Assembly: GCA_965219995.1 (NCBI GenBank)
Contig: CBDCOX010000002.1
Coordinates: 2,172,918-2,236,917, forward strand
DNA: 64,000 nt
Source of the DNA: Candidatus Latescibacterota bacterium
GTDB lineage: Bacteria > Latescibacterota > UBA2968 > GCA-2709665
Reading direction: 5' to 3'
Shown: one piece after another, positions 1 to 64,000 of the stretch
How positions within the stretch are numbered: position 1 is the first letter of the stretch
Layout: the number at the start of each line of letters is the position of its first letter
Made by a program: the position numbers and the translations under genes
Notes under the pieces: generated by a model
What the model saw: only the letters and a program-made list of their open reading frames with translations
Told to the model about the DNA's origin: nothing
The model's database searches: none

Positions 1-1
1 G

Positions 2-673
2 GGCGGCGCCGTAAACGTCTACGACCAGAAATACCGTGAATGCGCGGGCGGCGGTATACCTGAACTCTTCGCGAAGACCGGTGCGGATGTGCTGGCCGGA
101 CATCGCGGGCGCATCGCCCGGCCCGACGACACCCGGCGCCTCGTGCCGGAAACCGAACTGGTCACCCTGTACGGGCTGGACTCGCGTGGACAGATCGAGC
201 GTCTGGGCTATACCGGCGGCAACGACTACACCGACAACGGGATTGAAGCCGAAAACCCGCTGAATCTTCCCCAGGCCAAGAACTGGGCCGGCGGTTGCGC
301 GAGCCTGGGGCCGGTTCTGGTCACGGATTCCGAGTTCGACGACGCCGGCGTCGCTGTCTCATGCGAAATCCTGAGAGACAATGTTCGTATCGCCCGCAAG
401 ACCGGACATACCGGACAGAGCCACCTCAATATGCCCGACCGCCTGTTCCACCTGGAGAGTTCTCTTTTCAGCCGTCTTCCCCTGCAGGAGAAGACGCTGC
501 AGTTGCTGTACTGGGGCACGCCCATCGTCTTTTCGGAAAGAGACCTGGCCAACGGCCTTCAGGTTGACGACATCGTCCTGATGTCCTTCGGCGGGATCGG
601 CTTCCTGCAGAACACGATTGCGCCGTTTCCCGACAGCCGCCAACTGGAGCGGCTGGAAGCCGGTAGGCGCTAG
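2..673 (+). CDS. fumarylacetoacetate hydrolase (FAH) family protein, C-terminal part; 5' end outside window
   Basis: Frame open from position 2 with no stop; C-terminal FAH-like motifs (LGPVLVT..., GTPIVF..., GDxV...GIGxLxNxV pattern); stop at 673. Confidence 0.55.
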   Translation, partial: GGAVNVYDQKYRECAGGGIPELFAKTGADVLAGHRGRIARPDDTRRLVPETELVTLYGLDSRGQIERLGYTGGNDYTDNGIEAENPLNLPQAKNWAGGCASLGPVLVTDSEFDDAGVAVSCEILRDNVRIARKTGHTGQSHLNMPDRLFHLESSLFSRLPLQEKTLQLLYWGTPIVFSERDLANGLQVDDIVLMSFGGIGFLQNTIAPFPDSRQLERLEAGRR

Positions 674-687
674 GCGGCGAATTCGCG

Positions 688-999
688 CTACAGCACCCGG
701 TCGTGACCCCACGGGTCCTGTTTGACAATCTCGAATTCCTTTACCGGACTGCGGCCGCGCGGCGGGTCGTGCAACGTTGAAGGATTGAAGGAGGCCCCGG
801 CCAGCTTCAGCAGCGATTCCAGTTGGGGTTGACCCAGCGTGAGTCCTTCAAGGAACATCTCGTCGCCGTTGATATCCTTCACGGTTGTTCCGTCCTGCCC
901 CACAAACACCCGGCGCAACGCCCGCAAGTTCGCACGGTGTTCGCGAAAATACGTCAGCGCGCGGGCGGGATCTCCGCCGTCGTACCTGAGGTCGGGCAT
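688..999 (-). CDS. hypothetical protein (~103 aa)
   Basis: ORF with GGAGG Shine-Dalgarno 6-8 nt upstream of ATG at 999 (longer ORF to 1029 lacks an RBS); no domain recognised. Confidence 0.4.
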   Translation of the reverse strand: MPDLRYDGGDPARALTYFREHRANLRALRRVFVGQDGTTVKDINGDEMFLEGLTLGQPQLESLLKLAGASFNPSTLHDPPRGRSPVKEFEIVKQDPWGHDRVL

Positions 1000-1334
1000 C
1001 GTTTGCCTCCGCGTTTCATTCGTGCGCATGGATCCTGAAGGAGAGACTGTAGATCAGACTGAAATATGGAAAAGCCCCCGAAATCGGGCAAGCGGATTCC
1101 ACGACCGTCCGCGGCAATTCACCTCCCGCCATTGGAGTCCTTCAAACGGAAGAGGTCAAAACAGCGCTTGCAGACAAGGTGCAATTGAGTTATATTAAGC
1201 CATCCTATTTCTTATAATTTAGTTTGTCTTATTGTTCATATTATCGAAAATGCAATGATTCCGGTCGTAAACCGGACCGGCAGTCGGACGTCAGAGTACA
1301 AGACGTCGAGTGCCCGTTGAAGAGGAGAACCGCC

Positions 1335-3356
1335 ATGGCGGAAAGCGCCAGAATACAGATTGACGGACGGCCGGGTGAATTTCCGTTTCCGGGCATTCCC
1401 GACGTGGGTGACGGCGGCGATGCCGCAGTCTGGGTGGAAAAACACATCAGCCAGGCCGCCTGCGCCTACCCCATCACATCTTCCTCCATTCTGGGTGAGA
1501 AATACAGCGCGGTCGTATCCAACGGCGGAGTCAACCTCTGGGGCGACACCCTGATCTTCATAGAGCCGGAGTCCGAACACAGTTCGGCTTCAGCCGCCGA
1601 GGGATTCGCGGTGGCCGGCGGCCGGGTCACGAACTTCACGTCCGGCCAGGGCCTGGTTCTTATGAAAGAGGTGCTCTACACGATCTCGGGCAAACGCCTT
1701 CCCGCCGTCTTCCATATCGGCGCGCGCGCGCTTACCTCGCAATCCCTCAACGTCCACGCCGGCCACGACGACATCATGGCCGTGGCCGACTGCGGCTGGG
1801 GTATCGTGTTTGCCCGGAACACTCAGGAAGTCATGGACACAACGCTCATCGCGCGGCGCGCGGCGGAAGCCTCGCAGACGCCGTTCATGGTTGTGCAGGA
1901 CGGATTCCTCACAACCCATACGGTCCAGAACGTCGTGGCCATCGAGCCCGAACTGATGAAGCTCTTCGTCGGACGCCCGGAAGACAAGATTCAGAATCTC
2001 ATGGACGTCGACAATCCGATGATGAGCGGCGTGGTACAGAACCAGGACAGTTACATGAAGGGCAAGATCGCCCAGCGGTACTTCTACGATCGCGTGCCCG
2101 ACGACCTGCGGGAAGCCATGCATGAATTCTACAGGATGACCGGAAGACGTTACGACATGATCGACGGATACCGGCTCGAAGATGCCGAATACGTCATCGT
2201 GGGCATGGGCAGTATGCTCGAAACCGCCCTCACGGCCGTCGACTGGCTGCGGGATACCGAGGACCTGAAAGTGGGCGCCCTTCACGTCACGTCGTTCCGC
2301 CCGTTCCCGGGCGTGGAGATTGTGGAAGCCCTGAAGAACGCGAAGGCCATATCGGTTGTGGAACGCATGGACAACCCCCTCGCGCAGTCCAATCCGCTGA
2401 CCGCCGAAATCAAGGCCGCCTTCGCCGACGCCGCGGGAGGCATGAACGGGTATCCTCGAATCGACCGCATTCCCCGGATTCTGTCGGGAATGGCCGGCCT
2501 GGGAAGCCGCGACGTCCGGCCGGGCGATTTCATTTCCACGGTCAGAAATATGCAGGCGGCCGCACCCGGACAAAAGGAACTGTTCGTTCTCAATATCGAA
2601 CACGATCTGGCACTCCAGAGGGAGGCCGATCCCGCCACCCGGGAAATCGGCGCCTTTGCGATGCGCGGGCACTCGGTGGGCGGGTACGGGTCCGTGACCA
2701 CCAATAAAGTCATTGCCACGCTGCTTGCCAACCTGGGGCTTCACGTGCAGGCCTATCCGAAATACGGATCCGAAAAGAAGGGTCTGCCCACCACCTACTA
2801 TCTCACCGCGGCCAACGAACACATCCGGACCCACTCCGAACTGGAAGTGGTGGACTTCGTGCCGCTCAACGACGTCAACGCCTTCAATACCGCCAATCCC
2901 CTGGCCGGCGTTGTCGACGGCGGTATGGTCTTCATCCAGAGCCCCCACACCGAAGCCGAAAGGGTATGGGACAATATACCGGGATGGGCCAAGAAGACGT
3001 TCCGCACCAAACAGATCAAACCCCTGGCCCTCGACGCCGTTAAAATCGCCCTGGAAGAAGCGCCCTCGCCGGACCTGATGCAGCGTTTCCAGGGCATTGT
3101 GCTTCTCGGTATCTTCCTGAAACACACGCCGTTTCAGAATGATCTGAATCTCACGGAAGACGAGCTGTTCGTCAACGTGGAAAACGCGGTCAACAAATAC
3201 TGGGGCAACAAGGGCAAGGGGGTCGTGGACGCCAATATGAGCGCAATCAGGAGAGGGTACCAGGAAGTGTTTGAAGTCCCGAGGGAACTGATCGAAAGCA
3301 CCATCGACCAGGAAACGGACGAACTTCCGGCGGGCCTGGTCTCAATCGGATGTTGA
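1335..3356 (+). CDS. pyruvate/2-oxoacid:ferredoxin oxidoreductase, fused alpha-gamma subunit
   Basis: GAGGAG RBS then ATG at 1335 (MAESARIQIDG...); POR N-terminal and transketolase-like domains followed by gamma-subunit motif GGYGSVTTNKVIATLLANLG...KYGSEKKGLPT; upstream extension of ORF to 1224 has no RBS. Confidence 0.85.
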   Translation: MAESARIQIDGRPGEFPFPGIPDVGDGGDAAVWVEKHISQAACAYPITSSSILGEKYSAVVSNGGVNLWGDTLIFIEPESEHSSASAAEGFAVAGGRVTNFTSGQGLVLMKEVLYTISGKRLPAVFHIGARALTSQSLNVHAGHDDIMAVADCGWGIVFARNTQEVMDTTLIARRAAEASQTPFMVVQDGFLTTHTVQNVVAIEPELMKLFVGRPEDKIQNLMDVDNPMMSGVVQNQDSYMKGKIAQRYFYDRVPDDLREAMHEFYRMTGRRYDMIDGYRLEDAEYVIVGMGSMLETALTAVDWLRDTEDLKVGALHVTSFRPFPGVEIVEALKNAKAISVVERMDNPLAQSNPLTAEIKAAFADAAGGMNGYPRIDRIPRILSGMAGLGSRDVRPGDFISTVRNMQAAAPGQKELFVLNIEHDLALQREADPATREIGAFAMRGHSVGGYGSVTTNKVIATLLANLGLHVQAYPKYGSEKKGLPTTYYLTAANEHIRTHSELEVVDFVPLNDVNAFNTANPLAGVVDGGMVFIQSPHTEAERVWDNIPGWAKKTFRTKQIKPLALDAVKIALEEAPSPDLMQRFQGIVLLGIFLKHTPFQNDLNLTEDELFVNVENAVNKYWGNKGKGVVDANMSAIRRGYQEVFEVPRELIESTIDQETDELPAGLVSIGC

Positions 3357-3488
3357 CCCGCGGTTCCGATTTCACCAACAGTGCAGTGCCTTCCGATATC
3401 GCGTTTCAGGTGCGCATCGTCGTCACGTTCCAAACCCGCAACGATCAAGCCCAATCCGAACGTTCAAGCCGAATGGGAGTAAAAAACC

Positions 3489-5132
3489 ATGTCGACCAAT
3501 GGCAAGAGCGAGCCAGCCACACTGTTGAGCGTCAGTTCATTGGAGGAAATGGAGGAGGAACCGGTCTCCTCTTCGCCGCTCAACCTGCATACCCTGCTGG
3601 ACATCGAAGACTTCAACGGCAGGGTCGTGGCGGGGTACAATACGGGCATTGCCGAACAGGGCCTGCCCGCTGACGTCGGCGTTGCCCGCAGCCTGGTGGG
3701 TCCGGGTACCGGCGCACTTCGCGACTTCAGCTACATCGCCCCCGAGATCCCGGAGTTCATCCAGGAAAACTGCGTCGGCTGCATGGACTGCGTCACGGAA
3801 TGTCCGGATACGGCCATACTCGGCAAAATCACCACCCGCGAAGAACTGGACGCCGCACTGGCCAAAACCACCGATCCGGAAACCAGAGAATTCCTGCGCA
3901 ACCAGTTTTCCGAGACCTCGAAGTACTACAAGAACTTCGAGAAAAAAGGAAAAGAGGGCGCTTATTTCGGCATCTTCATAGACCCCACCAAGTGCAAGGG
4001 CTGCGCCGAGTGCGTCGAGGTCTGCGCAGATAAGGACGCCCTGAAAATGGTCACCAAGACGGAAGAAAACCTTGAGGATTTCCGGGCGGCCTGGGACTTC
4101 CACAACGAACTGCCTGAATCTCCGAGCGAATACATCCTCGAAAAATCCGTTCAGGACATGATGCTGGCTGAACGATCTCTCCTCTACGTGGGCGGCGCCG
4201 GATCCTGCATGGGCTGCGGAGAAGCCACGGCCCTGCGAATGATGCTGGCTTCCACGGGTTATCTGCACGGGCCCGAAAACATCGGCCTTGTCGCATCCAC
4301 CGGCTGCAATACCGTCTACACCTCCACCTATCCATACAACCCCTATACGGTGCCCTGGACCAACTCCCTCTTCGAAAACGGACCCACGGATGCCATGGGC
4401 GTGCGTGCCCGCTGGGACCAGATGGGCTGGCAGGACAAGAAGATCTGGGTGATCGGCGGAGACGGGGCCATGCTCGATATCGGATTCCAGGCGCTCTCGC
4501 GGATGCTCATGTCAGGCATGAACATCAACGTCCTGGTCCTGGATACCCAGGTCTACTCCAATACCGGCGGACAGGCCTCCACTTCGAGTTACATGGGTCA
4601 GAACACCAAAATGTCGGTCCACGGTTCCGCCGTTCCCGGAAAGACCGAACGCCGGAAGGAACTCGGCCAGATCTGCATGATGCATCCGGACACCTTCGTG
4701 GCGCAGACCATATGCAGCCTTCAGAACCACTTTTACCGCGCAATCGCCGCGGCCAACGAATTCGACGGCCCGGCCGTAATCAACGTCTTCACCACGTGCC
4801 AGCCCGAACACGGTGTGGGAGACCACCTGGCAGGACACCAGGCCAAGCTGGCCATGGAGTCCAGGGCGTTCCCCATCTTCATCTACGATCCGCGCGAGGG
4901 TGAACGCATCAAGGAACGGCTGGATCTCCGGGGAAACCCGGCCGTCAAGGATGACTGGTATACCATCCGCAAAACCGGCGAAACGGTCGACTTTGTCACT
5001 TTCGCGCGGACCGAGGGACGATTCGCAAAGCACTTCGACAGAGACGGAAACCCATCCGAAACCCTGTTGGCCGCTCAGGAAGACCGCCGGCAGAACTGGC
5101 GCATGCTCCAGGAGATGGCCGGCATCATCTGA
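3489..5132 (+). CDS. pyruvate/2-oxoacid:ferredoxin oxidoreductase, fused delta-beta subunit (2x[4Fe-4S] + TPP-binding)
   Basis: Two CxxCxxCxxxCP ferredoxin motifs (CVGCMDCVTECP, CKGCAECVEVC) then TPP-binding GGDGAMLDIGFQALS; GGGAG RBS upstream of ATG 3489. Confidence 0.85.
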   Translation: MSTNGKSEPATLLSVSSLEEMEEEPVSSSPLNLHTLLDIEDFNGRVVAGYNTGIAEQGLPADVGVARSLVGPGTGALRDFSYIAPEIPEFIQENCVGCMDCVTECPDTAILGKITTREELDAALAKTTDPETREFLRNQFSETSKYYKNFEKKGKEGAYFGIFIDPTKCKGCAECVEVCADKDALKMVTKTEENLEDFRAAWDFHNELPESPSEYILEKSVQDMMLAERSLLYVGGAGSCMGCGEATALRMMLASTGYLHGPENIGLVASTGCNTVYTSTYPYNPYTVPWTNSLFENGPTDAMGVRARWDQMGWQDKKIWVIGGDGAMLDIGFQALSRMLMSGMNINVLVLDTQVYSNTGGQASTSSYMGQNTKMSVHGSAVPGKTERRKELGQICMMHPDTFVAQTICSLQNHFYRAIAAANEFDGPAVINVFTTCQPEHGVGDHLAGHQAKLAMESRAFPIFIYDPREGERIKERLDLRGNPAVKDDWYTIRKTGETVDFVTFARTEGRFAKHFDRDGNPSETLLAAQEDRRQNWRMLQEMAGII

Positions 5133-5166
5133 GAAACGCAGCAGACATCGCCATCGATCGTCACAC

Positions 5167-5206
5167 GAAAAGCCTCTGGAGGAGAGCGCCTCCCGGGGCT
5201 TTTTTC
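5167..5206 (+). terminator. rho-independent terminator after PFOR genes
   Basis: aaaagcctctggagg...cctcccggggctttttt: GC-rich hairpin followed by T-run (also complementary A/T flanks). Confidence 0.5.
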
Positions 5207-5257
5207 ATTATCGGTCCCGCTCAGACCGCGCGAAACAGTCCGTTGAGGGCAACAAAT

Positions 5258-5286
5258 TTGACTTTTCGGGCGTCTACCGGTAAATT
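5258..5286 (+). promoter_or_regulatory. putative sigma70-type promoter for aceE (TTGACT-N17-TAAATT)
   Basis: TTGACT at 5258-5263, 17-nt spacer, TAAATT at 5281-5286, ~60 nt upstream of aceE start. Confidence 0.3.
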
Positions 5287-5348
5287 CAGGAGCCGATCGC
5301 ACTCGGGAACTCATCAGGAATTTGAAACCGCTTCCAGCGAGGCCGTTC

Positions 5349-8054
5349 ATGTCAGACAAAGTCGTCCGAATCCCCTCCCGAGACGTCGACCCCGCCGAAA
5401 CCCGGGACTGGATCGAATCGCTCGACTATGCCCTGAAGAACTACGGCCCCGACCGGGTCCGCTTCCTTTTCAAGAAAATCGAAGAATGGGCGCACCGCGC
5501 CGAAGTGGTCATCCCTTTCAGCGCGAATACGCCCTACATCAACACCATTCCGGTGGATCAGCAGCACCCGTATCCCGGCAACCGGGAAATCGAACGCCGC
5601 ATCAAAAGCATCATCCGCTGGAACGCCATGGCCATGGTGGTTCGAGCCAACCGTGAATACGACGGCATTGGCGGCCACATTTCCACCTACGCATCCGCGG
5701 CCACGCTGCTCGAGGTGGGCTTCGACCACTTCTTTCATGGCCGGGGAAACGGCTTCGTGGGCGACCAGGTGTATTTCCAGGGGCACGCGGCACCGGGTGT
5801 CTACGCCCGGGCCTTCCTCGAGGGCAGGATCGACGAACAGGCCCTGGAGAATTTCCGCAGGGACCTGCGACGCCCCGGCGGTCTGTCCTCCTACCCGCAC
5901 CCCTGGCTGATGCCCGACTTCTGGGAGTACCCCACGGTATCGATGGGCCTGGCGCCCATAATGGGCATCTATCATGCGCGGTTCAACCGCTACCTGGAAG
6001 ACCGGGGCCTCAAGGACACCTCCGGTTCCCACGTTTGGGTCTTTATGGGTGACGGTGAAACCGACGAGCCGGAATCCCTCGGCGCCATCACACTGGCCTC
6101 CAGGGAAAAGCTGGACAACCTCATCTTCGTAATCAACTGCAATCTCCAGCGGCTGGACGGGCCGGTACGCGGCAACGGCAAAATCATCCAGGAACTGGAA
6201 GCCGCTTTCAGGGGGGCCGGCTGGAACGTCATCAAAGTGATCTGGGGCGACGACTGGGACCCGTTGCTGGACCGCGACGAGGAGGGCATCCTCGCTCAGC
6301 GCATGAACGAAGTGGTAGACGGTCAATACCAGAAATATACCGTTGAATCGGGCGACTACATCCGACGGGACTTCTTCGGCGTGCATCCCGAACTGCTCGA
6401 CATGGTCGACCATCTCTCCGACGAACAGTTGCAGAAAATGCGCCGGGGCGGACACGACCCGGAAAAAGTGTACGCCGCGTACAGGTCGGCCGTGGAGCAC
6501 GTGGGCTCGCCCACCGTCATTCTCGCAAAAACGATCAAGGGCTACGGAGTTGGCGAATCCGGCGAAGGCCGGAACGTCACCCACCAGCAGAAGAAACTGA
6601 ACGAAGACGAACTGCGGGAATTCCGATCCCGCTTCGGAATCCCGATCTCAGACGGCGAAGTCGCCGCAGCACCCTTTTACCGGCCACCCGAAGACAGTCC
6701 GGAAATCAAATACATGAAACGACGGCGGGAGGAACTCGGCGGTTATCTCCCGAGCCGACAGGTCAATACGCAACCTCTCGCCGTTCCCCCGCGGGGCCTG
6801 TTCGACGAATTCCTGAAGGGCACGCAGGGCCGGCAGGCCTCTACGACGATGGCCTTCGTCCGGATGTTCTCAAAGCTCCTGCGCGACCCGGAAATCGGCA
6901 AACTCATCGTGCCCATCATCCCCGACGAAGCCCGCACGTTCGGCATGGAACCGCTTTTTCGACAATGCGGAATCTACTCCCGCGTCGGGCAGCTTTACGA
7001 GCCCGTAGACGCCGACAGGCTTTTGTATTACCGGGAGGTCCGGGAGGGTCAGATTCTGGAAGAAGGCATCAACGAAGCCGGCTCCATGTGCTCCTTCATT
7101 GCCGCGGGCACGGCCTATGCCACCTGCGGCGTAAACACCATCCCGTTCTTCATCTACTATTCCATGTTCGGGTTTCAACGCATCGGCGACCTGATCTGGG
7201 CAGCCGCGGATATGCGGTGCAAGGGCTTCCTGCTGGGGGGCACGGCCGGCAGGACCACGTTGAACGGCGAAGGCCTGCAACACCAGGACGGACACAGTCA
7301 CGTACTGGCCAGCACTGTGCCCAACCTGCTCACCTACGATCCGGCATACGCTTACGAAATCGCGGTCATCGTTCACGACGGGATCCGGAGAATGTACGCG
7401 GAGCAGGAGGACATCTTCTATTATCTGACGCTTGGGAACGAGCCTTACGATATGCCGTCTATGCCCGAGGGCGCCGAGGAAGGCATCATCAGAGGCATCT
7501 ACAGACTCAAGCCGGACGCCCTGGAAGACGCGACGCACCACGTTCAACTCTTCGGCAGCGGCGCCATTTTGAGGGAAGCGCTTCGCGCCCGGGAGATTCT
7601 GGCGGATAAATACGGCATCTCCGCGCAGGTCTGGAGCGTCACCAGCTACAAGGAATTGCGTAAAGACGCCCTCGAAACCGAGCGCTGGAACCGGCTGCAT
7701 CCTTCCGAGCCCGCACGCAAACCCTACATCGCCAGCGTACTCGAAAACACCAGGGGCCCCATTGTGGCCGCGTCCGACTATATGAAAATCCTGCCCGATA
7801 TGATCCGCCCCTGGGTGCCGCAGGACCTGATCGCCCTGGGTACCGACGGCTTCGGAAGAAGCGATACCCGGGAGGCGCTTCGCCGGCATTTTGAAGTCGA
7901 CGCCGAATCCATCGTCGTTGCCGCGCTCCACGCCCTCTCGAAACGGGGCGGCATCGGGGGAGACCGGGTCGCCGGCGCCATCGAAGATCTCGGCGTCGAC
8001 CCCGAAAAAGCCAATCCGGTCGCGGCGGGTCCAACGTTGAGTTACGGAAAGTAG
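5349..8054 (+). CDS. aceE: pyruvate dehydrogenase E1 component (homodimeric type)
   Basis: MSDKVVRIPSRDVDPAETRDWIESLDYAL... matches AceE N-terminus over ~900 aa; alternative upstream ATG at 5322. Confidence 0.9.
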   Translation: MSDKVVRIPSRDVDPAETRDWIESLDYALKNYGPDRVRFLFKKIEEWAHRAEVVIPFSANTPYINTIPVDQQHPYPGNREIERRIKSIIRWNAMAMVVRANREYDGIGGHISTYASAATLLEVGFDHFFHGRGNGFVGDQVYFQGHAAPGVYARAFLEGRIDEQALENFRRDLRRPGGLSSYPHPWLMPDFWEYPTVSMGLAPIMGIYHARFNRYLEDRGLKDTSGSHVWVFMGDGETDEPESLGAITLASREKLDNLIFVINCNLQRLDGPVRGNGKIIQELEAAFRGAGWNVIKVIWGDDWDPLLDRDEEGILAQRMNEVVDGQYQKYTVESGDYIRRDFFGVHPELLDMVDHLSDEQLQKMRRGGHDPEKVYAAYRSAVEHVGSPTVILAKTIKGYGVGESGEGRNVTHQQKKLNEDELREFRSRFGIPISDGEVAAAPFYRPPEDSPEIKYMKRRREELGGYLPSRQVNTQPLAVPPRGLFDEFLKGTQGRQASTTMAFVRMFSKLLRDPEIGKLIVPIIPDEARTFGMEPLFRQCGIYSRVGQLYEPVDADRLLYYREVREGQILEEGINEAGSMCSFIAAGTAYATCGVNTIPFFIYYSMFGFQRIGDLIWAAADMRCKGFLLGGTAGRTTLNGEGLQHQDGHSHVLASTVPNLLTYDPAYAYEIAVIVHDGIRRMYAEQEDIFYYLTLGNEPYDMPSMPEGAEEGIIRGIYRLKPDALEDATHHVQLFGSGAILREALRAREILADKYGISAQVWSVTSYKELRKDALETERWNRLHPSEPARKPYIASVLENTRGPIVAASDYMKILPDMIRPWVPQDLIALGTDGFGRSDTREALRRHFEVDAESIVVAALHALSKRGGIGGDRVAGAIEDLGVDPEKANPVAAGPTLSYGK

Positions 8055-8096
8055 CGTCACGCCGGCTGCGTCTATGGTGCTTGCAAAGGAGGAACC

Positions 8097-9389
8097 GTGG
8101 CTGAGGAATTCAGACTTCCGGACCTGGGCGAAGGCATCGATCGGGGCGACGTGGTGCGTGTCCTGGTCTCGGAAGGAGATTCGATCGCGGTGGATCAGCC
8201 CGTTATCGAACTGGAGACCGACAAGGCGCTGGTTGAAGTCCCGTCTTCAGTCGCCGGCACGGTTGCTTCGGTCAACGTCGGGAACGGCGACAGCATCTCG
8301 CCCGGGACCGTGCTCATTACCGTCGAAGCGGCGCAGGCGGCGACTGCTGGCGAATCGGTCGAGGAGCCCCGCACCGTCGACCGGAAGGCCCAGCCGCAAT
8401 TCTCGGATAAGCGGGAGGTCGTGCAGCAGGCGCCAGGCCCGCCGAACGCGGGCGCGGACGAAGATTCGGGCGGGGCAGCGGCACCCGCCCAGGTCACCGT
8501 GCCGGCCGCGCCATCCGTACGAAGATTCGCACGCGAACTCGGCGTCGATCTCCGGCGGGTTTCCGGCAGCGGCGCAGGCGGGCGGATCACCCGCGACGAC
8601 GTAAAGAGCTACGTGCAGACCTCATTGAACGAAGCGGCGTCGGCCGGGCCCGTCATCGCGCCCGACCTGCCCGATTTCACGCGATGGGGTCATGTCGAGC
8701 GCCAATCCCTGCCAGGCGTGCGCAGAGCCATTGCGCAGAACGTCGGTACAGCCTGGGCGCAGGTCCCGCACGTCACGCAGTTCGACCGGGCCGACGTGAC
8801 GGACCTGGAGGCGTTCCGGCAGCGACACAAGGCCGGCACGGAGTCCCGTGGCGGCAAGCTCACGCCCACGGCATTCGTGCTGAAGGCCGTCGTTAACGCG
8901 CTGAAGGCCTTTCCCCGGTTCAATGCCAGTCTGGACCTGGCCGCGGGTCAGCTCATCCTCAAGCACTACTACCACGTCGGCGTGGCCGTCGATACCGAGA
9001 GGGGCCTGCTCGTGCCGGTGATCCGCGACGTCGACCGGAAAGACATCTTCGAACTGGCCGTTCAGCTGGACGACCTCGCCCGCCGTACCCGGGAAGGCAG
9101 AGCCGAGCTCGAAGAACTCCAGGGCGGGACCTTTACCGTCACCAATCTGGGCAGCATTGGCGGCGCTGCCTTCACGCCCATCGTCAACTTCCCGGAAGTC
9201 GCCATCCTCGGCATGGGGCGGTCCCGGCCGGAACCCGCCGTGAACGACGGGCGCATCGAATCCCGGCTCATCATGCCAATCTGCCTTTCGTACGACCACC
9301 GCGTGGTCGACGGCGCCGACGGCGCGCGATTCACCAGGCACCTGGTTGCGTCACTCGAAGATCCGGAACGCATGCTGCTCGGCGGATAA
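8097..9389 (+). CDS. aceF: dihydrolipoamide acetyltransferase E2 component
   Basis: GTG start at 8097 preceded by AAGGAGG; lipoyl domain (LPDLGEGI...ETDKA), E3-binding domain and catalytic C-terminus (SYDHRVVDGA). Confidence 0.9.
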   Translation: MAEEFRLPDLGEGIDRGDVVRVLVSEGDSIAVDQPVIELETDKALVEVPSSVAGTVASVNVGNGDSISPGTVLITVEAAQAATAGESVEEPRTVDRKAQPQFSDKREVVQQAPGPPNAGADEDSGGAAAPAQVTVPAAPSVRRFARELGVDLRRVSGSGAGGRITRDDVKSYVQTSLNEAASAGPVIAPDLPDFTRWGHVERQSLPGVRRAIAQNVGTAWAQVPHVTQFDRADVTDLEAFRQRHKAGTESRGGKLTPTAFVLKAVVNALKAFPRFNASLDLAAGQLILKHYYHVGVAVDTERGLLVPVIRDVDRKDIFELAVQLDDLARRTREGRAELEELQGGTFTVTNLGSIGGAAFTPIVNFPEVAILGMGRSRPEPAVNDGRIESRLIMPICLSYDHRVVDGADGARFTRHLVASLEDPERMLLGG

Positions 9390-9452
9390 CAGGCAATCAG
9401 GGAACCGAAAGCCCCATGCGGGGCCCGCCGTGAACACTCGACCGGAGCGACC

Positions 9453-10871
9453 ATGCCGGAAGACACCCACAGAACCGACCTGCTCGTAATCGGCGGCGGC
9501 CCCGGCGGCTACGCGGCCGCGTTCAGGTCGGCGGACCTCGGCGTCCCCGTTACCCTGGTGGAGGCCGACGAGCGTCTCGGGGGCACCTGCCTGCTCCGGG
9601 GTTGCATCCCGTCCAAGGCGCTGCTTCACGTCGCGAGTCTGATTTCGGAATCGCGTGAGGCGGCGGCGTGCGGACTGATGTTTGCCGAACCGGAAATCGA
9701 TTTAAACAGGATGCGGTCGTGGAAAGACGGAATTCTCACGAAGCTCTCGCGCGGCCTCGATGCCCTCTGCAAACGCCGCAAGGTCACTCGGATCCGCGGC
9801 CGCGCCGCCTTCGAGTCTTCCAATCGTGTTCAGATTACGGGGAATGACGACGTCTCTCATATTGACTTCGTCCATGCCGTCGTCGCCACGGGATCCCGGC
9901 CGGCGGCGCCTCCGGTCTTCGCCATTGACAGTTCGAAGATCCTGGATTCGGACAAGGCGCTCGAACTGGATGACATTCCGGATCGTCTGCTGGCCGTCGG
10001 CGGCGGCATCATCGGTCTGGAACTGAGCACCGTCTACGCACAACTCGGAAGCCGGGTGACGCTGGTCGAAATCACCGGCGGCCTCCTGCCCGGTGTGGAC
10101 CGGGACCTGGTCAAACCGCTGCAAAAACGCCTCGAAGGCATGTTCGACGGCATCCATTGCAACACTGCCGTGGCCGCCCTGAAAGAAGACGGCAGCGGCG
10201 TAACCGCGAGCTTCGAGGGGGATTGCCGGGACGGGCCACAGACGTTCGACAACATTCTGGTCTCCGCCGGCCGGGTCCCCAACACCGAAAACCTGGGCCT
10301 GGAGCATACCCGGATCGGGCTCTCGGATGCCGGCTTCATTGAGGTCGACGGCCGTATGCGAACGGCCGACAGCCGTATCTTTGCGCTTGGCGACGTGGTG
10401 GACGGCCCCGGTCTGGCCCACAAGGCCGCCCACCAGGGGAAGGTTGCCGCGGAAGTCATCGCGGGGCAACCCGCGGCCTTTGACGCCGTCGTCCCCTCGG
10501 TTGTCTACACGGACCCCGAAATCGCCTGGTGCGGGCTGACCGAAACCCTGGCGCGGGAGCAGGACTGGCCCGTCAAAATCGCCCGCTATCCCTGGGCCGC
10601 TTCGGGCCGGGCCGCCACCCTGGGCCGTACCGAGGGTCTCACGAAACTGATATTCGACCCTGAGACCCGCCGAATCCTGGGGGCGGGAATCGTTGGCCCC
10701 AACGCCGGCGAGCTCATCGCGGAAGCCGTGCTTGGCATCGAGATGGCCGCTGTCGCCGAAGACCTGTCACACACGATCCATCCCCATCCCTCCCTTTCCG
10801 AATCCCTGGGCATCGCAGCTGAAATCCATCTGGGTACCGCAACCGACCTGTATATCCCGAAAAGAAGATAG
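9453..10871 (+). CDS. lpdA: dihydrolipoyl dehydrogenase E3
   Basis: FAD motif VIGGGPGGY, redox disulfide GGTCLLRGCIPSKALL, NAD-binding and dimerisation domains. Confidence 0.9.
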   Translation: MPEDTHRTDLLVIGGGPGGYAAAFRSADLGVPVTLVEADERLGGTCLLRGCIPSKALLHVASLISESREAAACGLMFAEPEIDLNRMRSWKDGILTKLSRGLDALCKRRKVTRIRGRAAFESSNRVQITGNDDVSHIDFVHAVVATGSRPAAPPVFAIDSSKILDSDKALELDDIPDRLLAVGGGIIGLELSTVYAQLGSRVTLVEITGGLLPGVDRDLVKPLQKRLEGMFDGIHCNTAVAALKEDGSGVTASFEGDCRDGPQTFDNILVSAGRVPNTENLGLEHTRIGLSDAGFIEVDGRMRTADSRIFALGDVVDGPGLAHKAAHQGKVAAEVIAGQPAAFDAVVPSVVYTDPEIAWCGLTETLAREQDWPVKIARYPWAASGRAATLGRTEGLTKLIFDPETRRILGAGIVGPNAGELIAEAVLGIEMAAVAEDLSHTIHPHPSLSESLGIAAEIHLGTATDLYIPKRR

Positions 10872-10958
10872 CGTATCCAGGGCGAAGGTCTCCGTCGTCT
10901 GGTGAGCGAATGGCGGGCGAACCCCTGGCGGGCGGCCGTGGGAATTCCTGTCTGGACG

Positions 10959-13900
10959 TCATTTCAGCAGCACCATCTTCCTGACCGCCGTGAACCTGTC
11001 GTCGCCCGCGACAAGCCTGGCACAGTAGATCCCGCTGGACACTTCCCTCCCCGAGTCGTCCCTCCCGTCCCAGGTTGCCTGATAATACCCGGCCTGCCGG
11101 GTACCTTCTGCCAGCACGCGGACCCGCTGTCCGAGAAGATTGTAGACGATCAGCGAGATATCGCCGGTCTGGGGCAGTTGGTAAGCGATCTGGCACTCGA
11201 TATTGAACGGGTTCGGGAAATTCTGATACAGAGCATATTCCCCGGGTTCAGCCGGCGCCTCCCGCAGGAAGCGGCCTCCGATCTTCCATCCCGTCACCTC
11301 TCCCCTGTCCGTCCCGACGACCACGCCGTCCCCGGTTCTCACGATATGGGTTGGCTTCCCCGTCGTCTTTCCCAGACCGGCGACCTTACCGGAGCCGTCC
11401 AGGACGAGGATGCTCCCGTCCTCGGAGCCGGTCACGACAAAGGACGCGTCATTGGCGCGCAGGAACGCAAGCACGGTGGGCGGGCTGTGCAGCCGGCGAG
11501 TCCACACCCGCGCGCACCTCGCATCCAGCGCGACCACGAATCCCTTCGACGTCGCCGCAAGAATCTCCTTCTTCCCGTCCCCGTCCAGATCGCCGATATC
11601 CAGGTCGCGCATGTTCTGCGCGGGTATCCGGTTCCCCGGACCGAAGTTCGCGTTATGGAGGGCGGCGCCTCTTTCGTCCCACACGGTCACCCGGTTCCAC
11701 GTGCCGTTGATCTCGCTGACCACCTCTTTCTGCCCGTCACCGTCCAGGTCTTCGTTGAAGATGTGTTTCCGGCTCATCGAGGCCCATCCGCCGATGTACG
11801 TATGGCCCGCCGGGACCCCGGCGAACCGGCCCCGGGTCACGTGCGTCGACCGACTGTTCACCACGGACAGCGCGTGCGAATCCGTGGGCTGCCGCGCGAT
11901 CAGGAGATCGGCGCCGCCCCTGGGGCTCTCGATGAGTGCGAACCGGGTCCCGGGCCCCCAGAACACCGGCAGCCTCTCCTCCAGTTCTCCCCTTCCGTTC
12001 AGGATCTCCAGCGTACACGCGCTTCCCACGAATGCCTGGCTCTGCCCGTTTCGAAAGATCCCCGTGTGCAATCCGTGGATTCCTTCGTGACCCGGCGCGG
12101 TCTTGAACCAGTAGGTCTTCCCGGCCTGAAAGACCGCCGGATGCATTTCCGACACGAACGTCCACCGCCGTCTTCCCTCCAGGTCGAACGCGATCACCTG
12201 TTCGTCTCTGCACCCGGCGAGCAGCAACTGGAACGCATCCCACCAGCGCAGGACCCGGACCGGACCGTCGGTCCCGAAGAACCGACCCTCCCGGCCGTCC
12301 GAAGTGAGCAGATGCACCCCTTTATCCACACCGACGCCGACCCAGGTCCTGCCTTCCGCATCGAAGGTAATCATGTCCGTGACCGCGCCGCCGATCCCTG
12401 TCTTCAAAAACAATGGCGCGGGCGGGCCGTCCGGCGCGGCTGAGGAAGCGGGAATCCCGGCCTCCCGCCGCCTGGCCGCCCCGGCCTCCGCCAACAGGTC
12501 CCTGAGCCGGTCGACCGTTCGGGAAAGCACATCCGGATCGGGCGCCGCTCCCGTGAATTCATGCCGGCCTTCCGGCACAAGAAAAACGGCGCCGCTATCG
12601 GGATTGGCACGAATCGAGGGCGGAACGCCATTCATCCTGACCGTCGACGGTTCGGCGAACGCCGCGCGGACGCGGGTCTCTTCCAGTGTCGAGAGCACTG
12701 CGGTACCCGAGCGAAAGTCCCAGTCCAGATTCACCGGCGAGGACGCTGAGAACAGGACCGCCTCCAGTCGTGCGGTCTTCAATCCCTTACCGAAGAGATG
12801 ATCGGCGGCCAGCAGTGCGACGTCGCCCCGAATGCCGGAGTATTCGCCGGAAACGGCAATCGCCGGTTCGGGAAGTCCCAGTATCGCCGCCTGCGGATCC
12901 AGCCGCAGGCAGGCGACCGGCGCTCCCGCCGTGCCGTTCCCGGCAATCAGCGAAAAGAACGCGCGCTCCTCACCGGACGACACGGCGCCTGTCCACACCA
13001 GGGATGCCGTTCTGCCGTTGATCGTCATCTCCACGGGGTCCGAGGCACGGATGCCAAACCGGGTTCCGCCGGTCCGGATGTGCGGCGTACCGCCCTCTGA
13101 AGACGAATGCCATCGCCCCGGCGCCGTCCATTCCGTCCGCACCTCGAGGTTCGCGCTATTCACCCGGAATCTCAGTTGGTCAACAAACAACGCATACCTT
13201 CCCACGCGTTGCACGAGGGCGCGGCGCCAATTGCAGAACGGCGCGTCGGGCACTTCGGCGACGGCCACGGCCGTCCGGCCCAGCACGTCCCGATAGCGAA
13301 GCGCCGCGTCCATCGGGCTGTGCGCCTCCACCAGTCCGTCGGCCCCCGTCAGCACCTGATTTCCGTACCCTTCGAGTACGGTCTCCCCGTCCAGGCGGAG
13401 TTCCAAAACCGCAAACGAATGGTATGGGTTTCGGGACGCTCCGTTCAATCCGTCGATCAGGATGAAATCCCCCGTCGCGTCGGTTGTGCTTCGAAAGCTA
13501 CCGAATTGGAACGAGTCCGAAATCGGCAGCCCGCTCGCCCGCCGTATCCACAGCGGCTCCGGCAACCGCAGGATGCTCCACTTTTCAGCAAGATCCGTCG
13601 GCTGGACCGGAACCATGTCGGACCCGGGCCAGAAGGACTGGCCCAGCCGGAACTTTTTCAGATCCACTCCGGTCCGGCGCGCGTATTCCAGGTATCGCCC
13701 GTCGCCCGTGAGATACGCGGCTTTGTGGAGGTACCCGATGGAGGCGTAGCGAAGGGCCCAGTCGGGCTCGCGGCCGGAGATCAGCATCTCCTGCCCGCGC
13801 AGCAGCGTTTCCAGCACGCCGTTCCGCAGCGCGGCCCGGTCCCCCGAAATCAGCATATAGGTGAAGATGGGGGCGATGCCGGTACTGTACCAGTACAGAT

Positions 13901-15074
13901 TGTCGGCTTCGCCAAACACCCACGCGTGATCACGCAACGGTGAAAAATGCCACCCGGCGGCTGCCATCGAATGCTCCCAGAGCGTGTGGGGATACCCATT
14001 CTGAAAATAGCGGCCCAGACAGTAAAGCGAAACCGCCGACCACTGACCGTGGCGTGATCCAACCATGGATGGTGGTACGTCGTAATCCCATACCCCGTTC
14101 TGTACGTTTTCGACGATTCGCCGTCTGGGGCCCTGGTCCTGCGGGTGGGCGAACTGTCTGGAAAAGGCATTGGTCACCCGCAATCGCTCCGCGTCCGTAA
14201 ATACCGGGCTCTCTTCAATCAGGTCCCAGTAGAGAATCATCATATGCGCGTTGTAGTGATACGGACCGCTGAGCGGCTCGTCCTTGTTTTCGATTCGCTC
14301 GCCGTCGATCGCGGCAATCTCCGATCTCGCCTTCGCATCCGGAAACGCCAGCCGGAGAAACTCCCGCGCATGGTGTTCTCTTCCGGTCATGTAGTACATC
14401 GCCATATGCTTGCTGATGCTGTTCCACCCGAAATAACCCACAGACCGGTATCCGGCCGAGGCCTCCCAGGTTTCGAAGTCCTCTAGCGCTTCGGGCACGT
14501 GCGTCCCTTCTCCAAGCCGGATTTCCATAAGCCGGCCGACCGACAGGCCGGTGGCTCCCCCGGAATCGCCGGCCAGCCTTCGAATAAACACGTCCGCCGC
14601 CTGAGCCACGCCGGCTGCATCGCTCCCGCCAACCGCAATCACGTTGCGGCCGTTTCCGAACGGATTGTGGAGCGATCGCACGACGTAGCCGCCAGGACCC
14701 GGGTACCTCAAGTCCAGCAGCGTGTAATACAGGTCGTACAACGCCGCTATGGTGCGATTCGTGGACCTGTTGCCCAGCACGATCAGGTTTTCCATGATTG
14801 GCACCGAACCGGAGGGCGGCCCATCCCCCGCCACAGGTACTTCCACGCCGGTGCGTGAGAGAATAGCGCGCTGGATACGCAGTGCGGCGGCGTCGTGGAT
14901 TCCGCTTGAAGGGGTCACGATGGTCGCGGCCGCCCGCCCGTTCTCGACCAGTCCGGTCGTCAGGTGAAGGTCTTTCAGGCTGCTGTATACGGGTGGAATC
15001 GACGCCGGGTCCGCGTACAGGGGCGCTGCCGCCACAGGAAGGAGCAGAAGAAGGGCTGTCATGCGGGGGGACAT
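10959..15074 (-). CDS. large secreted protein (~1371 aa) with possible polysaccharide-lyase/heparinase II/III-like region, FG-GAP/VCBS repeats and T9SS type-A C-terminal sorting domain
   Basis: Signal peptide MSPRMTALLLLLPVAAAPLYA (ATG 15074 with AAGGA RBS; ORF open to 15191); DLDGDGKKE/DLDGDGQKE FG-GAP-like repeats; C-terminal ...YALYQNFPNPFNIECQIAY...IYCARL... typical Por secretion CTD. Confidence 0.8.
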   Translation of the reverse strand: MSPRMTALLLLLPVAAAPLYADPASIPPVYSSLKDLHLTTGLVENGRAAATIVTPSSGIHDAAALRIQRAILSRTGVEVPVAGDGPPSGSVPIMENLIVLGNRSTNRTIAALYDLYYTLLDLRYPGPGGYVVRSLHNPFGNGRNVIAVGGSDAAGVAQAADVFIRRLAGDSGGATGLSVGRLMEIRLGEGTHVPEALEDFETWEASAGYRSVGYFGWNSISKHMAMYYMTGREHHAREFLRLAFPDAKARSEIAAIDGERIENKDEPLSGPYHYNAHMMILYWDLIEESPVFTDAERLRVTNAFSRQFAHPQDQGPRRRIVENVQNGVWDYDVPPSMVGSRHGQWSAVSLYCLGRYFQNGYPHTLWEHSMAAAGWHFSPLRDHAWVFGEADNLYWYSTGIAPIFTYMLISGDRAALRNGVLETLLRGQEMLISGREPDWALRYASIGYLHKAAYLTGDGRYLEYARRTGVDLKKFRLGQSFWPGSDMVPVQPTDLAEKWSILRLPEPLWIRRASGLPISDSFQFGSFRSTTDATGDFILIDGLNGASRNPYHSFAVLELRLDGETVLEGYGNQVLTGADGLVEAHSPMDAALRYRDVLGRTAVAVAEVPDAPFCNWRRALVQRVGRYALFVDQLRFRVNSANLEVRTEWTAPGRWHSSSEGGTPHIRTGGTRFGIRASDPVEMTINGRTASLVWTGAVSSGEERAFFSLIAGNGTAGAPVACLRLDPQAAILGLPEPAIAVSGEYSGIRGDVALLAADHLFGKGLKTARLEAVLFSASSPVNLDWDFRSGTAVLSTLEETRVRAAFAEPSTVRMNGVPPSIRANPDSGAVFLVPEGRHEFTGAAPDPDVLSRTVDRLRDLLAEAGAARRREAGIPASSAAPDGPPAPLFLKTGIGGAVTDMITFDAEGRTWVGVGVDKGVHLLTSDGREGRFFGTDGPVRVLRWWDAFQLLLAGCRDEQVIAFDLEGRRRWTFVSEMHPAVFQAGKTYWFKTAPGHEGIHGLHTGIFRNGQSQAFVGSACTLEILNGRGELEERLPVFWGPGTRFALIESPRGGADLLIARQPTDSHALSVVNSRSTHVTRGRFAGVPAGHTYIGGWASMSRKHIFNEDLDGDGQKEVVSEINGTWNRVTVWDERGAALHNANFGPGNRIPAQNMRDLDIGDLDGDGKKEILAATSKGFVVALDARCARVWTRRLHSPPTVLAFLRANDASFVVTGSEDGSILVLDGSGKVAGLGKTTGKPTHIVRTGDGVVVGTDRGEVTGWKIGGRFLREAPAEPGEYALYQNFPNPFNIECQIAYQLPQTGDISLIVYNLLGQRVRVLAEGTRQAGYYQATWDGRDDSGREVSSGIYCARLVAGDDRFTAVRKMVLLK

Positions 15075-15227
15075 TTCCACGATCCTTTTTCGCGCGGCGC
15101 GGGGCGGTCGATGAGCCGCGAAAGCGTTAATATACAGGAATATACCCTGTTTGATGCGGAATGTATAGTCGTACCTGTTCAGTAGTCGCATCGACCAGGA
15201 GCGTGAGCGCTCGTTGATATTTTCGCC

Positions 15228-15256
15228 TTGACATTGAATGGTGCTATATGTAGTAT
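15228..15256 (+). promoter_or_regulatory. near-consensus sigma70 promoter TTGACA-N17-TAGTAT driving the PIN/RHH TA pair
   Basis: TTGACA 15228-15233, exact 17-nt spacer, TAGTAT 15251-15256, in low-GC intergenic segment; predicted TSS within a few nt of the CDS start (possibly leaderless). Confidence 0.5.
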
Positions 15257-15262
15257 CATTTT

Positions 15263-15691
15263 GTGGCCTCCATTAATGCCATCCTCGATACGAATGTGCT
15301 CTACGCGGGCCTGTACTCCTCTTATGGCGCCTCGTATCAGGTTTTGCATGCGTTAGAGCAGGGCCGGATCCAAATCGTCCTCTCGACGACCCTGGTCTTC
15401 GAATACGAAGAGGTCTTGAAAAGAGATCAGGAAACACTGAATCTCACAGATATGGAGATAGAGGGCCTGTTGGATGATCTTTGCCTGCGTAGTAATCACC
15501 AGGTCCTTTACTTTCATTGGCGACCTTGTCTATCGGATCCGAAAGACGATCACATTCTGGAATTGGCGGTGGCCTCTGCCACCTCAACGATTATCACCCA
15601 TAATGTCAGGGACTTTAAGCAAGCGACGGCGTTCGGTATTCGAGCGATCACCCCAAGGCAATTATTGGAGGAACTGAAATGGGTGCGTTAA
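15263..15691 (+). CDS. PIN-domain toxin of type II toxin-antitoxin system
   Basis: N-terminal ILDTNVL PIN signature, conserved acidic residues; GTG start at 15263; lower GC than flanks. Confidence 0.75.
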   Translation: MASINAILDTNVLYAGLYSSYGASYQVLHALEQGRIQIVLSTTLVFEYEEVLKRDQETLNLTDMEIEGLLDDLCLRSNHQVLYFHWRPCLSDPKDDHILELAVASATSTIITHNVRDFKQATAFGIRAITPRQLLEELKWVR

Positions 15692-15915
15692 ACCTGCGAT
15701 TGCCCGATTCTATCCATCGTCATATCAAAAAGATCGCCAAACACGAAGGGGTTTCCATCAATCAGTTTATCTCGACCGCGGTATCGGAGAAAGTCTCAGC
15801 GATATTAACCGAGGAGTATTTGTCCGCGAGAGCAGGTCGAGCAAAAGAGGGTGCTCTCAAGAGTATCCTGGATCAGGTGCGCGACCGACCTCCTCTTCCA
15901 GAAGACATGCTCTAA
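15679..15915 (+). CDS. ribbon-helix-helix / HicB-like antitoxin
   Basis: 78 aa, overlaps toxin stop by 13 nt; NLRLPDSIHRHIKKIAKHEGVSINQFISTAV typical RHH antitoxin. Confidence 0.7.
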   Translation: MGALNLRLPDSIHRHIKKIAKHEGVSINQFISTAVSEKVSAILTEEYLSARAGRAKEGALKSILDQVRDRPPLPEDML

Positions 15916-15947
15916 CCTTGCCACACCTCCGGCCGGAAGGAAGTGAA

Positions 15948-16811
15948 ATGCGATACCGTCCGTTCGGCAAGACGGGCGTCCGTGTCAGCGAGGTCAGCCT
16001 GGGCGGCGCGTACATCGGCGGAACCGACCCCGAACGCCAGAGAGTTAACGCGTCCGAGATCGTCCTTCGCGCGAAATCGCTCGGAATCAACTATGTCGAC
16101 ACCGCGCCGCTGTACCGCGGAAGCGAAGCGCTGTTCGGCTGCGCCCTGGAAGCCGCAAAGGCGCGCATGCACGTCGCCACGAAGGTCGGCTTTGACCCCG
16201 AAGACTTCGATTATCGCCGGGACAGCGTACTGCGCAGCCTGGAAAGAAGCCTCGAGCGGCTGCGAATATCGAGGCTCTTCATGGCTCAGATCCACCAGGT
16301 GAGCGAGGCCGGCTGGCAGCGCATCATGGAACCGGGCGGGACCCTCGAGGGGCTGCGCGAGGCACAAAAACGCGGCCTGTGCGACCACATCGGCATAACG
16401 GACAGGGCCATTCCCCTGCTGGCGAAGCTCGCCCGTACAGGCGAATTCGATTCCCTGCTCGTCTTTCTCGATTACCACCCCCTTTCGAAAAAAGCCGTCG
16501 AAGAGGTCATACCGGCCGCCGCCGAAGGCCGGATGGGCGTTGTCGTCGCGACCGTGCTTGCCGGCGGTCTCTTTTCCGATGAACCCCGGCGCATTGCCGC
16601 GCTTGGAAATCTCGGAGACCGCGGGGAGCGTGCCGAAGCCGAACGGATCATCGAGAGACTGCGTGACGAGCCGGGGACCGTACCCCGGAATGCGTTTCGT
16701 TACGTCCTTGCGGACGCGAGGGTCAGCACGGTCTCGAGCGGTGCGACAACGGCGGACGAGTTGGAAGACGTAGCGCGCGCATCGGACATGGAACCGCTTG
16801 CGTGGCGATGA
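15948..16811 (+). CDS. aldo/keto reductase family oxidoreductase
   Basis: MRYRPFGKTGVRVSEVSLGG...INYVDTAPLYRGSE AKR signature; GGAAG RBS before ATG 15948. Confidence 0.85.
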   Translation: MRYRPFGKTGVRVSEVSLGGAYIGGTDPERQRVNASEIVLRAKSLGINYVDTAPLYRGSEALFGCALEAAKARMHVATKVGFDPEDFDYRRDSVLRSLERSLERLRISRLFMAQIHQVSEAGWQRIMEPGGTLEGLREAQKRGLCDHIGITDRAIPLLAKLARTGEFDSLLVFLDYHPLSKKAVEEVIPAAAEGRMGVVVATVLAGGLFSDEPRRIAALGNLGDRGERAEAERIIERLRDEPGTVPRNAFRYVLADARVSTVSSGATTADELEDVARASDMEPLAWR

Positions 16812-17001
16812 GGCCTGCGCGGCGACACAGCTCGACCCGCCTACTGGTCTTGAAGGGAACCATTTTCGGAAAATCCGTGTCTTTCATGGGTGCGTGAGTC
16901 CATCCATGTCAGAGCCCGTGGTGTCCCGTTGAAATCGATGGCCGGAATCGATCCGGCCGCGGAACGGCGAACACCGGCGTTACCGTGCGAAGGAATTGAA
17001 G

Positions 17002-19467
17002 ATGGGATACGTTCTGGCATTCGCGATGGCGTTTGTCCTGGGTGCGGCCGGCGAAACCCTTGCCGCGTCGACCCACGCCGCCCGGACGCCGGTTGAAGCC
17101 CTTTACAGCGAGGGCATGCGGCTCCTCGAGGCAGGAGAGCCGGACGCCGCGCTGATGAAATTCACGGAAGCGCTGGCTGTCGACAAAAAGCATGCGCCCT
17201 CGCTGGTGGGCGTGGGTCACGTGTATTTGACGCGCGGCGACCTTGATGCGGCCGAAGACGCGTTTATGGATGCCAGGCGCAGGAAAAGGAAGTACGCCCC
17301 CGCGCACAACGGGTTGGGACTGGTGTACATGAAGAAGGAAAAAGGATTGCTGTGGGCAATCAAATACTTTCAGGATGCAATTTCCGTGGACCGGACCTTC
17401 GCAAAGGCCTATTACAATCTGGCGCGCGCCTATCGGCAGATCGAAGACACCAAGGAACTGACGACGTACCGGCGGCTCTCCAGAATCGTCCCGGACCACG
17501 CGGACGTGTGGTTCCAGATCGGACGCATCCTGAAAAACGGGGAATCGGGAGAATACGTCCAGCCGGAGAAGGCCGAGGCCGCCTTCCGCAGACAGCTGCA
17601 GATCAATCCGGACCACCCGCAATCGAGACTGAGCCTGGGAGAGGTATTGACGCAACAGGAAAGAGCCGAAGAGGCAGTCCCGATTCTGATGCCCCTTGCG
17701 GAATCGCCGAATCCCCATCAGCGCCAGTCGCTCGTGGCGCTCGCCGAAGCCTTTCTCAAGCAACGTGAATACGACCGTGCCGACGTACTGTTCGACCGGT
17801 ATCTCGAAGGCCTTGCGGCGGACACCCAGGCCGTGTATTACGACTTGCGCAACGTGGCGGAAGAAGGGGAGCGGGAGCCTTTCGCGGCCGCGTCCGCTGC
17901 GGAGTGGAAAGCGCTGGCGGAGACGTACTGGGCGGGAAGAGACCCGGCCCCGGCGACGGCCGCGAACGAGCGAAAACTGGAACACTACCGCCGCGTGGCC
18001 TACTCGCTGGAACATTTCAGCGCGGACCGGTTCCCGTGGGACGTGCGCGGCGACGTGTACGTCCGGTACGGCCGTCCGGCCCATGTAAGCAGTTCCGAAA
18101 ATATCCGGTTCGAGACAGATGCGAAGGCGATCCGGATCAAGGAACGGATCGCGCTCCAGGCCGGCGATGCGGTATCCCACATGCTCAGGGTGCGCAACAG
18201 CGAAACGACGTCCCACGGTGGAAGGGTCGGGGACCTGGGCGAGGCCAGTGTTCTGGGGCCCGTCAGCGAGAGTTTGCGCGAATCGGAGGAGGCGGGCGTC
18301 ACCAGGACGGCGACCGGCAGCTACAGGGCGGTCCCGTTGAGCGACGGATCCGGGGACCTCTCCGGCAAGTTGCGTATGACGTCCGGCATTCTGGGCTGGC
18401 CCGTCTATCCGATTTTCGGAAAGGTCTGGGAATACTGGATTTATACGGATGTAGGACCCGGAATCGAGATTACGTTCACCCGAACGCTGGGTAAGACGTC
18501 TTTCAAGTTCGCGGATATGCCGAGCGGGAAGGGGGGCCACTCGCGCCACCTCTATACGTGGCAGCGTATGAACCCGAAATTGCAACTCGATCACGTGGGT
18601 CGCCGCGTGCCCGCACTCTACCGGCCCTCGTTCGCTACGGGACCGCTGGCCTATTTCTTCGACTCCGCGGGCTTCAAGGGGGCGCAGGACGCCTCGAATC
18701 TTGAGATATACTACGGGATTCCGGTTTGGGAACTGTCCTTCTCGCCGGGGACCGACAATAAACCGACGTCCAGACTGAAAAAGGGCGTGGCGCTTTACAA
18801 CGATACCAACGAGCGGGTGCTAAGGAGAGACGGGGAGTTCGAGCTGTTTTCGGAGGCGGCGGGGGATACGGCCCGGCAAGCGTACGTGCCGGAGATGTTC
18901 CGGGTTGCTGCGCCGCCCGGCAGATACCGGATGTCCGTCCAGGTCCTCGAAATCGACACGGGCAGATCGCAGGTCTACGAGCAGCAGGTCGTGCTGCCGG
19001 CGTATCCCCGCGGGTATCTAAGGCTGAGCGGCATTCAGCTCGCCGCGACTATCCGACCCGCGGAGGGAGATCGATTCCGCAAGGGAGACATCCAGGTCGT
19101 CCCCAATCCCACGCGGACGTACGAACGCGGGCAGTCGGTGTACATATACTATGAAGTCTACAATCTGAAGCGTGACGAGTTCGGAACCACGCGGTACCGG
19201 GTGTCCTACGAAATGCGATCGGCGCTCAGCGAGTCGATTGGCGCCCGTATACTGGGTGGAATCGGGAGGTTGCTGGCCGTCCGACAGAACACCCGCGCGT
19301 CGATTTCGATCGAGTATGCCCATATTGGCGACCGTGAGGACGACCAGGGGTACGTGGAGCTGGACATGGCCGCATCCGACCCGGGTGAAAAAATCCTGAC
19401 GGTGACCGTATCGGACCTGGTGTCCGGACAGAAGACGGCGGGAACCACAAGATTGACCATCCGATAG
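17002..19467 (+). CDS. secreted TPR-repeat protein with C-terminal GWxTD-like domain
   Basis: Signal peptide MGYVLAFAMAFVLGAAGETLAAS (ATG 17002 with AAGGAA RBS); multiple TPR repeats; PWDVRGDVYVRYGRP motif resembling the GWxTDRGxxYIxYG core of GWxTD domains (tentative). Confidence 0.7.
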   Translation: MGYVLAFAMAFVLGAAGETLAASTHAARTPVEALYSEGMRLLEAGEPDAALMKFTEALAVDKKHAPSLVGVGHVYLTRGDLDAAEDAFMDARRRKRKYAPAHNGLGLVYMKKEKGLLWAIKYFQDAISVDRTFAKAYYNLARAYRQIEDTKELTTYRRLSRIVPDHADVWFQIGRILKNGESGEYVQPEKAEAAFRRQLQINPDHPQSRLSLGEVLTQQERAEEAVPILMPLAESPNPHQRQSLVALAEAFLKQREYDRADVLFDRYLEGLAADTQAVYYDLRNVAEEGEREPFAAASAAEWKALAETYWAGRDPAPATAANERKLEHYRRVAYSLEHFSADRFPWDVRGDVYVRYGRPAHVSSSENIRFETDAKAIRIKERIALQAGDAVSHMLRVRNSETTSHGGRVGDLGEASVLGPVSESLRESEEAGVTRTATGSYRAVPLSDGSGDLSGKLRMTSGILGWPVYPIFGKVWEYWIYTDVGPGIEITFTRTLGKTSFKFADMPSGKGGHSRHLYTWQRMNPKLQLDHVGRRVPALYRPSFATGPLAYFFDSAGFKGAQDASNLEIYYGIPVWELSFSPGTDNKPTSRLKKGVALYNDTNERVLRRDGEFELFSEAAGDTARQAYVPEMFRVAAPPGRYRMSVQVLEIDTGRSQVYEQQVVLPAYPRGYLRLSGIQLAATIRPAEGDRFRKGDIQVVPNPTRTYERGQSVYIYYEVYNLKRDEFGTTRYRVSYEMRSALSESIGARILGGIGRLLAVRQNTRASISIEYAHIGDREDDQGYVELDMAASDPGEKILTVTVSDLVSGQKTAGTTRLTIR

Positions 19468-19548
19468 AATCGTCAGCCCAGGGTCGCGCCAGACACAAAG
19501 GTGCGCCGAGGGCAAGACGCCCTCGCTCCCGGGGTAGCGGGATGACTT

Positions 19549-21834
19549 ATGGAAAGAAACCCTTCAATCTGGCTCGCCCTGGCATTTGTCCTGGGTGCCT
19601 GTTCCGGGGAAGAGGCCGGGGTAACGCTATCCGGCGCCGTGGCTCGCCCCGGGAAGTACGCGCACCGGACCGGGTGGGCCGTGGCCGATTACGTAAAGGC
19701 GGCCGGCGGATACACGCGGGAAGCCGTCGTGAACGAAGGAAGGTTGATCCGGGTAATTCGGGACAGCGTGACGAACGAAGAGACGAACCGGTCGTGGTGG
19801 CCGCTGGTATCGTCGCCCCGGGTCGTCGCCGGGGACCTGATTCTCGTCCCGTTGCGGACCTACACGGTGCGGATGGATAGCGTACGGGCGATTGAAGACC
19901 TGTCCATTCAATGGCAGGAAAGAGAATACCGGGTTCCGAGAGGCTGGATGGCAGAAGGTCGGACCAGCGCGGGCGTGATGGTTGTATCGATAATCGGCGT
20001 CGGCACGGTTTTTGGTAACGGGGACGGCGAAGCCATGGGCAGGTTTCAGTACCTCTATCTGCATCTGCATCCCGAAGTGTTTCACGAACTTGCCTTGCCC
20101 GGGGGAAGCCCGGTGAGCAACCGGCTGGTTCTGGAGGACGCCCGCGGAGTCCACCAGAGTGTCTTCCCCCGACTGCGGCATCGCTCCGGCGAGCGGGCCG
20201 AAATGCCGCCGGAGGGGCACATGCGGGTTCTGGCGGGCGTATGGCCGAAGCCCCGAAGCAAGGCGTCGCCCGGTTCCGGCATGCGGAAACGGAAATACAA
20301 GGACGGGCGTGAGTGGACCACGTTTCCCGACGGCAGGCAACGAACGGTGTTCCCGCACGGACGCGTGGAAGTGGAATTTGCCGACGGATCGCGCAAAACA
20401 CACCACCCTGATGGCGGTGTCGAGTCAACGGATGCGGGGGGAAACGTGCGGGTCACCCATCCCGATGGAAGGATCTCAGCAACGTTCGCCGACGGCAACC
20501 GGGAAGAGCGGCTGATCGACGGACGGATCGTGCAACATTTCAAGACCGGAACGCGGCGGACGATTTTTCCGGGCGGCACGGAGAAGACGCAATTTGCGGA
20601 CGGCACCGTGCACGTCAAACGCAGAGACGGAACCGTGGAAATGTCCTTCCCCGAGGGCGCGAGCGAAACGCGGCATGCCGACGGCCGAATCACAGCGGTC
20701 ACCCGCGACGGGCATCGGGTGACGATATTTCCGAACGGCCGGCGGCTGACCCGGGCCGCAGACGGGACGGTGCTCGAGGAGTTCGCGGACGGGAGGCGCG
20801 TGCAGTCGGGCCCGGACGGCGAGCGGGTGGAGGTGTTTATAGACGGGACCCGTCGAACGGCCTTGAAAAACGGCGCTACGGTTATTGAGAAACCCGACGG
20901 CAGCCGGGTCGAGCGCCATGCGGACGGGACGATCATAGAGATTACTCCGGATGGTCGAAGGGTGCAAACCGGCGTCGACGGAATCCGGTTGGAGACGCGT
21001 CCCGATGGGACGGAGATACAGACCGATACGGCAGGGAACCGGCTGGAGACATTTCCGGATGGTCGGCGCACACAGACGGACGTCGAAGGCAATCGCGTTG
21101 AGGAATTTCCGGACGGCATGCGGATCAAGACGTTCGCCAATGCCTACAGGTACTGGGGACCGTTACGGGACGATCTGGCGGCGGTCGACGAAACACCCGG
21201 GCAATTGGCGCCAGGAGGTCGTTTGCGTGTGTCCGGCGCCGTACATTCCGATCCGGAGGACCTGATGGCGGCGGTCTTTCGGCTTCCCGACGGAAGCGTT
21301 TTCGAAATTCCGGCCGAACGGGTAAACGGGCGTTTCTCCTGTGTGTTTCCCGAAAGCGTCTTCACCGCGCCCGGACATTACCGGCTACAGGTTCGGGCGC
21401 AACGTACCGGCGGATCCGTGGTGATGGCCGACCGGGCGCTGGTCGTGGGGAATCCGCCGCCGCTCGAGAAGATGGTGCTCGCGGTCATGCCATTTCGTGG
21501 CGCGGACGATGCCCGAGACCGGTTTAAAAAAATGGTTCACGGGGTACGCAGCCGCCTCGGATTGCCGGAACTGGATACCGACGCCCGGCTGGCCGAAATC
21601 GCCGGCGCGAAAATATGGGACGTCATGGCCAGCGGCGCCTTCGCGTCCGAGCCCGCCCACGCAGGCGAGGAAAGTTTCGCCCGGGGTCCGTCCGTTGAAG
21701 AGGTTTTTACGTTCCTGATGCTGAGCGGGGCTCACAGAAAGGGCATTCTGAATGAGGAATGGACGCGCTGGGGCGTGGCCGTACAGCAGGATGGAGACGA
21801 CGTCCTTGTGGTGATGGCTTTCGATACCGGGTAG
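19549..21834 (+). CDS. lipoprotein with SLBB domain, ~30 tandem TCP10/G-box-like repeats and C-terminal CAP (SCP/YkwD-like) domain
   Basis: Lipobox LGAC after MERNPSIWLALAFV; GAVARPGKYAHRTGWAVADYVKAAGGYT SLBB-like; repeats FPDGxxxxxFADGxxxx...; C-terminal ...HRKGILNEEWTRWGVAVQQDGDDVLVVMAF CAP-like. Confidence 0.75.
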   Translation: MERNPSIWLALAFVLGACSGEEAGVTLSGAVARPGKYAHRTGWAVADYVKAAGGYTREAVVNEGRLIRVIRDSVTNEETNRSWWPLVSSPRVVAGDLILVPLRTYTVRMDSVRAIEDLSIQWQEREYRVPRGWMAEGRTSAGVMVVSIIGVGTVFGNGDGEAMGRFQYLYLHLHPEVFHELALPGGSPVSNRLVLEDARGVHQSVFPRLRHRSGERAEMPPEGHMRVLAGVWPKPRSKASPGSGMRKRKYKDGREWTTFPDGRQRTVFPHGRVEVEFADGSRKTHHPDGGVESTDAGGNVRVTHPDGRISATFADGNREERLIDGRIVQHFKTGTRRTIFPGGTEKTQFADGTVHVKRRDGTVEMSFPEGASETRHADGRITAVTRDGHRVTIFPNGRRLTRAADGTVLEEFADGRRVQSGPDGERVEVFIDGTRRTALKNGATVIEKPDGSRVERHADGTIIEITPDGRRVQTGVDGIRLETRPDGTEIQTDTAGNRLETFPDGRRTQTDVEGNRVEEFPDGMRIKTFANAYRYWGPLRDDLAAVDETPGQLAPGGRLRVSGAVHSDPEDLMAAVFRLPDGSVFEIPAERVNGRFSCVFPESVFTAPGHYRLQVRAQRTGGSVVMADRALVVGNPPPLEKMVLAVMPFRGADDARDRFKKMVHGVRSRLGLPELDTDARLAEIAGAKIWDVMASGAFASEPAHAGEESFARGPSVEEVFTFLMLSGAHRKGILNEEWTRWGVAVQQDGDDVLVVMAFDTG
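20280..21130 (+). repeat. in-frame tandem array of ~27-nt (9-codon) imperfect repeats encoding xDGxxxxxF units
   Basis: Read directly from translation: TFPDGRQRTVFPHGRVEVEFADGSRKTHHPDGG...ETFPDGRRTQTDVEGNRVEEFPDGMRIKTF. Confidence 0.6.
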
Positions 21835-21860
21835 GCCGCGTGAAACGCGGATACGGACGT

Positions 21861-21893
21861 GCAAAGGCCGCCGGATTTCCGGCGGCCTTTGCC
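21861..21893. terminator. bidirectional rho-independent terminator between convergent genes
   Basis: Perfect inverted repeat gcaaaggccgccgga tt tccggcggcctttgc. Confidence 0.6.
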
Positions 21894-21938
21894 ATTCGAA
21901 TCCATCACTACCCCAGCCATGCGACCGGTGCGGAACTG

Positions 21939-23021
21939 CTATTTGCGCCCGTATTGCAGAATGAAATCTTCCACCATCTCCCGGGCCTCGTCGTCGCTGA
22001 ACTGCTCGGGCGGGGTCTTCATAAAGTAGGATGAAGGACCCATCAGTGGTCCCTTGAGGCCGTGTTCGAGGCCAAGTTTGCAGCAACGGACCGCGTCGAT
22101 AACCACCCCCGCGGAATTGGGCGAATCCCAGACTTCGAGTTTCAATTCAAGATTGAGCGGAACGCCGCCGAAGGTTTCGCCTTCCATCCGGATGTGGCAC
22201 CACTTCCTGTCTTCCAGCCACGGCACATGATCGCTGGGGCCGACGTGAACGTTCGCCTCGCCCAGGTCGTAGTCGAGCTGGGACGTAACGGCGTTGGTCT
22301 TGCTGATCTTTTTGGATTCCAGCCTCGATCGTTCCAGCATGTTGTAGAAGTCGGTATTCCCGCCAAAGTTCAACTGGTAGGTGCGGGTAAGCTTAACGCC
22401 TCGTTCGCGAAAGAGCCGGGTGAGAACCCGGTGGGCGATGGTTGCCCCGACCTGCGATTTGATATCGTCTCCAATGATGGGCAGGCCGCGTTTTTCGAAG
22501 CGCTCGGGCCAGTGCCCCGCGCTCGCAATAAACACGGGCACACAGTTGACGAAACCACATCCGGCTTGAAGAACCTGCTCGACGTACCACTTCGTGGCCT
22601 CTTCGCTGCCTACCGGCAGATAGTTGACAACGACATCGGTTCCGGTGGCTTTGAGGACCTCTGCCACGTCCACGGTACTCCCGTCGGCCTTTTCGATGAC
22701 TTCGCTGAGATATCGGCCGAGACCGTCGTGGGTCATGCCGCGCTGAACGGGCACGTCCAGATGGGGAACGTCCGAAAACCTGACCGTATTATTCGGCTCG
22801 GTGAAGATTGCCTCGCTGAGGTCCTTTCCGACCTTGTTCCGGTCGATATCGAACGCGGCGGAGAATTCAATGTCGCTGATGTGATAGCCGCCCAGTTCGG
22901 GATGCATCAGACCGGGAATGAAGCTGTCTTCAGATGCGTCTCTGTAATACCGGACACCCTGAACGAGAGAAGATGCGCAGTTGCCGACGCCGACGATGGC
23001 AACCCGGACTTTTCTGGCCAT
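21939..23021 (-). CDS. ino1: myo-inositol-1-phosphate (inositol-3-phosphate) synthase, bacterial/archaeal type
   Basis: [22 protein letters not shown]... Rossmann start and overall ~360-aa MIPS architecture; AAAGGAG RBS. Confidence 0.8.
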
Positions 23022-23125
23022 TGGGAAACTCCTTTAAAGGGTAATGTTCTGCTGTTCTCGACATGAGCCGGCTGAAAAGATAGGTACTTTTATGTATTTG
23101 ACAAATGAATAATTGCTATATTATT

Positions 23126-23142
23126 TATAGAAAATTTCTATA
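23126..23142. promoter_or_regulatory. perfect 17-bp palindrome TATAGAAA-A-TTTCTATA, candidate operator upstream of ino1
   Basis: Seen directly; ~105 bp upstream of ino1 start in AT-rich divergent region. Confidence 0.35.
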
Positions 23143-23158
23143 AATGAAACACACTAAA

Positions 23159-23535
23159 GGCGGTGAGACGTAAGACGGGAGACGTGAGATTAAGTGAGTG
23201 CTCTATGGTTTTCCTGATCGCAACGAGAAGGGTGCAAAATTCGGCACTGGTTAAGACAAAAAGCTGTATGTCAATCCAGGGTCTTGGTCGACGAGATTCA
23301 ACCTCGTGTTTCGGCCCTGTACCTCATTTACTTCACGCCGTATAGTGTGATAAGGTCTTTCATCTACCGTCTACCCTCTTACGTCTCACCGGTTTTATTG
23401 CCGGTTTCATTTCTTGCCAGAGGCATAAAGGACGAACCAATCGGGCACGGACGTCATCTACCGTCTAACGTCTACCCTCTCACCGCTTTCAGGTTTTCAT
23501 TCTACCCGCTTACGTCTCACCGGTCTTGTTGCCTG
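23159..23535. repeat. MITE-like repeat-rich low-GC insertion in ino1/lysR intergenic region
   Basis: ggtgagacgtaagacgg (23162) inverted relative to cttacgtctcaccgg copies at ~23387 and ~23507; direct repeats catctaccgtcta...cttacgtctcaccggt(c/t)tt(a/g)ttgcc at 23361-23410 and 23454-23535. Confidence 0.45.
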
Positions 23536-23557
23536 GCTGTCCCTACAGGAGGCGTTT

Positions 23558-24481
23558 ATGAACCTGCAACACCTGAAGTATTTCCTTGCGGTTGCCCGCG
23601 AGGGCAGTTTCAGCCGGGCCGCGCGAGAACTGCACGTGACGCAGCCTACCGTCAGCAGCGGCGTGGCCGACCTGGAGACGGCACTTGGCGTGCGACTGTT
23701 CAACCGGGGCAACCGGCACGTCGGACTGACGATGGAGGGAAGGACGCTTTCGAATTACGGAATGCAGATTCAGGACCTGGTGGAGTCGACCGAAGACCGA
23801 CTCAGGCGACGGGACGTTCTGCCGGGCGAAGGATTTCAGTTCGGGGCGATCGACGCCGCCGTTACCTATCTGCTGCCTGACATTCTGAAAGCGTATATGC
23901 GGGACTTTCCCAACGTGGCGCTCTCGGTCCAGGTGGCCCCCTCACGGTACCTCGTGGACGATCTGCTACTGAACCGCTCCGAATTCGCGGTGATTTCGTT
24001 GCCGTTCGACCATCCGAAACTGGAAACGGTTTCCATACATCGAGACTCCATGCCCCTGGTGACAGGGTCCTCACACAGGTTTTCGCAACGTTCGCCCGTG
24101 GTGCTGGAAGACGTTGCAAAGGAGCCGCTGATTCTGTTTCACGCCGACTCCGTGTCCAGAAAAATCGTAGACGAGCGGTTTGCGGAGGCGGGCGTGTCAC
24201 CCGGGGTGGTTATGGAAATGCGCAGCCCCGAGGCCATGCGAAAACTGGTTGAGGCGGGCGTCGGGATCTCGTTTCTGCCTCATCTCACGGTGCGGGATTC
24301 GCTGGAGTCCGGGGCGCTGGTGACCGTACCTGTGAAGGGCGTGCGATTCGGCCGTGAGATAGGCGTGGCCTGGCGGGAGGGGCGGTATTTCGGACCCGCG
24401 ATCCGGCACCTGCTGGACGCCGTATTCGAACGGTTCGGGGTGACAGCGGACGGAATGCAGGGCGACGTGGCGGAGGTCTAG
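23558..24481 (+). CDS. LysR-family transcriptional regulator
   Basis: N-terminal HTH MNLQHLKYFLAVAREGSFSRAARELHVTQPTVS plus LysR substrate-binding domain. Confidence 0.85.
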   Translation: MNLQHLKYFLAVAREGSFSRAARELHVTQPTVSSGVADLETALGVRLFNRGNRHVGLTMEGRTLSNYGMQIQDLVESTEDRLRRRDVLPGEGFQFGAIDAAVTYLLPDILKAYMRDFPNVALSVQVAPSRYLVDDLLLNRSEFAVISLPFDHPKLETVSIHRDSMPLVTGSSHRFSQRSPVVLEDVAKEPLILFHADSVSRKIVDERFAEAGVSPGVVMEMRSPEAMRKLVEAGVGISFLPHLTVRDSLESGALVTVPVKGVRFGREIGVAWREGRYFGPAIRHLLDAVFERFGVTADGMQGDVAEV

Positions 24482-25650
24482 GATTTCTCCGTCGTTACGT
24501 CTGTCGCCTTCAGCGCCTGATCGATCAGTGGGGGCAGGTCGAGTTTCGGCTCGATTTCATGGACCGTGTTCAGATCGGCGCGTGTCTCCGGGTGTTTGGG
24601 CACGAAGACCGTACAACAGTCTTCATAGGGCTCGATTGAAATGTCGAAAGTGCCGATGCGGCGGGCAAGGTCGATGATTTCCTCTTTGTTTTCGCCGGAA
24701 AGCGGGCGCAGCACGGGAAGTGCCGTCACTTCCTCGATGGCGCGCATGTTTGACAGGGTCTGCGAGGCGACCTGACCCACGCTCTCGCCCGTGACGAGGG
24801 CCTGCGCGCCTTCCCGCTCGGCGATGGCTTCGGCTATGCGCAGCATGGCCCTGCGATAGAGGATTACGCGGTACCCGGGCGGCGCGTGGGACATTACCCG
24901 CCGCTGAATCTCTACGAACGGTACCAGATACAGCGTGGACCGGTACTGGTACCGCGTCAGCACGCGGACGAGTTCCTCGGTATTGCGCTGCGAGCTTCGG
25001 TTGGTATACGGCTGGCTGTGAAAGTGTACGAACGAAAGCCGAACGCCGCGCTTCATTGTCTTGTATGAAGCGACCGGCGAGTCGATGCCGGAAGACAGCA
25101 AACTGACGGCCCGCTCGTTCGCGCCAACGGGAAGACCTCCGGGGCCGGGCATTTTCCCGGTGTAGATAAAGGCGCCCTGGTAGGAAACTTCGATGTGACA
25201 TGTCAGGTCAGGGTCATCCAGCTTTACCTGTGCCCGGGAGAGGGCCTGGACGTGCGCGCCGACGTCGCGGTTGATCTCCTCGGACGTGAGGGGAAAGTTC
25301 TTGTCGCCGCGACGGGCCGCGATCTTGAACGAGCCGAAGTTCTGGCGCATGACAAGCTCCCACGCCCCTGCCCGAATGTGTTCGATGGCGTTGGGAACGC
25401 GAACGGCTTCGGAGTAGTTCGCGATCCCGAACACGTCGGCCAGACGCTCCCGGATGGCCCCGGTCTCCGCGTCCGGCGCGAGTTCCAGTACAATGCGACC
25501 TGAAAGACGGCGGACGGCTCCGCGCGGCAGACCTTTCAACGCCCGTGCGATGTTCGTGAGCAGTTGCTGTTCGAACCGGCCGCGGTTCCGGCCCTTCAGA
25601 CCGATTTCGTGGTAGTGGATGAGGACAACGCGTTCGGACACGGCGTCCAT
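24478..25650 (-). CDS. thiI: tRNA 4-thiouridine synthase / thiamine biosynthesis protein ThiI
   Basis: THUMP domain and PP-loop SGGIDSPVA; start taken at MDAVSERVVLIHYHEIGLKG (ORF open to 25701). Confidence 0.8.
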   Translation of the reverse strand: MDAVSERVVLIHYHEIGLKGRNRGRFEQQLLTNIARALKGLPRGAVRRLSGRIVLELAPDAETGAIRERLADVFGIANYSEAVRVPNAIEHIRAGAWELVMRQNFGSFKIAARRGDKNFPLTSEEINRDVGAHVQALSRAQVKLDDPDLTCHIEVSYQGAFIYTGKMPGPGGLPVGANERAVSLLSSGIDSPVASYKTMKRGVRLSFVHFHSQPYTNRSSQRNTEELVRVLTRYQYRSTLYLVPFVEIQRRVMSHAPPGYRVILYRRAMLRIAEAIAEREGAQALVTGESVGQVASQTLSNMRAIEEVTALPVLRPLSGENKEEIIDLARRIGTFDISIEPYEDCCTVFVPKHPETRADLNTVHEIEPKLDLPPLIDQALKATDVTTEKS

Positions 25651-25743
25651 GGCGTCTTTCCGGTGAGTCGATCGCGGCGAAGCGGTCAGGTGATCCGGCA
25701 TGCGGCACGCTGGCGCGGGTCCGGTTCGGCTTTCGGCCGGCCG

Positions 25744-26892
25744 CTACATCTCGCGAAGCATCTGGTAGAGATTGTGCAGAAAGACCCGGTTGTCGCCGTC
25801 GACATATACCATCTCCCCCCCCATTCGGCTGAAGGACTTACAGAATCTGAGATAGTACGCCGGGTTTTCCTTCGGCGGTTCGCCTCTCGACCAGTCCCAG
25901 GTCAACGGCGACAGATCGTTGACAACGATGAACGGGCGTACAACGCGCCTGTGTTTCTGAATTCGAAGGTTGTTGGCCAGCGAAAGGGCCTTTTCGAAGA
26001 CCTGCGGCGCCATGACGGCCGAGCCAACCGAGACAAACACGCCTCCGTCCAGATCGACGACACCGCGTGCGAACACCCGAAAGTCGACATCCGCGCCTCG
26101 CCCGATGGCCGCTCCGTTGGCGAGGTGGTGGTTGTGGATGATGTCGTAACCGATGCCCGGATGGACGGTAAGCGGCACGCCAGCCCGATAGGCCTGGCCC
26201 GTAACGGATAGGTCCTTGAACGGATGGTTTACCCGGCAGCGCCCATGGGGAATGTCGAAACGCAAAACGGCCTGGATCAGTTCCGCAACCGCCGGCATGA
26301 AGGGCGAATCCGCCGGTTCGTGGGCCCAATGGCGTAGCGCGGAGACCAGGTCGCTTCGATCGGGGATGTCACACCCGTTTTCCCAGATGAATTTTCCGAG
26401 GGATTCCCCGTAGCCCATGCCCTTCAGCGCGCCGGTGAGAACGGCCAGATGAATGTAGCGTCCGGTTTCCTCCCAGGTACCGAAACATCCCTGTGCGACG
26501 TTTGCCCGCACGTCTTCTTCCGATCGGCCATGAAAGGCGTATTCCCAGTCGTGAATCGTGCCGGCGCCGTTGGTGGCCAGATGGGTGATCCAGCCCGCGT
26601 CCATCATGCGGATCAACACCGGCCCCAGGCCGTTCTTGACCAGGTGCGCGCCGTATGCCAGCATCACGGAGGCGCCCCGCCGCCTGGCGCGTTGAATCTC
26701 TTCGGCGACCTGCCGGAGCCTGTCCGCCAGCGACCCGGGGTCCGGAGCGAGCGCGTCGGGGTCGACCATGATCTCGTCGATCGAGTACTTGCTGGCTCTC
26801 TCCGACAGAGGTCTGAGGACGACGTCGCGATGGTCGATCTGCGGGTAGGGCATTTCAACCGGTTTCCCTATCAGCCCGTTGATAAAGTTCAT
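25744..26892 (-). CDS. deoxyhypusine synthase-like family protein
   Basis: HLATNGAGTIHD and HNHHLANGAAIGRGAD resemble DHS motifs VTTAGGVEED and KHHIANANLMRNGAD; start set at MNFINGL to avoid overlap with downstream gene (ORF open to 27000). Confidence 0.5.
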   Translation of the reverse strand: MNFINGLIGKPVEMPYPQIDHRDVVLRPLSERASKYSIDEIMVDPDALAPDPGSLADRLRQVAEEIQRARRRGASVMLAYGAHLVKNGLGPVLIRMMDAGWITHLATNGAGTIHDWEYAFHGRSEEDVRANVAQGCFGTWEETGRYIHLAVLTGALKGMGYGESLGKFIWENGCDIPDRSDLVSALRHWAHEPADSPFMPAVAELIQAVLRFDIPHGRCRVNHPFKDLSVTGQAYRAGVPLTVHPGIGYDIIHNHHLANGAAIGRGADVDFRVFARGVVDLDGGVFVSVGSAVMAPQVFEKALSLANNLRIQKHRRVVRPFIVVNDLSPLTWDWSRGEPPKENPAYYLRFCKSFSRMGGEMVYVDGDNRVFLHNLYQMLREM

Positions 26893-26900
26893 CCGGGCTG

Positions 26901-27326
26901 TTATTCGGCCACCCAGACCCGCTTGAGTGGGACGTCGGGGGATTTCAAGACGCCGCCGTAGATCGTCACGGCGGTGATTTTTCCGTTCTGCATCCGGCAC
27001 ATATGCACTTCGGTAGCATCCAGATGCTTGCCGTACATTGCTTCGGGCAGTCCGGGAAGGGGCTGGTTTACGATACCCCTGAAGAAAAACTCCACGGCGA
27101 CCATGTCGCGGTCTGCAACGACATTGAGAATCTCGAGCCGCATGTCCCGCTCTTCCTCGTGACAGCCCTGCCAGAGCGCCACCAGTTTGTCCGCGCCGCG
27201 GATATCGAGTCCCCCTCCCTGCATGGTCGCGTCATCGTCGTACGTTTCACGAAGGCGCTTCCAGTCACAGGCAAAGGCGGCTTCGAGTGACTCCCGGGCA
27301 ATTTGCGCATTGGATTCGACTGACAT
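26901..27326 (-). CDS. SnoaL/NTF2-like (ketosteroid-isomerase fold) protein
   Basis: 141 aa, ...VAVEFFFRGI...TVYGGV pattern typical of SnoaL-like polyketide cyclase fold. Confidence 0.55.
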   Translation of the reverse strand: MSVESNAQIARESLEAAFACDWKRLRETYDDDATMQGGGLDIRGADKLVALWQGCHEEERDMRLEILNVVADRDMVAVEFFFRGIVNQPLPGLPEAMYGKHLDATEVHMCRMQNGKITAVTIYGGVLKSPDVPLKRVWVAE

Positions 27327-27365
27327 TGGCGTCTCCCTCCGTTATTTCAGATCGTGGTCGTCTCT

Positions 27366-28154
27366 CTATTCCGCGTCGTCGCCGGTTCGGTACTGTTCCA
27401 GGTTTCCCCTGTATTCAAGGCCGAGCACGTCTCGGGACCGTGCGACGTTGCACGTCCTTTCGGCCCCAGGTGTTCCCACGATGTGGAAAATGTCGAAATC
27501 GACGGTCTCGGATTCCAGGCTGAGGCGGCAGGCTTCCGCGAGGTCGTGCCGGCAGACCCAGCCCTGTCGGTAAGGACGCTCTTCCGTACCCAGTTTTTCC
27601 CTGTACCGGCCGATGCCGAGTCTGCTGTCGACAATGTAGTCCGGCCGGAGTACGATGATGCGGAGACCGAATGCGTCGTGGAATTGCCGGCACATTTCTT
27701 CCTGAAGGCGTTTCGTGACGCCGTAAAGGCCGCCGTCGGGCCGCCTGACGTCGGCCGTGAAGAAGACCCCTTTCGGATGGGCGGTCTGACACGATCCGAT
27801 ATGCACGATCCGCCCGATGCCGTGCCGGCGGGCGGACTCAAGCACGTTCCAAAGGCCCTTTATATTAATGAGGAAGGGCTTCCGGTCGTCGACGCCGTGA
27901 GAACCCGGCTCGTCCGAATGGTACACGGCCATGTGCAGTACCGCGTCCATGCCCTCGACGGCACTGTGGACGGCTTCGAAATTCACGATATCTCCGTGAA
28001 GGACCTCACCGCCCGTCCATTCACCGTCGGTATTCTGCCAGGCGCGCCACGCCTCCTGGCCGTAGTCGAACGCCCGTACCCGATGGTTCCCATCCAGAGC
28101 GGCCAACGCCGCCCGCCCGAGCCAACCGGCCGCGCCGAATACCACAATGTTCAT
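27366..28154 (-). CDS. NAD(P)-dependent epimerase/dehydratase family oxidoreductase (atypical SDR)
   Basis: MNIVVFGAAGWLGRAAL Rossmann motif right after AAGGAG RBS (ATG 28154); long upstream ORF extension to 28475 is non-homologous. Confidence 0.7.
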   Translation of the reverse strand: MNIVVFGAAGWLGRAALAALDGNHRVRAFDYGQEAWRAWQNTDGEWTGGEVLHGDIVNFEAVHSAVEGMDAVLHMAVYHSDEPGSHGVDDRKPFLINIKGLWNVLESARRHGIGRIVHIGSCQTAHPKGVFFTADVRRPDGGLYGVTKRLQEEMCRQFHDAFGLRIIVLRPDYIVDSRLGIGRYREKLGTEERPYRQGWVCRHDLAEACRLSLESETVDFDIFHIVGTPGAERTCNVARSRDVLGLEYRGNLEQYRTGDDAE

Positions 28155-28183
28155 CTTCCGGTCTCCTTCCGTGAAAACGCGTG

Positions 28184-29590
28184 TCAGGACCTTTCCCGTG
28201 CCAGTCCATACTTCCGGTAGAAGTGGCGGAACTGGTCGTAGCTCAGACTGAGCGATTCGGCCGCCCTGCGCTGGTTCCAGTTGGAATTGGACAACGCGCT
28301 CCTGAGCAACCCGAGCTCGAAAGCCTTGACCTGGGCGTCGAACCCGTCTCCCGGCGGCGCCGGATCTCCGCTGGTGATCTCCGCAGGCAAATCCGGGGGT
28401 TCGATGGACGTGCCCGTGGCCATGCACGCCGCGCGTTCCACTGCAAACTTGAGCTCGCGCACGTTCCCGGGCCATGGGTAGCCCTGCAGGTGTCGGAGGG
28501 CGCCGTCGGAGAACGGACGCATGGTGAGTCCCGGCACCTCCCGGACGATCTGCTCAACGAAGAACCCGGCAAGCGGCTGGATGTCTTCCCGCCGTTCGCG
28601 AAGCGGGGGAATGCGGATCACTTCGAAGCGGAGGCGGTCGTAAAGATCCTGACGAAAGCGGCTTTCGGCAATCTCACGTTCGAGATCGGCATTCGTGGCG
28701 GCAATGATCCGGACGTCCACGCTGGTGGACACGGCCCCGCCCACCCGTTGAATTTCCTGGTATTCGATGGCGCGAAGGACATTCTGCTGGAATTCGGGTG
28801 TGGTGTTGCCAATCTCGTCCAACAGCAGCGTACCGCCGTTGGCCGCTTCAAACCGCCCGGGACGGGCTTCAGTCGCTCCGGTGAACGCGCCTTTTTCGTG
28901 CCCGAAGAGTTCGCTTTCCAGCAGGTTGGCCGAAAGGGCCGCGCAGTTGACTTTAACGAACGGTCGATCGCTGCGTACTCCACCATAGTGGATTGCCGCC
29001 GCCACGAGTTCCTTGCCGGTGCCGGGTTCGCCGAGCACCAGAACCGGCCGGGGGATGGAAGCAATGCGCTGGGCCTGTTGCATGATCCTCAGCATCTGGG
29101 GACTGGCATTGACCGTCCTGTACTTCTTTCCGAATTCGTCCCGGTAGAATCGATTCTCGCGGTCCAGATCCTTCACACGGGCGTGAAGCCGCGCATTCTC
29201 TCTGAGGACGGCGAGTACCCGGTCGAGTTTCTCCAGGCTGAGTTCAAGCCGGTCCTCAATATAGAAATCCTTTTCGATAAAGTCCGATGCGCCCATGCGC
29301 AGGGCGGCTACGGCGTTCTCCACGGTACCCTTGCCAGTGAGAATGATCACCGGCATATCCGGCACGAAGTCGCGAATCTTCCGAAGGATATCCAGACCGT
29401 CCGCCTCGGCCGGTCCGAAGTCGATATCCAAAATGGCCATATCGACGTCCGAAACGTGCGCCTTCAGGTACGCGAATGCCTGACTTCCCGTTGGAAAGGC
29501 CCGCACGATCCTGCCATCCACCTGAAGGCTTCGCGTGAGCATGGCCAGTATTTCGGGCTGGTCATCGGCGACGACGATTTGCGCTTTCAT
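28184..29590 (-). CDS. sigma54-dependent response regulator (NtrC family enhancer-binding protein)
   Basis: Receiver domain (VADDQPEIL...D), AAA+ sigma54-interaction domain (GEPGTGKE..., GAFTGA), C-terminal Fis-type HTH. Confidence 0.9.
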
Positions 29591-29593
29591 GGT

Positions 29594-31288
29594 CTACTCG
29601 ATAAATTCCTCGGCCAGGGGCAGCCGCGAGGCGGACAACGGATCGCCGCTCCAGCCGATGCTGTCGGTTCCGGCGACCAGTTCGAAGTCCACCGGGAGAT
29701 CGATGCGGAATACGGCGCCCGCGCCCGGACGGCTGATCATCCGCAGGGTACCCCGGTGGGCGGAGACGATGCGCGAACAGATGCTCAGCCCGAATCCATT
29801 GCCTTTTTCCTTGGTGGAAAACCCGGGGTCGAAGATCCTGGACTGGATCTCTTCGGATATGCCCGGTCCGTTGTCTTCCACCTCGATGAATACCGACCCG
29901 CGCCTGTTGTCGTAACCGGCCTGTACCGTGACGGCGCCACGCTCATCAACGGCGTCCAGCGCGTTGAGAATCAGGTTCGTGACGGCTTCACGCAGCATGC
30001 CGGGATCGACCTTGACCTGCGGGACGTGCGGTTCGGATGCGAAGCGGAGAGCCGCGCCTCCGGTGCGGGTCGCGACGGCTTGCCTGATTTTGCCCACGAG
30101 TTGCGGAATATCCACGAGTGACGGATTCAGCGGATCCTGCTTCATGCTGCGCAGATAGGCCACCCACTGGTCGAAGATGTGTTCCTGGTCGCGAGCGATG
30201 TCTCGCAGGTCGTCGAGTACGGCGTCGTGCTTCGAAACGCTCCGAATAAGCCGGCGTGTGCGGCTCCCCACCAGACCCATCAGATTCTTGATCTGGTGCC
30301 CCCGGGTGTACAGGCTTTCTCCCACCTGTACGCGTCCCATGTCGATGAGTTCAAGAGACAGGCGCGCCAGCACCGAGGCTGCCTGCGTACCGAATTCTTC
30401 GATGATGGCGGTATACTCCTGTTCCATCTGGGCCGAACTCTTGTGACCGAAGAGAAGATGCGCCAGGTTTCTGTAGGGTAGCGCATAGTCCGGCTCGAGC
30501 TGGATGGCAATCTTGAACGCGCCCAGGGCCTGGAGGGTCTGACCTGTTTGCATGAGCAAAACACCGAGGTTATTGTGACCCGGGGCGAACAGCGGATTTG
30601 CTTCCAGCCCGCGACGGTAAACTGTGATGGCCTCGTCCATGTTTTCCGGAAGGTCGTCGAGAAAGCTGGCCAACAGGAAACAGGCGCCGTCCACGTTGTC
30701 GAAGGGCACGCCACGGTCCACGGCCTCGAGAATAGACCGAAGCGCTTCAACCGCCTGCTGCCGGCCACTCGATCCCGAGGTCGCGCTCTCGGCCCGCAAG
30801 AGCGCCAACTGCAACTGCGCCTCCAGATGGTCCGGATTCGTTGCGATTGCAGACTCAAAGGCCTGCGCCGCTCCTTCAACGCCTCCTTTCAACCGGCAGA
30901 GACCGATCTTGTAATGCAGGTCCGCCCCAATCTCCGGCGCAAGTTCCAGGCAACGCGTGAAACATGCCAGCGCGTCCTGCCAGTTGCCTTTTCTGAAATG
31001 GACCGCGCCCAGGTTGTGGCGCGCCCGTACGTTCCCTTCATCGGCCGCCAGGGCGGCCAGGTAGGCGGCCCGGGCTTTCGACAGGTCGCCCGCTTCCATC
31101 GCGTTGTCGCCGTCACGACCGCGCCGCCTGGCTTCGTCGTTCGCCGATTCCGGCAGGGTCTGTGCGATGCCGATACGGTCGGCAGCCGCGGGTCGGCTGT
31201 CGGATTTTTCGGGTCGGTTCAAATCGTTGCTCCACGATGAAACGCTAAGAAGCTGTTTCCGATGCGCCCGCGTCGTCGCCGTTTGCAT
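29594..31288 (-). CDS. cytoplasmic TPR-repeat sensor histidine kinase
   Basis: N-terminal TPR repeats; HisKA H-box and HATPase_c (NLILNALDA...GxGLGL); no TM segment; alternative start ATG 31099 (MEAGDLSKARAAYL) would remove the 44-nt overlap with the flotillin gene. Confidence 0.8.
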   Translation of the reverse strand: MQTATTRAHRKQLLSVSSWSNDLNRPEKSDSRPAAADRIGIAQTLPESANDEARRRGRDGDNAMEAGDLSKARAAYLAALAADEGNVRARHNLGAVHFRKGNWQDALACFTRCLELAPEIGADLHYKIGLCRLKGGVEGAAQAFESAIATNPDHLEAQLQLALLRAESATSGSSGRQQAVEALRSILEAVDRGVPFDNVDGACFLLASFLDDLPENMDEAITVYRRGLEANPLFAPGHNNLGVLLMQTGQTLQALGAFKIAIQLEPDYALPYRNLAHLLFGHKSSAQMEQEYTAIIEEFGTQAASVLARLSLELIDMGRVQVGESLYTRGHQIKNLMGLVGSRTRRLIRSVSKHDAVLDDLRDIARDQEHIFDQWVAYLRSMKQDPLNPSLVDIPQLVGKIRQAVATRTGGAALRFASEPHVPQVKVDPGMLREAVTNLILNALDAVDERGAVTVQAGYDNRRGSVFIEVEDNGPGISEEIQSRIFDPGFSTKEKGNGFGLSICSRIVSAHRGTLRMISRPGAGAVFRIDLPVDFELVAGTDSIGWSGDPLSASRLPLAEEFIE

Positions 31289-32756
31289 TTGCGTCGCCGG
31301 TGGCTTTGCCCAGAAACTCGGGCAACTCCAGGCCCGCCAGTTTGGCCAGTTCGTGCATTGGCGGGATGGCGCCCATCAGGCGCTGCCCGAGATTGGACAT
31401 GCCGCCCTGTCCGCCGCCGCCGTCCCAGACCATGATTTTCTCCAGGGGGAGATTCTGAATGGCTTCCGCCTGAATGCCTGCGACCTCGGTCAGACGCTCG
31501 ACGATGAGGAAGGCCGCCGCAGCCTGGTCCTTTCCTCCGCACGCGGCCACCAACTCCTTGTAACCCTCCGCCTTGGCATCCAGAATGGCCTGGGTACCCT
31601 CGGCTTCGGCTCGCTTTTGGGCGAGAATTGCGGCGGCCTCCCCCTGCGCCACCAGCGTCCTCTGCACCTTCTCTGCCTCCGCCTGTACAACCAGCTTCTG
31701 TTTTTCCGCGTCGGCCTGTACCACAATTTCGGCTCTCAACCGGGCTTCTTCCCGGAGCGCCCGGGCTTCCTCGGCCTCTTTTTCGGCCCTTTCCTGCGCC
31801 ACCCGGATCGCGCCGTCCGCCGCCTTCGCGGCCTCCTGCCCCTGTTGCCGTGCAACCTCCTCGGCCACTTTCTGCCGGGCCATATAACCGGCTTTCTTGG
31901 AATCGGCATCGGCCTCCGCCTGTACCGCTTCCGCATCCAGAGAAGAAACCATCTGGCGTTTGTTTCTGGTGGCTTCGGCCTCGCCGATCTGGGCTTCAGA
32001 TTCCAGGGCGGCCACCCGCTGGCGGCGATCCCTGGCCGCTTCGGCCTCGCCGATTTCGGCGGCCGCGTTCGCGGCCGCCACGTCGGTGCGCTGGTCCCGT
32101 TCCCGCTCGGCTACACCCACCTTGCCCATCTTCTCCTGCTCGGCCACGTCGATTGCCGCCTGGTTGATGGCTTCGGCTGCGGCCTTTTGCCCGAGAGCCT
32201 TGATATAACCGCTTTCGTCTTCTATGTCCTTGATGTTCACGTTAATCACGGCCAGGCCGATTTTTTCCATTTCGGTAGAGACCGCTTCATTGACCTTGGA
32301 CATGAATGCCTGCCGATCCTGGTTGATTTCTTCAATTTCCATCGTGGCGATCACCGCCCGCATCTGGCCGAGGATGATGTCCTGCGCCTGACTCTGGATC
32401 TGGTCGCGAGAGAGTCCCAGGAGACGAATCGACGCGTTCTGCATCACGCCCATCTGGTTTGATACGGCCGCTGTGACGGTTGTGGGAACAGACACCCGGA
32501 TGTTCTCCTGCGACAGGGCGTTGTCCAGATCGATGGGAACAACGAATGGCTCAAGATCCAGATACTCATAGTCCTGCAGGAGAGGCAGCACGAAGGCCGC
32601 GCCCCCGTGAACGCATTTTGCCGCCCCTTTTCCTGTTTTTCCGTAGACGACCAGAATCTTGTTGGACGGGCACCGCTTGTACCTCGAAATAAACGTCACG
32701 AAGAGCAGGAACACCACCAGCAGCAATATAATTGTCAATACGGTCTCGGTTGACAT
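31245..32756 (-). CDS. flotillin / SPFH (band-7) family protein (YqiK/FloT-like)
   Basis: N-terminal TM helix, SPFH domain, long Ala/Glu-rich coiled-coil (AEAAARDRRQRVAALESEAQIGEAEA...) typical flotillin. Confidence 0.85.
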   Translation of the reverse strand: MSTETVLTIILLLVVFLLFVTFISRYKRCPSNKILVVYGKTGKGAAKCVHGGAAFVLPLLQDYEYLDLEPFVVPIDLDNALSQENIRVSVPTTVTAAVSNQMGVMQNASIRLLGLSRDQIQSQAQDIILGQMRAVIATMEIEEINQDRQAFMSKVNEAVSTEMEKIGLAVINVNIKDIEDESGYIKALGQKAAAEAINQAAIDVAEQEKMGKVGVAERERDQRTDVAAANAAAEIGEAEAARDRRQRVAALESEAQIGEAEATRNKRQMVSSLDAEAVQAEADADSKKAGYMARQKVAEEVARQQGQEAAKAADGAIRVAQERAEKEAEEARALREEARLRAEIVVQADAEKQKLVVQAEAEKVQRTLVAQGEAAAILAQKRAEAEGTQAILDAKAEGYKELVAACGGKDQAAAAFLIVERLTEVAGIQAEAIQNLPLEKIMVWDGGGGQGGMSNLGQRLMGAIPPMHELAKLAGLELPEFLGKATGDANANGDDAGASETAS

Positions 32757-33052
32757 GACAATCCCTCCTCGAATGAATCTGTCACCAATGTTGAAGCTTG
32801 ATTCGTCATTATTCGGGGTCGTTAATTCGAAGTTGTGCAGAATAATAAAAGCGATTGAACTGCTGATTTCCAGGAACCTTCAGGTCACCGGACGCGAACG
32901 GAAAAAATGTCCTTCCGGACGACCCTTTCGGCCCGTTTCGAAAGTTTTCTCCACAGTGTCTGCTTGCTGGATTCTTCGATGCAAGGCAAATCGACGCAAG
33001 AGGCACAAGAACAGCGAAAAGGTTGAGTACCGTCGTCTCAGCCAAATTGCAG

Positions 33053-33658
33053 TCAGGACAACAGCGGCTCGACCTCCAGCGTTGTCGTATCCACCACGCG
33101 AAGAACCCTGACCGGTGTCTTTGCGGAGATGGACATCCCGTTTTTGCCGCGGGCCGATACGTAGGCGACCGCCCCGCTCTCCATCACCCGGACCTGTCCG
33201 TTCCCGCATTGGGGGATGTCCAGATATACCTCACCAGAGGTTCCCACGCACGTATCCAGATTGGCGTTTCCAGTCTCGGTGAGCTTCCGGACATTGTGGA
33301 AGAAATAGGCAACGACCCCCATGCCTGCACTGCCCCAGACAAACGCGTAAAACACTGCCGTCCGAACGTCCAGACCTCTCTCCAGATACAGAGCTCCCGC
33401 CCATCCGAACAACATGCCAAAGGCGATCAGAGACCTGATAGACAGCAGTTTGAATGCCGCCACCGTGCCGTCTCCCGGTCCGTCGTTCAATTCGGGACCC
33501 GCGTCGCCAAGTTCCGCGTCGCCATCAATGCCGGCGTCGGACCCGCCCAGGCCAAAAAGGGCTGCCAGGAGTTGCCAGACAAAAAACGCGCTGAAAAACG
33601 CCGCCAACACGTAGAACGCCTGGTTGAGGACGCTCAGATCTGTCCACCATCCATCCAT
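33053..33658 (-). CDS. NfeD/YqiJ-family membrane protein (flotillin partner)
   Basis: Multi-TM N-terminus and C-terminal OB-fold-like soluble domain; upstream of the flotillin gene as in the E. coli yqiJK pair. Confidence 0.65.
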   Translation of the reverse strand: MDGWWTDLSVLNQAFYVLAAFFSAFFVWQLLAALFGLGGSDAGIDGDAELGDAGPELNDGPGDGTVAAFKLLSIRSLIAFGMLFGWAGALYLERGLDVRTAVFYAFVWGSAGMGVVAYFFHNVRKLTETGNANLDTCVGTSGEVYLDIPQCGNGQVRVMESGAVAYVSARGKNGMSISAKTPVRVLRVVDTTTLEVEPLLS

Positions 33659-33876
33659 GTCCGGCTCCTTTCCCGGGATCGTCCTCGTGTTGCACGCGGC
33701 CGGATCATCTGAAACGCCGCCGTGCTGCGAAATGTGACATAGAATGTACTTCGCGTCAATACAAATTCGCGACGGTTTTCGCCGGAGTTCTGACCTTCAT
33801 TGCGGTCGAAGCCCAGGGTGCCCCCCGCCAAATCCGTTCCTCGAACTTGTGCGCCGGGACTCCGGGGTCCACGTGT

Positions 33877-34452
33877 TCACGAGGGAACCAGCCCCCGCTT
33901 TCTGAATTCACCCTTCAATTGAAATCTTCCTCGGTTGAGCCAGGTCTTGACCGTGCCCATCGGAATCTGCAACTCCCTGGTAATTTCCTCGTAGGACCGG
34001 TCTCTCACGTAGCGCATCCAGAGTACTTCCCGATACCTGGACGGCAATGACCGAATGCTCTTCCTGACCAGGTCCCGGTGCTCGTTTCGCTGGACGGACA
34101 GTTCAGGGTTCTCGCCTGGTGCAGGCCTGCGTGTGGCGTCGGCAAGAGCAGCCGGATCCTCCGTTGTCTGAATCCATTTTCGCCGTACCTGCTGTTTGCG
34201 AAAATGGGACTTGTGTACGTTGAGCGCGATCTGGGTGAGCCACGTGGCAAAGGCTGCCTCCCCGCGGTACGAGCCGAGGGCCAGAAATGCCCGCAGAAAG
34301 GCAGTCTGCATCAGGTCCTGCGCGGTATCGGGATCGCTCGTTCTGCGAACCATCGTGGCGTAGACCTGTTCGTGGCAGGCTTTGTAAAGGTCTCCGAAGG
34401 CAGCCGCGTCTCCCGCGACTGCTTTCCGGATCAGATACCGTTCGTTTTCCAT
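33877..34452 (-). CDS. ECF-type RNA polymerase sigma-70 factor
   Basis: Region 2 (FGDLYKACHEQVYATMVRR...DLMQTAFLRAF) and region 4 HTH (SYEEITRELQIPMGTVKTWLNRGR). Confidence 0.85.
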   Translation of the reverse strand: MENERYLIRKAVAGDAAAFGDLYKACHEQVYATMVRRTSDPDTAQDLMQTAFLRAFLALGSYRGEAAFATWLTQIALNVHKSHFRKQQVRRKWIQTTEDPAALADATRRPAPGENPELSVQRNEHRDLVRKSIRSLPSRYREVLWMRYVRDRSYEEITRELQIPMGTVKTWLNRGRFQLKGEFRKRGLVPS

Positions 34453-34483
34453 TAGCGGGATATCCTTTCGAAAGGACGGTCGA

Positions 34484-34659
34484 TTACCTGGAGTCGCTGG
34501 TAAGCAGCCGGTAACCCACGTAAATCAGGACAATCGAAACTGACAATTTAAGGAGCAGGAAAAGGATTTCCAGAGACACGCCGATCAGCTTGATCGCTTC
34601 GAAGATGCCGAGGTACGCGCCGATGCCGATCAGGATGATGCCGAGAATCTTCGCGAACA
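34484..34659 (-). CDS. small hydrophobic membrane protein (58 aa), not in supplied ORF track
   Basis: Hand-translated MFAKILGIILIGIGAYLGIFEAIKLIGVSLEILFLLLKLSVSIVLIYVGYRLLTSDSR; AAGGAAA RBS 6 nt upstream of ATG 34659; sits between PspB-like genes and the ECF sigma gene. Confidence 0.4.
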
Positions 34660-34780
34660 TGGGATTTCCTTTCTTGTACCGATTTATTGCAGTTAGCGAA
34701 AATCCAGCCAGGGAATCGGGACAAACCGCGAGACCCTTTCAGCCGGGGTTTGCACAAGCGTAAAACCGTCTTAAGGCCAA

Positions 34781-35158
34781 TCAGCCACCTGGATTCTTGG
34801 CTTCCGATCGGCTCAGTTTGTCGTCCATCGAAATGAGTACGTCCTGAACGTCAGTGACCCTCCGCTCCAGATCGTTCAGGCGGGCATTGAACGCTTCCGT
34901 CTGCTGCGCGCCGATTCCGCGGGACTGGCCCCCGGCACGGCGTTTCAGGAAGATCACGACGCTGCCGAGGGTGAAAACTGACACGGCACCGATTACGGAG
35001 ATCGCCAGAATTCCAAGCGCGATATCCATGGCGAATCTCCCGAAGCCGAAATGGCGCGTCGGTGCCAGAGGGTCGCCGAAGAGAAACTTCAGCGTTGCCA
35101 TGCCCAGGAGAAACAGAACAAAGATGATGGCGGCCTTCGTCGCGAATTCTCGTGTCAT
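34781..35158 (-). CDS. PspB-like membrane protein, paralog 1 (2 TM + C-terminal conserved helix)
   Basis: C-terminal FNARLNDLERRVTDVQDVLISMDDKL motif shared with two neighbouring paralogs and pattern-similar to PspB/PspC leucine-zipper helix; AAAGGAG RBS 8 nt before ATG 35158. Confidence 0.65.
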   Translation of the reverse strand: MTREFATKAAIIFVLFLLGMATLKFLFGDPLAPTRHFGFGRFAMDIALGILAISVIGAVSVFTLGSVVIFLKRRAGGQSRGIGAQQTEAFNARLNDLERRVTDVQDVLISMDDKLSRSEAKNPGG

Positions 35159-35189
35159 CAGGATCACTCCTTTCTATCGCAGCCCAAAC

Positions 35190-35765
35190 CTATACTTTCG
35201 TTCGGTCCCTTCTAAGCCCCTCGTCCAGGCTGATGATGACCTCCTGGAGATCGTTCAAGCGCTGGTCAACGGTATCCAGCCGCTCTTCCATTCGTCTCGC
35301 CCGGTCCGGACTCATCCCCTTGCCCTCCCGCTTTTTCCTGAGGTGTATATAGCTCACCAGACCCCCGGCGAAGATGATCAGGCAGATTCCGATGCCGATT
35401 TCCATTGCGATACCAAGACCGGTTCCGGATCGAACCAACTCGAGACGGTCCGCGACGCCTTCAAGTTTCCTGGCGGCCGATTCTAATCGCCGCTGGTTGT
35501 CCAGGAGTAGACTCACGCCTTCGTCCGACAGACCACTTGCACTACCGACCTCGGTCGGTCCCGGTATATAATCAGCATCCGGCAGCACGTTCCATCGGTC
35601 AGACGTGAAGGCCCAGATTGCGAACCCGACGGCCGCCACCGCCAGGAAGATCCCAACCGTTGATCCGCTCGGCTTCTTGTTACCGGGGGTCATCAGGTAG
35701 ACTGAATACCCGCCCGCAACCATCAGCAGGCAAAGGGCTAACGCCAGTTCCAGTATCCAGCTCAT
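35190..35765 (-). CDS. PspB-like membrane protein, paralog 2
   Basis: N- and mid-protein TM segments, C-terminal MEERLDTVDQRLNDLQEVIISLDEGL motif; GAGGAGGGA RBS. Confidence 0.65.
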   Translation of the reverse strand: MSWILELALALCLLMVAGGYSVYLMTPGNKKPSGSTVGIFLAVAAVGFAIWAFTSDRWNVLPDADYIPGPTEVGSASGLSDEGVSLLLDNQRRLESAARKLEGVADRLELVRSGTGLGIAMEIGIGICLIIFAGGLVSYIHLRKKREGKGMSPDRARRMEERLDTVDQRLNDLQEVIISLDEGLRRDRTKV

Positions 35766-35832
35766 CGTGTTCCCTCCTCTTGTTTCCCGGACTTATGCAA
35801 ATCAAGCGGATAAATTCATACCTGTCAGAGAT

Positions 35833-36207
35833 TTACACGACCTTTCTCAGCTTGCTTGCAGTGGCGTCCGGTCCGGCGGCTCCCGGGTCTGCCTTCTTGA
35901 GGACACCAGACAGTCTCGTGGTCCTCAGTGTCTTGTCGACACTTCCGGATACGCCGCTCAACTTCAGTTCGCCGCCTGCGCCCCTGACAGTCTTCAGACC
36001 GCTGATCAACTCTCCAATCATGGCAGCGCCGACAAACTTCAATTTTGACAGGTCGACCACGACCGTCCGGGCCCCGCTGTTCGCCAGGTTTCGTATTTTG
36101 CGTCGCAGCGGCGCCACTTCCGACCTGGCGACGGGGTCGCCGCTGACGGAGACAATGACCGCTCCGCCCTGAATGCGTTCGCCGACGTCAATGCGCCTCG
36201 AATTCAT
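35833..36207 (-). CDS. STAS-domain anti-sigma-factor-antagonist-like protein (non-phosphorylatable)
   Basis: MNSRRIDVGERIQGGAVIVSVSGD...VVDLSKLKFVGAAMIGEL: SpoIIAA fold, but the conserved Ser/Thr position carries Ala (GAAM instead of DSSG); AGAGGGA RBS before ATG 36207. Confidence 0.7.
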   Translation of the reverse strand: MNSRRIDVGERIQGGAVIVSVSGDPVARSEVAPLRRKIRNLANSGARTVVVDLSKLKFVGAAMIGELISGLKTVRGAGGELKLSGVSGSVDKTLRTTRLSGVLKKADPGAAGPDATASKLRKVV

Positions 36208-36298
36208 CGTACAATCCCTCTTGTTTTTGTGTAAATCCGGTCCGCGTGGGACAGTCCGGTGATTCCTGCCATTGGATTTCATCCGATTCCGGCGTCCC

Positions 36299-36514
36299 TT
36301 ACGACGTTTCCCCCGGGCTTCCTCGATCGAGCTTTTCGTCGATCGCGATCATGATTTCCTGGATATCGGTAAGCCGCCGATCCAGGTCGTCCAGCCGGGC
36401 GTTCAATCGATCCTCGACTTTGCCGGGCACGGAACCCTTGGTCTGTCGATCCACATATTTCAGTACAGCCGACGCAAGAACAATCAGCGCAACGCCAACA
36501 CCGACTTCAAACAT
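36299..36514 (-). CDS. PspB-like membrane protein, paralog 3 (71 aa, single TM)
   Basis: MFEVGVGVALIVLASAVL TM then VEDRLNARLDDLDRRLTDIQEIMIAIDEKL; GGAGGGA RBS. Confidence 0.7.
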   Translation of the reverse strand: MFEVGVGVALIVLASAVLKYVDRQTKGSVPGKVEDRLNARLDDLDRRLTDIQEIMIAIDEKLDRGSPGETS

Positions 36515-36540
36515 GACATCCCTCCGTCATATGCAGGATT

Positions 36541-37170
36541 TCAGAGTTCATCCACTGGTTTTGCCTGGCGTTTTTCCTGACCGCGTTCAATTTCAGGAAA
36601 ATAGTACACGACGAGTCCGGATTCGGAGACGCGCACCTCGGCGCTGCCTTTCTCGCCCAATGTGCGCAGGATCTCCTCCGCCTTCTCTACGGTCATCCGC
36701 CCATCGGTTGCGGCTTCCAGCACGGTGAGGCTGCCTCCCTTTTCGCGGGCGAGCCTGAGCAGGCGATGCTGATATTGCGCATATCGCTTCCGGTCGGCCG
36801 ATTCGTGCGCCGTGCGTCCCGCAAGCCTGAATACAAGCGCGCCGGTCAGGGCCAGGATAAACAGCAACGCCTCCGGGTGGAACGAGCGCTCGACAATGCC
36901 GATGACGAAGGGGACAATCGCGGCGAATACACACAAGATCGCGGCAGCTTTCAGGAAGTGTCCGAGGACGTATCGCATGTCGCAGCTCCAATTGATGGCC
37001 ATGTCCGAAATCCGAGTCGACAGACCCGCGGACCGTGCACGGCAAGCCTGACGCGGGTATTGCCGTCCATCGCCGCCCTTACGGGCCGCCTCCACGGCCT
37101 TTTTCGCATCGCGTACGGCATTCCTGACTTCATACGCGATCTCGTCCAGAATTTTCTGTACCTCACGCAT
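36541..37170 (-). CDS. membrane protein translationally coupled to pspA (function unknown; LiaI/PspM-like role inferred)
   Basis: Start ATG overlaps pspA stop (ATGCGTGA, 8-nt overlap); amphipathic N-terminus, 2-3 TM helices, C-terminal soluble domain. Confidence 0.6.
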   Translation of the reverse strand: MREVQKILDEIAYEVRNAVRDAKKAVEAARKGGDGRQYPRQACRARSAGLSTRISDMAINWSCDMRYVLGHFLKAAAILCVFAAIVPFVIGIVERSFHPEALLFILALTGALVFRLAGRTAHESADRKRYAQYQHRLLRLAREKGGSLTVLEAATDGRMTVEKAEEILRTLGEKGSAEVRVSESGLVVYYFPEIERGQEKRQAKPVDEL

Positions 37171-37840
37171 CGGACTTGCGCATCCTGTCTTTCAGGGCCT
37201 GCAGTTCCTCTTCCACGGTGTTCTGCCGTTCCAGCTTTTCGAATGAGTCTTCGAGCGAAGGATCTTCTCCCGCAATTTCGGCGTGCGCATGGGCCTCTGC
37301 TTCTTCGGTCTCCACCCGATTCCGGAAGCGCTCAAAGCTCGAAAACGCGTCGTCGCCGACACCCGAAAGTCCCTGGGCGATCTGCTTTCTCGCCTGAGCG
37401 GCGCGACGCCGGGCGATAAGAGCGCCCTGACGGGTGCGTGCCTCGTCCAGTTTGGATTTGAGTTGCGTTAATTGCTTCTTGAGCTGATCGGAGGTCTTGT
37501 GGCTTTCGTCGAAAGCGACTTCCAGATCCAGGGCGGCTCTTTCAACCGCGGCTTTTCGTTCCAGCGCGCGCCGCGCCAGGTCGTCTTCGCCGGACTCGAC
37601 GGCCAGCTCGGCCTTCTTCTGCCAGGACTCGATCTGGTCCGTCTTGTCCAGCAATTGACGCTCAAGGCGTTTTTCGTTGGCAACGGCGGTGCCGACGGAC
37701 GCGGTTGCCTTGTTGACGGCCTCTTCCATTTCAAGGATCATCTGCCGGATCATCTTTTCCGGATCTTCGGCGCGATTCAGAAGATCGTTGATGTTGGCCT
37801 TGACGATGTCCGCCATGCGGGAGAAGATTCCTTTGGCCAC
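37163..37840 (-). CDS. pspA: phage shock protein A / IM30 / Vipp1 family protein
   Basis: MAKGIFSRMADIVKANINDLLNRAEDPEKMIRQMILEMEEAV... canonical PspA N-terminus, coiled-coil throughout. Confidence 0.9.
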   Translation of the reverse strand: MAKGIFSRMADIVKANINDLLNRAEDPEKMIRQMILEMEEAVNKATASVGTAVANEKRLERQLLDKTDQIESWQKKAELAVESGEDDLARRALERKAAVERAALDLEVAFDESHKTSDQLKKQLTQLKSKLDEARTRQGALIARRRAAQARKQIAQGLSGVGDDAFSSFERFRNRVETEEAEAHAHAEIAGEDPSLEDSFEKLERQNTVEEELQALKDRMRKSDA

Positions 37841-37931
37841 TGTCTTTCTCCTTTCTATCGTAGGCTTCTTGACCCCACGAGGGTGGAAAAATCCGATTTC
37901 CTGTAATTATTCAAGGTCCTGCCGACATTCC

Positions 37932-37947
37932 TTGCAAGTATCGTACC
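37932..37947 (-). promoter_or_regulatory. putative sigma54 (-24/-12) promoter for pspA operon
   Basis: Minus-strand GGGTACG-ATAC-TTGCA vs consensus TGGCACG-N4-TTGCW, ~95 nt upstream of pspA ATG; locus encodes a sigma54-dependent activator. Confidence 0.45.
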
Positions 37948-38215
37948 CGTTTTACAAAATAGGCGATCCCGATGTTAAATGTCGGTATTTACTGGCTTTA
38001 TACTGACACGTGAAATCATGTCACCAATAGAAGTTGGTGAAAAACGCCGTACACAAGGCGAAAACGACCGGATCGAATGGCCGTGGAGTGCCTGATCATG
38101 AACGGAGCCGGCTTGTCTTTTGGGGACAAATGGCGTAATATCTGGGGTGTTCTGCCGGTTGAACCCGACCGGTGCGGTCGCTGTTTCATTCGAGTCTCCG
38201 CGTTGGACCATAGTC

Positions 38216-39337
38216 ATGAAAAACTGTCGCCATCTGCGTCTGTTCAGTGTCGCACTCTGCGTGGTCATGTTGCTTGCCAGCCCCCTTGCCGGGCTCTCGC
38301 TTGTACACAAGGTCCGGAAAGGGGAATCTCTCTGGTCCATTGCCCGGCAGTGGGGAACGAGCATCCGGGAGATCAAGCGAATCAACAAGCTGCGCACCAA
38401 CAACGTCTATCCGGGCCAGGTGCTACGCCTGGGCGCGCGGATCGTCAAATACGACGCGGCGAACGGTCCGTACTACTGGCGAAAGCCGAAGGCGTCAAGG
38501 CAAAGGCACCGGAACTATTCCGAAAGGGCGCGCTCCGCCCCGAGTGTGGATTATCGCCGGGCCCAGGCCCTTTTGCGCGCCTTCGACAACGAGATTCTCG
38601 CCAAGGCGCCCAAGAGAAGAAGGAAACCGCTGAAGGGCTGGTGGATCGTGCTCGACCCGGGGCACGGCGGCATCGATCCGGGCGCGATCGTTTCCAATTT
38701 GACGGGCAAGAAACGACGGGTCTACGTGGTCGAAGACGAATACGTGTATGATATTGCGCTGCGAATGTACAAGAAACTCCGGCTCCTGGGCGCGGAGGTG
38801 ACACTCACGGTGATCAGCCCCAATCATCTGATTCGGGAAAACCAAACGGCCAAAATTACATTTGTCCACGAAAAGAACGAAGTCTATAACGATGAACGGT
38901 ACAACCGGAGGAATTCGGAGAAGGTACGCCCCAGGAGCGCCAATATCTCACAGCGCGTCCGGGTTGCAAACCGCTTCGTCAAGCGGGCGCGCGGGGGCAG
39001 GAGCCTGTTTGTCTCGGTACACGCGGACAACACTCCCGGACGATCCAGGGGGCCCCTGGCGATCTATCATAAACGGCGGGGCAGGGTTGACAGCCGGTCC
39101 AGGGCGTTCGCCCGTGTCATGCGTTCGGTCCTGCACCGGCGGGACCTTCCGGCTCGGGTTCAGGGGCGGAACCTTGCGGTATTGCGGAACAATCTGGCCC
39201 ACGCGGAGATTCTGGTCGAGGTCCACAACGTCCACTATACGCACGACGCCTATCAGATCCGGTACCATGAACATCGGGAGCGCGACGCGGATCGGCTGGT
39301 AAACGGCATCCTGGCGTATGCCAGAAAACGTCGATGA
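38216..39337 (+). CDS. LysM-domain N-acetylmuramoyl-L-alanine amidase (Amidase_3 family)
   Basis: Signal peptide MKNCRHLRLFSVALCVVMLLA; LysM (HKVRKGESLWSIARQWGTSIREIKRIN); amidase motifs LDPGHGGIDPGA...SVHADN. Confidence 0.8.
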   Translation: MKNCRHLRLFSVALCVVMLLASPLAGLSLVHKVRKGESLWSIARQWGTSIREIKRINKLRTNNVYPGQVLRLGARIVKYDAANGPYYWRKPKASRQRHRNYSERARSAPSVDYRRAQALLRAFDNEILAKAPKRRRKPLKGWWIVLDPGHGGIDPGAIVSNLTGKKRRVYVVEDEYVYDIALRMYKKLRLLGAEVTLTVISPNHLIRENQTAKITFVHEKNEVYNDERYNRRNSEKVRPRSANISQRVRVANRFVKRARGGRSLFVSVHADNTPGRSRGPLAIYHKRRGRVDSRSRAFARVMRSVLHRRDLPARVQGRNLAVLRNNLAHAEILVEVHNVHYTHDAYQIRYHEHRERDADRLVNGILAYARKRR

Positions 39338-39432
39338 TTCCCCGGACATCGCGCACGCACGTCGCAGTGGATGGCTATTGGCGTACGTACCTGTACGACG
39401 GCTGCCGAGGCTGAAGAACGGCAGCCTCCGAA

Positions 39433-41877
39433 CTATCGCATGAATCTCCGGATCCGAAGTGAATTCGAGATGACCGAGACCGAACTCAGGGCCATGGCGC
39501 CGGCCGCGACCATGGGACCCCCGAGCGGATTGAGCAGGCCGAGTGCGGCGACCGGAATCAGCAGGACGTTGTAGACGAACGCCCAGAACAGGTTCTGGCG
39601 GATCGTGCGCATGGTCCGGCCCGACAGGCGGATGGCGGTCTCTATTCCTGACAGGCTGCCGGACATCAGGGTGATGTCCGCGGTTTCCATGGCAACGCCC
39701 GTACCGGTCCCCATGGCGATGCCGACATCCGCGGTCGCGAGGGCGGGCGCGTCGTTGACGCCGTCCCCGACCATGGCCACACGGTGACGCCCGGTTTGCA
39801 TTGCTGCGATCCGGGCGGCCTTCTCTTCGGGAGTTACCCCGGCAGCGACCCTCGCGATCCCTGCCTGTTCGGCGATGGCGCGGGCGGTTTTCTCGTTGTC
39901 TCCGGTGAGGAGGACGACGTCAAGTTCCAGTGACTTGAGATCTGAAACGGCGCGGACAACGTCCGGTTTCAGAACGTCTGCTACGCCGATGAGCCCCTCT
40001 ACCTGATCGTCTACAGCGACGAACAGGACCGTTTTGCCGCCGGCTTCCAGACGCGCTGCCCGCGCATCCAGATTGTCAGGTACCATCGTACGGGATTCCA
40101 TCAGACGCCGGTTGCCCAGAAGAATGGTGCGACCGGCCTTTTTTGCGCGCACGCCCAGCCCTGGCAGGGCTTCGAATTCCACCGAATCTTCAATCTTCTG
40201 CCCCCGTTCCCGCGCCGCGTTGCGGACGGCCTCTCCGAGGGGGTGTTCGGAACCCTGTTCGACGGCCGCCGCCAAATTGAGAAGTTCCGTTTCCGAGCGG
40301 GATCCGGCGGTGACGAGATCGGTCACGACGGGCCGACCGGTAGTCAGCGTGCCTGTCTTGTCCAGGACAATCGTGTCGAGCCTGTGCGCGGATTCGAGGA
40401 CGTCGCCGCCCTTGATGAGAACCCCCAGTTCCGCCGCACGGCCGGTGCCCACCAGAATGGCGGTGGGTGTGGCCAGGCCGAGCGCGCACGGACAGGCGAT
40501 GATGAGGACCGCAACGGCGTTGAGCAGCGCGTCGGGATTTCCGGATCCTGAACCCGCGATCCACCACAGGGCGAACGTCATCACCGCAATTCCGAAAACC
40601 ACGGGTACAAAAATACCGGCAACGCGGTCCGCGACGCGCTGAACGGGCGCGCGCGCGCCCTGAGCCTGGCGCACCATCCGAACAATTCGCGCATGCACCG
40701 TCTCGGCGCCGACCTGCGAAGCCTGGAAAGTGAAGCTTCCCGTCCTGTTGAGCGTTGCCCCGAGGACACGGCTGCCGGCGCCTTTCTCAACGGGGAGGCT
40801 TTCGCCCGTGATCACGGATTCGTCAACGCCCGATCGCCCGTCCTGAACAACCCCGTCCACCGGGATTCTGTCGCCCGGTCTGATGCGAAGCAGGTCTCCA
40901 ACGGCGACGTCGTCCACGGAAACGACCAACTCTTCCCCATCGCGAATCACGCAGGCGGTCTCCGGGCGAAGGTCCATCAACCCGCGGATCGCTTCGGTGG
41001 TGAGCCCGCGGGAGCGGATCTCCAGGACCCGTCCCAGAAGGATCAGGGTAACGATCATCGCTGAAGTGTCGAAGTAGACGTTGACGGGCTGTCCTGCTCC
41101 CGCGACGGACGCGGGCGCCAGCACGCCGGCGACGCTGTATCCGTACGCCGCGAGCGTGCCGACGGCGATGAGGCTGTTCATGTCTGCAGTCCCGTGGCGC
41201 AGACCGTTCCAGAACCCACTGAGAAATCGCCAGCCGCACCAGAATTGCACGGGGGTTGCCAGGACGAACAGCAACAGATGCACCTCTCGCGTGGAGAACG
41301 GCGTGCCATGGATTTTGTGCGTCATCCCCGCACCCATAATGAGGGTTGACAGCACCGCCCCAACGACGAGACGAACCCACACCGAACGGCGATCCGTCAG
41401 TTCCGTCGCCTGGTCTTCGTCTTCTCCGGTTGCACGCTCCTCCAGGACCGTTGCGCCGTATCCGGCATCGACCGCCGCCCCTGTGAGGAAGGACGCGTCA
41501 ACGTGGAGATGGCGAACGGTTGCCTGACCGGTTGCGAAGTTGACCGTGGCGTCAATGACGCCGGGTATCCCGTTCAATGCATCTTCGACGCGGGAAACGC
41601 ATGCGGCACAGCTCATGCCGCGAATGACGAGCGCCGTTTCCGCGATGCGCAGCCCGTAGCCGAGACGCTCGATTCTCCGGACAAGCTGCTCCTCGTCGGC
41701 CTGATCGGGACTGAGCAGCAATGTCGCCTCCGCCGTCGCGAAGTTGACGGCCACCTCGTTTACGCCGCTGATTTCCTGCAGTTCTTTCTGGATCCGGGCG
41801 GCGCAGGCGGCACAACTCATGCCGCTGACGGGCACGGTCAGGCGGACGGCGGGGTTCGTTTCGAGAATTCGGGACAT
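39433..41877 (-). CDS. copA: copper-translocating P1B-type ATPase
   Basis: Two N-terminal HMA domains ([22 protein letters not shown]), CPC motif [19 protein letters not shown] phosphorylation site, [10 protein letters not shown]. Confidence 0.9.
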
Positions 41878-42126
41878 GGTCCCCTTTCATTCAAAACACA
41901 GAACTCACATGGATAAACATGATGGACAGGATAAAAACCAAAAAGCGCGACATAAACACAAGAATACAGACATCAGAAACTACGAAACACGCGAAAAAAA
42001 CGAAACACACATGAATGGACTGGATGGGCGGGAAAAAGTCAAAAAGCGCGGGAATACGAGGAGCGGCAGGGAATCGAATCACCATAGGCCGCAGGTCGTC
42101 TCTCCGACCACGCTGAAACCCCAGCG

Positions 42127-43122
42127 TTACGCGGGACCAGAAAAATGGTCGAAACCGCGCGTCTTCAGTTCCGTTTTCGCACCCAGCGCATCTTCGAGAT
42201 GGATACGTCCGTCCCCGGCCTCGATCCGCCCGATGCGGCGGATCCGTGTTCCGGCGGCGAGCGCCTCGATCTCACGATTGCCTCCGGGCGCCGCCGTAAA
42301 CAGCAGTTCATAGTCCTCCCCACCGGTAATCGACAGACTCCGGGATTCCGGGGTCGAGCATTCGCAGAATCGGCGGAACGCCGGTGAAACCGGAATCTCC
42401 GTTTCCCTAATTACCCCGGAAACCCCGCTCTGCGTGCAGATGTGGCGTAAATCCGACGCCATCCCGTCCGAAAGATCCAGCATCGCCGTCACGGCGCCCG
42501 ATGCCGCCAGCGCCTGACCCAACTTCACCCTGGGCACCGGCCGGTGGTGCCTGCCCAGCAGAAACTCCCGGTCGTCCGCAGAAAGCCTGATCTCGCCGCC
42601 CATCGCCAGCTTCAACCCCGCCGCGGAGTCCCCAAGGGTGCCGGACACGTAAATCTGATCGCCGGGGCGGGCGCCTGAGCGGTAGCACACACGGTCATGA
42701 TCCATCTCGCCGGTCAGCGTCAGATTCATCACCAGCGGCCCGGTACTCCGCGTTGTGTCGCCCCCCACGACGTTCACGCCAAAAAGCGACGCCAATGCGC
42801 GCAATCCAACATATACGCGCTCCATGTAGTCAATGTCGAAATCGGGTGGAACCGCCACCGAAACCAGCGCCTCCCGTGGCTCCCCGCCCATCGCTGCGAC
42901 GTCTGAAAGACTGACGGCGAGCAGCTTGTGACCCAGCGACCCTGCATCGGACGCTCCGACCTCGAAATGCACGCCTTCTACCATCAGATCGGTCGTGATG
43001 AGGCGCACCCGGTCGCGTCCGCACGACATCACGGCGCAATCGTCCCCGATACCACGCCGTACGCCCTCCGTCCGCGACCATCCTGCCGCCGCAATCCGCT
43101 CGATAAATTCGAATTCTCCCAT
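42127..43122 (-). CDS. thiL: thiamine-monophosphate kinase
   Basis: MGEFEFIERI...GIGDDCAV... AIR-synthase-related fold; start chosen at MGEFEFI (ORF open to 43218). Confidence 0.75.
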   Translation of the reverse strand: MGEFEFIERIAAAGWSRTEGVRRGIGDDCAVMSCGRDRVRLITTDLMVEGVHFEVGASDAGSLGHKLLAVSLSDVAAMGGEPREALVSVAVPPDFDIDYMERVYVGLRALASLFGVNVVGGDTTRSTGPLVMNLTLTGEMDHDRVCYRSGARPGDQIYVSGTLGDSAAGLKLAMGGEIRLSADDREFLLGRHHRPVPRVKLGQALAASGAVTAMLDLSDGMASDLRHICTQSGVSGVIRETEIPVSPAFRRFCECSTPESRSLSITGGEDYELLFTAAPGGNREIEALAAGTRIRRIGRIEAGDGRIHLEDALGAKTELKTRGFDHFSGPA

Positions 43123-43214
43123 TTCCCGAAACGTCGTCACGGGTTCTCCACCGGAATCGTCGATACGCTCCGTCAAGCAAAGGGCAGGAGAGTGCGGACA
43201 CGGGGCGGACCGGC

Positions 43215-43982
43215 TCACGCGGAACGCTCGCGCCGCCGCTGCCAGGCCACGACTTCCGCGTAGGGAACGTCGCCGCCGAATATGTCCAGTGCGCTGCCGA
43301 TGGTCAGACCCACGCGCCCTTTCCCCAATCTCTCGACGCGGTCCAGGTCTTCCAGCCGCCGGGCGCCGCCAGCGTACGTCACTTCGATGGGCGATTCGAC
43401 TCCGAGCATCTCCACAAGCGAGTCTTCAATCCCCGTGCGCTTTCCCTCGACGTCCACCCCGTGCACAAGGAAGCCGTCGCAGAATTCCGAAAGCCAGGCC
43501 AGCGTTGGACCGTGCACCTGGACGCTGGTGAACTTCTGCCACTGGTCGGTTACCACCAGATACGCATCGCCCTGTCTTCGGCAGCTCAGATCCAGCACCA
43601 GCCTGTCACGACCTACAGTGTCCACCATCATGTCCAGTCGGTCGGCATCCACGCGCCCGTCTCGAAACACATACGAAGTGACGATCACGTGGCTGGCGCC
43701 GGCGTCCAGATATCGCTGCGCGTTCTCCGGCCGGATGCCGCCGCCCACCCGGAACCCCCCGGGCCAGGCGGACAGCGCCGACAGGGCGGCGGACTCGTTG
43801 CCCGGGCCCAGCATGATGACGTGGCCTCCCGGCAGGTTGTCGGTCCTGTACAGCTCCGCGTAGTCGGCCGCCGCACGGTCTGTCTCAAAGTTCGTCGCCG
43901 GCGTTCCACCGCCTCGCACGGACCCACCCACAATTTGCACCACGCGCCCGCCGCGCAGATCGATACACGGCCTGAAATTCAC
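43215..43982 (-). CDS. hisA: ProFAR isomerase (HisA), eukaryote-type His6 family
   Basis: NFRPCIDLRGGRVVQIVGG...LDLSCRR...FLVHGVDVEG...YAGGA...LTIGSALDIFGG colinear with yeast His6; GTG start at 43982 inferred (ORF open to 44069). Confidence 0.65.
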   Translation of the reverse strand: MNFRPCIDLRGGRVVQIVGGSVRGGGTPATNFETDRAAADYAELYRTDNLPGGHVIMLGPGNESAALSALSAWPGGFRVGGGIRPENAQRYLDAGASHVIVTSYVFRDGRVDADRLDMMVDTVGRDRLVLDLSCRRQGDAYLVVTDQWQKFTSVQVHGPTLAWLSEFCDGFLVHGVDVEGKRTGIEDSLVEMLGVESPIEVTYAGGARRLEDLDRVERLGKGRVGLTIGSALDIFGGDVPYAEVVAWQRRRERSA

Positions 43983-44164
43983 GGAGTTGCCTCGCTGCAG
44001 ACGGAAAATCGGACGGCCGCGCCATACGACGCCCGATGCCGGAACCGTGCAGGCTTCCTGCGTTGTCACCGCACCCGTCTCGCCCGGAAGGTCCGGAAGA
44101 CAGCCGTTTCAATATAACGTACAATACCACTCACTTCAACCCTCGCCCAGCCGCTACAAGGCTA

Positions 44165-44192
44165 AGAAAAAACCGGAGGCTCGCGCCTCCGG
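44165..44192 (-). terminator. rho-independent terminator downstream of RND permease gene
   Basis: Minus-strand ccggaggcGCGAgcctccgg hairpin followed by TTTTTT. Confidence 0.6.
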
Positions 44193-44269
44193 CGTTGACA
44201 TCGCGCATTTGGAAGACCACTTCAACAACCACCCCGGGAAACCGCCCGCCATTGGCCTCGGGGATCCGT

Positions 44270-47200
44270 TCAGTCGTCGGCCGACTGATGGGTTGCGGCC
44301 TGGCGGGAAAACGCGGCGCTGACGATCCTTTGCAGAACGGCGCGCAGGTCGTCCAGCAGCGTGTAACAAATGGGCACGAGCAGCAGGGTCAGAAACGTGG
44401 ATGCCAGCAACCCGCCCATCAGGGTCCGGCCAAGCGGCGCGTAGGGAATCCCGATGAGATTGCTGTTGCCCAACGCCATTGGCAACAGGCCGCAAACCGT
44501 GGTAAACGTGGTCATCAGGATCGGGCGAAACCGGTTGTGCCCGGCCTCCAGAATAGCCTCGGTCCGGTTCATGCCCTCGTGACGCATTCGGTTGATCATA
44601 TCCACCAGGACAATGGCGTTGTTGACGACGACGCCGATCAGTACAATCATGCCGATGTTGGCCATCATGTCCATTGGCGTGCCGGTCAGATAGAGCGTCC
44701 AGTACACCCCCAGGAACGAAAACGGAATGGAAAACAACACTGAAAACGGTAGAACCACGGACTCGAACAACACCCCCATCAGGAGAAAGACGCACGTTAC
44801 TGCCATCACCACCGCAAAAATCGTCTCGTTGTCCGACTCCCGGAACCTGGCGAAGCGTTCGCCCTTGTTCCACGAATATCCCCGCGGCATGTGGAAACCG
44901 GCCATCGCCCGGTCGATTTCGGCGTAAAGACCCTTCAGATCATCCTTTGTCGTAAACGCCTTCACCGCCAGACGCGTCTTGCCGTCTTCCCTCCGGATTC
45001 TCCCGCGCCCCGGCGTCACCTTGAAAGTGGCCAGTTCGGACAGGGGGATCTCCTCTCCGGACGCCGACCTGAACATGAAACTCTTCAGGTGATGCAGCGT
45101 CTGCCGGTCCGCCTCTTCCAGGTACAGTCGCGTATCCACCTCGCGCTCACCGGACTGGTACCGGGGAAGGCTGACCCCCTGCATCGTGAAGGCCAGGGTC
45201 CGCGCCACGACCTGCGGCGAAATCCCGTAGCGCCTCGCGCGGACTCGATGAATTTGGACCTGCACCTCGTCGGTGGATCGTTCCAGGTCGGAATCCACGT
45301 TCACGACCGACGGAATCTGCCGGAGCCGGCGCTCGACTTCCGTCACGAGGCCGGCCAGCACCTCGGTGTCGTCTCCGTAGAGATAGACCGAAACCGAAGG
45401 ATCCCCGCCGCCGCGGGCGCGGCTCTCCACGCCGATCCGCACCCCCACGTACTTGGGCATGTCCTTCTTCAGATCAGCGATGACCTCCGTACGGGCCATC
45501 GTGTTGTCCACCGGAACGCCAAGACCCGCCCGCAGGTTCTTGTACGCGACGTACCACCACGCCTCATTGGGGTTCGTATCCAGAAAGATCTCAAAATTCC
45601 CACGGGTCTTGCGGAACCAGGACCGGATGGTCCGGATGCCGTAGGCCTCTCGCTTTGAATTCAGAAACTCCTCCACCTCGTTCATCAATTCAAAGGTCTC
45701 GTACGTCGTAAAGTCGCGGGGGGTCCGAATATTGATGTCGATATCGTTGATATTGCCACGAGAGGAATCCGACCGTTTCATTTTGTCCGCCGGAATTGCA
45801 ATGGTCGCAAAAACCGCCAGGAGGATCAATATGGCGTCCCGGCGGTGGCTCAACGCCCAGTTCAGCACCCGCCCGTAGCGCATCCGCGCCCAGCCGATGG
45901 ACTTCGAATCCGGCTTCACCCGGCTGCCCCCGAAACGCACCGAAGCCAGCGGGATGATTAACAACGCCACGAACAACGACCCCACCAGCATCACGATGAC
46001 GGGGACACCCATGCGAGAGAGATAGAACGTCATCCCCACGTTTCCGGTCATCAACATCAACGGCAGAAAGACCACGACCGTGGTCAGCGTGGCCATGGTT
46101 ATCGCCATGGCAACTTCGCTGGCGCCCGCCACGGCGGCAGGCCTGGGGGATTCGCCCTTCTCGCGCCGCCGGTAGATGTTCTCCAGAATCACGACGGCGT
46201 TGTCGACAACCATCCCCACACCCACCATCAAACCCATCATCGTCATGAGATTCAGAGACCACCCGGAAAAATAAAGCACCGTTACGGTTATCATGGCGCA
46301 CAGCGGTATCGACAGCGTGATGATGGCCGTCATACGAAGGACGCGCAGGAAGAACAGAAGAACCAGCGCGGCGAACAATCCGCCCCAGAGGCCCGTATTC
46401 CTTAAATTGGCAACGGATGCCCGGATGAGTTCGCCCTGGTTGAAAAACACATTGAACTGGATCTTGCCTGCCACGGCGGATCCGGTCTCAATCTCCGCGA
46501 GCGCCGCTGAAACACGGTCGCACACCGTGGCGATATCGGCCCCCGACTCGGCCTTGATACCCACGGAAGAAGCCGGTTGGCCGTCGATTCTCTGATACCA
46601 GCTTCGGGCCGGGATATCGTAGACGACGTCGGCGACTTCCCGCAATCTGACGACGCCCTGGCGCGAACTTACAGGGATATTACCGACCTCGTCGAGACTG
46701 CGGTACCGCGCCAGGGAACGGACGTAGAATTTCTTGGTGCCTTCGTTGACGTAACCGCTCTTGAGCGCGAAATTGTCGTTCTGCAGGCTTTGTACCATCT
46801 CATAGATATTCACGCCCCTCGCCATCAGTTGCTCGCGGTTGATTTCAATCATTACCTCTTTGGGGTCGGCGCCCCAGAGTTCCACTCTGGCCACTCCTTC
46901 GATGCGTTCAAGGGGCCGCTGAACGTGCGTTTCCAGGAAACGGTACACGTCCACGATCGTGGAGTCCAGGGCCGCGCCGATCCACATGATGTTCCAGCCC
47001 TCGTCATTATACTTCCAGACGAAGACATTGTCCCGCACCTCCTCAGGGAGTTCCGGCTTGAGCCGGTCCAGTTGATCCCTCAACTGGTTGTACGCCAGGG
47101 TCATGTCGGCATCCTGCTGAAACCGGAGGGGGGCGCCCACGCCGCGGCTGTCCGTGTACGTCCGGACCCGTTCGATACCCTTGATGGTCCGCAGACGCTC

Positions 47201-47428
47201 CTCGAGGGGGCGTGTGATCTGCTGTTCGACCTCCTGAGGCGTGGCGTTCGAGCCGGGATACCGCACGCTCAACCACAGGAAGGGTGGATCGAAGCCGGCC
47301 GGCATCATCTTCACCGCGATCCGTGAATAGGCGACGGCGCCCATCACGAGCAGGGCCACGAGACACACCGTGATTGTTACGGGTCGATTAACGGATATGG
47401 ATGAAAGGAGGGAGGGTCGACTGTTCAT
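44270..47428 (-). CDS. RND-family efflux transporter permease (HAE1/AcrB-like), no adjacent MFP or OMF genes
   Basis: 12-TM RND architecture with two large periplasmic loops over ~1050 aa; start MNSRPSLL with AAGGA RBS (ORF open to 47539). Confidence 0.85.
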   Translation of the reverse strand: MNSRPSLLSSISVNRPVTITVCLVALLVMGAVAYSRIAVKMMPAGFDPPFLWLSVRYPGSNATPQEVEQQITRPLEERLRTIKGIERVRTYTDSRGVGAPLRFQQDADMTLAYNQLRDQLDRLKPELPEEVRDNVFVWKYNDEGWNIMWIGAALDSTIVDVYRFLETHVQRPLERIEGVARVELWGADPKEVMIEINREQLMARGVNIYEMVQSLQNDNFALKSGYVNEGTKKFYVRSLARYRSLDEVGNIPVSSRQGVVRLREVADVVYDIPARSWYQRIDGQPASSVGIKAESGADIATVCDRVSAALAEIETGSAVAGKIQFNVFFNQGELIRASVANLRNTGLWGGLFAALVLLFFLRVLRMTAIITLSIPLCAMITVTVLYFSGWSLNLMTMMGLMVGVGMVVDNAVVILENIYRRREKGESPRPAAVAGASEVAMAITMATLTTVVVFLPLMLMTGNVGMTFYLSRMGVPVIVMLVGSLFVALLIIPLASVRFGGSRVKPDSKSIGWARMRYGRVLNWALSHRRDAILILLAVFATIAIPADKMKRSDSSRGNINDIDINIRTPRDFTTYETFELMNEVEEFLNSKREAYGIRTIRSWFRKTRGNFEIFLDTNPNEAWWYVAYKNLRAGLGVPVDNTMARTEVIADLKKDMPKYVGVRIGVESRARGGGDPSVSVYLYGDDTEVLAGLVTEVERRLRQIPSVVNVDSDLERSTDEVQVQIHRVRARRYGISPQVVARTLAFTMQGVSLPRYQSGEREVDTRLYLEEADRQTLHHLKSFMFRSASGEEIPLSELATFKVTPGRGRIRREDGKTRLAVKAFTTKDDLKGLYAEIDRAMAGFHMPRGYSWNKGERFARFRESDNETIFAVVMAVTCVFLLMGVLFESVVLPFSVLFSIPFSFLGVYWTLYLTGTPMDMMANIGMIVLIGVVVNNAIVLVDMINRMRHEGMNRTEAILEAGHNRFRPILMTTFTTVCGLLPMALGNSNLIGIPYAPLGRTLMGGLLASTFLTLLLVPICYTLLDDLRAVLQRIVSAAFSRQAATHQSADD

Positions 47429-47549
47429 TGAGAAGACATTCCTTCGGTCCTTCGTATACGGTCGATGTAATAGACCCGTGGAATTACGCCCCACATCTCC
47501 TGGCTTACATAGCATCTGGTACACATAGTCCCGCCACATCCTGTGGAGA

Positions 47550-47730
47550 CTGTGCGCTGAGACGCTCCCTGAGCTTGTCGAAGGGTCGGCGAAGGGCTAT
47601 CGACGCCTTCCATCGGCGCACAAAGGGCGTTTCCGGTTGCGTCGCGCTGAACCTGTCGAAGCGGCCGGTGTATAGCGGGCATTTCGACAAGCTCAATGAC
47701 CACGCGTACAAAAGCTGTTTCGACGGACTC
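47550..47730. promoter_or_regulatory. regulatory region upstream of orphan RND gene with repeated TGTCGAA/TTCGACA motifs
   Basis: cttgtcgaa (47571) and ttcgacaag (47684) form a 9-bp inverted repeat 105 bp apart; further ctgtcgaag (47654) and ttcgacgga (47719); direct repeat gcgctga..ctgtcgaag at 47553 and 47643. Confidence 0.3.
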
Positions 47731-47997
47731 GAGGGGCGAAAAGTACCTGATACGACAACGACCATTTGAGGCCCCGAAGAAAGGAGATTTGCATCCTTAG
47801 ACGGGACATTGAGCGGAAGATGGCGCCCCTCGTCGGTTGAAAGCCGAAACGTGGCATATCCGTAAGACGCGCGAACCCTAGATATGATTCAGACAAGCGA
47901 TAGAAAACACCGGCGATGCGGAAGGAAAAGCGCCCGGGTTGGGATCCCGGCAACGAATCCGGCGGCCGCCGAATGGTTGAGCGGATGCCTGCTACCT

Positions 47998-48336
47998 TTA
48001 CGATACGTCCACGATGCGGCGAAGCGATTTTTTGCGGGACTGCCGGCGTTTCTGCTCCAGGCGTTTTTCTCTGGACGCGCGCGAGGGTCTGGTTGGTATT
48101 CGGGATCTGACCGTGTGGTTCAATCCGATGAGTTTTCGCCGGAGACGCTGGAGGGCGAGGTCTCTGTTGCGTCCCTGGAAGCGATGTTCGGACGCAACGA
48201 CCGTGATACCGGTGGGAATGTGTACGAGCCTGACCGCGCTTTCAACCTTGTTGCGGTGCTGGCCTCCGGGTCCCCCGCCGCGAAAAGGATGGAATCGCAC
48301 TTCCTTGAGAAGGATATCCGGATTGGTATTATACAT
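47998..48336 (-). CDS. arfB: alternative ribosome-rescue factor ArfB (YaeJ-like peptidyl-tRNA hydrolase)
   Basis: GGQ motif GPGGQHRNKVESAVRL and basic C-terminal tail RPSRASREKRLEQKRRQSRKK; start uncertain (ATG 48336, or 48411 abutting rpsA stop). Confidence 0.65.
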   Translation of the reverse strand: MYNTNPDILLKEVRFHPFRGGGPGGQHRNKVESAVRLVHIPTGITVVASEHRFQGRNRDLALQRLRRKLIGLNHTVRSRIPTRPSRASREKRLEQKRRQSRKKSLRRIVDVS

Positions 48337-48411
48337 GCCGGGATCCCGGGCATTTCTCGGCCGTTGCGGTCTCGTCAAACCGGGCCGGATGCGGGATCCT
48401 GCGACCCTCAA

Positions 48412-49638
48412 TTACAATAATCCGGCTCGGCGGAGGGCGTCGGCCATGACGCTTTCAGATTTGTTTTCGGACGTGTCTTCCTTGACCTTGAACGCTTTGA
48501 CTTCCTCGACTTCAACCGCTTTCTTTTCTTCTTCCTGAACGTCGCGAATGGATAGGGAGATGCGTTTTCTCTCCCGGTCGATTTTCCGGATTCTGGCGCG
48601 CACTTCCTGGCCTACCGAAACCGCGTCGGCAGGCCGCGAAACGCGGCTTCGGGCGAGCTGGGATACGTGCACCAGACCCTCCACACCCGGCGAGACTTCG
48701 ACAAAGGCGCCGAATTGCTGAATGGAGACGACCGTTCCGGAAATGACCTCCCCTTCGCTGACTTTCTCGATCGCGCCGTCCCAGGGGTCGGGCTGAAGCG
48801 CTTTCATGGAGAGCGAGATTCGTTCCTTGTCTCCTCCGAGATCCTTGAGTTCGAGGATCTTCACGTTCACCTCGTCTCCTGACCGCAGCACGTCTTTCGG
48901 ATGGCCCACGCGGTTGTGCGCAATCTCCGAAATGTGGACCAGCCCCTCCACGCCGCCGAGGTCGACAAAGGCGCCAAACCTCTCCAGCCGGGTGACTTTT
49001 CCGGTGACTTCAGCGCCCTCGCTGAGCTTTTCGCGCAGTTCGTCCGCCCGGCGGGCGGCCTCGGCTTCGAGATGGGCGCGGCGTGACAGTACGATATTGC
49101 GGCCCCTGCCCCTGAATTCGACAATCTTGAAGGTAAGGGTCTGGCCCGCATACGAGGCCAGGTCCTTGCTGTAACCCGTATCGATCTGTGACACGGGACA
49201 GAAAGCCCGGCGCCCTCCGAGGTTGACAACCAGACCGCCCGAGTTGAACCCGGTAACCCGTCCGTCGACCGGGATTCCGTTCTCGTAGGCCTGCCGCAGT
49301 ATCTGAACGTTACCCGTACGCCGTGACAGCGTCAGCCGGACTTCGTTCTCCACGGAGACGACAAAGGCTTCGATATTGTCGCCAACCCGGCATGAAACCT
49401 CGCCGTTTTCGTCCCTCAGTTCCTGGAGGTCGACAACGGCCTCACTCCGGCCCCCATAGTCTACGAATACGGAAGATTCATCGATGGTCCGGATGCGGCC
49501 TGAGAGGCGCTGTCCCACCGAAAGAATCGGCGCGGGCGCCTGCTCCGGCTCGCCTTCGAGCATGGCTGCGAATTCGTCGCTCGACCGGTCCGAAACGTAT
49601 TTCTCGTCCATTTCCTGCACATTTCGTGGTTCGCTCAT
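48412..49638 (-). CDS. rpsA: 30S ribosomal protein S1 (short, four S1 domains)
   Basis: Four consecutive S1 RNA-binding domains (G...G.V.....GAFV......G.VH.SE). Confidence 0.8.
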
Positions 49639-49962
49639 GCGGGTTCTCTCATGCTCCCTTTCCGGCGATGTTCGGACTATCCCCCGCGCGCTCGCCCGGC
49701 GCGCATGGCGCGGGGATTCTCAGGGCTGCTCCGATCAGGAGGCCATCGGATCAAGACAAGTAAAGGTATGAGAAAATTCGAAATACGCAAGGTTTTTTTG
49801 GAAATCCGAAATGGCGGCCCGGGCGCGTGACCGGCAGGTTCGCCCTGTGAGCGGATCCGGTCCCGAAGGGTCAGGGAAATCTCAACATTGATTGAGCGAG
49901 GACGTTATGGTATATTCTGGAGTACCTCGGCAGGAAATACACGAACGGACAGGGGACCGAAG

Positions 49963-51174
49963 ATGAACGAGAAGATCGAAGATGCTTGGCAGGCCGCGCT
50001 TCAGATATTGAAGCCGCGAAAGAAAGACCTGGAACACGGGTTGGCCCTGCACGCGGACTCCATCGTGTGTGACACGTACGGATTCGCGCCGCGGGCCGCC
50101 ATCGATGGCGACGCAATGGCGGCCGCCGTGGAAGCCGGCGCGTCGGCGGCCGAGTTGAACGATATGAACGAGGAAATGTCGATGACCCGGTGCGCGACCG
50201 ATCCGGTCGAGCGGGCGGAGTTTCAGGAGGCCTGGCTGTCGGCAGGGGTGACGTGTATCGTGCAGAACGCGGGAGAAGAGGGCCAGGCGCCGTTACGGTT
50301 GATCAAACGTCTCGCCAGGTTTACGTACGTGGCCGACGTGATGCGGGATTTTCTGCTTCGGGCAACCACGCCCGCGGATATCGAGGCGGCCAGGGCGAAG
50401 GGGAGACAGTGTTTCTATATGAGCGGCAACGGGGTACCCCTGTCGCAGGACTGGGTGACCGTCGAGGAGGAATTGAGACATATACGGACCTTCTTCCAAC
50501 TTGGGATTCGCATGATGCACCTCACGTACAACCGGCGAAATATGCTTGGAGACGGGTGCGCCGAGCCCGCCAATGCGGGCTTGAGCGATTTCGGCAGATC
50601 GGTCGTGGCCGAAATGAACCGGGTGGGCGTGATCGTAGACGTGGCGCACGCCGGCTGGCAAACCAGCCTCGAAGCAGCCAGGGCGTCCGCGGTACCCATG
50701 GTGGCAAGCCATTCCGGCTGCTGCGCGGTGAACGAACACATCCGGTGCAAACCGGACGACGTGATCCGGGCGATTGCGGATACGGGAGGTTACGTGGGCA
50801 TCTGCTGCATTCCGGCGTTTCTGGGTCGGAGCGGAGACATACAGGCGCTGCTGGATCACGTCGATCATATGGTCAAGACGTATGGCGCCGACCATGTAAC
50901 GATCGGGACGGATACGGCGTACGCGTCACGCGCGTCGGGAAAGGAGAGGAGAAAGGCGCCCCGTCCGCGCACGCGTCCGCGCTGGGCGTATTTCTGGCCG
51001 CCGGATGCGTTTGACGCGCACTGGCGACAGGAACACATGGTGAATAGCCTTGCGTGGACCAACTGGCCGCTCTTTACGGTGGGAATGGTACAGCGCGGTT
51101 ATTCGGATGGGGATATCCGCAAAATCCTGGGCGGCAACATGCTCCGCGTGGCACGGGCGGCACTTGCCTCCTGA
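49963..51174 (+). CDS. membrane dipeptidase (peptidase family M19)
   Basis: HLTYNRRN, VDVAH, ASHSG motifs of renal-dipeptidase family; start at MNEKIEDAW with RBS (ORF open to 49888). Confidence 0.8.
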   Translation: MNEKIEDAWQAALQILKPRKKDLEHGLALHADSIVCDTYGFAPRAAIDGDAMAAAVEAGASAAELNDMNEEMSMTRCATDPVERAEFQEAWLSAGVTCIVQNAGEEGQAPLRLIKRLARFTYVADVMRDFLLRATTPADIEAARAKGRQCFYMSGNGVPLSQDWVTVEEELRHIRTFFQLGIRMMHLTYNRRNMLGDGCAEPANAGLSDFGRSVVAEMNRVGVIVDVAHAGWQTSLEAARASAVPMVASHSGCCAVNEHIRCKPDDVIRAIADTGGYVGICCIPAFLGRSGDIQALLDHVDHMVKTYGADHVTIGTDTAYASRASGKERRKAPRPRTRPRWAYFWPPDAFDAHWRQEHMVNSLAWTNWPLFTVGMVQRGYSDGDIRKILGGNMLRVARAALAS

Positions 51175-51235
51175 TGGCCGCGACGGCTCCGGCCAGATTC
51201 CAGAAAGACCGCGGCGCTTCAGAAAAGGGTGCTTC

Positions 51236-52486
51236 ATGACCGGTAATCTCAATCGTCTGTCGATTCTTCCTGTTTTCTTTATTGCTTTCCTGCATCCGGC
51301 GCATGGACAGAGCCCGAAGTTGATCTGGCAGCCCGAGAGTCCCGCTACGCAACGTTCGACAGACCCGCTCGCGGCGGATTTCGACGGCGACGGCGACGTC
51401 GGATTTTCGGATTTCGTGCTGTTCGCGCGCAGCTTCAACGCCCGGGTAGGTGAAACGGCGTACGACGCCGGGCTGGACCTGAACGGCGACGGTACCGTCA
51501 ACTTTCCCGATTTTATCGCGTTCAGCGCCGCTTTTGGAGCCGGTTCCAACGTCGCGCCGTCCACGCGCCATGCGGTTTACGTACTCGACCCGGTGTTGGG
51601 GGGTGCGGCGATCTTCGATTCCGAATCCCATCTGCTGACGGACTATCTGAGATTTCGGGGACCCACCGGTATCGCGGTTTCCGCGGACGAGCGGGCAATT
51701 TACGTCTCGGAAGGATTCGGGCTTTTCGCCATCGACGCAAATCACGAAGCGCTGTTCTCGATTCCGACGGAGTCGCAGGGACGCGTCGTGCTGAGTCCAG
51801 ACGAGCGATTCGCATACGTGACGGAAGAACGAAACGACCGGTTGGTGGTGCTGGACCTTGTCGCCCGGGTTCCCGCGGACACGATCCTGGTCGGCGAGCG
51901 GCCGATCGACGTTGCGATTACCCCGGACGGCAGGAAGCTTTACGTGGCGAACGCCGACAGCCGCGACGTTTCCGTCATCGACGTGGACCAGGGAGAGGTC
52001 GTGGCCGGCATAGTCATCGGCGGCGTCCCAGGTGAGATCGACGTTACGGCGGACGGCGCGCGGGCGTACGTGACGAACGTCGACCGGGGTGTGATTTCGG
52101 TTTTGGATCTGAATTCGGATCGGGTTGCGGGGGGCATCCAGCTGAGGGGAGATTCCGCGAGGGGGCTGGCGTTCTCGCCGGACGGCCGGACGCTCTACGT
52201 GGCTTCCACGGGGACGCAGACCGGCGGATTCCTGCTTGCCGTCGACGTGCAGCGCAATCTTATATCCCGGCGGCTCCGCGTGGGCGACGCCGCGTCCACG
52301 GTCGGCGTCTCGCCGGATGGCTCGCGCCTTTATATAGGCACGCTGGTGCTGGACGGCGGCGGACCCGGTCTGAGTGCCGTCGACCTGAATGAGTGGCGGG
52401 TGATGGGGCGGCTGCTGGGGGTCGACTTTATTGCGCAGTTCGCATTCCGCACCCTGTCGCAGGGGGAGTCCGCGGGGGAACGCTGA
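51236..52486 (+). CDS. secreted protein with dockerin-type Ca-binding repeats and YVTN-family beta-propeller
   Basis: Signal peptide MTGNLNRLSILPVFFIAFLHPAHG; DFDGDGDVGFSDF...DLNGDGTVNFPDF dockerin-like pair; repeated YVTN/YVAN...VSVID blades. Confidence 0.75.
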   Translation: MTGNLNRLSILPVFFIAFLHPAHGQSPKLIWQPESPATQRSTDPLAADFDGDGDVGFSDFVLFARSFNARVGETAYDAGLDLNGDGTVNFPDFIAFSAAFGAGSNVAPSTRHAVYVLDPVLGGAAIFDSESHLLTDYLRFRGPTGIAVSADERAIYVSEGFGLFAIDANHEALFSIPTESQGRVVLSPDERFAYVTEERNDRLVVLDLVARVPADTILVGERPIDVAITPDGRKLYVANADSRDVSVIDVDQGEVVAGIVIGGVPGEIDVTADGARAYVTNVDRGVISVLDLNSDRVAGGIQLRGDSARGLAFSPDGRTLYVASTGTQTGGFLLAVDVQRNLISRRLRVGDAASTVGVSPDGSRLYIGTLVLDGGGPGLSAVDLNEWRVMGRLLGVDFIAQFAFRTLSQGESAGER

Positions 52487-52492
52487 ATGCGG

Positions 52493-52529
52493 AAACCCGC
52501 ACGTCGGGCTGGTGGTATTGCGGGTTTTT
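52493..52529 (+). terminator. rho-independent terminator (gaaacccgca...tgcgggttttt) between convergent genes
   Basis: 9-bp stem aaacccgca/tgcgggttt followed by T-run; overlaps rlpA stop codon. Confidence 0.5.
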
Positions 52530-53062
52530 CAGTCGACGGCCTTGATAATGCGGATCTTGACCCGGGCGACCCCCTCTTCCACCATGTCCAGGCGACGGGC
52601 CGCACCCAGGGAAAGGTCCAGAATCCGTCCTTCGACAAAGGGTCCCCGGTCGTTCACCTTCACTCTGACGCTCCGTCCGTTTCCAAGATGGGTTACGTGG
52701 ATGACGGTACCGAGCGGAAGTTCCCGATGTGCCGCGGAGAGCCCGTACATATTGTAGATCTCACCGCTGGCGGTGGGACGGCCGTGGAACTTGTGCGCGT
52801 AATACGAGGCAAGGCCGACCTGAAAGGCGTCCTGGGTGGAAATCACGGGAGCGTCGACGGCGGTCTTTTCGGAGTCGGTTCCCGGCGGCGAGGAGCGATA
52901 CCTGGGTCGGGAGAAACAGCCTGAACCAAGGCCGATTGCAAATATCAGGAGCACGTGAACCGCAACGCGGTCAGCCCCGCGGCCCGGTCTCAAACGAACC
53001 CACGAGGTCCGGGATTCGCCCGATCCGCTGGCTGCGGCAGTATTCGGCAAGGCCATCGACAA
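52529..53062 (-). CDS. rlpA: RlpA-like septal ring lytic transglycosylase (DPBB domain) lipoprotein
   Basis: GLASYYAHKFHGRPTASGEIY...GRSVRVKVNDRGPF...LDLSLGAARRL DPBB core; lipobox LGSGC; true start probably internal (~52960) since ORF overlaps pyrD 3' end. Confidence 0.6.
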   Translation of the reverse strand: MSMALPNTAAASGSGESRTSWVRLRPGRGADRVAVHVLLIFAIGLGSGCFSRPRYRSSPPGTDSEKTAVDAPVISTQDAFQVGLASYYAHKFHGRPTASGEIYNMYGLSAAHRELPLGTVIHVTHLGNGRSVRVKVNDRGPFVEGRILDLSLGAARRLDMVEEGVARVKIRIIKAVD

Positions 53063-53894
53063 TCTCCAGGGCAGCCCACGGGTTGATGAAGGTGGTCGTC
53101 CCTACCTGTACGGCGGATGCGCCGACAATCAGAAACTCGATTGCATCTTCAGCCGTCGCAATGCCGCCCATGCCGACGATCGGGATCGAGACCGCATTTG
53201 CGACCCGCCACACCATCGCCAGCGCAACCGGCTTGATGGCGGGCCCGGAAAGACCGCCGGTAACGTTGCCCAGAACCGGACGCCGGGTGCCGACGTCCAC
53301 GGCCAGCCCCAGCAGCGTATTGATCAACGCGATGCTGTCGGCGCCTCCTTCTTCCACGGCCGCGGCCACAGCGGCGACGTCGGTGACGTTGGGCGTGAGC
53401 TTGACGATGACTGGAAGCCTGCATACCTCTTTTACCGCCGCCGTGACACCGTACGCGGCCTCCTCGCGACATCCGAAGAGCTGACCGCCGTCCTTCATAT
53501 TCGGCGACGAGATGTTCAATTCCAGTGCGTCGATGTCCGGTATGTCGTTGAACCGGCGCGCCATTTCGGCGAATTCCGCGTTCGAGGTGCCGGCGATGCT
53601 GACAATCCTCGCCGTGGAAAGCGCCTGCAGGGCCGGGACCTTTTCCGCAATAAACGCGTCGATACCCGGATTCGTCAGGCCGATGGAGTTGAGCATTCCC
53701 GACGGGGTCTCCGCGGTACGGGGGGTGGGGTTGCCCGCGCGGGGACGAGAGGTGATGGTCTTGGTGACCACGCCGCCAACCTGCGCGAAGTCGAACACGC
53801 CCGCGTATTCGGCGCCGTGCCCGATGGTCCCCGAGGCCATCATCACGGGGTTCCTGATGGTCAGGCCGCCTCCGATGTGCGTGGAAAGGTCCAT
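52971..53894 (-). CDS. pyrD: dihydroorotate dehydrogenase, catalytic subunit (class 1B)
   Basis: NPVMMASGTIGHGAEY...NSIGLTNPG... FMN-binding TIM barrel typical PyrD. Confidence 0.85.
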   Translation of the reverse strand: MDLSTHIGGGLTIRNPVMMASGTIGHGAEYAGVFDFAQVGGVVTKTITSRPRAGNPTPRTAETPSGMLNSIGLTNPGIDAFIAEKVPALQALSTARIVSIAGTSNAEFAEMARRFNDIPDIDALELNISSPNMKDGGQLFGCREEAAYGVTAAVKEVCRLPVIVKLTPNVTDVAAVAAAVEEGGADSIALINTLLGLAVDVGTRRPVLGNVTGGLSGPAIKPVALAMVWRVANAVSIPIVGMGGIATAEDAIEFLIVGASAVQVGTTTFINPWAALEIVDGLAEYCRSQRIGRIPDLVGSFETGPRG

Positions 53895-53972
53895 TGGCGT
53901 TTTGGGAGATGATTCCGGTCCGGGAAGCGCCCGCAGGCAAAGGCCTTCCCTGTCGGGACGGTCATGGGCCGT

Positions 53973-54767
53973 CTACCAGACGATGGCATGGGCGTCCACC
54001 ACCGGTCCTTCAATGCAGACCCGTCGATATCGATGATCTTCCCGATCCGCTTCCCGGTATTCCACCACACAGCCCACACAGGCACCGAATCCGCAGGCCA
54101 TATGGTTCTCGAGTGACGCGAAGCAGGGCAGACGGTGCTCGGCAGCGATCCCGGCGACCCGCGCCATCATCGGGTGCGGGCCGCAGGCAAGGATCTGGGT
54201 TTCGCCGGGTCGGACGTGTGCCGGAATCAGGTCCGTTACGGGGCCTCTGTGTCCGAGGCTCCCGTCGTCCGTTGCAAGGCGTCGGCACAGATCGGCGGGA
54301 ATCACACGATCCATTTCGGGCATTCGCGCTTTGCTGGCAGCCCCCATCAGGAAGACCATTTCGGCTCGACGTTCCTTGTAGAACCAGGCCGAAAAGGCAA
54401 GCGGGACCAGACCTACGCCCCCGGCGACCAGTAGGAGCCGGCCCGTATCGGGCGGGACAAACGCCTGGCCCAGCGGGCCGAGCAGATCCAGATACCGACC
54501 GGCCGGGGCCGCGGCCATTCTGCGCGTGCCTTCGCCGATGGCGTCATAGACGATCTCCAGCCATCCCGCTTCGGCATCCACGCGCAGCGCGCTGAACGGG
54601 CGCCGGAGATAGGGTGTCCGGCCGGGGTCGGTAAGGACATGAACAAACTGGGCCGGGCGGCAGGACCGGGCAATTCCCGGGGCGCGCAGGCGCATCAGGT
54701 AGACGTTTCGAGCAATCCGCTCGTTGACGAGGACTTCGGCGTTTTCCTGGAAGAATCGTGAATTCAT
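53973..54767 (-). CDS. pyrK: dihydroorotate dehydrogenase electron-transfer subunit
   Basis: FAD/NAD-binding ferredoxin-reductase fold and C-terminal 2Fe-2S cluster CGFGACVGC. Confidence 0.8.
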   Translation of the reverse strand: MNSRFFQENAEVLVNERIARNVYLMRLRAPGIARSCRPAQFVHVLTDPGRTPYLRRPFSALRVDAEAGWLEIVYDAIGEGTRRMAAAPAGRYLDLLGPLGQAFVPPDTGRLLLVAGGVGLVPLAFSAWFYKERRAEMVFLMGAASKARMPEMDRVIPADLCRRLATDDGSLGHRGPVTDLIPAHVRPGETQILACGPHPMMARVAGIAAEHRLPCFASLENHMACGFGACVGCVVEYREADREDHRYRRVCIEGPVVDAHAIVW

Positions 54768-54833
54768 GCGGTGAAGGCTTCACGGGGACAACCCGGACCG
54801 CACTGACGATCCGAGCTGGCCGCGCTCCGTCGA

Positions 54834-56606
54834 TCATTTCTTTTGCGGACCCCGGGAATCTCCATTGCGTGTTTCGTCTCCCCGGTCTGAAGGCGTCGTT
54901 CCGCCGGCGGCTTCGGCGTCCGAATCGGACTGCGCGACGGCGCCCAGAAAGTCGCCCTTAAGGCTTTTCGACGCGATTTCCGCGAAGTCGGTCTGAGGAT
55001 AACTGTCCATCAGCCGCTGGTAATAGACCCGGGCGGTGTCCGGGTTTTCCAGACGGTTCGCGTAGGTCCAGGCGATGGTATAGAGGGCTTTAGCCGCAAC
55101 GGGGCTGTTCGGGTGATCCGACGAGAGTTGTTTGAGGACCTTCAGGAATCCGGACGGCGGAGCCCCCTCGCTGATCAGCGTTTCGGCCTCGAGAAAACTG
55201 GCTTTCGCCCTGGCGTCTTCTTCCAGCGACTTCGCCAGCCGCTGACGGGCGTTCACCGCGTAGGGATTGACGGGATACGCGTCGATCAGTTGCCGGAACG
55301 TCTTTTCGGCAGCATCCTGGTTTTTCAGGCTGTCCGCGTAAATCAGGCCGATGGCATAGAGTGCCTTTGGCGCCAGTTCGGCATCCAGACTGTCGGCGAT
55401 TCCGTAGGCTCTGCGGTAGGTCGCGAGCGCGGAGTCGGGTTCCGAAAAGTTGAACAGATACATCTCGGCCACATTGAAGAGCGCTTTCAGACCCTTCTTC
55501 TTGCCTTTGGCGGCCGCCTTCTGGTAACGAGCCAGCTTGCCAAGGTCCTTTTCCCGGTCTCGGGCCGCCCTGCCCGCATCGGACCCGGGATTTTCTTTTC
55601 GGGCGCTGGCGAAGAGTTCCTGCGCCTTTTCCAAATTCCGGTGCGTCCGCTGCGCCACCATCGCCAGGCGATAGTAAGCCTCGGCGCTGTACTCGGTCTT
55701 CGGGTTGTCCTTGATGACTTCATTGTAGATCTCATCGGCGGTTTCCTGCCGGCCCATCAGATGATATGCGTGCGCCCGTCTGAGATGCACGTTCGGCTCA
55801 TAGGATCTCAGGCTCTTGATCTTCAGAATGCGGTCGTACTCCGCCAGGACTTCGTCCAGTTTCCCCTGGCGCTCCAGAATTCGCCCGATCTGAAGGCGGG
55901 TCTCGTAATTGACTTTGTTTTTCGGCTTTGATTTAAGAACGCGCCTATACGCCGTAAGGGCTTCTTCGTACTGTTCCAGCCGAAACCTGGCGTTCCCGAT
56001 ACCCTCCCATATTTTCGCGGCGAGTCCTCGAGGCCTGCCCTTGAGCAGTTGTTGATATGCGTCGATGGCGGCGGCGTGATCGCCGGCTTCCGATTCCAGT
56101 TCCGCAAGCGCGAGCCGGGCCTTTCCCGAGAATTGCGGATCACCGCTTTCACCCACCTTCGCCAGCAAGGGCCGCGCTTCTTCGGGCCTTCCGACGGCCC
56201 AGAGCGAAAGCCCCTTCCAGTAGAAGCCTTCGGTAAGCAGCAGGCTCTGAGGAAAATTGTCCTGCAGCTCCTGGAACTTGGTGAGTGCATCCCGGTAGCT
56301 GCCCCGCCAGTAGAAGGCCTTGCCGATGAGCAACAGGCTGTCGTCAACCCACTTGCTTTCAGGATGCCGGTCGAGGACGATGGACGCCTTTCTTATGGCC
56401 CGCATGTAGAAATCGCGGTACCGGAATACCATCTGTCGGCTCTTCTGGCCGCTGGCGGCCACGTTCTCGGCTTCCTCTCTTTTGCGCTCGGCCTCCCGGT
56501 ACTGTTTCCGGGCGTTATAGAATGTGTTGTAATAGACACACCCGGAAATCAGGCTCACGGCGAACAGGACGACGCAGGGGATGAGGATTTTCCGGTTCGA
56601 ATTCAT
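54834..56606 (-). CDS. TPR-repeat lipoprotein (590 aa)
   Basis: Lipoprotein signal [23 protein letters not shown]; >10 TPR repeats; start overlaps carB stop (ATGA). Confidence 0.75.
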   Translation of the reverse strand: MNSNRKILIPCVVLFAVSLISGCVYYNTFYNARKQYREAERKREEAENVAASGQKSRQMVFRYRDFYMRAIRKASIVLDRHPESKWVDDSLLLIGKAFYWRGSYRDALTKFQELQDNFPQSLLLTEGFYWKGLSLWAVGRPEEARPLLAKVGESGDPQFSGKARLALAELESEAGDHAAAIDAYQQLLKGRPRGLAAKIWEGIGNARFRLEQYEEALTAYRRVLKSKPKNKVNYETRLQIGRILERQGKLDEVLAEYDRILKIKSLRSYEPNVHLRRAHAYHLMGRQETADEIYNEVIKDNPKTEYSAEAYYRLAMVAQRTHRNLEKAQELFASARKENPGSDAGRAARDREKDLGKLARYQKAAAKGKKKGLKALFNVAEMYLFNFSEPDSALATYRRAYGIADSLDAELAPKALYAIGLIYADSLKNQDAAEKTFRQLIDAYPVNPYAVNARQRLAKSLEEDARAKASFLEAETLISEGAPPSGFLKVLKQLSSDHPNSPVAAKALYTIAWTYANRLENPDTARVYYQRLMDSYPQTDFAEIASKSLKGDFLGAVAQSDSDAEAAGGTTPSDRGDETRNGDSRGPQKK

Positions 56607-58534
56607 GCGTTTTCACCCGCCTCCTTCCCGTGGAACTCCTGCAGAGAACGAATCCGGACCGCGCCGTTTTTCTTCAGGGACTCGATGCCGGACACCGCGG
56701 CCGAAGCGCCCGCCAGCGTGGTCGTGTACGGGATGCCGTATTGCAGCGTTGCCTGGCGAATCCTGTGATCGTCCGCCTGCGCGGCTTCTCCCGCCGGGGT
56801 GTTGACCATCAGGACGATCGACCTGTTCTTGATGGCGTCCAGAATATTGGGGCGGCCCTGCTGGATCTTGAGGATGGGTTCGGCGAGGATATCGTGCGCC
56901 ATCAGCCGGGCGTGGGTTCCACGGGTGGCGACAATCCGAAACCCGAGTTCCGCCAGCCGCCGGGCAACGGGTATCACGGCATCCTTGTCCCGGTCGTTGA
57001 CCGAGATGAAAACCGCGCCCGACGTGGGAAGCCGTACCCCTGCGCCGAACTGCGCCTTGTGGAAGCTCAGACCGAAGTCCGTATCGATGCCCATGACTTC
57101 GCCGGTGGACTTCATTTCGGGCCCCAGCAGGGTATCCACGCCCGGGAACTTGGCAAACGGCAAAACGGCTTCCTTTACAGCAATGTGATCGAAGACGACT
57201 TCGCCTGTCAACCCCTGTTCCCTGAGGGATCGGCCGACCATGGCCCGCGCCGCCACTTTCGCCAGCGGAATGCCGATCGTCTTCGAGACAAACGGCACGG
57301 TGCGGCTTGCCCGCGGGTTGACTTCGAGAATGTAGACCTGGTTGTCCTGAAGGGCGAACTGCACGTTCATCAACCCCACGACGTTCAGGGCGCCGGCCAG
57401 CGCGTGGGTGTGGGAACGGAGTTCATCGAGGTGTTCCACGGAGATGTCGTAGGGCGGCAGCACGCAGGCGCTGTCGCCGGAATGCACGCCCGCGCTCTCG
57501 ATATGCTGCATGATGCCTCCGATCACAACCGTCGTATCGTCCGCGACGGCGTCCACGTCGAACTCGTGCGCGTCTTCGAGAAAACGGTCGATGAGAATGG
57601 GATGCTCGGGCGAGGCCTGGATTGCCTTTTCCATGTAGCTGAGAAGCGCATTCCGCTCGTAGACGATGACCATGGCGCGCCCGCCGAGGACGTACGAGGG
57701 CCGTACAAGCACGGGATAGCCGATGTCGTCGGCCACGGCAACGGCTTCGTCCACGCTGGTGGCGGTTCCGTTATCGGGCTGCGTGATGCCGAGTTGCCTG
57801 ATCAGAGCGCCGAATCGCTTTCGGTCTTCGGCCAGATCGATGCTGTCCGGAGACGTCCCGATGATGTTGACGCCGCCGCGTTCCAGGTCGCGCGCGAGAT
57901 TCAGGGGAGTTTGCCCGCCAAGCTGCACGATCACGCCGTCGGGCTGTTCCAGATGCGCGATATTGAGCACGTCTTCGGCCGTGAGCGGCTCGAAATAGAG
58001 TTTGTCGGAGGTGTCGTAATCGGTGCTGACGGTTTCGGGGTTCGAGTTGACCATAATGGTCTCATAGCCGTCTTCCTTGAGCGCAAAAGCCGCATGCACG
58101 CAGCAGTAGTCGAACTCGATCCCCTGCCCGATGCGATTCGGGCCGCCGCCCAGGATCATGACTTTGGGCCGATCCGATCGCGTGGCCTCGTTTTCGTCTT
58201 CATACGTGGAATAGTGGTACGGCGTATACGCCTCGAACTCGGCGGCGCACGTATCGATGGTCTTGTAGACCGCGTGTATATTCATTTCCTTTCGGAGGGC
58301 CCTGACGGTCCATTCGCTGGTCGTCCACAGGTGGGCGAGCTGACGGTCGCTGAACCCGTATCGCTTGGCCTTGATCAGGTCGGCGCGATCCACACGGGTC
58401 CGCAGATCTTCGAGCGTTCGTTGTTTCCGGTGCATAGCGGCTGCCGGACTCGTTCGGGCGCCTGGAATCACGCGACGAGGTCCGCGAGCTCCTTTTCGTA
58501 GTCGGTGATCTGACGCAGGTTCTCGAGAAACCAC
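56603..58534 (-). CDS. carB: carbamoyl-phosphate synthase large subunit, C-terminal segment (frame-shifted relative to N-terminal segment)
   Basis: Homology to CarB second half begins at ...[19 protein letters not shown]...[14 protein letters not shown]...; first plausible ATG at 58435 ([11 protein letters not shown]); ORF frame open to 58534. Confidence 0.8.
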
Positions 58535-59916
58535 GGGTCGATTCCAGTCAGTTCGTAAAGCTCGGCCAGGGGCCAGTCCGCTTCCAGCGCGGCCTTGAGA
58601 TAGAAGATTCTCTGGGAATTGGGCACCCGCAGCCGGTGCTCGACCACGGCACGGTCCAGGGCGGGAATGGCCAGGTCCTTGCCGTCGGCCCCGAAGCCCC
58701 CGCGGCCGATTTCCAGGGACCGCAGTCCCTTCTGAAAGGCCTCTTTGAACGTCCGTCCGATGGCCATCGTTTCACCCACGGACTTCATCTGAGTCCCGAG
58801 GAGGTCTTCGGTCTGCGGGAACTTTTCGAAGGTCCACCGCGGAATCTTGACCACGCAGTAGTCTATGGTCGGCTCGAAAGAGGCCGGGGTTTCCCTGGTA
58901 ATGTCGTTCCGGATTTCGTCCAGTGTGTATCCAACGGCGAGTTTGGCCGCGATCTTCGCAATGGGAAATCCGGTGGCTTTCGAAGCCAGTGCGGAACTCC
59001 GGGAGACCCTGGGGTTCATTTCGATGATGACGATACGTCCGTCCCGAGGATTCAGTGCGAACTGAATATTGGACCCCCCCGTCTCCACGCCGATTTCCCG
59101 AATAACGGCGATAGACGCGTCACGCATGGCCTGGTACTCTTTGTCGGTCAGGGTCTGTGCGGGCGCCACGGTAATGGAATCGCCGGTATGAATTCCCATG
59201 GGGTCGAAATTCTCGATCGAACAGATAATGACCACGTTGTCTTTCAGATCGCGCATGACTTCCAGTTCGAACTCCTTCCACCCGATGATCGATTCTTCGA
59301 CCAGGATTTCGGTGGTGGGCGAGAGCTCCAGTCCGCGACCCGCGAGGTGTTCGTACTCTTCCGCATTATAGGCCGTGCCGCCGCCGGTGCCTCCTAGCGT
59401 GTAAGAGGGACGGATGATGGCGGGATAGCCTATTTCGGCAATCACGTCCCGGGCTTCTTCCGCACTGTGCGCAAACCTCCCCTTCGGAAACTCGACGCCG
59501 ATCCCGGCCATCGCGGCCTGGAATCGCTCCCTGTTCTCGGCCTTTTCGATGGCTTCGGCATTCGCGCCGATCATCTCTACATTGAATTCTTCCAGAACGC
59601 CCCCGTTGTAGAGATCCATGGCCACATTCAGGCCGGTCTGCCCGCCGAGTGTTGGAAGAAGCGCGTCCGGGCGCTCACGTTCGATAATGGCGGCACACAC
59701 TTCGGGCGCAACCGGTTCCACGTAGGTCCGGTCCGCCATTTCCGGATCGGTCATGATCGTGGCCGGATTGCTGTTCAACAGAACGACCGTGTATCCCTCT
59801 TCCTTGAGGGCTTTGCACGCCTGGGCGCCGGAATAGTCGAACTCGCACGCCTGGCCGATGACGATCGGCCCGGAACCGATGAGCATGATTTTCCGAATGT
59901 CGTTACGCCTGGGCAT
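58468..59916 (-). CDS. carB: carbamoyl-phosphate synthase large subunit, N-terminal segment
   Basis: [42 protein letters not shown]... near-identical to CarB N-terminus; ends with in-frame TGA inside the oligomerisation domain. Confidence 0.85.
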
Positions 59917-60008
59917 ATCCGCATCCTGCCCCTAAAAAAAACACCTGCGGCCGTCCTTGAAAACCGAGGATGATCGCAGGTAACGTGGAAGCGGTTTGTC
60001 GTACGCGT

Positions 60009-60536
60009 CTAGACATTTTGCAACAGAACCAGGTAGACCAGCAGAAGGATCAGGAGGAGCGTAACGGCAAAGCAGGTTTTCAGGAAGAGATCCTTCGCCC
60101 TGTTCCGGGGTGGGTGTTCGCCAATGGGCAGAGACGAGGCGGACGGTTTCGGGAGCGACCCCGAAAACCGCTCCTGTTCGATAAGCTGCTCCAGTTTTGG
60201 ATCGCACTCTCTGATGACCCGGAGGATCAGACGCTTGTTGCGGGCGGCCCGTTCGGCGTACCGCCCCCGGCGCGACGTGCGGGTTTCCGCATTGGGTATG
60301 AGAAGATCCGCGTCTTCCCTTGATCCCGAAGCGTCTTCGACCAGGCTGAGCGCACGCGCTCTGGCCAGCTGTTCCGTGAGTCTGCGGGTCTGTTTCCTGT
60401 CGTGGACGTTTTCCCGGATCACCCTTCCGCAGATGCCCACAAAGCGTTCCATATCCGCCCTGATTTCGCCTTCCGTGAGACCGGCGAGATAGGATTCTTC
60501 GATCATTTCGTCGATGCTGTCGCGAATGTCCGGCAT
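60009..60536 (-). CDS. hypothetical tail-anchored membrane protein (175 aa)
   Basis: Start MPDIRDSIDEMIEE 12 nt downstream of nnr stop; C-terminal TM FAVTLLLILLLVYLVLL; ORF extension to 60716 overlaps nnr. Confidence 0.4.
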   Translation of the reverse strand: MPDIRDSIDEMIEESYLAGLTEGEIRADMERFVGICGRVIRENVHDRKQTRRLTEQLARARALSLVEDASGSREDADLLIPNAETRTSRRGRYAERAARNKRLILRVIRECDPKLEQLIEQERFSGSLPKPSASSLPIGEHPPRNRAKDLFLKTCFAVTLLLILLLVYLVLLQNV

Positions 60537-60547
60537 TCGTCTGATTC

Positions 60548-62116
60548 TCAGTTTGGCGTGTGAAATCGTATGTACCGGTTCCGGTCCTCGCCTGTTTCGA
60601 TCACGCGGCGTGCGCCAGGGAGCGCCGAAGCGACGTCGCCCGCGATCATCCCGGCCTCGCCGGTGCGTTCCGCGCACAGGTCCCCGGCCAAACCATGGTA
60701 GTAGACGCCCAGGCATCCCGCCGTTTCGGTGTCGGCGCCCTGCGCGATCAGGGCCGCGAGAATCCCTGTGAGTACGTCTCCGGTGCCGCCCGAGGCCATG
60801 CCGGCGTTGCCGCTGGGATTGACGTACGCGCGGCCGTTCGGCGCAGCCACGACGGTTGGGGCGCCTTTGAGGATGACAGTGACGCCGGCCGCTCGAGCCA
60901 GCGTCCGCGCCGAACCGATGGGATCGGAACGAATGGCTTCGCTGTCAAGACCGGTGAGCCGGGCGAATTCCCCCGGGTGTGGCGTGACGACGGTTGGCGC
61001 AGCCCGATTTTCGAGAACTTCCGGTGCTCCGGCGAGCGCGTTGATGCCGTCGGCGTCCAGAACGAGCGGCGCTTTGATATCCTCAACGATCCGGCGCACC
61101 AGTTGTACGGTTTCGCGATGGGTGCCAAGGCCCGGCCCGAGCGCGACACAGTCGGCCTCCGCAACCAGTCTCCGGACGTCCCCGCGGGCGCGAAGGGCGA
61201 GGCAGCGGGGTTTTCGGACCTCGGGAAGCGGATGGGTCATTGCCTCCGTGAGCTTGACCTCGAGAATATCGTTCAGGCTCTCCGGAATGCCCACCCGAAC
61301 CAGCCCGGCGCCGCTCCTGAGCGCCCCCTGCGCCGATAACGCCGCAGCACCCGTGAGACCGGAAGAGCCGGCCAGAATGACGACCCGGCCGCAGTCACCC
61401 TTGTGGGCGTCGGGCCGTCTTCGGGGCAGCAGGGGCGCGCCCCCGTGCGCGGCGATGAGCCGGACGTTGACCTTCTCGGCGTTTACGGCCGCCTTCGGCA
61501 GACCGATGTCCGTACAGTAAAGGGTTCCGCAGAGGGACCGGCCCGGGTAGCGGAACTGCCCGATCTTGGGCAGACCGAAAGTCACCGTGCGGGATGCCGC
61601 GGCGCAGGGGCCCGCGACACGGCCAGTGTCGGCGTCCAGGCCCGACGGGACGTCGACGGCCAGGACCGGACAGGCTGCATCCCGAAGCGTTTCGATTGCG
61701 CCCGCAACGACTCCACGGGGGCCGCCGCGAATCCCCGTTCCGAGCAGGGCGTCTACGGCCGAAGACGCGCCGGAAAGCGCGGACCGGACTCGCACAAGAC
61801 CATCAGATTCCGGGATTTCGTGGATCTCAAGGCCGTTTTTCCGGGCCCTGTCCAGGTGTTGGCGCGCATCGCCCACAACCTGGTCGTCCGCGGCCAGCAG
61901 AAAAGCGGAAACCGACGCGCCGGCAGAGGCGGCGATGTCCGCGATCACAAATCCGTCCCCGCCGTTGTTGCCTTTCCCGCAGAGTACAACGATCTTTTTA
62001 CCCGGAAAACCGCCGACGAGGTCGTTCAGCACCCGGGCGCCCCCACGACCTGCGGACGCCATCAATTCCATACCGGCAACCCCGCGCTCGATGGCTCCGC
62101 GGTCGATGCGAGCCAT
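60548..62116 (-). CDS. nnr: bifunctional NAD(P)H-hydrate repair enzyme Nnr (YjeF N- and C-terminal domains)
   Basis: YjeF_N GKGNNGGDGFV and C-terminal carbohydrate-kinase-like GNAGMASGGTGDVLTG; start at MARIDRGAIE (ATG 62116) by alignment to Nnr N-termini; ORF open to 62374. Confidence 0.75.
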   Translation of the reverse strand: MARIDRGAIERGVAGMELMASAGRGGARVLNDLVGGFPGKKIVVLCGKGNNGGDGFVIADIAASAGASVSAFLLAADDQVVGDARQHLDRARKNGLEIHEIPESDGLVRVRSALSGASSAVDALLGTGIRGGPRGVVAGAIETLRDAACPVLAVDVPSGLDADTGRVAGPCAAASRTVTFGLPKIGQFRYPGRSLCGTLYCTDIGLPKAAVNAEKVNVRLIAAHGGAPLLPRRRPDAHKGDCGRVVILAGSSGLTGAAALSAQGALRSGAGLVRVGIPESLNDILEVKLTEAMTHPLPEVRKPRCLALRARGDVRRLVAEADCVALGPGLGTHRETVQLVRRIVEDIKAPLVLDADGINALAGAPEVLENRAAPTVVTPHPGEFARLTGLDSEAIRSDPIGSARTLARAAGVTVILKGAPTVVAAPNGRAYVNPSGNAGMASGGTGDVLTGILAALIAQGADTETAGCLGVYYHGLAGDLCAERTGEAGMIAGDVASALPGARRVIETGEDRNRYIRFHTPN

Positions 62117-62379
62117 CTGCGCGCCGGTTACGAGCCTGGCATGGACCTGGGGCACCGGGTCTCCTCGAGGGTGCTCATTATGGCAGGGAAAATCGATGAA
62201 AACCGTCGTTGATTCCCTGCCAATTCCGAACGCCTCAAACTCGCCTAAAAATACAGGAATTGGAAGGGCGGCGCAACCCCAAACTTGTATCGCGGAAACC
62301 GGCGAAGACGAACGATCAGAGGCGTCGAAACCGCGCGGTCCGGACGGTGGGGCTCGACCCGTTTCGAGAGACAAATCGC

Positions 62380-62409
62380 TTGACAGAAAGCGCCCGATTT
62401 CTGTTATTT
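62380..62409 (+). promoter_or_regulatory. putative sigma70 promoter for tRNA-Ser (TTGACA-N18-TTATTT)
   Basis: TTGACA 62380-62385, TTATTT 62404-62409, ~45 nt upstream of tRNA. Confidence 0.3.
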
Positions 62410-62453
62410 TTCCGGAGGATCGCCGCAGATTTCAGGCCCGCATCCATAGCGAC

Positions 62454-62542
62454 GGTGGGGTGACGGAGTGGTCGAACGTGGCGGTCTTGAAAACCGTTGA
62501 TCCTTACCGGATCCGTGGGTTCGAATCCCACCCCCACCGCCA
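62454..62542 (+). tRNA. tRNA-Ser (anticodon TGA)
   Basis: Acceptor GGTGGGG/CCCCACC, anticodon loop CTTGAAA, long variable arm, T-loop GTGGGTTCGAATCCCAC, discriminator G, encoded CCA. Confidence 0.85.
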
Positions 62543-62683
62543 GAAACGCACGATGGTCCGCGAGTCGCCCGTCGGCCAGGTACGTCGGAAAACAAGGGGT
62601 TGGATTCCATAGTGCAATGCCGGTTTTTCCTTGATTTTAACTACACGTTATGGTAGTATTAAACCCGATTGGATTTACGTTCC

Positions 62684-62776
<93 letters not shown>

Positions 62777-62845
62777 AAAAAACAAGCGCACGCCTGCTCT
62801 TCCTGACCACTGGCCACTGCCCACTAATCACTGCTACTGGTAACA

Positions 62846-64000
62846 ATGTCTGAACCGGTATTGCGATTCGCACCGTCGCCTACGGGCGGATTTCACGTGG
62901 GCAACGCCCGGACAGCGCTGTTCAACTATCTCTACATCCGGCAATACGGCGGCCGGCTGCATCTGCGTATCGAAGACACGGATCGCGACCGGTCCACCGA
63001 CGCCGCACTGAAGACGATCCTGGAAGGACTGGACTGGCTGGGGATTGCTTTCCACGGACGGCCGGCTTTTCAATCGCGTAACGCCGTGGCGCACGGCACA
63101 GCGGTGGATCGGCTCCTGGAAACCGGTCACGCGTATTACGCCTACGAGACACCGGAAGAGGTCCGCGCCATGCAGCAGCGGGCGCAGTCGGAGGGCAGGC
63201 GGGTCCGATACAACCGCGACGTAACACCCGAACAGTGTGCGGCCTTCGAGGCCGAGGGGCGGCCGAAGACGGTGCGCTTCAAGGTCCCTGAAGGCGAGAC
63301 GGTCTGGCGGGATCCCATCAGGGGCGTGCAGCGATGGGACAACCGCGAGGTTGAAGACTTCATCGTCCTGCGGGCGGATGGGTCTCCTATCTACCATCTT
63401 GCCGTGGTCGTCGACGATCATGATCTGGGCGTGACGCTGGTGATCCGCGGCGCCGAACACCTGTCCAATACGCCGAAGCAGGCCATGCTCTTTCAAGCGC
63501 TGGGATGGACCGCACCCGCATATGCGCATACGACGTTGCTCATGGGGCCGGACGGGAGGAAACTGAGCAAGCGCCTGGGCGCAACGACCGTCACGGAATA
63601 CCGGCAGCAGGGCATCCTGCCGGAAGCGTTGTTCAACTTCCTGGCGCTTCAGGGTTGGTCGCCGGGTGACGACCGGGAGGTATTCACCCGGGAGGAACTG
63701 GTTGACGCGTTTTCCGTTGCGGGCCTGCTCAGCAAGAACGCGGTGTTCGACGAACGGAAGCTTCTCTGGCTGAACGGCGAACACCTGCGGATGAAACCCG
63801 CTCCCGAACTCCTGCGTGCGGCGACAAGCCTGTGGATCGATGCGGAATGGATTACGGCGGAAGACGCGGAGACCCGGAGGGAGCGCCTGCTGAGGGCCGT
63901 GAAACTGATGCAGCCTCGCATCCGGACCGTACGGGATTTCCTGAACTACGAATACTTTTTCAACGATCCGGAAACGTACGAGACGAAAGCCCGGAAAAAA
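62846..64000 (+). CDS. gltX: glutamate--tRNA ligase, 5' part (continues beyond window)
   Basis: Hand-translated MSEPVLRFAPSPTGGFHVGNARTALFNYLYIRQYGGRLHLRIEDTD... HIGH-class signature; absent from ORF track only because no stop within window. Confidence 0.85.
   Translation, partial: MSEPVLRFAPSPTGGFHVGNARTALFNYLYIRQYGGRLHLRIEDTDRDRSTDAALKTILEGLDWLGIAFHGRPAFQSRNAVAHGTAVDRLLETGHAYYAYETPEEVRAMQQRAQSEGRRVRYNRDVTPEQCAAFEAEGRPKTVRFKVPEGETVWRDPIRGVQRWDNREVEDFIVLRADGSPIYHLAVVVDDHDLGVTLVIRGAEHLSNTPKQAMLFQALGWTAPAYAHTTLLMGPDGRKLSKRLGATTVTEYRQQGILPEALFNFLALQGWSPGDDREVFTREELVDAFSVAGLLSKNAVFDERKLLWLNGEHLRMKPAPELLRAATSLWIDAEWITAEDAETRRERLLRAVKLMQPRIRTVRDFLNYEYFFNDPETYETKARKK

Follow-up and report, generated by a model that had tools for sequence, protein, structure and literature searches.

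Heptad-armed palindromic repeats in the lysR leader of a Latescibacterota bacterium: a probable composite of a dispersed MITE/REPIN-like family

REP sequences are palindromes of 20–40 bp, one end of which bears a GTAG or CGTC tag (PMC3733652), and REPs and REPINs are associated with a RAYT gene, encoding an IS200-like Y1 transposase, that is flanked by the repeats (PMC3116915). Bacterial MITEs are small, non-coding, intergenic and dispersed elements with imperfect terminal inverted repeats, whose presence or absence differs between relatives (PMC3184786). Heptameric repeats are reported to be over-represented in the intergenic DNA of Xanthomonas and Nostoc (PMC4692102). For heptameric repeats in bacteria, an origin by slippage has been proposed. 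Here we analyzed a 64-kb stretch of DNA (hereafter the window) whose placement in Latescibacterota came from the homologues of its LysR protein, and focused on a repeat cluster in the spacer between ino1 and lysR. With a probability of roughly 0.72, the segment at 23156–23533 is a composite built from a MITE/REPIN-like family of palindromic, non-coding, dispersed repeats that is abundant in Latescibacterota and was inserted here in the lysR leader.

The spacer (23022–23557, 536 bp) is bounded by a minus-strand open reading frame at 21939–23021 on one side and a plus-strand open reading frame at 23558–24481 on the other. An orthologue of the former carried the Pfam domain PF01658 (Inos-1-P_synth), identifying it as ino1, and homologues of the latter carried the LysR domains PF00126 (HTH_1) and PF03466 (LysR_substrate), identifying it as lysR. 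The gene order (ino1 divergent from lysR, followed by thiI) was kept in relatives whose LysR was 82–92% identical. As an earlier note on this DNA had stated, the spacer is lower in GC than its surroundings (0.38–0.49 inside versus 0.56–0.64 in the flanks). Only short open reading frames run across it (60 and 198 aa listed), so the cluster is small and non-coding. Upstream of ino1, a 761-aa open reading frame (19549–21834) encodes a highly repetitive protein with many PDG/ADG...R/H motifs, and its orthologues gave weak SLBB and Tcp10_C matches.

The repeat cluster described in the earlier note is real, and its 13-mer, inverted pair and direct copies were all recovered. The 13-mer CTTACGTCTCACC occurred exactly three times: on the minus strand at 23162, where the plus strand reads ggtgagacgtaagacgg (23162–23178) and its complement gives CTTACGTCTCACC, and on the plus strand at 23378–23390 and 23509–23521. 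The inverted copies had been placed at 23387 and 23507; the copies themselves stand, and their positions are corrected to 23378 and 23509. Allowing 2 mismatches, no further match to the 13-mer was obtained in the 64 kb, all three lying in the ino1–lysR spacer, while the arithmetic chance expectation for an exact 13-mer in 128 kb of two-strand sequence is ~0.002. A repeat search revealed an inverted pair of 42 nt with 81% complementarity (23152–23193 with 23359–23400) and a three-member direct repeat family at 23356, 23457 and 23487. The segment 23455–23533 holds two arm segments, in agreement with the earlier description of an internal duplication in the second direct copy. A feature missed at that time is that the repeats are phased at 7 nt, with degenerate NGNNAGA units on one side and TCTNNCN units on the other, around hairpin-prone cores. 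Nine TCT/AGA triples at period 7 were counted in the window, seven of them in the ino1–lysR spacer, compared to 0.22 in shuffled sequence.

The modules of the cluster, all given on the plus strand, follow in the order arm, type-1 core, arm, type-2 core, arm and arm fragment. The 5′ arm (23156–23196) comprises an AAAGGC flank, the heptads GGTGAGA, CGTAAGA, CGGGAGA and CGTGAGA (23162–23189) and a degenerate TTAAGTG; it was detected by TRF with a period of 7 and 3.9 copies, and matched family profile positions 4–40 (E = 8.6e-6). The type-1 core (23197–23355) starts with GTGCTCTATGGTTTTCC and, by nhmmer and alignment, shares homology with the cores of seven OZ241917.1 type-1 units, relative to which it contains an extra window-specific segment of ~79 nt (roughly 23264–23342, a 79-column insertion). 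It is followed by 3′ arm A (23356–23390; heptads TCTTTCA, TCTACCG, TCTACCC, TCTTACG and TCTCACC), which forms the inverted counterpart to the 5′ arm, with 81% complementarity to it over 42 nt and a profile match of E = 1.6e-7. The type-2 core (23391–23456; GGTTTTATTGCCGGTTTCATTTCTTGCCAGAGGCATAAAGGACGAACCAATCGGGCACGGACGTCA) contains an internal hairpin, TTGCC-aga-GGCA, and directly abuts arm A without a 5′ arm of its own. It leads into 3′ arm B (23457–23484), where the heptads TCTACCG, TCTAACG, TCTACCC and TCTCACC are followed by GCTTTCAGGTTTTCAT. The best match of the cluster to the family profile, over positions 58–149, was found at 23403–23494 (E = 2.8e-23). Arm fragment C (23501–23533) consists of TCTACCC, GCTTACG and TCTCACC with the tail GGTCTTGTTGCC, gave an inverted match of 86% over 22 nt, and ends 24 nt 5′ of the lysR start codon, upstream of the lysR ribosome-binding site AGGAGG (23547–23552). 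A T-rich run follows each arm, and a terminator-like hairpin with a T-run was predicted at 23388–23415.

The arms of the type-1 unit are 165 nt apart, the 79-nt insert included, and the whole composite is ~380 nt long. A single element with terminal inverted repeats about 350 bp apart, as proposed earlier, was therefore not recovered; the cluster instead combines a type-1 unit, an abutted type-2 unit and an arm fragment. Another OZ241917.1 locus (L016) shows the same succession from arm A through core 2 into arm B, with 85% identity over 137 nt, indicating that the composite itself was copied.

To the left, the repeat is bounded by an AT-rich control block (23076–23145) that lies outside it and is conserved in relatives. 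The block contains TTGACA on the plus strand (23098–23103) and a promoter-like site on the minus strand running from 23104 to 23077 (TTGTCA, a 16-nt spacer and TATCTT), and ends in a perfect palindrome, ATTTATAGAAA-A-TTTCTATAAAT (23123–23145), whose 11-nt arms are 100% complementary. Judged from these motifs, the block probably holds overlapping divergent ino1/lysR promoters, and the palindrome is probably a LysR-type box. Measured from the inferred start of ino1 transcription, the palindrome centre lies ~64 nt upstream, which would be the classical position of such a box. The cluster is situated downstream of the promoter/palindrome block, in the lysR leader, and not between the divergent promoters as had been claimed.

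To compare this arrangement with that of relatives, we aligned the orthologous ino1–lysR spacers of four loci (L001, L004, L005 and L007). The AT-rich block was aligned and conserved in all four up to window position 23142, where homology stopped, and the only other aligned part was ~12 nt before the lysR ATG. The distance from the block to the lysR ATG was ~25 nt in L005, 140–210 nt in L001, L007 and L004, and ~410 nt in the window. The heptad cluster was absent from these four spacers and from the upstream regions of 41 further metagenome lysR orthologues (~45 in all), so that the comparison proposed in the earlier note, whether related spacers lack the element, gave a clear answer: every orthologous upstream region examined lacked it. 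The L004 spacer retained only a remnant of two to three heptads and carried, at L004 5829–5906, an inverted pair of a different dispersed palindromic repeat, TTGTAGGGGYGTCC, which was also present at three other Latescibacterota loci (L080, L083 and L096). Because L004 holds this other dispersed repeat, the lysR leader segment appears to accept insertions of different repeat families by lineage, and the alignments indicate that the stretch running from the promoter/LysR-box block to the ribosome-binding site of lysR is free to vary, with lineage-specific filling. Conservation of position across orthologous loci, as expected of a LysR binding site, was found for the palindrome at 23123–23145 and not for the cluster. 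The candidate control element at the ino1–lysR locus is thus the palindrome and not the repeat cluster.

To identify further copies, the arm motif TCTNCCNNCTTACGTCTCACC was scanned over ~185,000 species with one genome each, for which ~17 chance matches were expected by arithmetic. The motif was present in at least 95 genomic stretches, and among the matches listed nearly all came from Latescibacterota MAGs, with many per genome, as on the chromosomes OZ242010, OZ241917, OZ242358 and OZ242180. The remaining listed matches were mainly from MAGs labelled Gemmatimonadota, at loci 93–95% identical to Latescibacterota ones. One of these MAGs, RHO1_bin_28, carries the heptad-armed family on its contigs (L044, also L013, L014 and others); its locus L044 was 93–95% identical over 5.9 kb to L080 of the Latescibacterota chromosome OZ242358.1, and by this similarity its Gemmatimonadota label looks wrong. 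A scan of viral contigs returned 0 matches to the arm motif. With a rough ORF caller, 96 of the 108 motif sites were intergenic. The family profile detected 100 units in 739 kb of fetched loci; in the 64-kb window its matches were confined to the ino1–lysR cluster, and the multi-copy status of the family rests on the related genomes. The earlier note had held that a single-copy segment conserved in position across relatives would favour a regulatory array, and the opposite was observed, with many copies in related genomes and absence from orthologous spacers.

Across the family, each unit is built from a purine-rich 5′ heptad arm, a hairpin-prone core of 60–90 nt and a pyrimidine-rich 3′ heptad arm. 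Units are ~125–170 nt long, the canonical form being ~125 nt with about four 5′ heptads, and units or modules occur singly, nested or abutted. Eighty-one full-length units aligned over ~125 nt with a mean column identity of 78%. The heptad logo was sGkdAGA for the 5′ arm and TCThhCn for the 3′ arm, in which four positions were invariant at 96–99% and the other three were free; in the 5′ heptad the four are the G in second place and the AGA in places 5–7, fixed at 98–99%. Within one MAG, copies with 97–99% identity and unrelated flanks were located on four different contigs. At two pairs of orthologous sites, the repeat was present in one genome and missing from the other (L013 vs L038, L051 vs L073). 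Grouped by orientation to the flanking genes, 25 units were same-sense, 20 antisense, 15 divergent and 8 convergent, which shows no bias, and unit orientation showed no pattern with chromosome position or local GC skew. Pure heptad arrays of up to 18–21 units were present in genomes that carry heptad-armed units (L035, L106).

The family resembles REPs and REPINs (PMC3116915, PMC3733652) in being extragenic and high-copy, with inverted arms that give a hairpin of ~100 nt or longer, and also in the clustering and nesting of its units, its lineage-specific subfamilies and its near-identical copies within a genome. It differs in that its arms are degenerate heptad arrays and not self-palindromes ending in an unpaired GTAG or CGTC tag (CGTC recurs inside the heptads, not as an unpaired terminal tag), that a structured core of 60–90 nt separates the arms, that units show no convergent or 3′ intergenic preference, and that the fetched DNA of the sampled loci showed no RAYT gene. 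The MITE properties named at the outset are shared by the family, dispersal in many copies having been observed in related genomes. As to size and inverted repeats, the element is non-coding and under ~600 bp, with a 42-nt pair at 81% in the window and 88% of the consensus arms paired. Unlike a MITE, it showed no clear target-site duplication at the two filled/empty site pairs and no parent IS with shared ends in the fetched DNA, and the family's ends are tandem sub-repeats of variable number, with modular, recombinable parts. The tandem 7-nt intergenic units recall the heptameric repeats of Xanthomonas and Nostoc (PMC4692102), the cyanobacterial STRR and the small dispersed repeats of Nostoc, as do the presence of several heptad types per genome and of other short repeats beside the heptad arrays. 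The differences from these repeats are another phylum and unit sequence, the three degenerate positions, and inverted arms around a conserved core in place of plain arrays. The literature search retrieved no description of such a heptad-armed family in Latescibacterota, and the family appears to be undescribed. What sets it apart from MITEs and REPs is the combination of arms made of phased, partly degenerate heptads with swappable cores. The STRR are reportedly detailed in Mazel 1990, and the small dispersed repeats (SDR) of Nostoc are said to be covered in Elhai 2008.

We then searched for traces of a mobilizing enzyme. No clear target-site duplication was detected at the two filled/empty pairs (L013/L038 and L051/L073), whose flanks are so diverged that one could be missed. 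The HUH motif of RAYT type (NH.H regex) gave no match in the window and 106 loci, ~800 kb in all, although absence from such a sample carries little weight for single-copy genes such as RAYTs. Likewise, no cognate IS with the family's ends was found in ~800 kb of fetched DNA, which comprises sampled loci and not whole genomes. When 551 neighbouring proteins were clustered and then searched against Pfam, the recurrent families sampled were of an ordinary metabolic kind (GFO/IDH/MocA, ABC transporter, enolase-like, sulfatase and similar), with no transposase. Among the genes beside the densest repeat nests there was one transposase, of the DUF772 type. It belongs to an IS at L082 ~935–2760, which encodes a 508-aa protein with a DUF772 domain, has ends of approximately TGAGTCCNCTCCGAGAAG and lies inside a ttcattcttaattc heptad array beside a repeat nest. 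This IS was rejected as a partner of the family, its terminal repeats TGAGTCCNCTCCGAGAAG being unrelated and the IS merely inserted into the heptad array. Because neither a target-site duplication nor a cognate transposase was found in the DNA sampled, we call the cluster MITE/REPIN-like and do not apply the term MITE in its strict sense. The earlier proposal of a small non-autonomous mobile element is largely upheld by the dispersed multiple copies in relatives, the absence from orthologues and the filled and empty sites, with the qualification that the cluster is a composite and not a single MITE.

To assess the folding potential of the repeats, we predicted structures for single units and for the lysR leader. 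Since the 5′ purine heptads are complementary to the 3′ pyrimidine heptads, either DNA strand or the transcript can fold into a long imperfect hairpin. Four single units gave folding energies of −51 to −59 kcal/mol, with z of −4.0 to −5.4 in three of the four and −2.0 in the fourth, and in a hand-projected consensus hairpin 88% of cells were paired, compared to 45–51% in slid controls. The predicted lysR leader RNA containing the cluster reached −136 kcal/mol (z −3.2), with the 5′ arm pairing with arm B or arm A. Many units carry an A-run 5′ and a T-run 3′ (consensus ...CCCGCCTTTCTTC), and the forward strand folded better, modestly, in 58 of the 81 units. In the 81-unit alignment there was no covariation beyond column composition, with pairing of 87.9% observed versus 88.1% shuffled (384 of 500 shuffles reached the observed value) and 8 pairs with double changes versus 9.2 in shuffles, and RNAalifold returned 0 consensus pairs on the same units. 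A permissive Rfam search of the spacer gave only chance-level matches (E above 5), and at gathering scores the whole window and 18 loci gave only tRNA and tmRNA. Pairing at the shuffled level together with the lack of covariation fits a palindromic repeat that was multiplied from master sequences, and not an ancient RNA whose shape is maintained by compensatory change.

Being made of a hairpin repeat with many copies in Latescibacterota genomes, and lying in a variable stretch of the lysR leader, the cluster has the look of selfish or mobile DNA rather than of a locus-specific regulatory site. The family would most likely spread as selfish DNA, in the manner of a MITE or REPIN, by means of a trans-acting enzyme, and heptad numbers in the arms would then change by slippage. 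At this locus, lysR transcripts starting from the conserved promoter would read through ~400 nt of strong hairpins and T-rich runs, and the ino1 promoter and LysR box would stay intact despite the cluster. The cluster could dampen lysR expression or modulate it in some other way, because the predicted leader RNA folds strongly and contains T-rich runs and the terminator-like site at 23388–23415.

That site, the long stable hairpins and the A-run and T-run flanks would also suit units that are functional RNA elements multiplied genome-wide, serving as bidirectional terminators, mRNA-stabilizing hairpins or platforms for a multimeric RNA-binding protein that recognizes AGA at 7-nt steps, with the cluster here acting as a lysR attenuator. 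The four near-invariant heptad positions, the better forward-strand folding in 58 of 81 units and the many G-U positions point in the same direction; REPs are known to be transcribed, and the UAG-N4 sites of HutP have a similar period-7 NAG spacing. We nevertheless consider such RNA elements unlikely, because the units show no orientation bias to genes, with 15 lying between divergent genes, because covariation, RNAalifold pairs and an Rfam family were all lacking, and because presence and absence vary between close relatives. Two observations nonetheless speak against the selfish-DNA reading: the near-invariant positions suggest a sequence-specific constraint that "junk DNA" alone does not explain, and the strand difference in folding hints at a single-strand function. 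A bolder reading, which we regard as quite unlikely, is that the phased heptad records the contacts of a dedicated protein that moves along single-stranded DNA or RNA seven nucleotides at a time, be it a transposase or recombinase of a new kind or a multimeric RNA-binding protein. If so, heptad-armed hairpins would form a class of their own among mobile or regulatory elements, and the arms seen in Deltaproteobacteria, Bacteroidetes and Chromohalobacter would point to its occurrence in several phyla.

The heptads might alternatively have arisen without any transposition, local slippage producing heptad microsatellites whose cores were spread or homogenized by recombination and gene conversion. 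The pure arrays of 18–21 heptads in L035 and L106, the other heptad types nearby, the similar arms occurring singly in other phyla (L022, L030, L033) and the over-representation of heptameric repeats reported in Xanthomonas and Nostoc all fit this account. It is nonetheless improbable: slippage would homogenize whole heptads, yet three positions are free and four are fixed, and it leaves unexplained both the 125-nt units with conserved cores at ~100 unrelated loci and the near-identical copies on different contigs. Short repeated motifs in a divergent regulatory spacer also bring to mind an array specific to this locus and bound by the adjacent LysR or another regulator of ino1 and lysR, related to the set of regulator binding sites that the earlier note had offered as its second option. 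This idea has very little left in its favour, as the repeats are absent from all orthologous spacers, where the separate palindrome at 23123–23145 is the conserved candidate site, and the same repeats lie beside unrelated genes in many genomes. Moreover, a 7-bp period does not fit the helical repeat of DNA. Two specific candidates were rejected as well: a sigma-54 promoter (...GG-N-TTGC... beside arms A and C) has the wrong spacing by eye, and the resemblance of the AGACGT repeats to MetJ boxes fails on a period of 7 and not 8 and on the wrong phylum.

A composite of mobile, MITE/REPIN-like repeats remains our preferred reading, and it has several implications. Latescibacterota have not been cultured, and the dynamics of their genomes are almost unstudied. 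A high-copy family that is easily recognized by a profile explains assembly breaks, as where L107 ends in the spacer, and can be used as a lineage marker; it also marks intergenic sites of possibly perturbed expression. Phased degenerate heptad arms are unusual among MITE/REP-like elements, and provide a link to the poorly understood heptanucleotide excess in bacteria. L107 is a metagenome contig whose LysR is 92% identical to that of the window, and it breaks off 157 nt upstream of lysR (L107 1–157), within the variable spacer.

Further heptads and repeats were observed in and beyond these genomes. Heptad arms of the GTGAGAC/GTCTCAC type, some as short hairpins, were present in one MAG each of Deltaproteobacteria and Bacteroidetes and in an isolate of Chromohalobacter (L030 2733–2810; L022 104–145 and four more arrays; L033 833–867), so that the motif extends beyond Latescibacterota. 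The window contains a second heptad array at 62803–62837 (CTGACCA/ACTGNCC type, ~4.4–5 units), between a tRNA (62684–62773) and the next open reading frame, which is similar to STRR units read in reverse complement. Heptads of the same ACTGNCC type flank repeat units in OZ242010.1 loci, and further types nearby were TTCTTAA and TCAGCNN. A separate repeat of ~134 nt, gcagacctctcccccctgcctgcc...ggaagggggtaggtctcgaaa, has several internal hairpins and often lies directly 5′ of heptad arms. It gave no Rfam match and was absent from the window, and the fetched OZ241917.1 loci contained 13 matches, 11 of them near full length, including L027 567–700, L046 1379–1514 and 1838–1962, and L082 178–749, as well as copies in L059, L065 and L043.

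Follow-up and report, generated by a model that had tools for sequence, protein, structure and literature searches.

A Psp-like membrane-stress locus of a Latescibacterota bacterium with predicted two-component, sigma-54-dependent control of pspA

A block of twelve minus-strand genes, located in a 64,000-nucleotide stretch of a Latescibacterota genome (the window), raises the question of whether it encodes one membrane-damage module and how its pspA gene is controlled. Judged from sequence comparisons, the locus is probably the Latescibacterota version of the Psp membrane-stress system, with a two-component phosphorelay in place of free PspF. The predicted regulatory wiring, from a kinase and a REC-sigma-54 activator to pspA, is well supported, and the composite module of twelve genes is only partly supported.

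Gene content of the block

All twelve open reading frames of the original prediction were present in the predicted order and at the predicted coordinates (Table 1). Profile searches upheld the labels PspA, STAS, ECF sigma factor, flotillin, TPR kinase and REC-sigma-54-HTH regulator, were weak for NfeD, and gave no support to three proteins labelled PspB-like. The right-hand end of the predicted block (37947) coincided with a sigma-54 -24/-12 element (37948-37933). Same-strand genes for an epimerase and a SnoaL protein were found 29 nt beyond the block, which is not bounded by strand.

Table 1. Coordinates of genes and regulatory features in the window
Feature	Position	Strand	Size and start	Remarks
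Response regulator (REC, sigma-54 AAA+, Fis-type HTH)	28184..29590	-		3 nt after kinase gene
Soluble TPR histidine kinase	29594..31288	-	Maximal ORF 564 aa; relatives suggest TTG start at 31222 (542 aa)	
Flotillin, FloT/YqiK-like	31245..32756	-	503 aa	N-terminal TM segment; Band_7 E=1e-27
NfeD/YqiJ-like protein	33053..33658	-	201 aa	Three TM segments, C-terminal beta domain
Conserved block upstream of nfeD	33727..33783	-	57 nt	Alignment of ten clade members
ECF sigma factor	33877..34452	-	191 aa	PF04542, PF08281
Two-TM protein	34484..34660	-	58 aa	Always 5' of ECF sigma gene
Small membrane protein, paralogue 1	34781..35167	-	128 aa; ATG of relatives at 35158 (125 aa)	
Small membrane protein, paralogue 2	35190..35765	-	191 aa	Three TM segments
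STAS-domain protein	35833..36207	-	124 aa from ATG at 36207; maximal ORF to 36282	
Small bitopic membrane protein, paralogue 3	36299..36514	-	71 aa	TM segment, conserved cytoplasmic helix
MemWH membrane protein	36541..37170	-	209 aa	8-nt overlap with pspA
pspA	37163..37840	-	225 aa, GTG start	PF04012 (PspA_IM30) E=9e-48
Sigma-54 -24/-12 promoter element	37933..37948	-		GGGTACgatacTTGCA; 108 nt upstream of pspA start
Second, degenerate candidate activator site	38035..38049	-		CGGCGTTTTTCACCA (TGGCGTTTTTCACCA in relatives); block conserved across window clade in upstream alignment
Candidate upstream activator site	38114..38128	-		Palindrome TGTCCCCAAAAGACA (TGTC-N7-GACA); 288 nt upstream of pspA start

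The window PspA, the effector shared with the E. coli/Yersinia pspF-pspABCDE system, was 39% identical to E. coli PspA (E=2e-43) and scored 185 bits against TIGR02977, under the cut-off of that model. The gene directly 3' of pspA, in the window and in every kinase-linked locus, encodes MemWH, in which two long TM helices are followed by a winged-helix domain at the cytoplasmic C-terminus. This protein is an extra component relative to the E. coli/Yersinia system. Its family comprises 178 unnamed clusters, with no precomputed Pfam domain except two weak HTH_IclR entries. Weak wHTH Pfam matches were obtained for 7 of 14 members, and an AF2 model (pLDDT 74.5 overall, approximately 88 in the winged-helix part) gave winged-helix matches in Foldseek at E of approximately 1e-2.

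The flotillin matched the FloT model (2e-40, under cut-off) and E. coli YqiK (BLASTP, 7e-11). The 201-aa protein encoded directly 5' of it is weakly supported as NfeD by Pfam (PF01957, only at E=0.11), its topology, a low-confidence model of three helices and five C-terminal strands, and this position; BLAST against E. coli YqiJ showed no similarity, and a PDB profile search returned nothing useful. The ECF sigma factor matched Sigma70_r2 (2e-14) and Sigma70_r4 (2e-13), scored above the cut-off of TIGR02937, and had SigW-type models as its best matches, under their cut-offs (NF007223 SigW, 4e-34). The STAS protein matched PF01740 (5e-9) and TIGR00377 (2e-12).

A conserved core and probable later additions

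The window was compared with approximately 40 related loci; some came from MAGs with a Latescibacterota or Gemmatimonadota label, the others from metagenome contigs that carried none. These loci shared a five-part core of pspA, the two-TM winged-helix protein, one to five small membrane proteins, the TPR kinase and the regulator. Gene order in relatives bore out this core: the order pspA-MemWH-small proteins-kinase-regulator recurred in approximately 27 species-level genomes and was kept in L007, L008 and L012-L038, despite different flanking genes in the distant loci, where identity was 61-64% for PspA, 55-59% for the regulator, 40-47% for the kinase and 36-49% for MemWH.

The original prediction of a composite module holds for the core but not for flotillin/NfeD, the ECF sigma factor and STAS, which were missing from approximately 20 distant loci with the core. 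The 58-aa protein and ECF sigma pair was also found in L017, L009, L011 and L097 (46-48% identity). STAS was restricted to ECF-containing lineages, occurring outside the window clade in L010 and L097, and flotillin/NfeD was found only in the shallow clade of the window (79-84% kinase identity). These genes appear to have been inserted stepwise, in nested fashion, into the interval that separates the small-protein genes from the kinase gene. The pair of 58-aa protein and ECF sigma factor, common to L017, L009 and L097, would be the oldest, followed by STAS, with NfeD-flotillin the most recent. Flotillin, NfeD, the ECF sigma factor and STAS would be add-ons, outside the conserved mechanism.

It has to be weighed against this that all twelve genes might form one integrated machine for membrane-damage sensing and repair, in which flotillin/NfeD, ECF and STAS are obligate, PspA-partnered and under one regulation. 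The genes lie on a single strand with no intergenic terminator predicted on the coding strand within the block, three sub-lineages have the ECF pair within the operon at short gaps, and the full set was kept in 10 of 10 window-clade members. PspA has also been linked to SPFH proteins and ECF sigma-W (PMC8581546), and PspA-flotillin-NfeD/YqiJ neighbourhoods have been published (PMC9239133, PMC11237479). However, such a machine is unlikely, given the distant loci with a bare core. The flanking housekeeping genes are also syntenic in the shallow clade, so retention of flotillin/NfeD there could be plain inheritance. Gaps between pspA and the kinase gene include 120, 218 and 296 nt; nfeD follows the 218-nt gap and floT the further one of 296 nt. 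The 57-nt block upstream of nfeD, conserved in 10 of 10 clade members and ending approximately 70 nt before the gene, is probably an independent promoter or operator, and points to separate transcription. No ECF-type motif common to the upstream regions of the 58-aa gene and nfeD was found.

The ECF and STAS genes might alternatively belong to a partner-switching system unrelated to PspA, with the small membrane proteins or the 58-aa protein as anti-sigma factor and STAS as its antagonist. This is very unlikely, even though STAS matches anti-sigma-antagonist models and is tied to lineages with an ECF sigma factor, and no canonical anti-sigma gene lies beside the ECF gene. Alignment to SpoIIAA chains shows Ala-Ala where the DSSG motif has its two serines (FMDSSGLG versus FVGAAMIG), leaving STAS without phosphorylatable serines, and an RsbW-type kinase and PP2C phosphatase are absent. 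The small proteins contain no anti-sigma domain by profile search, are present wherever ECF sigma and STAS are both missing, and adjoin pspA in a second type of locus that has no ECF sigma factor.

The additions resemble known associations. In the neighbourhoods of Ravi et al. 2024 and Popp et al. 2022, pspA also occurs with a TM-Band_7-flotillin and a three-TM YqiJ/NfeD-like protein, but in contexts of CesT/Tir-PspA dyads, AAA+ ATPases or HTH regulators, from Proteobacteria and Acidobacteriota, and without the TPR kinase, REC-sigma-54 regulator, helix-module proteins or MemWH. The B. subtilis sigma-W response likewise combines an ECF sigma factor, PspA anchored by membrane proteins, SPFH/flotillin and an NfeD-type partner. 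The yuaFGI operon (nfeD2-floT) belongs to this regulon. So, as published, does pspA-ydjGHI (PMC8581546). The Bacillus operons are dispersed under sigma-W, whereas the window genes are nested in a predicted sigma-54/two-component pspA operon, and the window ECF factor is only SigW-like, with a score below cut-off.

Predicted control of pspA by kinase and regulator

As originally predicted, an activator with a receiver domain adjoins a cytoplasmic TPR kinase. The kinase matched HATPase_c (3e-24) and many TPR models, and its H-box YT(R/K)GHQxKNL was invariant, with DxGPGI and GNGxGLS motifs conserved, among orthologues at 43-84% identity; no full-length orthologues were found outside MAGs with a Latescibacterota or Gemmatimonadota label. 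The regulator matched Response_reg (2e-20), Sigma54_activat (1e-62) and AAA_lid_14, and carries GAFTGA in its AAA+ domain. No TM segments were predicted in either protein, in agreement with a cytoplasmic kinase. This organisation is that of NtrC, AtoC and ZraR regulators (REC-AAA+(GAFTGA)-Fis HTH, an adjacent cognate kinase and palindromic upstream sites), and the best kinase-core matches were AtoS and ZraS. Unlike in those systems, the kinase input is a cytoplasmic TPR array rather than a periplasmic or PAS sensor, and the proposed target is pspA.

The AAA+ domain is closest to PspF, with 44% identity to the E. coli protein and TIGR02974 as the best NCBIfam model (343 bits versus a cut-off of 443.55). 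It differs from E. coli/Yersinia PspF in having a receiver domain and kinase partner, and in the position of its gene, at the 3' end on the same strand, whereas pspF is divergent. W56, the PspF residue that contacts PspA, is Ser in the window regulator; PspA feedback via another surface may still be compatible with this. The claim of an undescribed combination stands for the wiring of a receiver and TPR kinase to pspA, for which no description was found in the two large Psp surveys or other literature searched, but not for the PspA-flotillin-NfeD linkage.

Exactly one sigma-54 element (TGGCAC-N5-TTGCA type) was found upstream of pspA in 33 of the 33 related loci with an identifiable pspA start, at a distance of 61-139 nt, against a background rate of 0.11 such elements per 350 nt. 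Under the strict motif TGGCA[CT]-N5-TTGC[AT], 19 matches occurred in 1.3 Mb, 18 of them at pspA. The window promoter is a weaker match, with GGGTAC in place of TGGCAC, and no other intergenic sigma-54-like site was found within the window block. Further upstream, the majority of loci carried TGGC-N7-GCCA palindromes: pairs with 21-22 bp spacing, approximately 110 bp from the promoter, in 16 distant loci (L019-L032, L035), and single sites in L008, L034, L036 and L038. Instead of this tandem, the window clade has a palindrome, TGTCCCCAAAAGACA in the window, that is kept in position. The upstream sites of the window have drifted to TGTC-N7-GACA, and not every clade member keeps strictly to this pattern. 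The palindrome pairs are placed where activator sites would be expected, and we infer that the regulator binds them. E. coli/Yersinia pspA is likewise transcribed from a sigma-54 promoter that has activator sites upstream.

The kinase and regulator could control some other sigma-54 regulon and lie downstream of pspA by chance, as distant targets are common for sigma-54 regulators, and promoter and binding sites alike are only predicted. Such fortuitous adjacency is highly improbable: gene order was kept at 40-47% kinase identity with different flanks, and the promoter and palindrome pairs recur at pspA as described above.

Small membrane proteins and the proposed pathway

None of the three proteins originally called PspB-like matched PspB (PF06667, TIGR02976) or PspC (PF04024), at E up to 10 (Pfam) or 1 (NCBIfam). 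They are true paralogues, with a common TM segment and C-terminal helix (33-40% identity over this module). The description as triplicated fits the window; among relatives the copy number was 1-5, variable even within the window clade. The cytoplasmic helix, ERRLTDVQDVMIALDEKL, was nearly invariant, and paralogue 2 combines it with a loop of approximately 60 aa predicted outside the cytoplasm. The module family comprises 236 unnamed clusters and includes fusions to periplasmic repeats, CBM9 or TM2 domains. Module-bearing ORFs, one to four per locus, were all located after MemWH and before the kinase or ECF gene.

These proteins might be very divergent PspB, in a pspF-pspA-pspB system whose PspF gained a receiver. 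As in E. coli/Yersinia, a gene for a small N-out/C-in membrane protein follows pspA, and the predicted topology is equal, running from an N-terminal TM segment through a basic stretch to a cytoplasmic helix. A match to PF06667 (E=1e-3) was obtained for one of 145 family members, hhalign paired RLNDLE with RIQALE, unrecognised divergent PspB domains outside Proteobacteria were reported by Ravi et al., and both PspA and the AAA+ domain have close counterparts in E. coli. This reading is nevertheless quite unlikely, as the other 144 members had no PspB match, the hhalign probability was 25% over 14 columns with a shallow PspB profile of Enterobacteriaceae only, and the block lacks a PspC partner. 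PspD and PspE profiles had no match either, a further difference from the E. coli/Yersinia system.

In the preferred reading, that of a Psp system under a two-component phosphorelay, the small membrane proteins would report the state of the membrane or envelope, through their variable parts outside the cytoplasm, to the kinase via the ERRLTDVQDVMIALDEKL helix. The only sensor of the kinase is its TPR protein-binding domain. Contact between helix and TPR domain is purely conjectural; the helix could instead bind PspA (as PspB/PspC do), MemWH or STAS. The kinase would phosphorylate the regulator, which would occupy the upstream palindromes and open the sigma-54 promoter. Expression of pspA would follow, along with that of MemWH, which is coupled to it in translation, and probably of the genes further downstream. 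If these included the kinase and regulator, positive feedback would result. MemWH probably tethers PspA to the membrane or serves as its adaptor, in the role of LiaI or YdjG/H. The insertions plausibly extend the response along the lines of the B. subtilis sigma-W regulon, adding an ECF cascade and flotillin as a membrane scaffold.

Bacillus LiaFSR-liaIH shares two-component control of a PspA homologue, whose gene is likewise accompanied by that of a small membrane anchor (LiaI, comparable to MemWH), and an accessory membrane protein, LiaF, that modulates the kinase, as the small helix proteins are proposed to do in the window. In contrast, LiaS is membrane-bound and has a HAMP domain, unlike the soluble TPR kinase of the window; LiaR, a REC-HTH protein (with a winged HTH according to Ravi et al.), acts at a sigma-A promoter, whereas the window regulator is a sigma-54 enhancer-binding protein; and LiaI-LiaF-TM and Toastrack domains were not detected in the window.

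The helix module also adjoins pspA in the second, unrelated locus type. It was found 1-6 genes downstream of pspA in 4 of 4 informative look-ups of diverse members (P0147, P0173, P0115, P0181), three of which (L094, L096, L099) represented a different locus type. A sigma-54 promoter and TGGC-N7-GCCA site were also present in L094-L096, and L094 and L095 encode a large sigma-54 activator.

The core cassette and its predicted sigma-54 control

The twelve consecutive ORFs of the block were found on the minus strand exactly in the predicted order, and nine of the twelve labels given to them by the original prediction were counted as confirmed in HMM searches. The PspA protein matched PF04012 (E=9e-48) and was 39% identical to E. 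coli PspA (E=2e-43), with a score under the TIGR02977 equivalog cut-off (185 vs 243 bits). The membrane protein coupled to pspA (MemWH) and the small membrane ORF were both real ORFs with predicted transmembrane (TM) segments. No match to PspC (PF04024) was obtained for any of the twelve proteins, and no LiaI-LiaF-TM or Toastrack (DUF4097/DUF2154) Pfam domain was present among them. The suggested relationship to FCB genomes fits, since the Latescibacterota are members of the FCB group.

Relatives of the locus were collected with a kinase-alignment scan, taking one genome per species, and full-length kinase orthologues (loci L012-L038) were present only in metagenome-assembled genomes labelled Candidatus Latescibacterota or Gemmatimonadota. 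The window proteins were then compared by BLASTP with all ORFs of 38 related loci (L001-L038). Wherever the contig was long enough, the same core order was observed: pspA, MemWH, one or more proteins carrying a common cytoplasmic helix (the helix module), the TPR histidine kinase and the REC-sigma-54 regulator. Identity to the window in the distant loci (L007, L008 and L019-L038) was 61-64% for PspA, 55-59% for the regulator, 40-47% for the kinase and 36-49% for MemWH. The genes flanking the cassette in these loci were unlike those of the window, and the conserved gene order therefore points to selection and not to recent common descent.

A predicted sigma-54 -24/-12 element, GGGTACgatacTTGCA (GGGTAC-N5-TTGCA), was located 108 nt upstream of the pspA start. 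This element alone is unremarkable, as 18 two-mismatch matches were counted in the window vs approximately 22 expected. It is the comparison across related loci that makes a sigma-54 promoter at pspA convincing. The pattern NGGNAN-N5-NTGCN, with a background of 0.11 per 350 nt per strand, occurred exactly once, 63-139 nt upstream of pspA, in all 33 loci with a placeable start, and in the distant loci the element was a textbook TGGCAC-N5-TTGCA. With the strict pattern TGGCA[CT]-N5-TTGC[AT], 18 of the 19 matches in 1.3 Mb (both strands) were at pspA. The sole strict match away from pspA in the 38 loci, a TGGCAT-N5-TTGCA in L009, could mark another member of the same sigma-54 regulon. Within the block no other sigma-54-like site was intergenic, the remaining high-scoring matches being inside coding regions, and no intrinsic terminator was detected on the coding strand of the intergenic gaps, the total count not exceeding that of shuffled sequences.

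Palindromes upstream of the promoter are the usual layout of enhancer-binding-protein sites. In 16 distant loci, paired TGGC-N7-GCCA palindromes, 21-22 bp apart, were present about 110 bp before the promoter, and a single such palindrome was found in each of L008, L034, L036 and L038. Candidate sites of the window clade (the close relatives L001-L006, L012-L016 and L018) are listed in the table. In this clade and in L017, pspA shares a 375-nt control region with a divergent gene for a LysM and Amidase_3 protein (N-acetylmuramoyl-L-alanine amidase) with a signal peptide; this arrangement was not present in the distant loci.

The predicted pairing of a receiver-bearing activator with a cytoplasmic TPR kinase was borne out. 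At its N-terminus the regulator has a Response_reg domain (PF00072, E=2e-20), and so is not receiver-less like PspF, followed by PF00158 (1e-62) and PF25601 domains and a weak HTH_8 match (E=0.012). It has the NtrC-type features of a REC domain, an AAA+ domain with GAFTGA, a C-terminal HTH and an adjacent histidine kinase, and GAFTGA was invariant in the aligned regulators. The best NCBIfam model was PspF (TIGR02974), which matched residues 162-389 only, with 343 bits vs a cut-off of 443.55, and the AAA+ domain was 44% identical to that of E. coli PspF. Tryptophan 56 of PspF has been described as the surface residue through which PspA represses it (PMC6003685). In an alignment of five Latescibacterota regulators with E. 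coli PspF, this position was occupied by S, S, R, A or Q.

A gap of 3 nt separates the end of the kinase gene from the regulator gene downstream of it. The kinase has a HATPase_c domain (3e-24) and many TPR matches, with no Pfam match to HisKA. The H-box GHQ(I/L)KNL was invariant across orthologues of 43-84% identity, and the DxGPGI and GNGxGLS motifs were conserved. The TPR repeats are the only input domain and the protein is without a TM segment.

Coordinates of features in the window and in related loci
Feature	Sequence	Positions	Strand	Remark
Block of 12 genes	window	28184-37840	-	
Sigma-54 -24/-12 element (predicted)	window	37948-37933		
Candidate activator site, TGTC-N7-GACA	window	38128-38114	-	conserved in window clade, some members deviate
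Candidate degenerate TGGCGTTTTTCACCA-type site	window	38049-38035	-	window clade
LysM-amidase gene	window	38216-39337	+	
Helix-module genes	window	34781-36514		
58-aa protein gene	window	34484-34660		
ECF sigma gene	window	33877-34452		
Conserved 57-nt block	window	33783-33727		
418-aa ORF	window	25744-27000	-	
Strict sigma-54 match away from pspA	L009	~9361	-	
Non-coding module remnant	L001	10685-10842		
Second pspA locus type	L094	6874-9341		
Second pspA locus type	L096	1854-4579		
Second pspA locus type	L099	1617-4084		
Insertion	L012	13040-18394		
Flotillin-position region	L006	7998-15165		18-kb contig

Helix-module proteins and MemWH

The three small proteins are true paralogues, with a TM segment, a basic stretch and the C-terminal helix RLxxRLDDLDRRLTDIQEVIISxDEKL in common. 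They had been labelled 'PspB-like', and this label was not upheld, as they had no PspB or PspC match in Pfam (E≤10) or NCBIfam (E≤1), including PF06667 and TIGR02976. In a Pfam scan only 1 of 145 family members matched PF06667 (E=1e-3), and hhalign gave a 25% probability over 14 columns. This negative result is not final, since the PspB alignment used was shallow and drawn from Enterobacteriaceae only (Neff 1.35). The proteins thus fail the profile tests as PspB homologues; a PspB-like function is plausible because both their topology and their genomic position are PspB-like. A role as anti-sigma factors was rejected, as the small proteins are present in all the loci that have no ECF sigma gene.

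When 1.84 billion cluster representatives were searched with a profile, 236 members of the helix-module family were recovered (E≤1e-3), in which the R, R, D and Q of the ERRLTDxQD core are nearly invariant. The helix was attached to a bare TM segment (a protein of 71 aa), to extra TM segments and a loop of about 60 aa (the 191-aa window protein), to a signal peptide with three or four repeats in the periplasm (L009 and L097, 251-276 aa), to CBM9 domains (in six members, with E as low as 1e-9) or, as a further N-terminal variant, to a TM2 domain. In L001-L038 module ORFs occurred only in the slot after MemWH, with one to four per locus; L097 has five.

Module copy number was 1, 2 or 3 among near-identical genomes. 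A non-coding remnant (…LDTVDQRLNDLE…) was found between the STAS and 58-aa genes of L001, and four proteins (P0039-P0042) are chimeras in which the helix of paralogue 2 is joined to that of paralogue 1. These chimeric and remnant ORFs point to recombination between paralogues and to the helix-module genes as a hotspot for it.

The genomic context of diverse family members was also retrieved. In all four informative look-ups, the module was encoded at a distance of 1-6 genes downstream of pspA; two others (P0059 and P0117), on contigs of less than 1 kb, were left out of this count. Three of the four showed a second type of pspA locus (L094, L096 and L099), in which pspA is followed by a TM2 protein ending in the helix module and then by a CBM9- or other-module protein. 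Further genes in L094 and L095 are those for a single-domain receiver, for an FG-GAP protein and for a Reg_prop and sigma-54 activator protein of 1137 aa, and L094-L096 have their own TGGCAT/TGGTAC-N5-TTGCA promoter and TGGC-N7-GCCA site. Since diverse members are encoded downstream of pspA, also in this second locus type, the family is, judging by gene context, a recurrent PspA partner and not an accident of the window.

The MemWH gene of the window overlaps pspA by 8 nt. Its family comprised 178 clusters, none of them named and none with a precomputed Pfam domain apart from two weak HTH_IclR entries; weak wHTH Pfam matches were obtained for 7 of 14 members. An AF2 model built with database homologues (pLDDT 74.5) comprised an N-terminal helix, a pair of long TM helices and a winged-helix domain modelled with confidence. 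The interpretation is that the protein anchors PspA at the membrane or serves as its adaptor. Foldseek returned generic winged helices (MarR, IclR, TFE and the ESCRT-II subunit SNF8), all with E of about 1e-2. PspA falls within the ESCRT-III superfamily, and for this reason the human SNF8 matches are intriguing. SNF8 matched the C-terminal domain (residues ~145-200) with a profile E of 0.55 and, for 3cuq_A, an rmsd of 1.6 Å over 60 columns at 30% identity (E=1e-2, equal to the MarR, IclR and TFE matches). These matches are statistically indistinguishable from other winged-helix ones, and the ESCRT-II resemblance is only a lead.

A proposed regulatory design

In the proposed mechanism, the small proteins would read the state of the envelope or membrane, and their common helix would engage the TPR array of the kinase or, alternatively, PspA. 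The kinase would phosphorylate the regulator, which would activate the sigma-54 promoter and drive expression of pspA-MemWH and probably of the downstream genes. In the window sub-lineage this response would be extended by the ECF sigma factor and the flotillin/NfeD scaffold. This whole account is predicted, with metagenome-assembled genomes from an uncultured phylum as its basis.

A tentative and rather doubtful joint reading is that the helix ERRLTDVQDVMIALDEKL defines a hitherto unnamed family of PspA-associated membrane 'reporter' proteins docking on the kinase TPR array, with MemWH as a PspA nucleator. The variable outward parts of the reporters (short loop, periplasmic repeats, CBM9, TM2) may sense different envelope insults. 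MemWH could be a membrane-anchored winged-helix nucleator of PspA polymerisation, by analogy with the recruitment of ESCRT-III by ESCRT-II, and the design as a whole may be a three-component signalling system controlling a bacterial ESCRT-III protein.

Like the canonical pspF-pspABC system, the cassette has a PspA/IM30 effector and a predicted sigma-54 promoter upstream of pspA; unlike it, it has a regulator with a receiver and without the PspF W56, and no protein with a PspB or PspC profile match. It differs from LiaFSR-LiaIH in that the regulator is a sigma-54 enhancer-binding protein and not a LiaR-type REC-HTH protein. Earlier surveys described PspA with Band7/FloT and NfeD in Acidobacteriota (Popp et al. 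2022, PMC9239133), and PspA alongside flotillin and YqiJ/YuaF, duplicated PspB, NtrC-like activators that carry ACT/PAS domains, and two-component systems whose regulators are HTH proteins (Ravi et al. 2024, PMC11237479). A sigma-W-controlled pspA-ydjGHI operon, in which membrane placement of PspA needs an SPFH protein, has also been described (Scholz et al. 2021, PMC8581546). A REC-bearing PspF-like activator paired with a TPR kinase, proteins of the helix-module family and MemWH are absent from the descriptions in these three papers, and no paper treating Latescibacteria and PspA together was found in the literature searched.

What is understood of membrane-damage sensing that leads to PspA/ESCRT-III-type repair comes mainly from a small number of model bacteria. 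The alternative offered by this lineage is modular and genetically simple, with a soluble kinase that has a protein-binding TPR array as its sole input, interchangeable small membrane proteins with one cytoplasmic helix, and a PspF-like activator under predicted phosphorylation control. If confirmed, it would be a third Psp regulatory solution beside PspF titration and LiaFSR, would add the helix module and the 2-TM winged-helix protein as new families of PspA partners and would make visible the stepwise attachment of an ECF sigma factor and a flotillin/NfeD scaffold to a Psp operon.

Lineage-specific genes of the window clade

None of the ECF sigma, STAS, NfeD or flotillin genes was detected by BLASTP in the distant loci. 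Besides the window clade, L017 (kinase 65% identical) and the L009/L011/L097 lineage have the pair formed by a 58-aa protein and the ECF sigma factor; STAS was present in the window clade and L010/L097, and NfeD plus flotillin in the window clade only. Members of this clade have kinases of 79-84% identity and share synteny in the flanking amidase, epimerase and SnoaL genes as well. The simplest history would be that the extra genes were inserted stepwise, after the small-protein genes and before the kinase gene, with flotillin/NfeD last. Support for the idea of a composite 12-gene machine is only partial, because flotillin/NfeD, the ECF sigma factor and STAS are additions specific to certain lineages and the link between PspA and flotillin was already known; comparative sequence evidence supports the core wiring (cassette, sigma-54 promoter, palindromes and domains) well.

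The ECF sigma factor has regions 2 and 4, scored above the TIGR02937 cut-off and had SigW-type proteins as its best models. No anti-sigma domain was detected in the genes next to it, and no canonical anti-sigma gene lies close by. The 58-aa protein, which has two TM segments and is always encoded before the ECF sigma gene, shows 46-48% identity in distant lineages and may act on this sigma factor as an unusual minimal regulator. The STAS protein has the expected fold (PF01740, 5e-9). Compared with SpoIIAA chains, both serines of the DSSG motif are replaced (Ala-Ala), and no RsbW-type kinase or PP2C phosphatase is encoded in the block. It is thus unlike SpoIIAA/RsbV partner switching in having no phosphorylatable serine, partner kinase or phosphatase.

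The flotillin matched Band_7 (PF01145, 1e-27), the FloT model (2e-40, under the cut-off) and E. coli YqiK (BLASTP, 7e-11). The NfeD label was not confirmed, its sole profile support being PF01957 at E=0.11. Pairwise BLAST with E. coli YqiJ was not significant, and the only match of the NfeD-like profile to PDB sequences was irrelevant (E=0.18). A single-sequence AF2 model, at pLDDT 56 too poor for a fold search, had three TM helices and five strands. A 57-nt block ending about 70 nt upstream of nfeD was kept in 10 of 10 clade members, and this conservation suggests that nfeD-floT has its own promoter or operator. A common ECF-type promoter for the 58-aa/ECF pair and nfeD was considered and rejected. 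A G(C/A)AAACC-like element is present upstream of both; its spacing and -10 parts disagree, and ECF control of nfeD-floT is therefore not claimed.

Other variation was observed around the block. The regulator and epimerase genes, separated by 29 nt in the window, have an insertion of about 5 kb between them in L012 and insertions of 0.7-0.9 kb in L014 and L016. In L006 the gene in the flotillin position encodes 509 aa with no Pfam match on record, and the genes after it are small unrelated HTH genes in place of those for the kinase and regulator; either the locus has been rearranged or the contig, of low coverage (2x), is misassembled. A 418-aa ORF had sub-threshold Rossmann-domain matches to ArgZ-like proteins (E=2e-5) and deoxyhypusine synthase (E=3e-3), and relatives keep it, without Pfam annotation, downstream of their SnoaL gene.

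Follow-up and report, generated by a model that had tools for sequence, protein, structure and literature searches.

In bacteria, the ESCRT-III machinery for membrane repair is represented by the Psp systems, which are centred on PspA. To our knowledge, the signals that direct PspA to a site and time of action are poorly understood outside the Proteobacteria and Firmicutes. In Escherichia coli and Yersinia, the sigma-54-dependent psp operon contains pspC and is accompanied by the regulator PspF. PspB (PF06667, TIGR02976), encoded downstream of pspA in this operon, is a bitopic inner-membrane protein of ~70 aa with an N-terminal transmembrane (TM) segment and a cytoplasmic heptad helix. PspC (PF04024) is another membrane protein of the psp operon, and its leucine-zipper-like cytoplasmic C-terminal helix has been implicated in the binding of PspA. 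LiaI of Bacillus subtilis and PspM of Actinobacteria are small membrane proteins, each specific to its lineage and encoded next to a homologue of pspA, that presumably anchor PspA-like proteins at the membrane or bring them there; we know of no portable tail motif or tandem expansion described for either of them. Proteobacteria already offer examples of psp operons with multiplied PspB domains: an Erythrobacter operon encodes PspA, PspB, a PspC+PspB fusion, four SIG+PspB proteins and a further PspB (Ravi et al. 2024, Table S3, PMC11237479). Finally, the B. subtilis pspA-ydjGHI operon clusters pspA with NfeD-like and flotillin-like SPFH genes, and a link between PspA and flotillin is known for this operon (PMC8581546, PMC9239133).

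We analyzed a stretch of 64,000 nucleotides from a Candidatus Latescibacterota bacterium (the window), which encodes on its minus strand three small membrane proteins, here named p71, p191 and p128, that have a 25-residue helix motif near their C-terminus:

36299..36514, minus strand: p71, a 71-aa protein with a single TM segment and the core member of the motif family, from an open reading frame (ORF)
36323..36397, minus strand: helix motif of p71, RLDDLDRRLTDIQEIMIAIDEKLDR (residues 40-64)
35190..35765, minus strand: p191, a 191-aa paralogue with three hydrophobic segments and a C-terminal TM-plus-helix module, from an ORF
35208..35282, minus strand: helix motif of p191, RLDTVDQRLNDLQEVIISLDEGLRR
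34781..35167, minus strand: p128, a paralogue with two hydrophobic segments, from an ORF
34808..34882, minus strand: helix motif of p128, RLNDLERRVTDVQDVLISMDDKLSR

A preliminary description of this DNA had presented the three as paralogues with a common C-terminal helix but different membrane topologies (single-TM, two-TM and multi-TM). The three peptides that it quoted were found verbatim in the minus-strand ORFs, and the paralogy is borne out by phmmer (3e-11 for p71 against p191 and 3e-9 for p71 against p128), by a hidden Markov model (HMM) of the family, which scores each protein at 69-83 bits (p71 at 83 bits), and by 11-14 identities between the 25-aa cores. Hydropathy profiles agree with the different topologies, showing one hydrophobic segment in p71, two in p128 and three in p191, the last with a loop of ~60 aa that is predicted to be periplasmic. 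In the AF2 model of p71, a TM helix (residues 2-25) is followed by a loop and a cytoplasmic helix (residues 31-64), and the basic residues after the TM helix fit a predicted N-out, C-in orientation. What the three proteins have in common is indeed a cytoplasmic helix with a heptad pattern that follows a TM helix. Because the alignment continues N-terminally across the short basic linker and into the last TM helix, the common module consists of TM helix, linker and helix, and is thus more than the helix; the cytoplasmic helix, of roughly 34 residues, carries the 25-residue motif. We considered whether p191 might have arisen by internal duplication of this module, and this was ruled out because its N-terminal TM segment and the helix in its loop score below zero against the HMM.

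Orthologues of p71 are 57-97% identical, and in the close relatives p71 is always the first motif gene after the gene that we named p209 (see below). The p191 orthologue of locus L004 is 81% identical, and p191-type genes were also seen in loci L007, L010 and L011. The orthologues of p128 (P0150, L004) begin with MTREF/MSREL; judged from these, the true start of p128 is likely the ATG at 35158, which would give a protein of 125 aa as in the orthologues. Since a close relative (L001-L003) has p71 only, p191 and p128 are dispensable additions.

The family consensus of the helix motif reads R-L-x-x-L-E-R-R-L-T-D-I-Q-D-V-M-I-A-I-D-E-K-L-x-R, and the family is defined by the C-terminal pattern R-[LIM]-x-x-[LIV]-E-[RQK]-R-L-T-D-[IVT]-Q-D-[VI]-[MVL]-[IL]-[AST]-[IL]-[DS]-E-K-[LFM]-x-R behind the TM helix and basic linker; with 69-83 bits against the family HMM, all three window proteins belong to it. 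Six-frame searches with regular expressions, and a scan of every window ORF of 35 aa or more with the HMM, detected exactly three copies of the motif in the 64 kb. Positions 40-64 carry 1.8-4.2 bits each, and R40, R47, D50 and Q52 are kept in at least 97% of 135 family members. Although the a/d heptad pattern of the helix is regular, conservation is not confined to the heptad core: all helix faces are conserved, including the surface positions T49, D50, Q52, D53, E60, K61 and R64. That the surface is conserved as well suggests that the helix engages a specific heterologous partner.

A profile search of 1.84 billion proteins returned 233 representatives at E <= 1e-3, with 55 left at E <= 1e-10. 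Within the family, E-values reach 1e-20 to 1e-27. No Pfam or NCBIfam model covers the family, and p71, p128 and p191 had no match in these collections at E <= 1. A PDB search with the family profile retrieved only generic coiled coils (best E-value 0.05), and tblastn of one family member against plasmids gave no match. The hosts are Latescibacterota- and Gemmatimonadota-like bacteria and some others, many of them uncultured. It might be argued that the similarity between the three proteins reflects chance or a low-complexity coiled coil without a common function, as part of the helix is generic in composition and weak matches were obtained to many coiled-coil Pfam models, such as DUF7310 (15 members) and XhlA (12 members) among the 136 top hits scanned, as well as to the PDB coiled coils mentioned above. 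The family E-values, the restriction of the motif to three copies in the window, the four near-invariant residues in 135 sequences and the strict synteny described below refute this reading, to which we assign a negligible probability. The family is small, undescribed and distinct from generic coiled coils.

The preliminary description had further likened the helix to the cytoplasmic helices of PspB and PspC. The layout of p71 indeed fits that of PspB (~75 aa, a single N-terminal TM segment and a cytoplasmic helical C-terminus), with p128 and p191 adding one and two hydrophobic segments, respectively, and the fusion of one helix to different N-termini within an operon resembles the multiplied and fused PspB domains of Erythrobacter (PMC11237479). 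This raises the possibility that the motif proteins are true, highly divergent homologues of PspB that have expanded as PspB did in some Alphaproteobacteria. Besides size, layout, position in a sigma-54 pspA operon and the Erythrobacter precedent, the evidence for such an ancestry comes from profile comparisons. An hhalign comparison of the family with PspB gave a probability of 47% (P = 2e-4), aligning 16 columns locally and 52 collinear columns, from the TM segment to the helix, under relaxed settings, against a target alignment that contains Enterobacteriaceae only and has low diversity. None of 30 column-shuffled controls reached this value, although the best came to 45.4%; reversed sequences gave 0.1%. 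The Pfam PspB model (PF06667) touches 5 of 136 family members, in the same register.

All of these scores are below threshold, however. None of the 136 members matched PF06667 with an E-value better than 1e-3, and the two matches that were inspected, at 9.9 and 12.9 bits, stayed short of the cutoff of 25.6; DUF7310 and XhlA match more members than PspB does. BLASTP of p71 against E. coli PspB produced no alignment. Moreover, the aligned stretch precedes the hallmark of the family, since PspB ends where TDxQD begins. The hallmark TDxQD...DEKL has no counterpart in PspB, and conversely, the PspB signature LExILDAEHPxWR, which is invariant in the PspB alignment, is present neither in the three proteins nor in the family consensus, where TDxQDVMIAxDEKLxR stands against LExILDAEHPNWR of PspB. 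Descent from PspB is therefore a reading that we regard as possible but doubtful. It overlaps in function with the explanation that we prefer (see below) and differs from it only in the claim of ancestry.

As for PspC, the domain HMM (PF04024) had no match at E <= 1 in the three window proteins, and hhalign against an alignment of enterobacterial PspC gave 28%, confined to the tail. There, the similarity is a local one around RLxE(M/L)ER..(V/L)T, but the family-invariant residues R47, D50 and Q52 are not matched. The target profiles are narrow for both proteins: a PspB search of metagenomes yielded only E. coli-like loci, from which the verified PspC sequences were taken, and tblastn of PspB against plasmids found Enterobacteriaceae and one Aeromonas only. 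Membership of the PspB or PspC families could thus not be upheld, given the lack of Pfam and NCBIfam matches at E <= 1 and hhalign values of 47% and 28%, which are barely above those of shuffled controls. LiaI and PspM share with the motif proteins their small size, membrane location and place beside pspA; their sequences and topologies are unrelated, and they are under the control of LiaRS or ClgR and not of sigma-54.

The three genes belong to a cluster of genes on the same strand, of which the following were identified besides the two-component genes:

37163..37840, minus strand: pspA (PspA/IM30, ESCRT-III superfamily), the first gene of the operon; Pfam PF04012 (PspA_IM30), 8.8e-48
36541..37170, minus strand: p209, with an N-terminal helix, two long TM helices and, at the C-terminus, a winged-helix domain (residues 144-209)
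35833..36282, minus strand: STAS-domain protein of the anti-sigma-factor-antagonist type; Pfam STAS 5.2e-9, TIGR00377 2.3e-12
34484..34660, minus strand: p58, an ORF for a hydrophobic protein of 58 aa, upstream of the ECF sigma factor gene
33877..34452, minus strand: ECF-type sigma-70 factor; Sigma70_r2 and r4_2, TIGR02937 3.9e-29
33053..33658, minus strand: NfeD-like membrane protein; weak Pfam NfeD match (E 0.11)
31245..32756, minus strand: flotillin (SPFH/Band 7); Pfam Band_7 1.2e-27, FloT model 2e-40

The pspA product also matches TIGR02977 (1.1e-54), at a score under the equivalog cutoff of that model. The start of p209 overlaps the stop of pspA by 8 nt. The motif genes had been placed next to pspA; they do lie in the same operon and on the same strand, but p209 is located between pspA and p71, and the STAS gene between p71 and p191.

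A genome scan based solely on the peptide pattern ERRLTD[VIT]QD identified 23 species-level loci, and in 22 of these the motif genes directly follow pspA and p209. The distant members that were detected by the profile search (L109, L110/L111, L113 and L115) are also encoded directly downstream of pspA. Taken over all 27 informative contexts, family genes are located directly downstream of pspA in 26, with p209 in between in 25 of these; for the long-form member of L028, no pspA is present within 8 kb. As the loci are phylogenetically clustered (16 of the 23 are labelled Latescibacterota), the synteny partly reflects shared ancestry. The number of motif genes per locus varies from one to six, and the N-terminal parts of their products are diverse, comprising one to three TM helices, a TM2 domain, a CBM9_1-like periplasmic domain or periplasmic regions of 280-350 aa. 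This comparison of copy numbers, N-termini and the 26 pspA-linked contexts strongly supports the earlier proposal that many membrane parts converge on one common cytoplasmic output.

The remaining elements of the operon concern its regulation:

37932..37948, minus strand: sigma-54-type promoter-like element GGGTACGATACTTGCAA (GG-N10-GC), ~95 nt upstream of the pspA start
29594..31288, minus strand: soluble histidine kinase with TPR repeats (about residues 40-300) and HATPase_c (Pfam); its start codon is uncertain, and the orthologues have 542 aa
28184..29590, minus strand: NtrC-type response regulator (REC, sigma-54 AAA+ and Fis HTH domains); Sigma54_activat 9.7e-63, Response_reg 1.7e-20

In 22 of 25 loci, pspA is preceded by a TGGCAC-N5-TTGC(A/T) element at a distance of 62-135 nt. 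The element of the window deviates from the consensus at two positions; it was missed by a strict sigma-54 consensus search allowing one mismatch and was found by comparison across loci. A homologue of the TPR kinase is encoded in every pspA-p209-motif locus that reaches far enough downstream, and the NtrC-type regulator, presumably the activator of the pspA promoter, follows the kinase in every locus that extends that far. The order of the operon is sigma-54 promoter, pspA, p209, one to six motif genes, TPR histidine kinase and NtrC-type regulator. With its conserved sigma-54 promoter, the operon resembles classical psp operons. A pspA operon and a sigma-54 promoter are thus present and pspC is not; p209 occupies the adjacent position, and in place of PspF there is an NtrC-type regulator with a TPR kinase. 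The hosts of these loci, Latescibacterota- and Gemmatimonadota-like metagenome-assembled genomes, are also unlike those of the E. coli and Yersinia psp operons. From the promoter, the pspA-p209 synteny and the two-component genes, it follows that the motif genes hold the position of pspB and pspC in a sigma-54-dependent variant of the Psp system.

We therefore consider it reasonably probable that the tandem paralogues are inner-membrane proteins that form a fixed accessory part of a sigma-54 Psp-type envelope-stress operon, with a role like that of PspB and PspC. The tail helix would serve as a common cytoplasmic docking or output element, and the variable N-terminal membrane and periplasmic parts as alternative sensors or anchors. 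Like PspB and PspC, or LiaI, elsewhere, the paralogues may report the state of the membrane or periplasm and control whether PspA is recruited to the membrane or released from it, and in doing so they might also tune the TPR kinase and NtrC-type regulator that drive the operon. The family probably couples several kinds of membrane sensor to one stress response. As the partner of the helix we favour PspA, since it alone recurs in all of the pspA-linked contexts.

The helix could instead be the ligand of the TPR domain of the kinase, in which case the two-component system would have the motif proteins as its membrane sensors and PspA only as its output. Short peptides in helical or extended form are common ligands of TPR domains, and the kinase, with about six TPR repeats and lacking a TM segment, needs some membrane-derived input; in distant loci it is encoded directly after the motif genes. 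In L110/L111, however, pspA is accompanied by two motif proteins with neither the TPR kinase nor p209 nearby, and we consider a TPR ligand rather unlikely. PspA is ranked above p209 and the TPR kinase as the partner on the basis of this single lineage.

The locus is a compact conserved cassette in which a clearly delimited candidate docking peptide of 25 residues, with four near-invariant polar residues, is combined with many sensor parts. The peptide with R40, R47, D50 and Q52 offers a testable handle on partner recognition by PspA or its regulators. The Psp repertoire gains two unannotated families, the tail-helix proteins and p209, as well as a sigma-54 psp operon that would be driven by a two-component pair rather than by PspF. 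A bolder version, which we put forward only tentatively, is that the tail helix is a portable plug on PspA that can turn any membrane or periplasmic sensor domain (so far a single TM helix, multi-TM proteins, a TM2 domain and CBM9-like domains) into an input or anchor for membrane repair by PspA, and that the membrane-anchored p209 is an ESCRT-II-like adaptor; the cassette would then be a modular, hitherto unrecognised system for the recruitment of bacterial ESCRT-III under the control of the TPR kinase, the NtrC-type regulator and sigma-54.

In some lineages, the operon additionally contains inserted genes for STAS, p58, an ECF sigma factor, NfeD and flotillin. In the window and its close relatives, the NfeD-like gene keeps its place upstream of the flotillin gene, and pspA is clustered with both, as in pspA-ydjGHI of B. 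subtilis, which lacks motif-family genes, p209, the sigma-54 promoter and the TPR kinase. This arrangement, together with the regular heptad pattern and the B. subtilis link between PspA and flotillin (PMC8581546, PMC9239133), would suit a reading in which the helices assemble into coiled coils, homo- or hetero-oligomeric, and scaffold membrane microdomains jointly with flotillin and NfeD, with PspA being only loosely connected. Such a scaffold is improbable, since flotillin and NfeD are missing from distant cassettes that contain pspA, p209, motif genes and the kinase-regulator pair, and the conserved surface positions point to a specific heterologous partner.

The presence of ECF sigma factor and STAS genes in the cluster also led us to consider whether the motif proteins act from the membrane as anti-sigma factors on the neighbouring ECF sigma factor and are antagonized by the STAS protein. 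No anti-sigma domain was matched, and the predicted topology is opposite to that of typical single-pass anti-sigma factors, whose cytoplasmic domain is N-terminal. The STAS gene is confined to the window and to its closest relatives (L001-L005), and the ECF sigma gene is missing from distant cassettes with motif genes; on these phyletic grounds we rejected this very improbable reading. The STAS gene itself likely starts at the ATG at 36207, giving a protein of 124 aa, and p58 is conserved in close relatives only.

The preliminary description quoted peptides from three small minus-strand membrane proteins (p71, p191 and p128, here called the motif proteins) regarded as paralogues with a common C-terminal helix, and all three peptides were found verbatim in ORFs of the window. 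The cluster that contains their genes is as follows.

Genes of the cluster, from pspA onwards
37163-37840, minus strand: pspA (PspA_IM30, 8.8e-48)
36541-37170, minus strand: p209, a 209-aa protein; its start overlaps the stop of pspA
36299-36514, minus strand: p71, motif protein ORF
35833-36282, minus strand: STAS domain protein, anti-sigma-factor-antagonist type
35190-35765, minus strand: p191, motif protein ORF
34781-35167, minus strand: p128, motif protein ORF; orthologues use an internal start codon, the ATG at 35158 (125 aa)
34484-34660, minus strand: p58, a 58-aa hydrophobic protein
33877-34452, minus strand: ECF sigma factor (Sigma70_r2 and r4_2)
33053-33658, minus strand: NfeD-like protein (weak Pfam NfeD match)
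31245-32756, minus strand: flotillin (Band_7)
29594-31288, minus strand: histidine kinase, soluble (TPR repeats and HATPase_c)
28184-29590, minus strand: response regulator (REC, sigma-54 AAA+, Fis HTH)

The three proteins are paralogues. Pairwise phmmer E values are 3e-11 for p71 versus p191 and 3e-9 for p71 versus p128, the 25-residue cores have 11-14 identities in common, and each protein scores 69-83 bits against an HMM of the family, whose members carry a last transmembrane (TM) helix, a basic linker and a 25-residue C-terminal helix (R-L-x-x-L-E-R-R-L-T-D-I-Q-D-...-D-E-K-L). Exactly three copies of the motif were detected in the 64-kb window by a six-frame regex scan, and likewise three by an HMM search of all ORFs of at least 35 aa. 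The N-terminal topologies differ, as had been proposed: hydropathy analysis gave one hydrophobic segment for p71, two for p128 and three for p191. Because the likeness extends N-terminally of the helix into the basic linker and the last TM helix, the shared unit consists of TM helix, K/R-rich linker and helix. An AF2 model of p71 with its orthologues predicts helices at residues 2-25 and 31-64, separated by a short loop. Within p191, residues 1-27 (first TM helix, WILELALALCLLMVAGG) and 85-110 (loop helix, LLLDNQRRLESAARKLEGVADRLE) resemble degenerate family modules; an internal duplication is unsupported, as both score below zero against the family HMM.

No Pfam or NCBIfam model matched p71, p191 or p128 at E<=1. 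Representative proteins, 1.84 billion in all, were searched exhaustively with a profile of p71 orthologues and the C-modules of p128 and p191, which gave 233 matches at E<=1e-3, 55 of them at E<=1e-10. The family is genuine, rare, distinct and conserved. Most matches are short (65-125 aa), have one to three TM helices and carry the motif right at their C-terminal end. Roughly twelve longer ones (250-517 aa) begin with a signal peptide and a periplasmic domain, which is CBM9_1 in six cases, and continue with a single TM helix and the family tail. A few long proteins of repetitive coiled coil were also matched, probably spuriously.

The tail might instead be a common low-complexity coiled coil, and its core does follow a regular a/d heptad pattern (L41, L44, L48, I51, M55, I58 and L62 in p71). 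In a generic coiled coil, conservation is expected at the core alone. Per-column information for 135 members showed that all p71 positions from 40 to 64 are conserved, that R40, R47, D50 and Q52 come close to invariance (at least 97%), and that the surface positions T49, D53, E60, K61 and R64 are strongly conserved too. Conserved surface positions on top of the core, unlike a generic coiled coil, indicate a putative specific interface, and the low-complexity explanation was rejected.

The proteins had also been likened to PspB and PspC. For this comparison, the E. coli PspB sequence was checked against the database and the PspC sequence from metagenome loci. BLASTP of p71 against PspB gave no match. 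The Pfam PspB model touches five of 136 family members (best E 1e-3), the two matches inspected reaching 9.9 and 12.9 bits where the cutoff is 25.6; more of these members are hit by two coiled-coil models, DUF7310 and XhlA. With hhalign, the family module aligned to PspB at 47% probability (P 2e-4), the target being a narrow, exclusively enterobacterial profile; reversed sequences gave 0.1%, and 30 shuffles of the cytoplasmic columns gave at most 45.4%. Relaxed settings made this a collinear alignment that runs from the TM segment into the helix. The value for the PspC tail, again a narrow profile, was 28%. Both the Pfam and the hhalign registers match the segment preceding the family hallmark, '(A)(K/R)RM.ER(L/I)..LE..L'; PspB terminates where the TDxQD of the family starts, and the signature LExILDAEHPNWR, invariant in PspB, is absent from the motif proteins. 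Given the below-cutoff scores and the missing signature, we do not file these proteins under PspB or PspC: the likeness is supported for their position in a pspA operon and its logic, not for family membership. The faint signal makes a common origin with PspB possible.

According to large Psp surveys, PspB is rare outside Proteobacteria, and multiplication of PspB domains within one operon is on record (PMC11237479, PMC9239133). The Erythrobacter litoralis operon runs PspA, PspB, PspC+PspB, four SIG+PspB genes and PspB (PMC11237479). Several small membrane proteins with one Psp tail and differing N-termini are thus a theme already known for genuine PspB, a precedent that makes a PspB-like role more likely a priori and the triplication itself less novel. 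Latescibacterota, Gemmatimonadota and the pspA-p209-motif cassette are absent from both surveys, and a full-text literature search found no paper on the tail-helix family.

We then consider other genomes. GTDB species, each represented by one genome, were scanned with the peptide pattern ERRLTD[VIT]QD only, which yielded 23 loci (16 labelled Latescibacterota, five Gemmatimonadaceae/Gemmatimonadetes, one Rhodospirillaceae MAG and one 'uncultured bacterium'). In 22 of them the motif ORFs follow directly on pspA and p209 homologues. Contigs of more distant members from the profile search (L109, L110/L111, L113 and L115) are arranged likewise.

Motif genes on contigs of more distant members
L109: pspA, p209-like gene, three motif genes, then TPR kinase and sigma-54 regulator
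L113: six motif genes, one with a Pfam TM2 domain (2153-2533)
L115: five motif genes
L110/L111: pspA, TM2-domain protein with motif, then CBM9 long form with motif

Overall, 26 of 27 informative contexts are linked to pspA, with one to six motif genes per locus. The sole exception, L028, has no pspA within 8 kb; its family member is a solitary 304-aa long form (7194-8108; signal peptide, periplasmic part, TM helix, motif). The L110/L111 lineage lacks p209 and the TPR kinase. In L110 the motif is carried by a Pfam TM2 domain protein (5608-5970) and by a protein of 446 aa whose CBM9_1 domain is periplasmic (6001-7341), both straight after pspA. Fusions to TM2 and CBM9_1 proteins show the tail helix to be an apparently portable module. 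In L001-L003, a close relative with a complete genome, p71 is the only motif gene, and L004/L005 hold all three paralogues (identity to the window 82% for p71, 81% for p191 and 45% for p128), which makes p71 the core member of the set, with p191 and p128 as older additions that can be dispensed with.

The STAS gene, located between p71 and p191, is confined to the window and its nearest relatives (L001-L005), and no partner anti-sigma kinase was seen within the cluster. Behind their motif genes, the window and close relatives carry the p58, ECF sigma, NfeD-like and flotillin genes (31245-34660, minus strand, in the window), which are missing from distant cassettes. All five are lineage-specific insertions. 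The NfeD-like/flotillin arrangement recalls the PspA-NfeD-flotillin link of B. subtilis pspA-ydjGHI.

A consensus scan of the minus strand revealed no convincing intrinsic terminator between the cluster genes. In 22 of 25 loci (among L001-L027) the start of pspA is preceded, at a distance of 62-135 nt, by a TGGCAC-N5-TTGC(A/T) element; for the regular expression used, we estimate a chance expectation of a few per cent per locus. The window element, GGGTACGATACTTGCAA (37932-37948, minus strand), is degenerate, with the GG and GC dinucleotides intact and two positions off consensus. Homologues of the TPR kinase and NtrC-type regulator occur in every cassette locus reaching far enough downstream, directly after the motif genes in distant loci. 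The conserved promoter and gene order define a cassette of sigma-54 promoter, pspA, p209, one to six motif proteins, histidine kinase and response regulator. The psp operon here is predicted to be sigma-54-dependent, outside Proteobacteria, and the two-component pair apparently replaces PspF. The kinase of the pair has an NtrB-like H-box, 'GHQIKNLMG', and no TM segment.

The data show near-obligate pspA linkage, and both the copy number and the N-terminal parts vary. The positive-inside rule, together with the order of signal peptide and periplasmic domain in the long forms, would place the tail helix in the cytoplasm. There it could be a common docking element, with the N-terminal parts as alternative sensors or anchors. 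The motif proteins would then act like PspB/PspC or LiaI, recruiting or releasing PspA at the membrane, and might modulate the soluble TPR kinase directly or via PspA. As putative partner of the tail helix we favour PspA, because it is the only other component kept in L110/L111, which is one lineage. Serious alternatives are the TPR domain and the winged helix of p209.

p209 has no Pfam domain, and its homologues are all annotated 'hypothetical'. Its AF2 model (pLDDT 79.6) starts with a helix, passes through two long TM helices and ends in a winged helix (pLDDT about 90); weak sequence matches are to IclR, MarR, TrmB and SelB winged helices. The tightest Foldseek match was the human ESCRT-II subunit SNF8 (3cuq_A; 1.5 Å, 30% identity over 60 columns), but its score was equalled by generic winged helices (MarR, ArsR and Z-alpha). 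p209 may be an adaptor for ESCRT-III-like PspA.

Divergent from pspA lies a LysM and Amidase_3 cell-wall hydrolase gene (38120-39337, plus strand), followed by a heavy-metal P-type ATPase gene (39433-41877, minus strand); both neighbours are kept in close relatives (L001-L016, L115).

Follow-up and report, generated by a model that had tools for sequence, protein, structure and literature searches.

Gene content of the pspA locus

The window, i.e. the whole 64,000-nucleotide stretch of Candidatus Latescibacterota DNA analysed here, harbours a gene of the PspA/IM30 family on its minus strand (Table 1). It is followed in the same orientation by genes which encode, in this order, a 209-residue membrane protein, a 71-residue protein, a STAS protein, two proteins composed of transmembrane segments and a coiled coil, a 58-residue membrane peptide, an ECF sigma factor, an NfeD-like protein, a flotillin/Band-7 protein, a histidine kinase and a response regulator. 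The divergent gene located 5' of pspA codes for a LysM/Amidase_3 protein. Against the model TIGR02977 the PspA of the window reaches 185.5 bits, which is below the equivalog cut-off of 242.95, and an exact-protein lookup retrieved no record for it. Its reading frame opens with a GTG where its relatives have an ATG at the same place. The start codon is preceded by the ribosome binding site GAAAGGAG at 37855..37848, and just 5' of the latter RNAalifold predicts a small leader hairpin (37879..37859; CGTGGG...CCTACG) which contains one covarying pair among close relatives (CG:8 / UA:6). An Rfam scan of positions 37700-38300 revealed no family and produced one sub-threshold chance match only.

Neither the 209-residue nor the 71-residue protein shows a significant match in Pfam or NCBIfam. 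Their genes adjoin pspA in almost all related loci which carry the promoter element described below, including compact clusters made up of pspA, the genes for these two proteins, the kinase and the regulator. Close relatives possess the genes of the variable cluster middle, whereas the compact clusters do without them. The cluster of the most divergent clade is confined to pspA, the genes of the 209-residue and the 71-residue protein, the kinase gene and the regulator gene, and it is this compact five-gene set by which we define the core module. Three small membrane proteins of the window cluster (36299-36514, 35190-35765 and 34781-35167) share, subsequent to their transmembrane segments, a C-terminal motif which roughly reads RLxxLxxRLxDxQExxIxxDxxL and whose layout is PspB-like by eye only. 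A match to PspB or PspC was obtained for none of the small cluster proteins in Pfam or NCBIfam, even at E values of up to 10.

The histidine kinase consists of TPR repeats, an H-box and an ATPase domain and displays no evident membrane segment. As its open reading frame and the 3' end of the flotillin gene share 44 nt (31245-31288), its actual start is probably situated downstream of 31288. The kinase gene ends 4 nt before the start of the regulator gene and the two are conserved together in the same loci, an arrangement which marks the kinase as the predicted cognate partner of the regulator. Within the regulator a receiver domain (Response_reg, residues 5-112) is followed by an AAA+ domain (Sigma54_activat, E = 9.7e-63), which possesses Walker A and Walker B motifs as well as a GAFTGA motif at residues 234-239, and by a divergent helix-turn-helix of the Fis type (HTH_8 for the C-terminal fragment, 20.1 bits versus a cut-off of 22, E = 5e-4). 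This succession of REC, AAA+ and HTH is that of NtrC-family two-component regulators, and the closest solved structure is that of full-length NtrC4 from Aquifex (4L4U). All named equivalog models score far below their cut-offs. In all homologues of the regulator GAFTGA, or GAYTGA, is intact. The original prediction had placed an activator of the NtrC type at this locus, and such a protein is indeed encoded within the same-strand cluster (29590..28184), its gene lying about 7.6 kb 3' of the end of pspA.

Since enhancer-binding proteins whose GAFTGA motif is intact act through sigma-54 (PMC3162934), we infer that rpoN is present in the genome. An open reading frame with an RpoN box was found neither in the window nor in 80 related loci (about 1.5 Mb in total), and a Pfam scan of the remaining large open reading frames identified other proteins only.

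Table 1. Positions of the genes and of the predicted regulatory features at the pspA locus of the window
Feature	Position	Strand	Evidence or remark
Candidate distal UAS dyad CCGGTCGTTTTCGCCTT	38055..38071	minus	Conserved block in the closest-clade alignment A1
Candidate proximal UAS dyad ACGGCGTTTTTCACCAA	38034..38050	minus	1 mismatch to TGGYS-N5-SRCCA
AT-rich spacer between putative enhancer and promoter	37949..38033	minus	Contains the palindrome of the original prediction
Sigma-54 type -24/-12 promoter element GGGTACGATACTTGCA	37933..37948	minus	GG 37947-37946, GC 37935-37934
Predicted 5' untranslated leader, about 82 nt	37841..37922	minus	Predicted start near 37922
pspA, PspA/IM30 family, 225 aa	37163..37840	minus	PF04012, E = 8.8e-48; GTG start
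209-aa membrane protein	37170..36541	minus	Overlaps the stop codon of pspA
71-aa TM plus coiled-coil protein	36514..36299	minus	3' of the 209-aa gene
Variable cluster middle (STAS to flotillin/Band-7)	31245..36282	minus	Open reading frames and Pfam matches
ECF sigma factor	34452..33877	minus	Pfam match
Soluble TPR-repeat histidine kinase	29594..31288	minus	Pfam TPR, HATPase_c; H-box GHQIKNLM
NtrC-type response regulator, enhancer-binding protein	28184..29590	minus	Pfam Response_reg, Sigma54_activat, AAA_lid_14

The -24/-12 element and its conservation

Direct reading of the minus strand from 37948 to 37933 yields GGGTACGATACTTGCA, in which the GG and GC dinucleotides are separated by exactly 10 bases within a TGGCAC-N5-TTGCW-like context. 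Compared to TGGCACG-N4-TTGCW the element contains two mismatches, namely a G instead of T at position 1 and a T instead of C at position 4, and its 3' edge is found 93 nt 5' of the GTG start codon of pspA. The original prediction had rightly recognised this element on the minus strand and the correct spacing of its two dinucleotides, yet its coordinates (37932-37947) are off by one base. The distance of about 95 nt to pspA which it had given agrees well with the measured value, while the ATG it had assumed as the start codon is that of the relatives. If the usual sigma-54 geometry applies, transcription would start near 37922, i.e. 12 nt 3' of the C within GC.

With an approximate weight matrix for sigma-54 sites, modelled on published compilations, the element achieves 13.1 bits, making it the top intergenic site of the window. 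In the overall ranking it is second to TGGTACAAAGCCTGCA (14.0 bits; 46782-46797, minus strand), a sequence inside an AcrB-type transporter gene which probably matches the matrix by chance. Five matches to the consensus with at most two mismatches are present in the window versus 8.4 expected, and two sites reach at least 13 bits versus 1.7 expected from simulated sequence. The probability of encountering such a site on the correct strand within the 200 nt 5' of pspA amounts to about 0.003. Since the motif occurs in the window at chance level, it proves nothing by itself, for which reason we made use of comparative data. The counts given above are just what would be expected if the match were a chance occurrence devoid of promoter function, and it is the related loci which bear on this explanation.

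The comparison set comprises 80 loci which encode relatives of the window PspA and which were collected by a scan with one genome per species. The closest of them (98-90% PspA identity) belong to metagenome-assembled genomes labelled Candidatus Latescibacterota, although some that are no less close bear the label Gemmatimonadota. Both phylum labels occur, for instance, among L003, L007, L011, L052 and others whose PspA is 91-93% identical to that of the window, and one short contig among the close loci is labelled Rhodospirillaceae. Such inconsistent labels on equally close genomes indicate that the labels are unreliable at the phylum level.

In all 59 Latescibacterota- or Gemmatimonadota-labelled loci for which upstream sequence is available a GG-N10-GC element is present on the pspA strand, 64-139 nt 5' of the pspA start. 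One further contig (L029) begins 46 nt before pspA and thus provides no upstream sequence; its regulator gene lies 3' of pspA in the same orientation. The element is retained down to about 61% PspA identity, and its scores range from 9.7 to 17.7 bits, compared with controls which average about 3 bits and have their 95th percentile at about 9. Between clades the flanking sequences are unalignable, and yet the element persists. In the alignment of the closest clade (A1) the element and the ribosome binding site stand out as invariant blocks, with GG, ACG and TTGC showing no variation within the former. The 40 distinct versions of the element give the consensus TGGCACnnnCnTTGCA (TGGCAC-N5-TTGCA), although choosing the top site of each region shifts the resulting consensus towards the matrix. 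The GG, the A at position 5, the TT, the G and the C never vary among these versions, many of which are a perfect TGGCAC-N5-TTGCA. The constant location of the element is independent of this selection bias. With its G at position 1, its T at position 4 and its 13.1 bits, the element of the window ranges among the weaker versions.

Clearly, high scores are concentrated at this very place. Among the 39 sites of at least 15 bits detected in about 1.5 Mb of related loci, corresponding to about 3 Mb when both strands are counted, 33 are the pspA element. The further high-scoring sites in related loci (L010, L039, L042, L069, L070) are isolated and mostly intragenic. A search of the cluster for other sigma-54 promoters or dyad pairs which might form a wider regulon returned none that was convincing. 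In 20 pspA loci of the Bacteroidota/Ignavibacteria/Kapaibacteria type the scores range, two marginal matches excepted, from -2.5 to 5.8 bits.

It is this conservation across related loci which lifts the element beyond chance. In spite of the window counts, chance occurrence retains next to no probability, as the element occupies the same position in each of the 59 loci despite diverged flanks, accounts for 33 of the 39 top-scoring sites and is coupled to upstream dyads at a fixed distance (see below). We regard this explanation as effectively refuted by the comparative sequence data. To the reading that 37948..37933 constitutes the core of a functional sigma-54 promoter we assign a probability of about 0.8.

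Upstream dyads and the cluster-encoded regulator

Anchoring the upstream regions of all loci on the -24 element reveals two, sometimes three, tandem dyads 5' of it. They follow the pattern TTGGTG-N5-CACCAA or, in a GC-rich clade, TGGCG-N5-CGCCA. In 56 of 60 loci we found a dyad which departs from TGGYS-N5-SRCCA by at most one mismatch and whose offset from the element is fixed, the background rate for any position being 0.23 per 230 nt. The offsets fall into three classes (-101/-123, -90/-112 and -117/-148), the first two of which differ by one helical turn, and the copies are 21-22 or 31 bp apart, corresponding to two or three helical turns. In the window the proximal dyad ACGGCGTTTTTCACCAA begins 101 nt 5' of the element (-100 to -104 in its class A relatives), and T90, C92 and ACCAA of this dyad are invariant in alignment A1. 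The centre of the distal dyad CCGGTCGTTTTCGCCTT, a degenerate copy of TTGGTG-N5-CACCAA which deviates from TGGYS-N5-SRCCA by two mismatches, is 21 bp away from that of the proximal one, and in the class A loci a distal dyad recurs about 123 nt 5' of the element. Scanning the window, whose GC content is 61%, with the dyad pattern gives 79 sites with at most one mismatch. In GC-rich DNA the pattern is low in information, and hence it is only the conserved position which makes the dyads meaningful. We consider the tandem dyads at 38071..38034 the likely enhancer. The dyad sequence TGGYS-N5-SRCCA is here specific to the pspA-linked regulator family.

The original prediction had tentatively sought the enhancer in a palindrome (GTGAcatgattTCAC / CACGTG) situated 40-60 nt further upstream of the element. 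Such a palindrome is present at 38024..38007, although its dyad arms (38024..38010) are 62-76 nt 5' of the element. The palindrome is not conserved and does not represent the enhancer, since even L001 and L010, whose PspA proteins are 98% and 92% identical to that of the window, have lost its right arm. It is embedded in an AT-rich spacer. The 80 nt 5' of the element have a GC content of 38% versus 61% in the window. In all of the 58 loci compared the GC content of the spacer is below that of the respective locus (on average 36% versus 57%). Matches to the IHF consensus with no or one mismatch occur in the spacers of many relatives, the best one in the window having two mismatches. The spacer may contain a bend or a site of the IHF/HU type. 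We would like to note that a perfect 8-nt inverted repeat (CCGACATT / AATGTCGG at 37922-37929 and 37978-37985) flanks the -24/-12 element. It was set aside since the anchored sequences show a weakened version in the nearest relative and none in others.

With the exception of the ribosome binding site, the -24/-12 element, the dyads and the AT-rich spacer are the only blocks conserved in all clades. This bears upon the possibility that pspA is mainly transcribed from a promoter of the sigma-70 family, served by the housekeeping sigma factor or by the ECF sigma factor of the cluster, with the -24/-12-like sequence being conserved for some other reason or constituting a minor second promoter. An ECF sigma factor gene is indeed part of the cluster in many relatives, and the psp operon of Yersinia possesses an additional sigma-70 promoter (PMC3041696). 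The compact clusters, however, retain the -24/-12 element and the dyads while they are devoid of the ECF gene. Moreover, a scan of positions 37841-38215 identified no sigma-70-like pair of hexamers on the pspA strand, although its E. coli-type consensus may not be that of this phylum, so that a real promoter could have been missed. Taken together, we judge predominant transcription from a sigma-70-type promoter to be decidedly improbable. The -24/-12 element, by contrast, very probably drives pspA and, as a predicted operon, at least the genes which follow it in the same orientation.

Of the 59 loci which carry the element, 49 encode the kinase and the regulator 3' of pspA in the same orientation, the regulator gene being 2.6-8.6 kb away from the pspA start. 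From the remaining ten loci the regulator is missing, nine of them being cut by contig ends and one, L048, genuinely lacking it. Thus, element and regulator go together in 49 of 50 loci with enough downstream sequence, while the regulator is absent from all 20 loci which lack the element. Furthermore, the type of half-site tends to follow the helix-turn-helix sequence of the regulator. SYDQFRH(F/L)YRKY is found together with TGGTG/CACCA, while TYDRFRHLLRKH (TYDRFRH) is accompanied by TGGCG/CGCCA. This trend, which links the regulator to the dyads, is suggestive albeit confounded by phylogeny. As judged from these comparisons, the local regulator probably acts through the upstream dyads.

Conversely, a genuine sigma-54 promoter might be activated by some other enhancer-binding protein encoded elsewhere, e.g. 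one of the PspF type without a receiver domain, in which case the kinase and the regulator of the cluster would control other targets. In the window 7.6 kb lie between promoter and regulator gene, L048 keeps the element in the absence of a local regulator, and our search for alternative activators covered the local 64 kb. In addition, the AAA+ core of the regulator scores marginally best against the PspF model, although such cores are very similar to each other. Yet the close association of element and regulator just described and the correspondence between half-site and helix-turn-helix type are at variance with an external activator, as are the compact clusters, in which the pair is situated as close as 2.6-3.6 kb to the pspA start and in the same orientation. 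Hence, we regard activation from elsewhere as improbable and retain the cluster-encoded regulator as the probable activator. L048 (OZ240239.1) and L045 contain a weaker -24/-12 element and degenerate dyads 5' of pspA, and no kinase or regulator is encoded in the downstream sequence examined (the full 10.7 kb in the case of L048). In the genomes of L048 and L045 the regulator may have moved elsewhere.

Proposed mechanism and relation to known systems

The mechanism which we propose from these features is the following. RNA polymerase containing sigma-54 would bind to the GG-N10-GC element as a closed complex. In response to an inducing signal, presumably membrane or envelope stress, the TPR histidine kinase would phosphorylate the receiver domain of the regulator at Asp55, whereupon the latter would oligomerise on the tandem dyads (38071..38034), the centres of which would be about 120 and 140 bp 5' of the predicted start site. 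By looping over the AT-rich and probably bent spacer, the regulator could contact sigma-54 via its GAFTGA loops. ATP hydrolysis would then open the promoter, and transcription would begin near 37922. In the compact clusters kinase and regulator genes are placed directly behind pspA and its partner genes, which implies that the system is probably positively autoregulated.

The Psp/IM30 system, which protects membranes, is ancient and widespread, but its regulation is understood in only a few model lineages. These are the enterobacteria (PspF together with sigma-54), Bacillus (LiaRS) and the mycobacteria (ClgR). Control of pspA by sigma-54 is known in enterobacteria and has been predicted in Desulfovibrio (PMC3041696, PMC4641369). 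Two broad surveys of Psp systems either do not analyse transcription factors in detail or state that control of the PspF type is documented for Enterobacteriaceae only, and a sigma-54-dependent two-component arrangement for pspA is not described in them (PMC11237479, PMC9239133). A literature search of incomplete coverage for Latescibacteria in conjunction with sigma-54 or rpoN, and for PspA in conjunction with a TPR kinase, yielded nothing relevant, and a prior description is possible.

The locus resembles the PspF/pspA system of Escherichia coli, Yersinia and Salmonella in several respects. In both cases a PspA/IM30 gene is located behind a -24/-12 promoter, two activator sites (putative ones in the window) are found at about 80-145 bp from the known or predicted transcription start with a bendable or IHF-type spacer in between, the activator is an AAA+ protein with a GAFTGA motif and a Fis-type helix-turn-helix, and small membrane proteins are encoded beside pspA. 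The parallel to PspF-dependent transcription drawn in the original prediction is consequently sound as far as function, i.e. a sigma-54 promoter in front of pspA, is concerned. It does not extend to the type of activator, which in the window has a receiver domain and a kinase partner and is not encoded divergently. PspF is devoid of a regulatory domain, whereas the regulator of the window carries its receiver domain at the N-terminus and is accompanied by a partner histidine kinase. DVU2989 of Desulfovibrio vulgaris, the predicted activator of pspA in this organism, likewise lacks such a domain and differs from the window regulator in this respect. Against the PspF equivalog model TIGR02974 the regulator scores 343.1 bits, below the cut-off of 443.55, with only the AAA+ core being aligned. 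Trp56 of PspF, which Elderkin et al. reportedly identified in 2005 as a residue contacting PspA, corresponds to Ser207 in the regulator according to the offsets obtained from the comparison with solved structures. While pspF is divergent from pspA, the activator gene of the window lies downstream on the same strand and the divergent position is occupied by the LysM amidase gene. PspB and PspC of the enterobacterial psp system have no family match in the window cluster. Finally, the -12 element contains GC in the window, whereas a GT variant has been reported for proteobacterial psp promoters (PMC3041696).

With NtrB/NtrC (glnAp2) and with ZraSR, AtoSC and NtrC1/NtrC4 of Aquifex the system shares the REC-AAA+-HTH architecture and the adjacent histidine kinase, the tandem dyads of 15-17 bp which are spaced by two or three helical turns and located upstream at distances above 100 bp, as well as the probable autoregulation. 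It differs from them in its target, a Psp-like membrane-stress cluster instead of nitrogen, zinc or acetoacetate genes, and in the sensor part of the kinase, which here is a cytoplasmic TPR array. LiaRS of Bacillus subtilis is comparable in that a two-component system encoded in the cluster induces a gene of the PspA family (liaIH/LiaH; PMC9239133). LiaR, however, is of the NarL type and operates with the housekeeping sigma factor, the membrane-bound LiaS is subject to control by LiaF, and neither sigma-54 nor an AAA+ activator is involved. By its architecture the window system is classified as an NtrC-type two-component activator and not as one of the PspF type.

A more far-reaching and rather doubtful idea is that the locus represents a two-component variant of the phage-shock response, in which the TPR kinase reads the state of PspA or its small membrane partners, thus replacing the inhibition of PspF by PspA, and drives the sigma-54 activator. 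If this were the case, the activator would induce pspA and, by read-through, its own genes, and Latescibacterota and their relatives would combine a Lia-like signalling logic with a Psp-like sigma-54 promoter.

The regulatory map as a whole, comprising promoter, enhancer dyads, spacer, leader and a candidate kinase/regulator pair, is a prediction from sequence whose individual parts are textbook, and it provides an uncultured phylum with a complete and testable cis-regulatory description. The map points to a control of pspA by sigma-54 which is either older or has been reinvented more often than thought, here with a different kind of activator, and it offers a clean training example for the prediction of sigma-54 promoters and enhancers outside Proteobacteria.

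Two further observations concern other parts of the window. A conserved dyad block is present at 38112-38141, some 40 nt 5' of the candidate distal UAS dyad. It reads TTTGTCC-nn-AAAAGACAAG on the minus strand and CTTGTCTTTTGGGGACAAA on the plus strand, and AAAAGACAAG recurs in a second clade. The block overlaps a weak sigma-70-like pair of hexamers (TTGTCT-N17-TAATAT) which faces the divergent LysM amidase gene. It could be the promoter or operator of this gene or, alternatively, a third regulatory site. Ultimately, the large chain of carbamoyl-phosphate synthase is encoded by two open reading frames on the minus strand (58468-59916 and 56603-58534) which are in different frames and overlap by 67 nt, reflecting either a genuinely split carB gene or a frameshift in the assembly.
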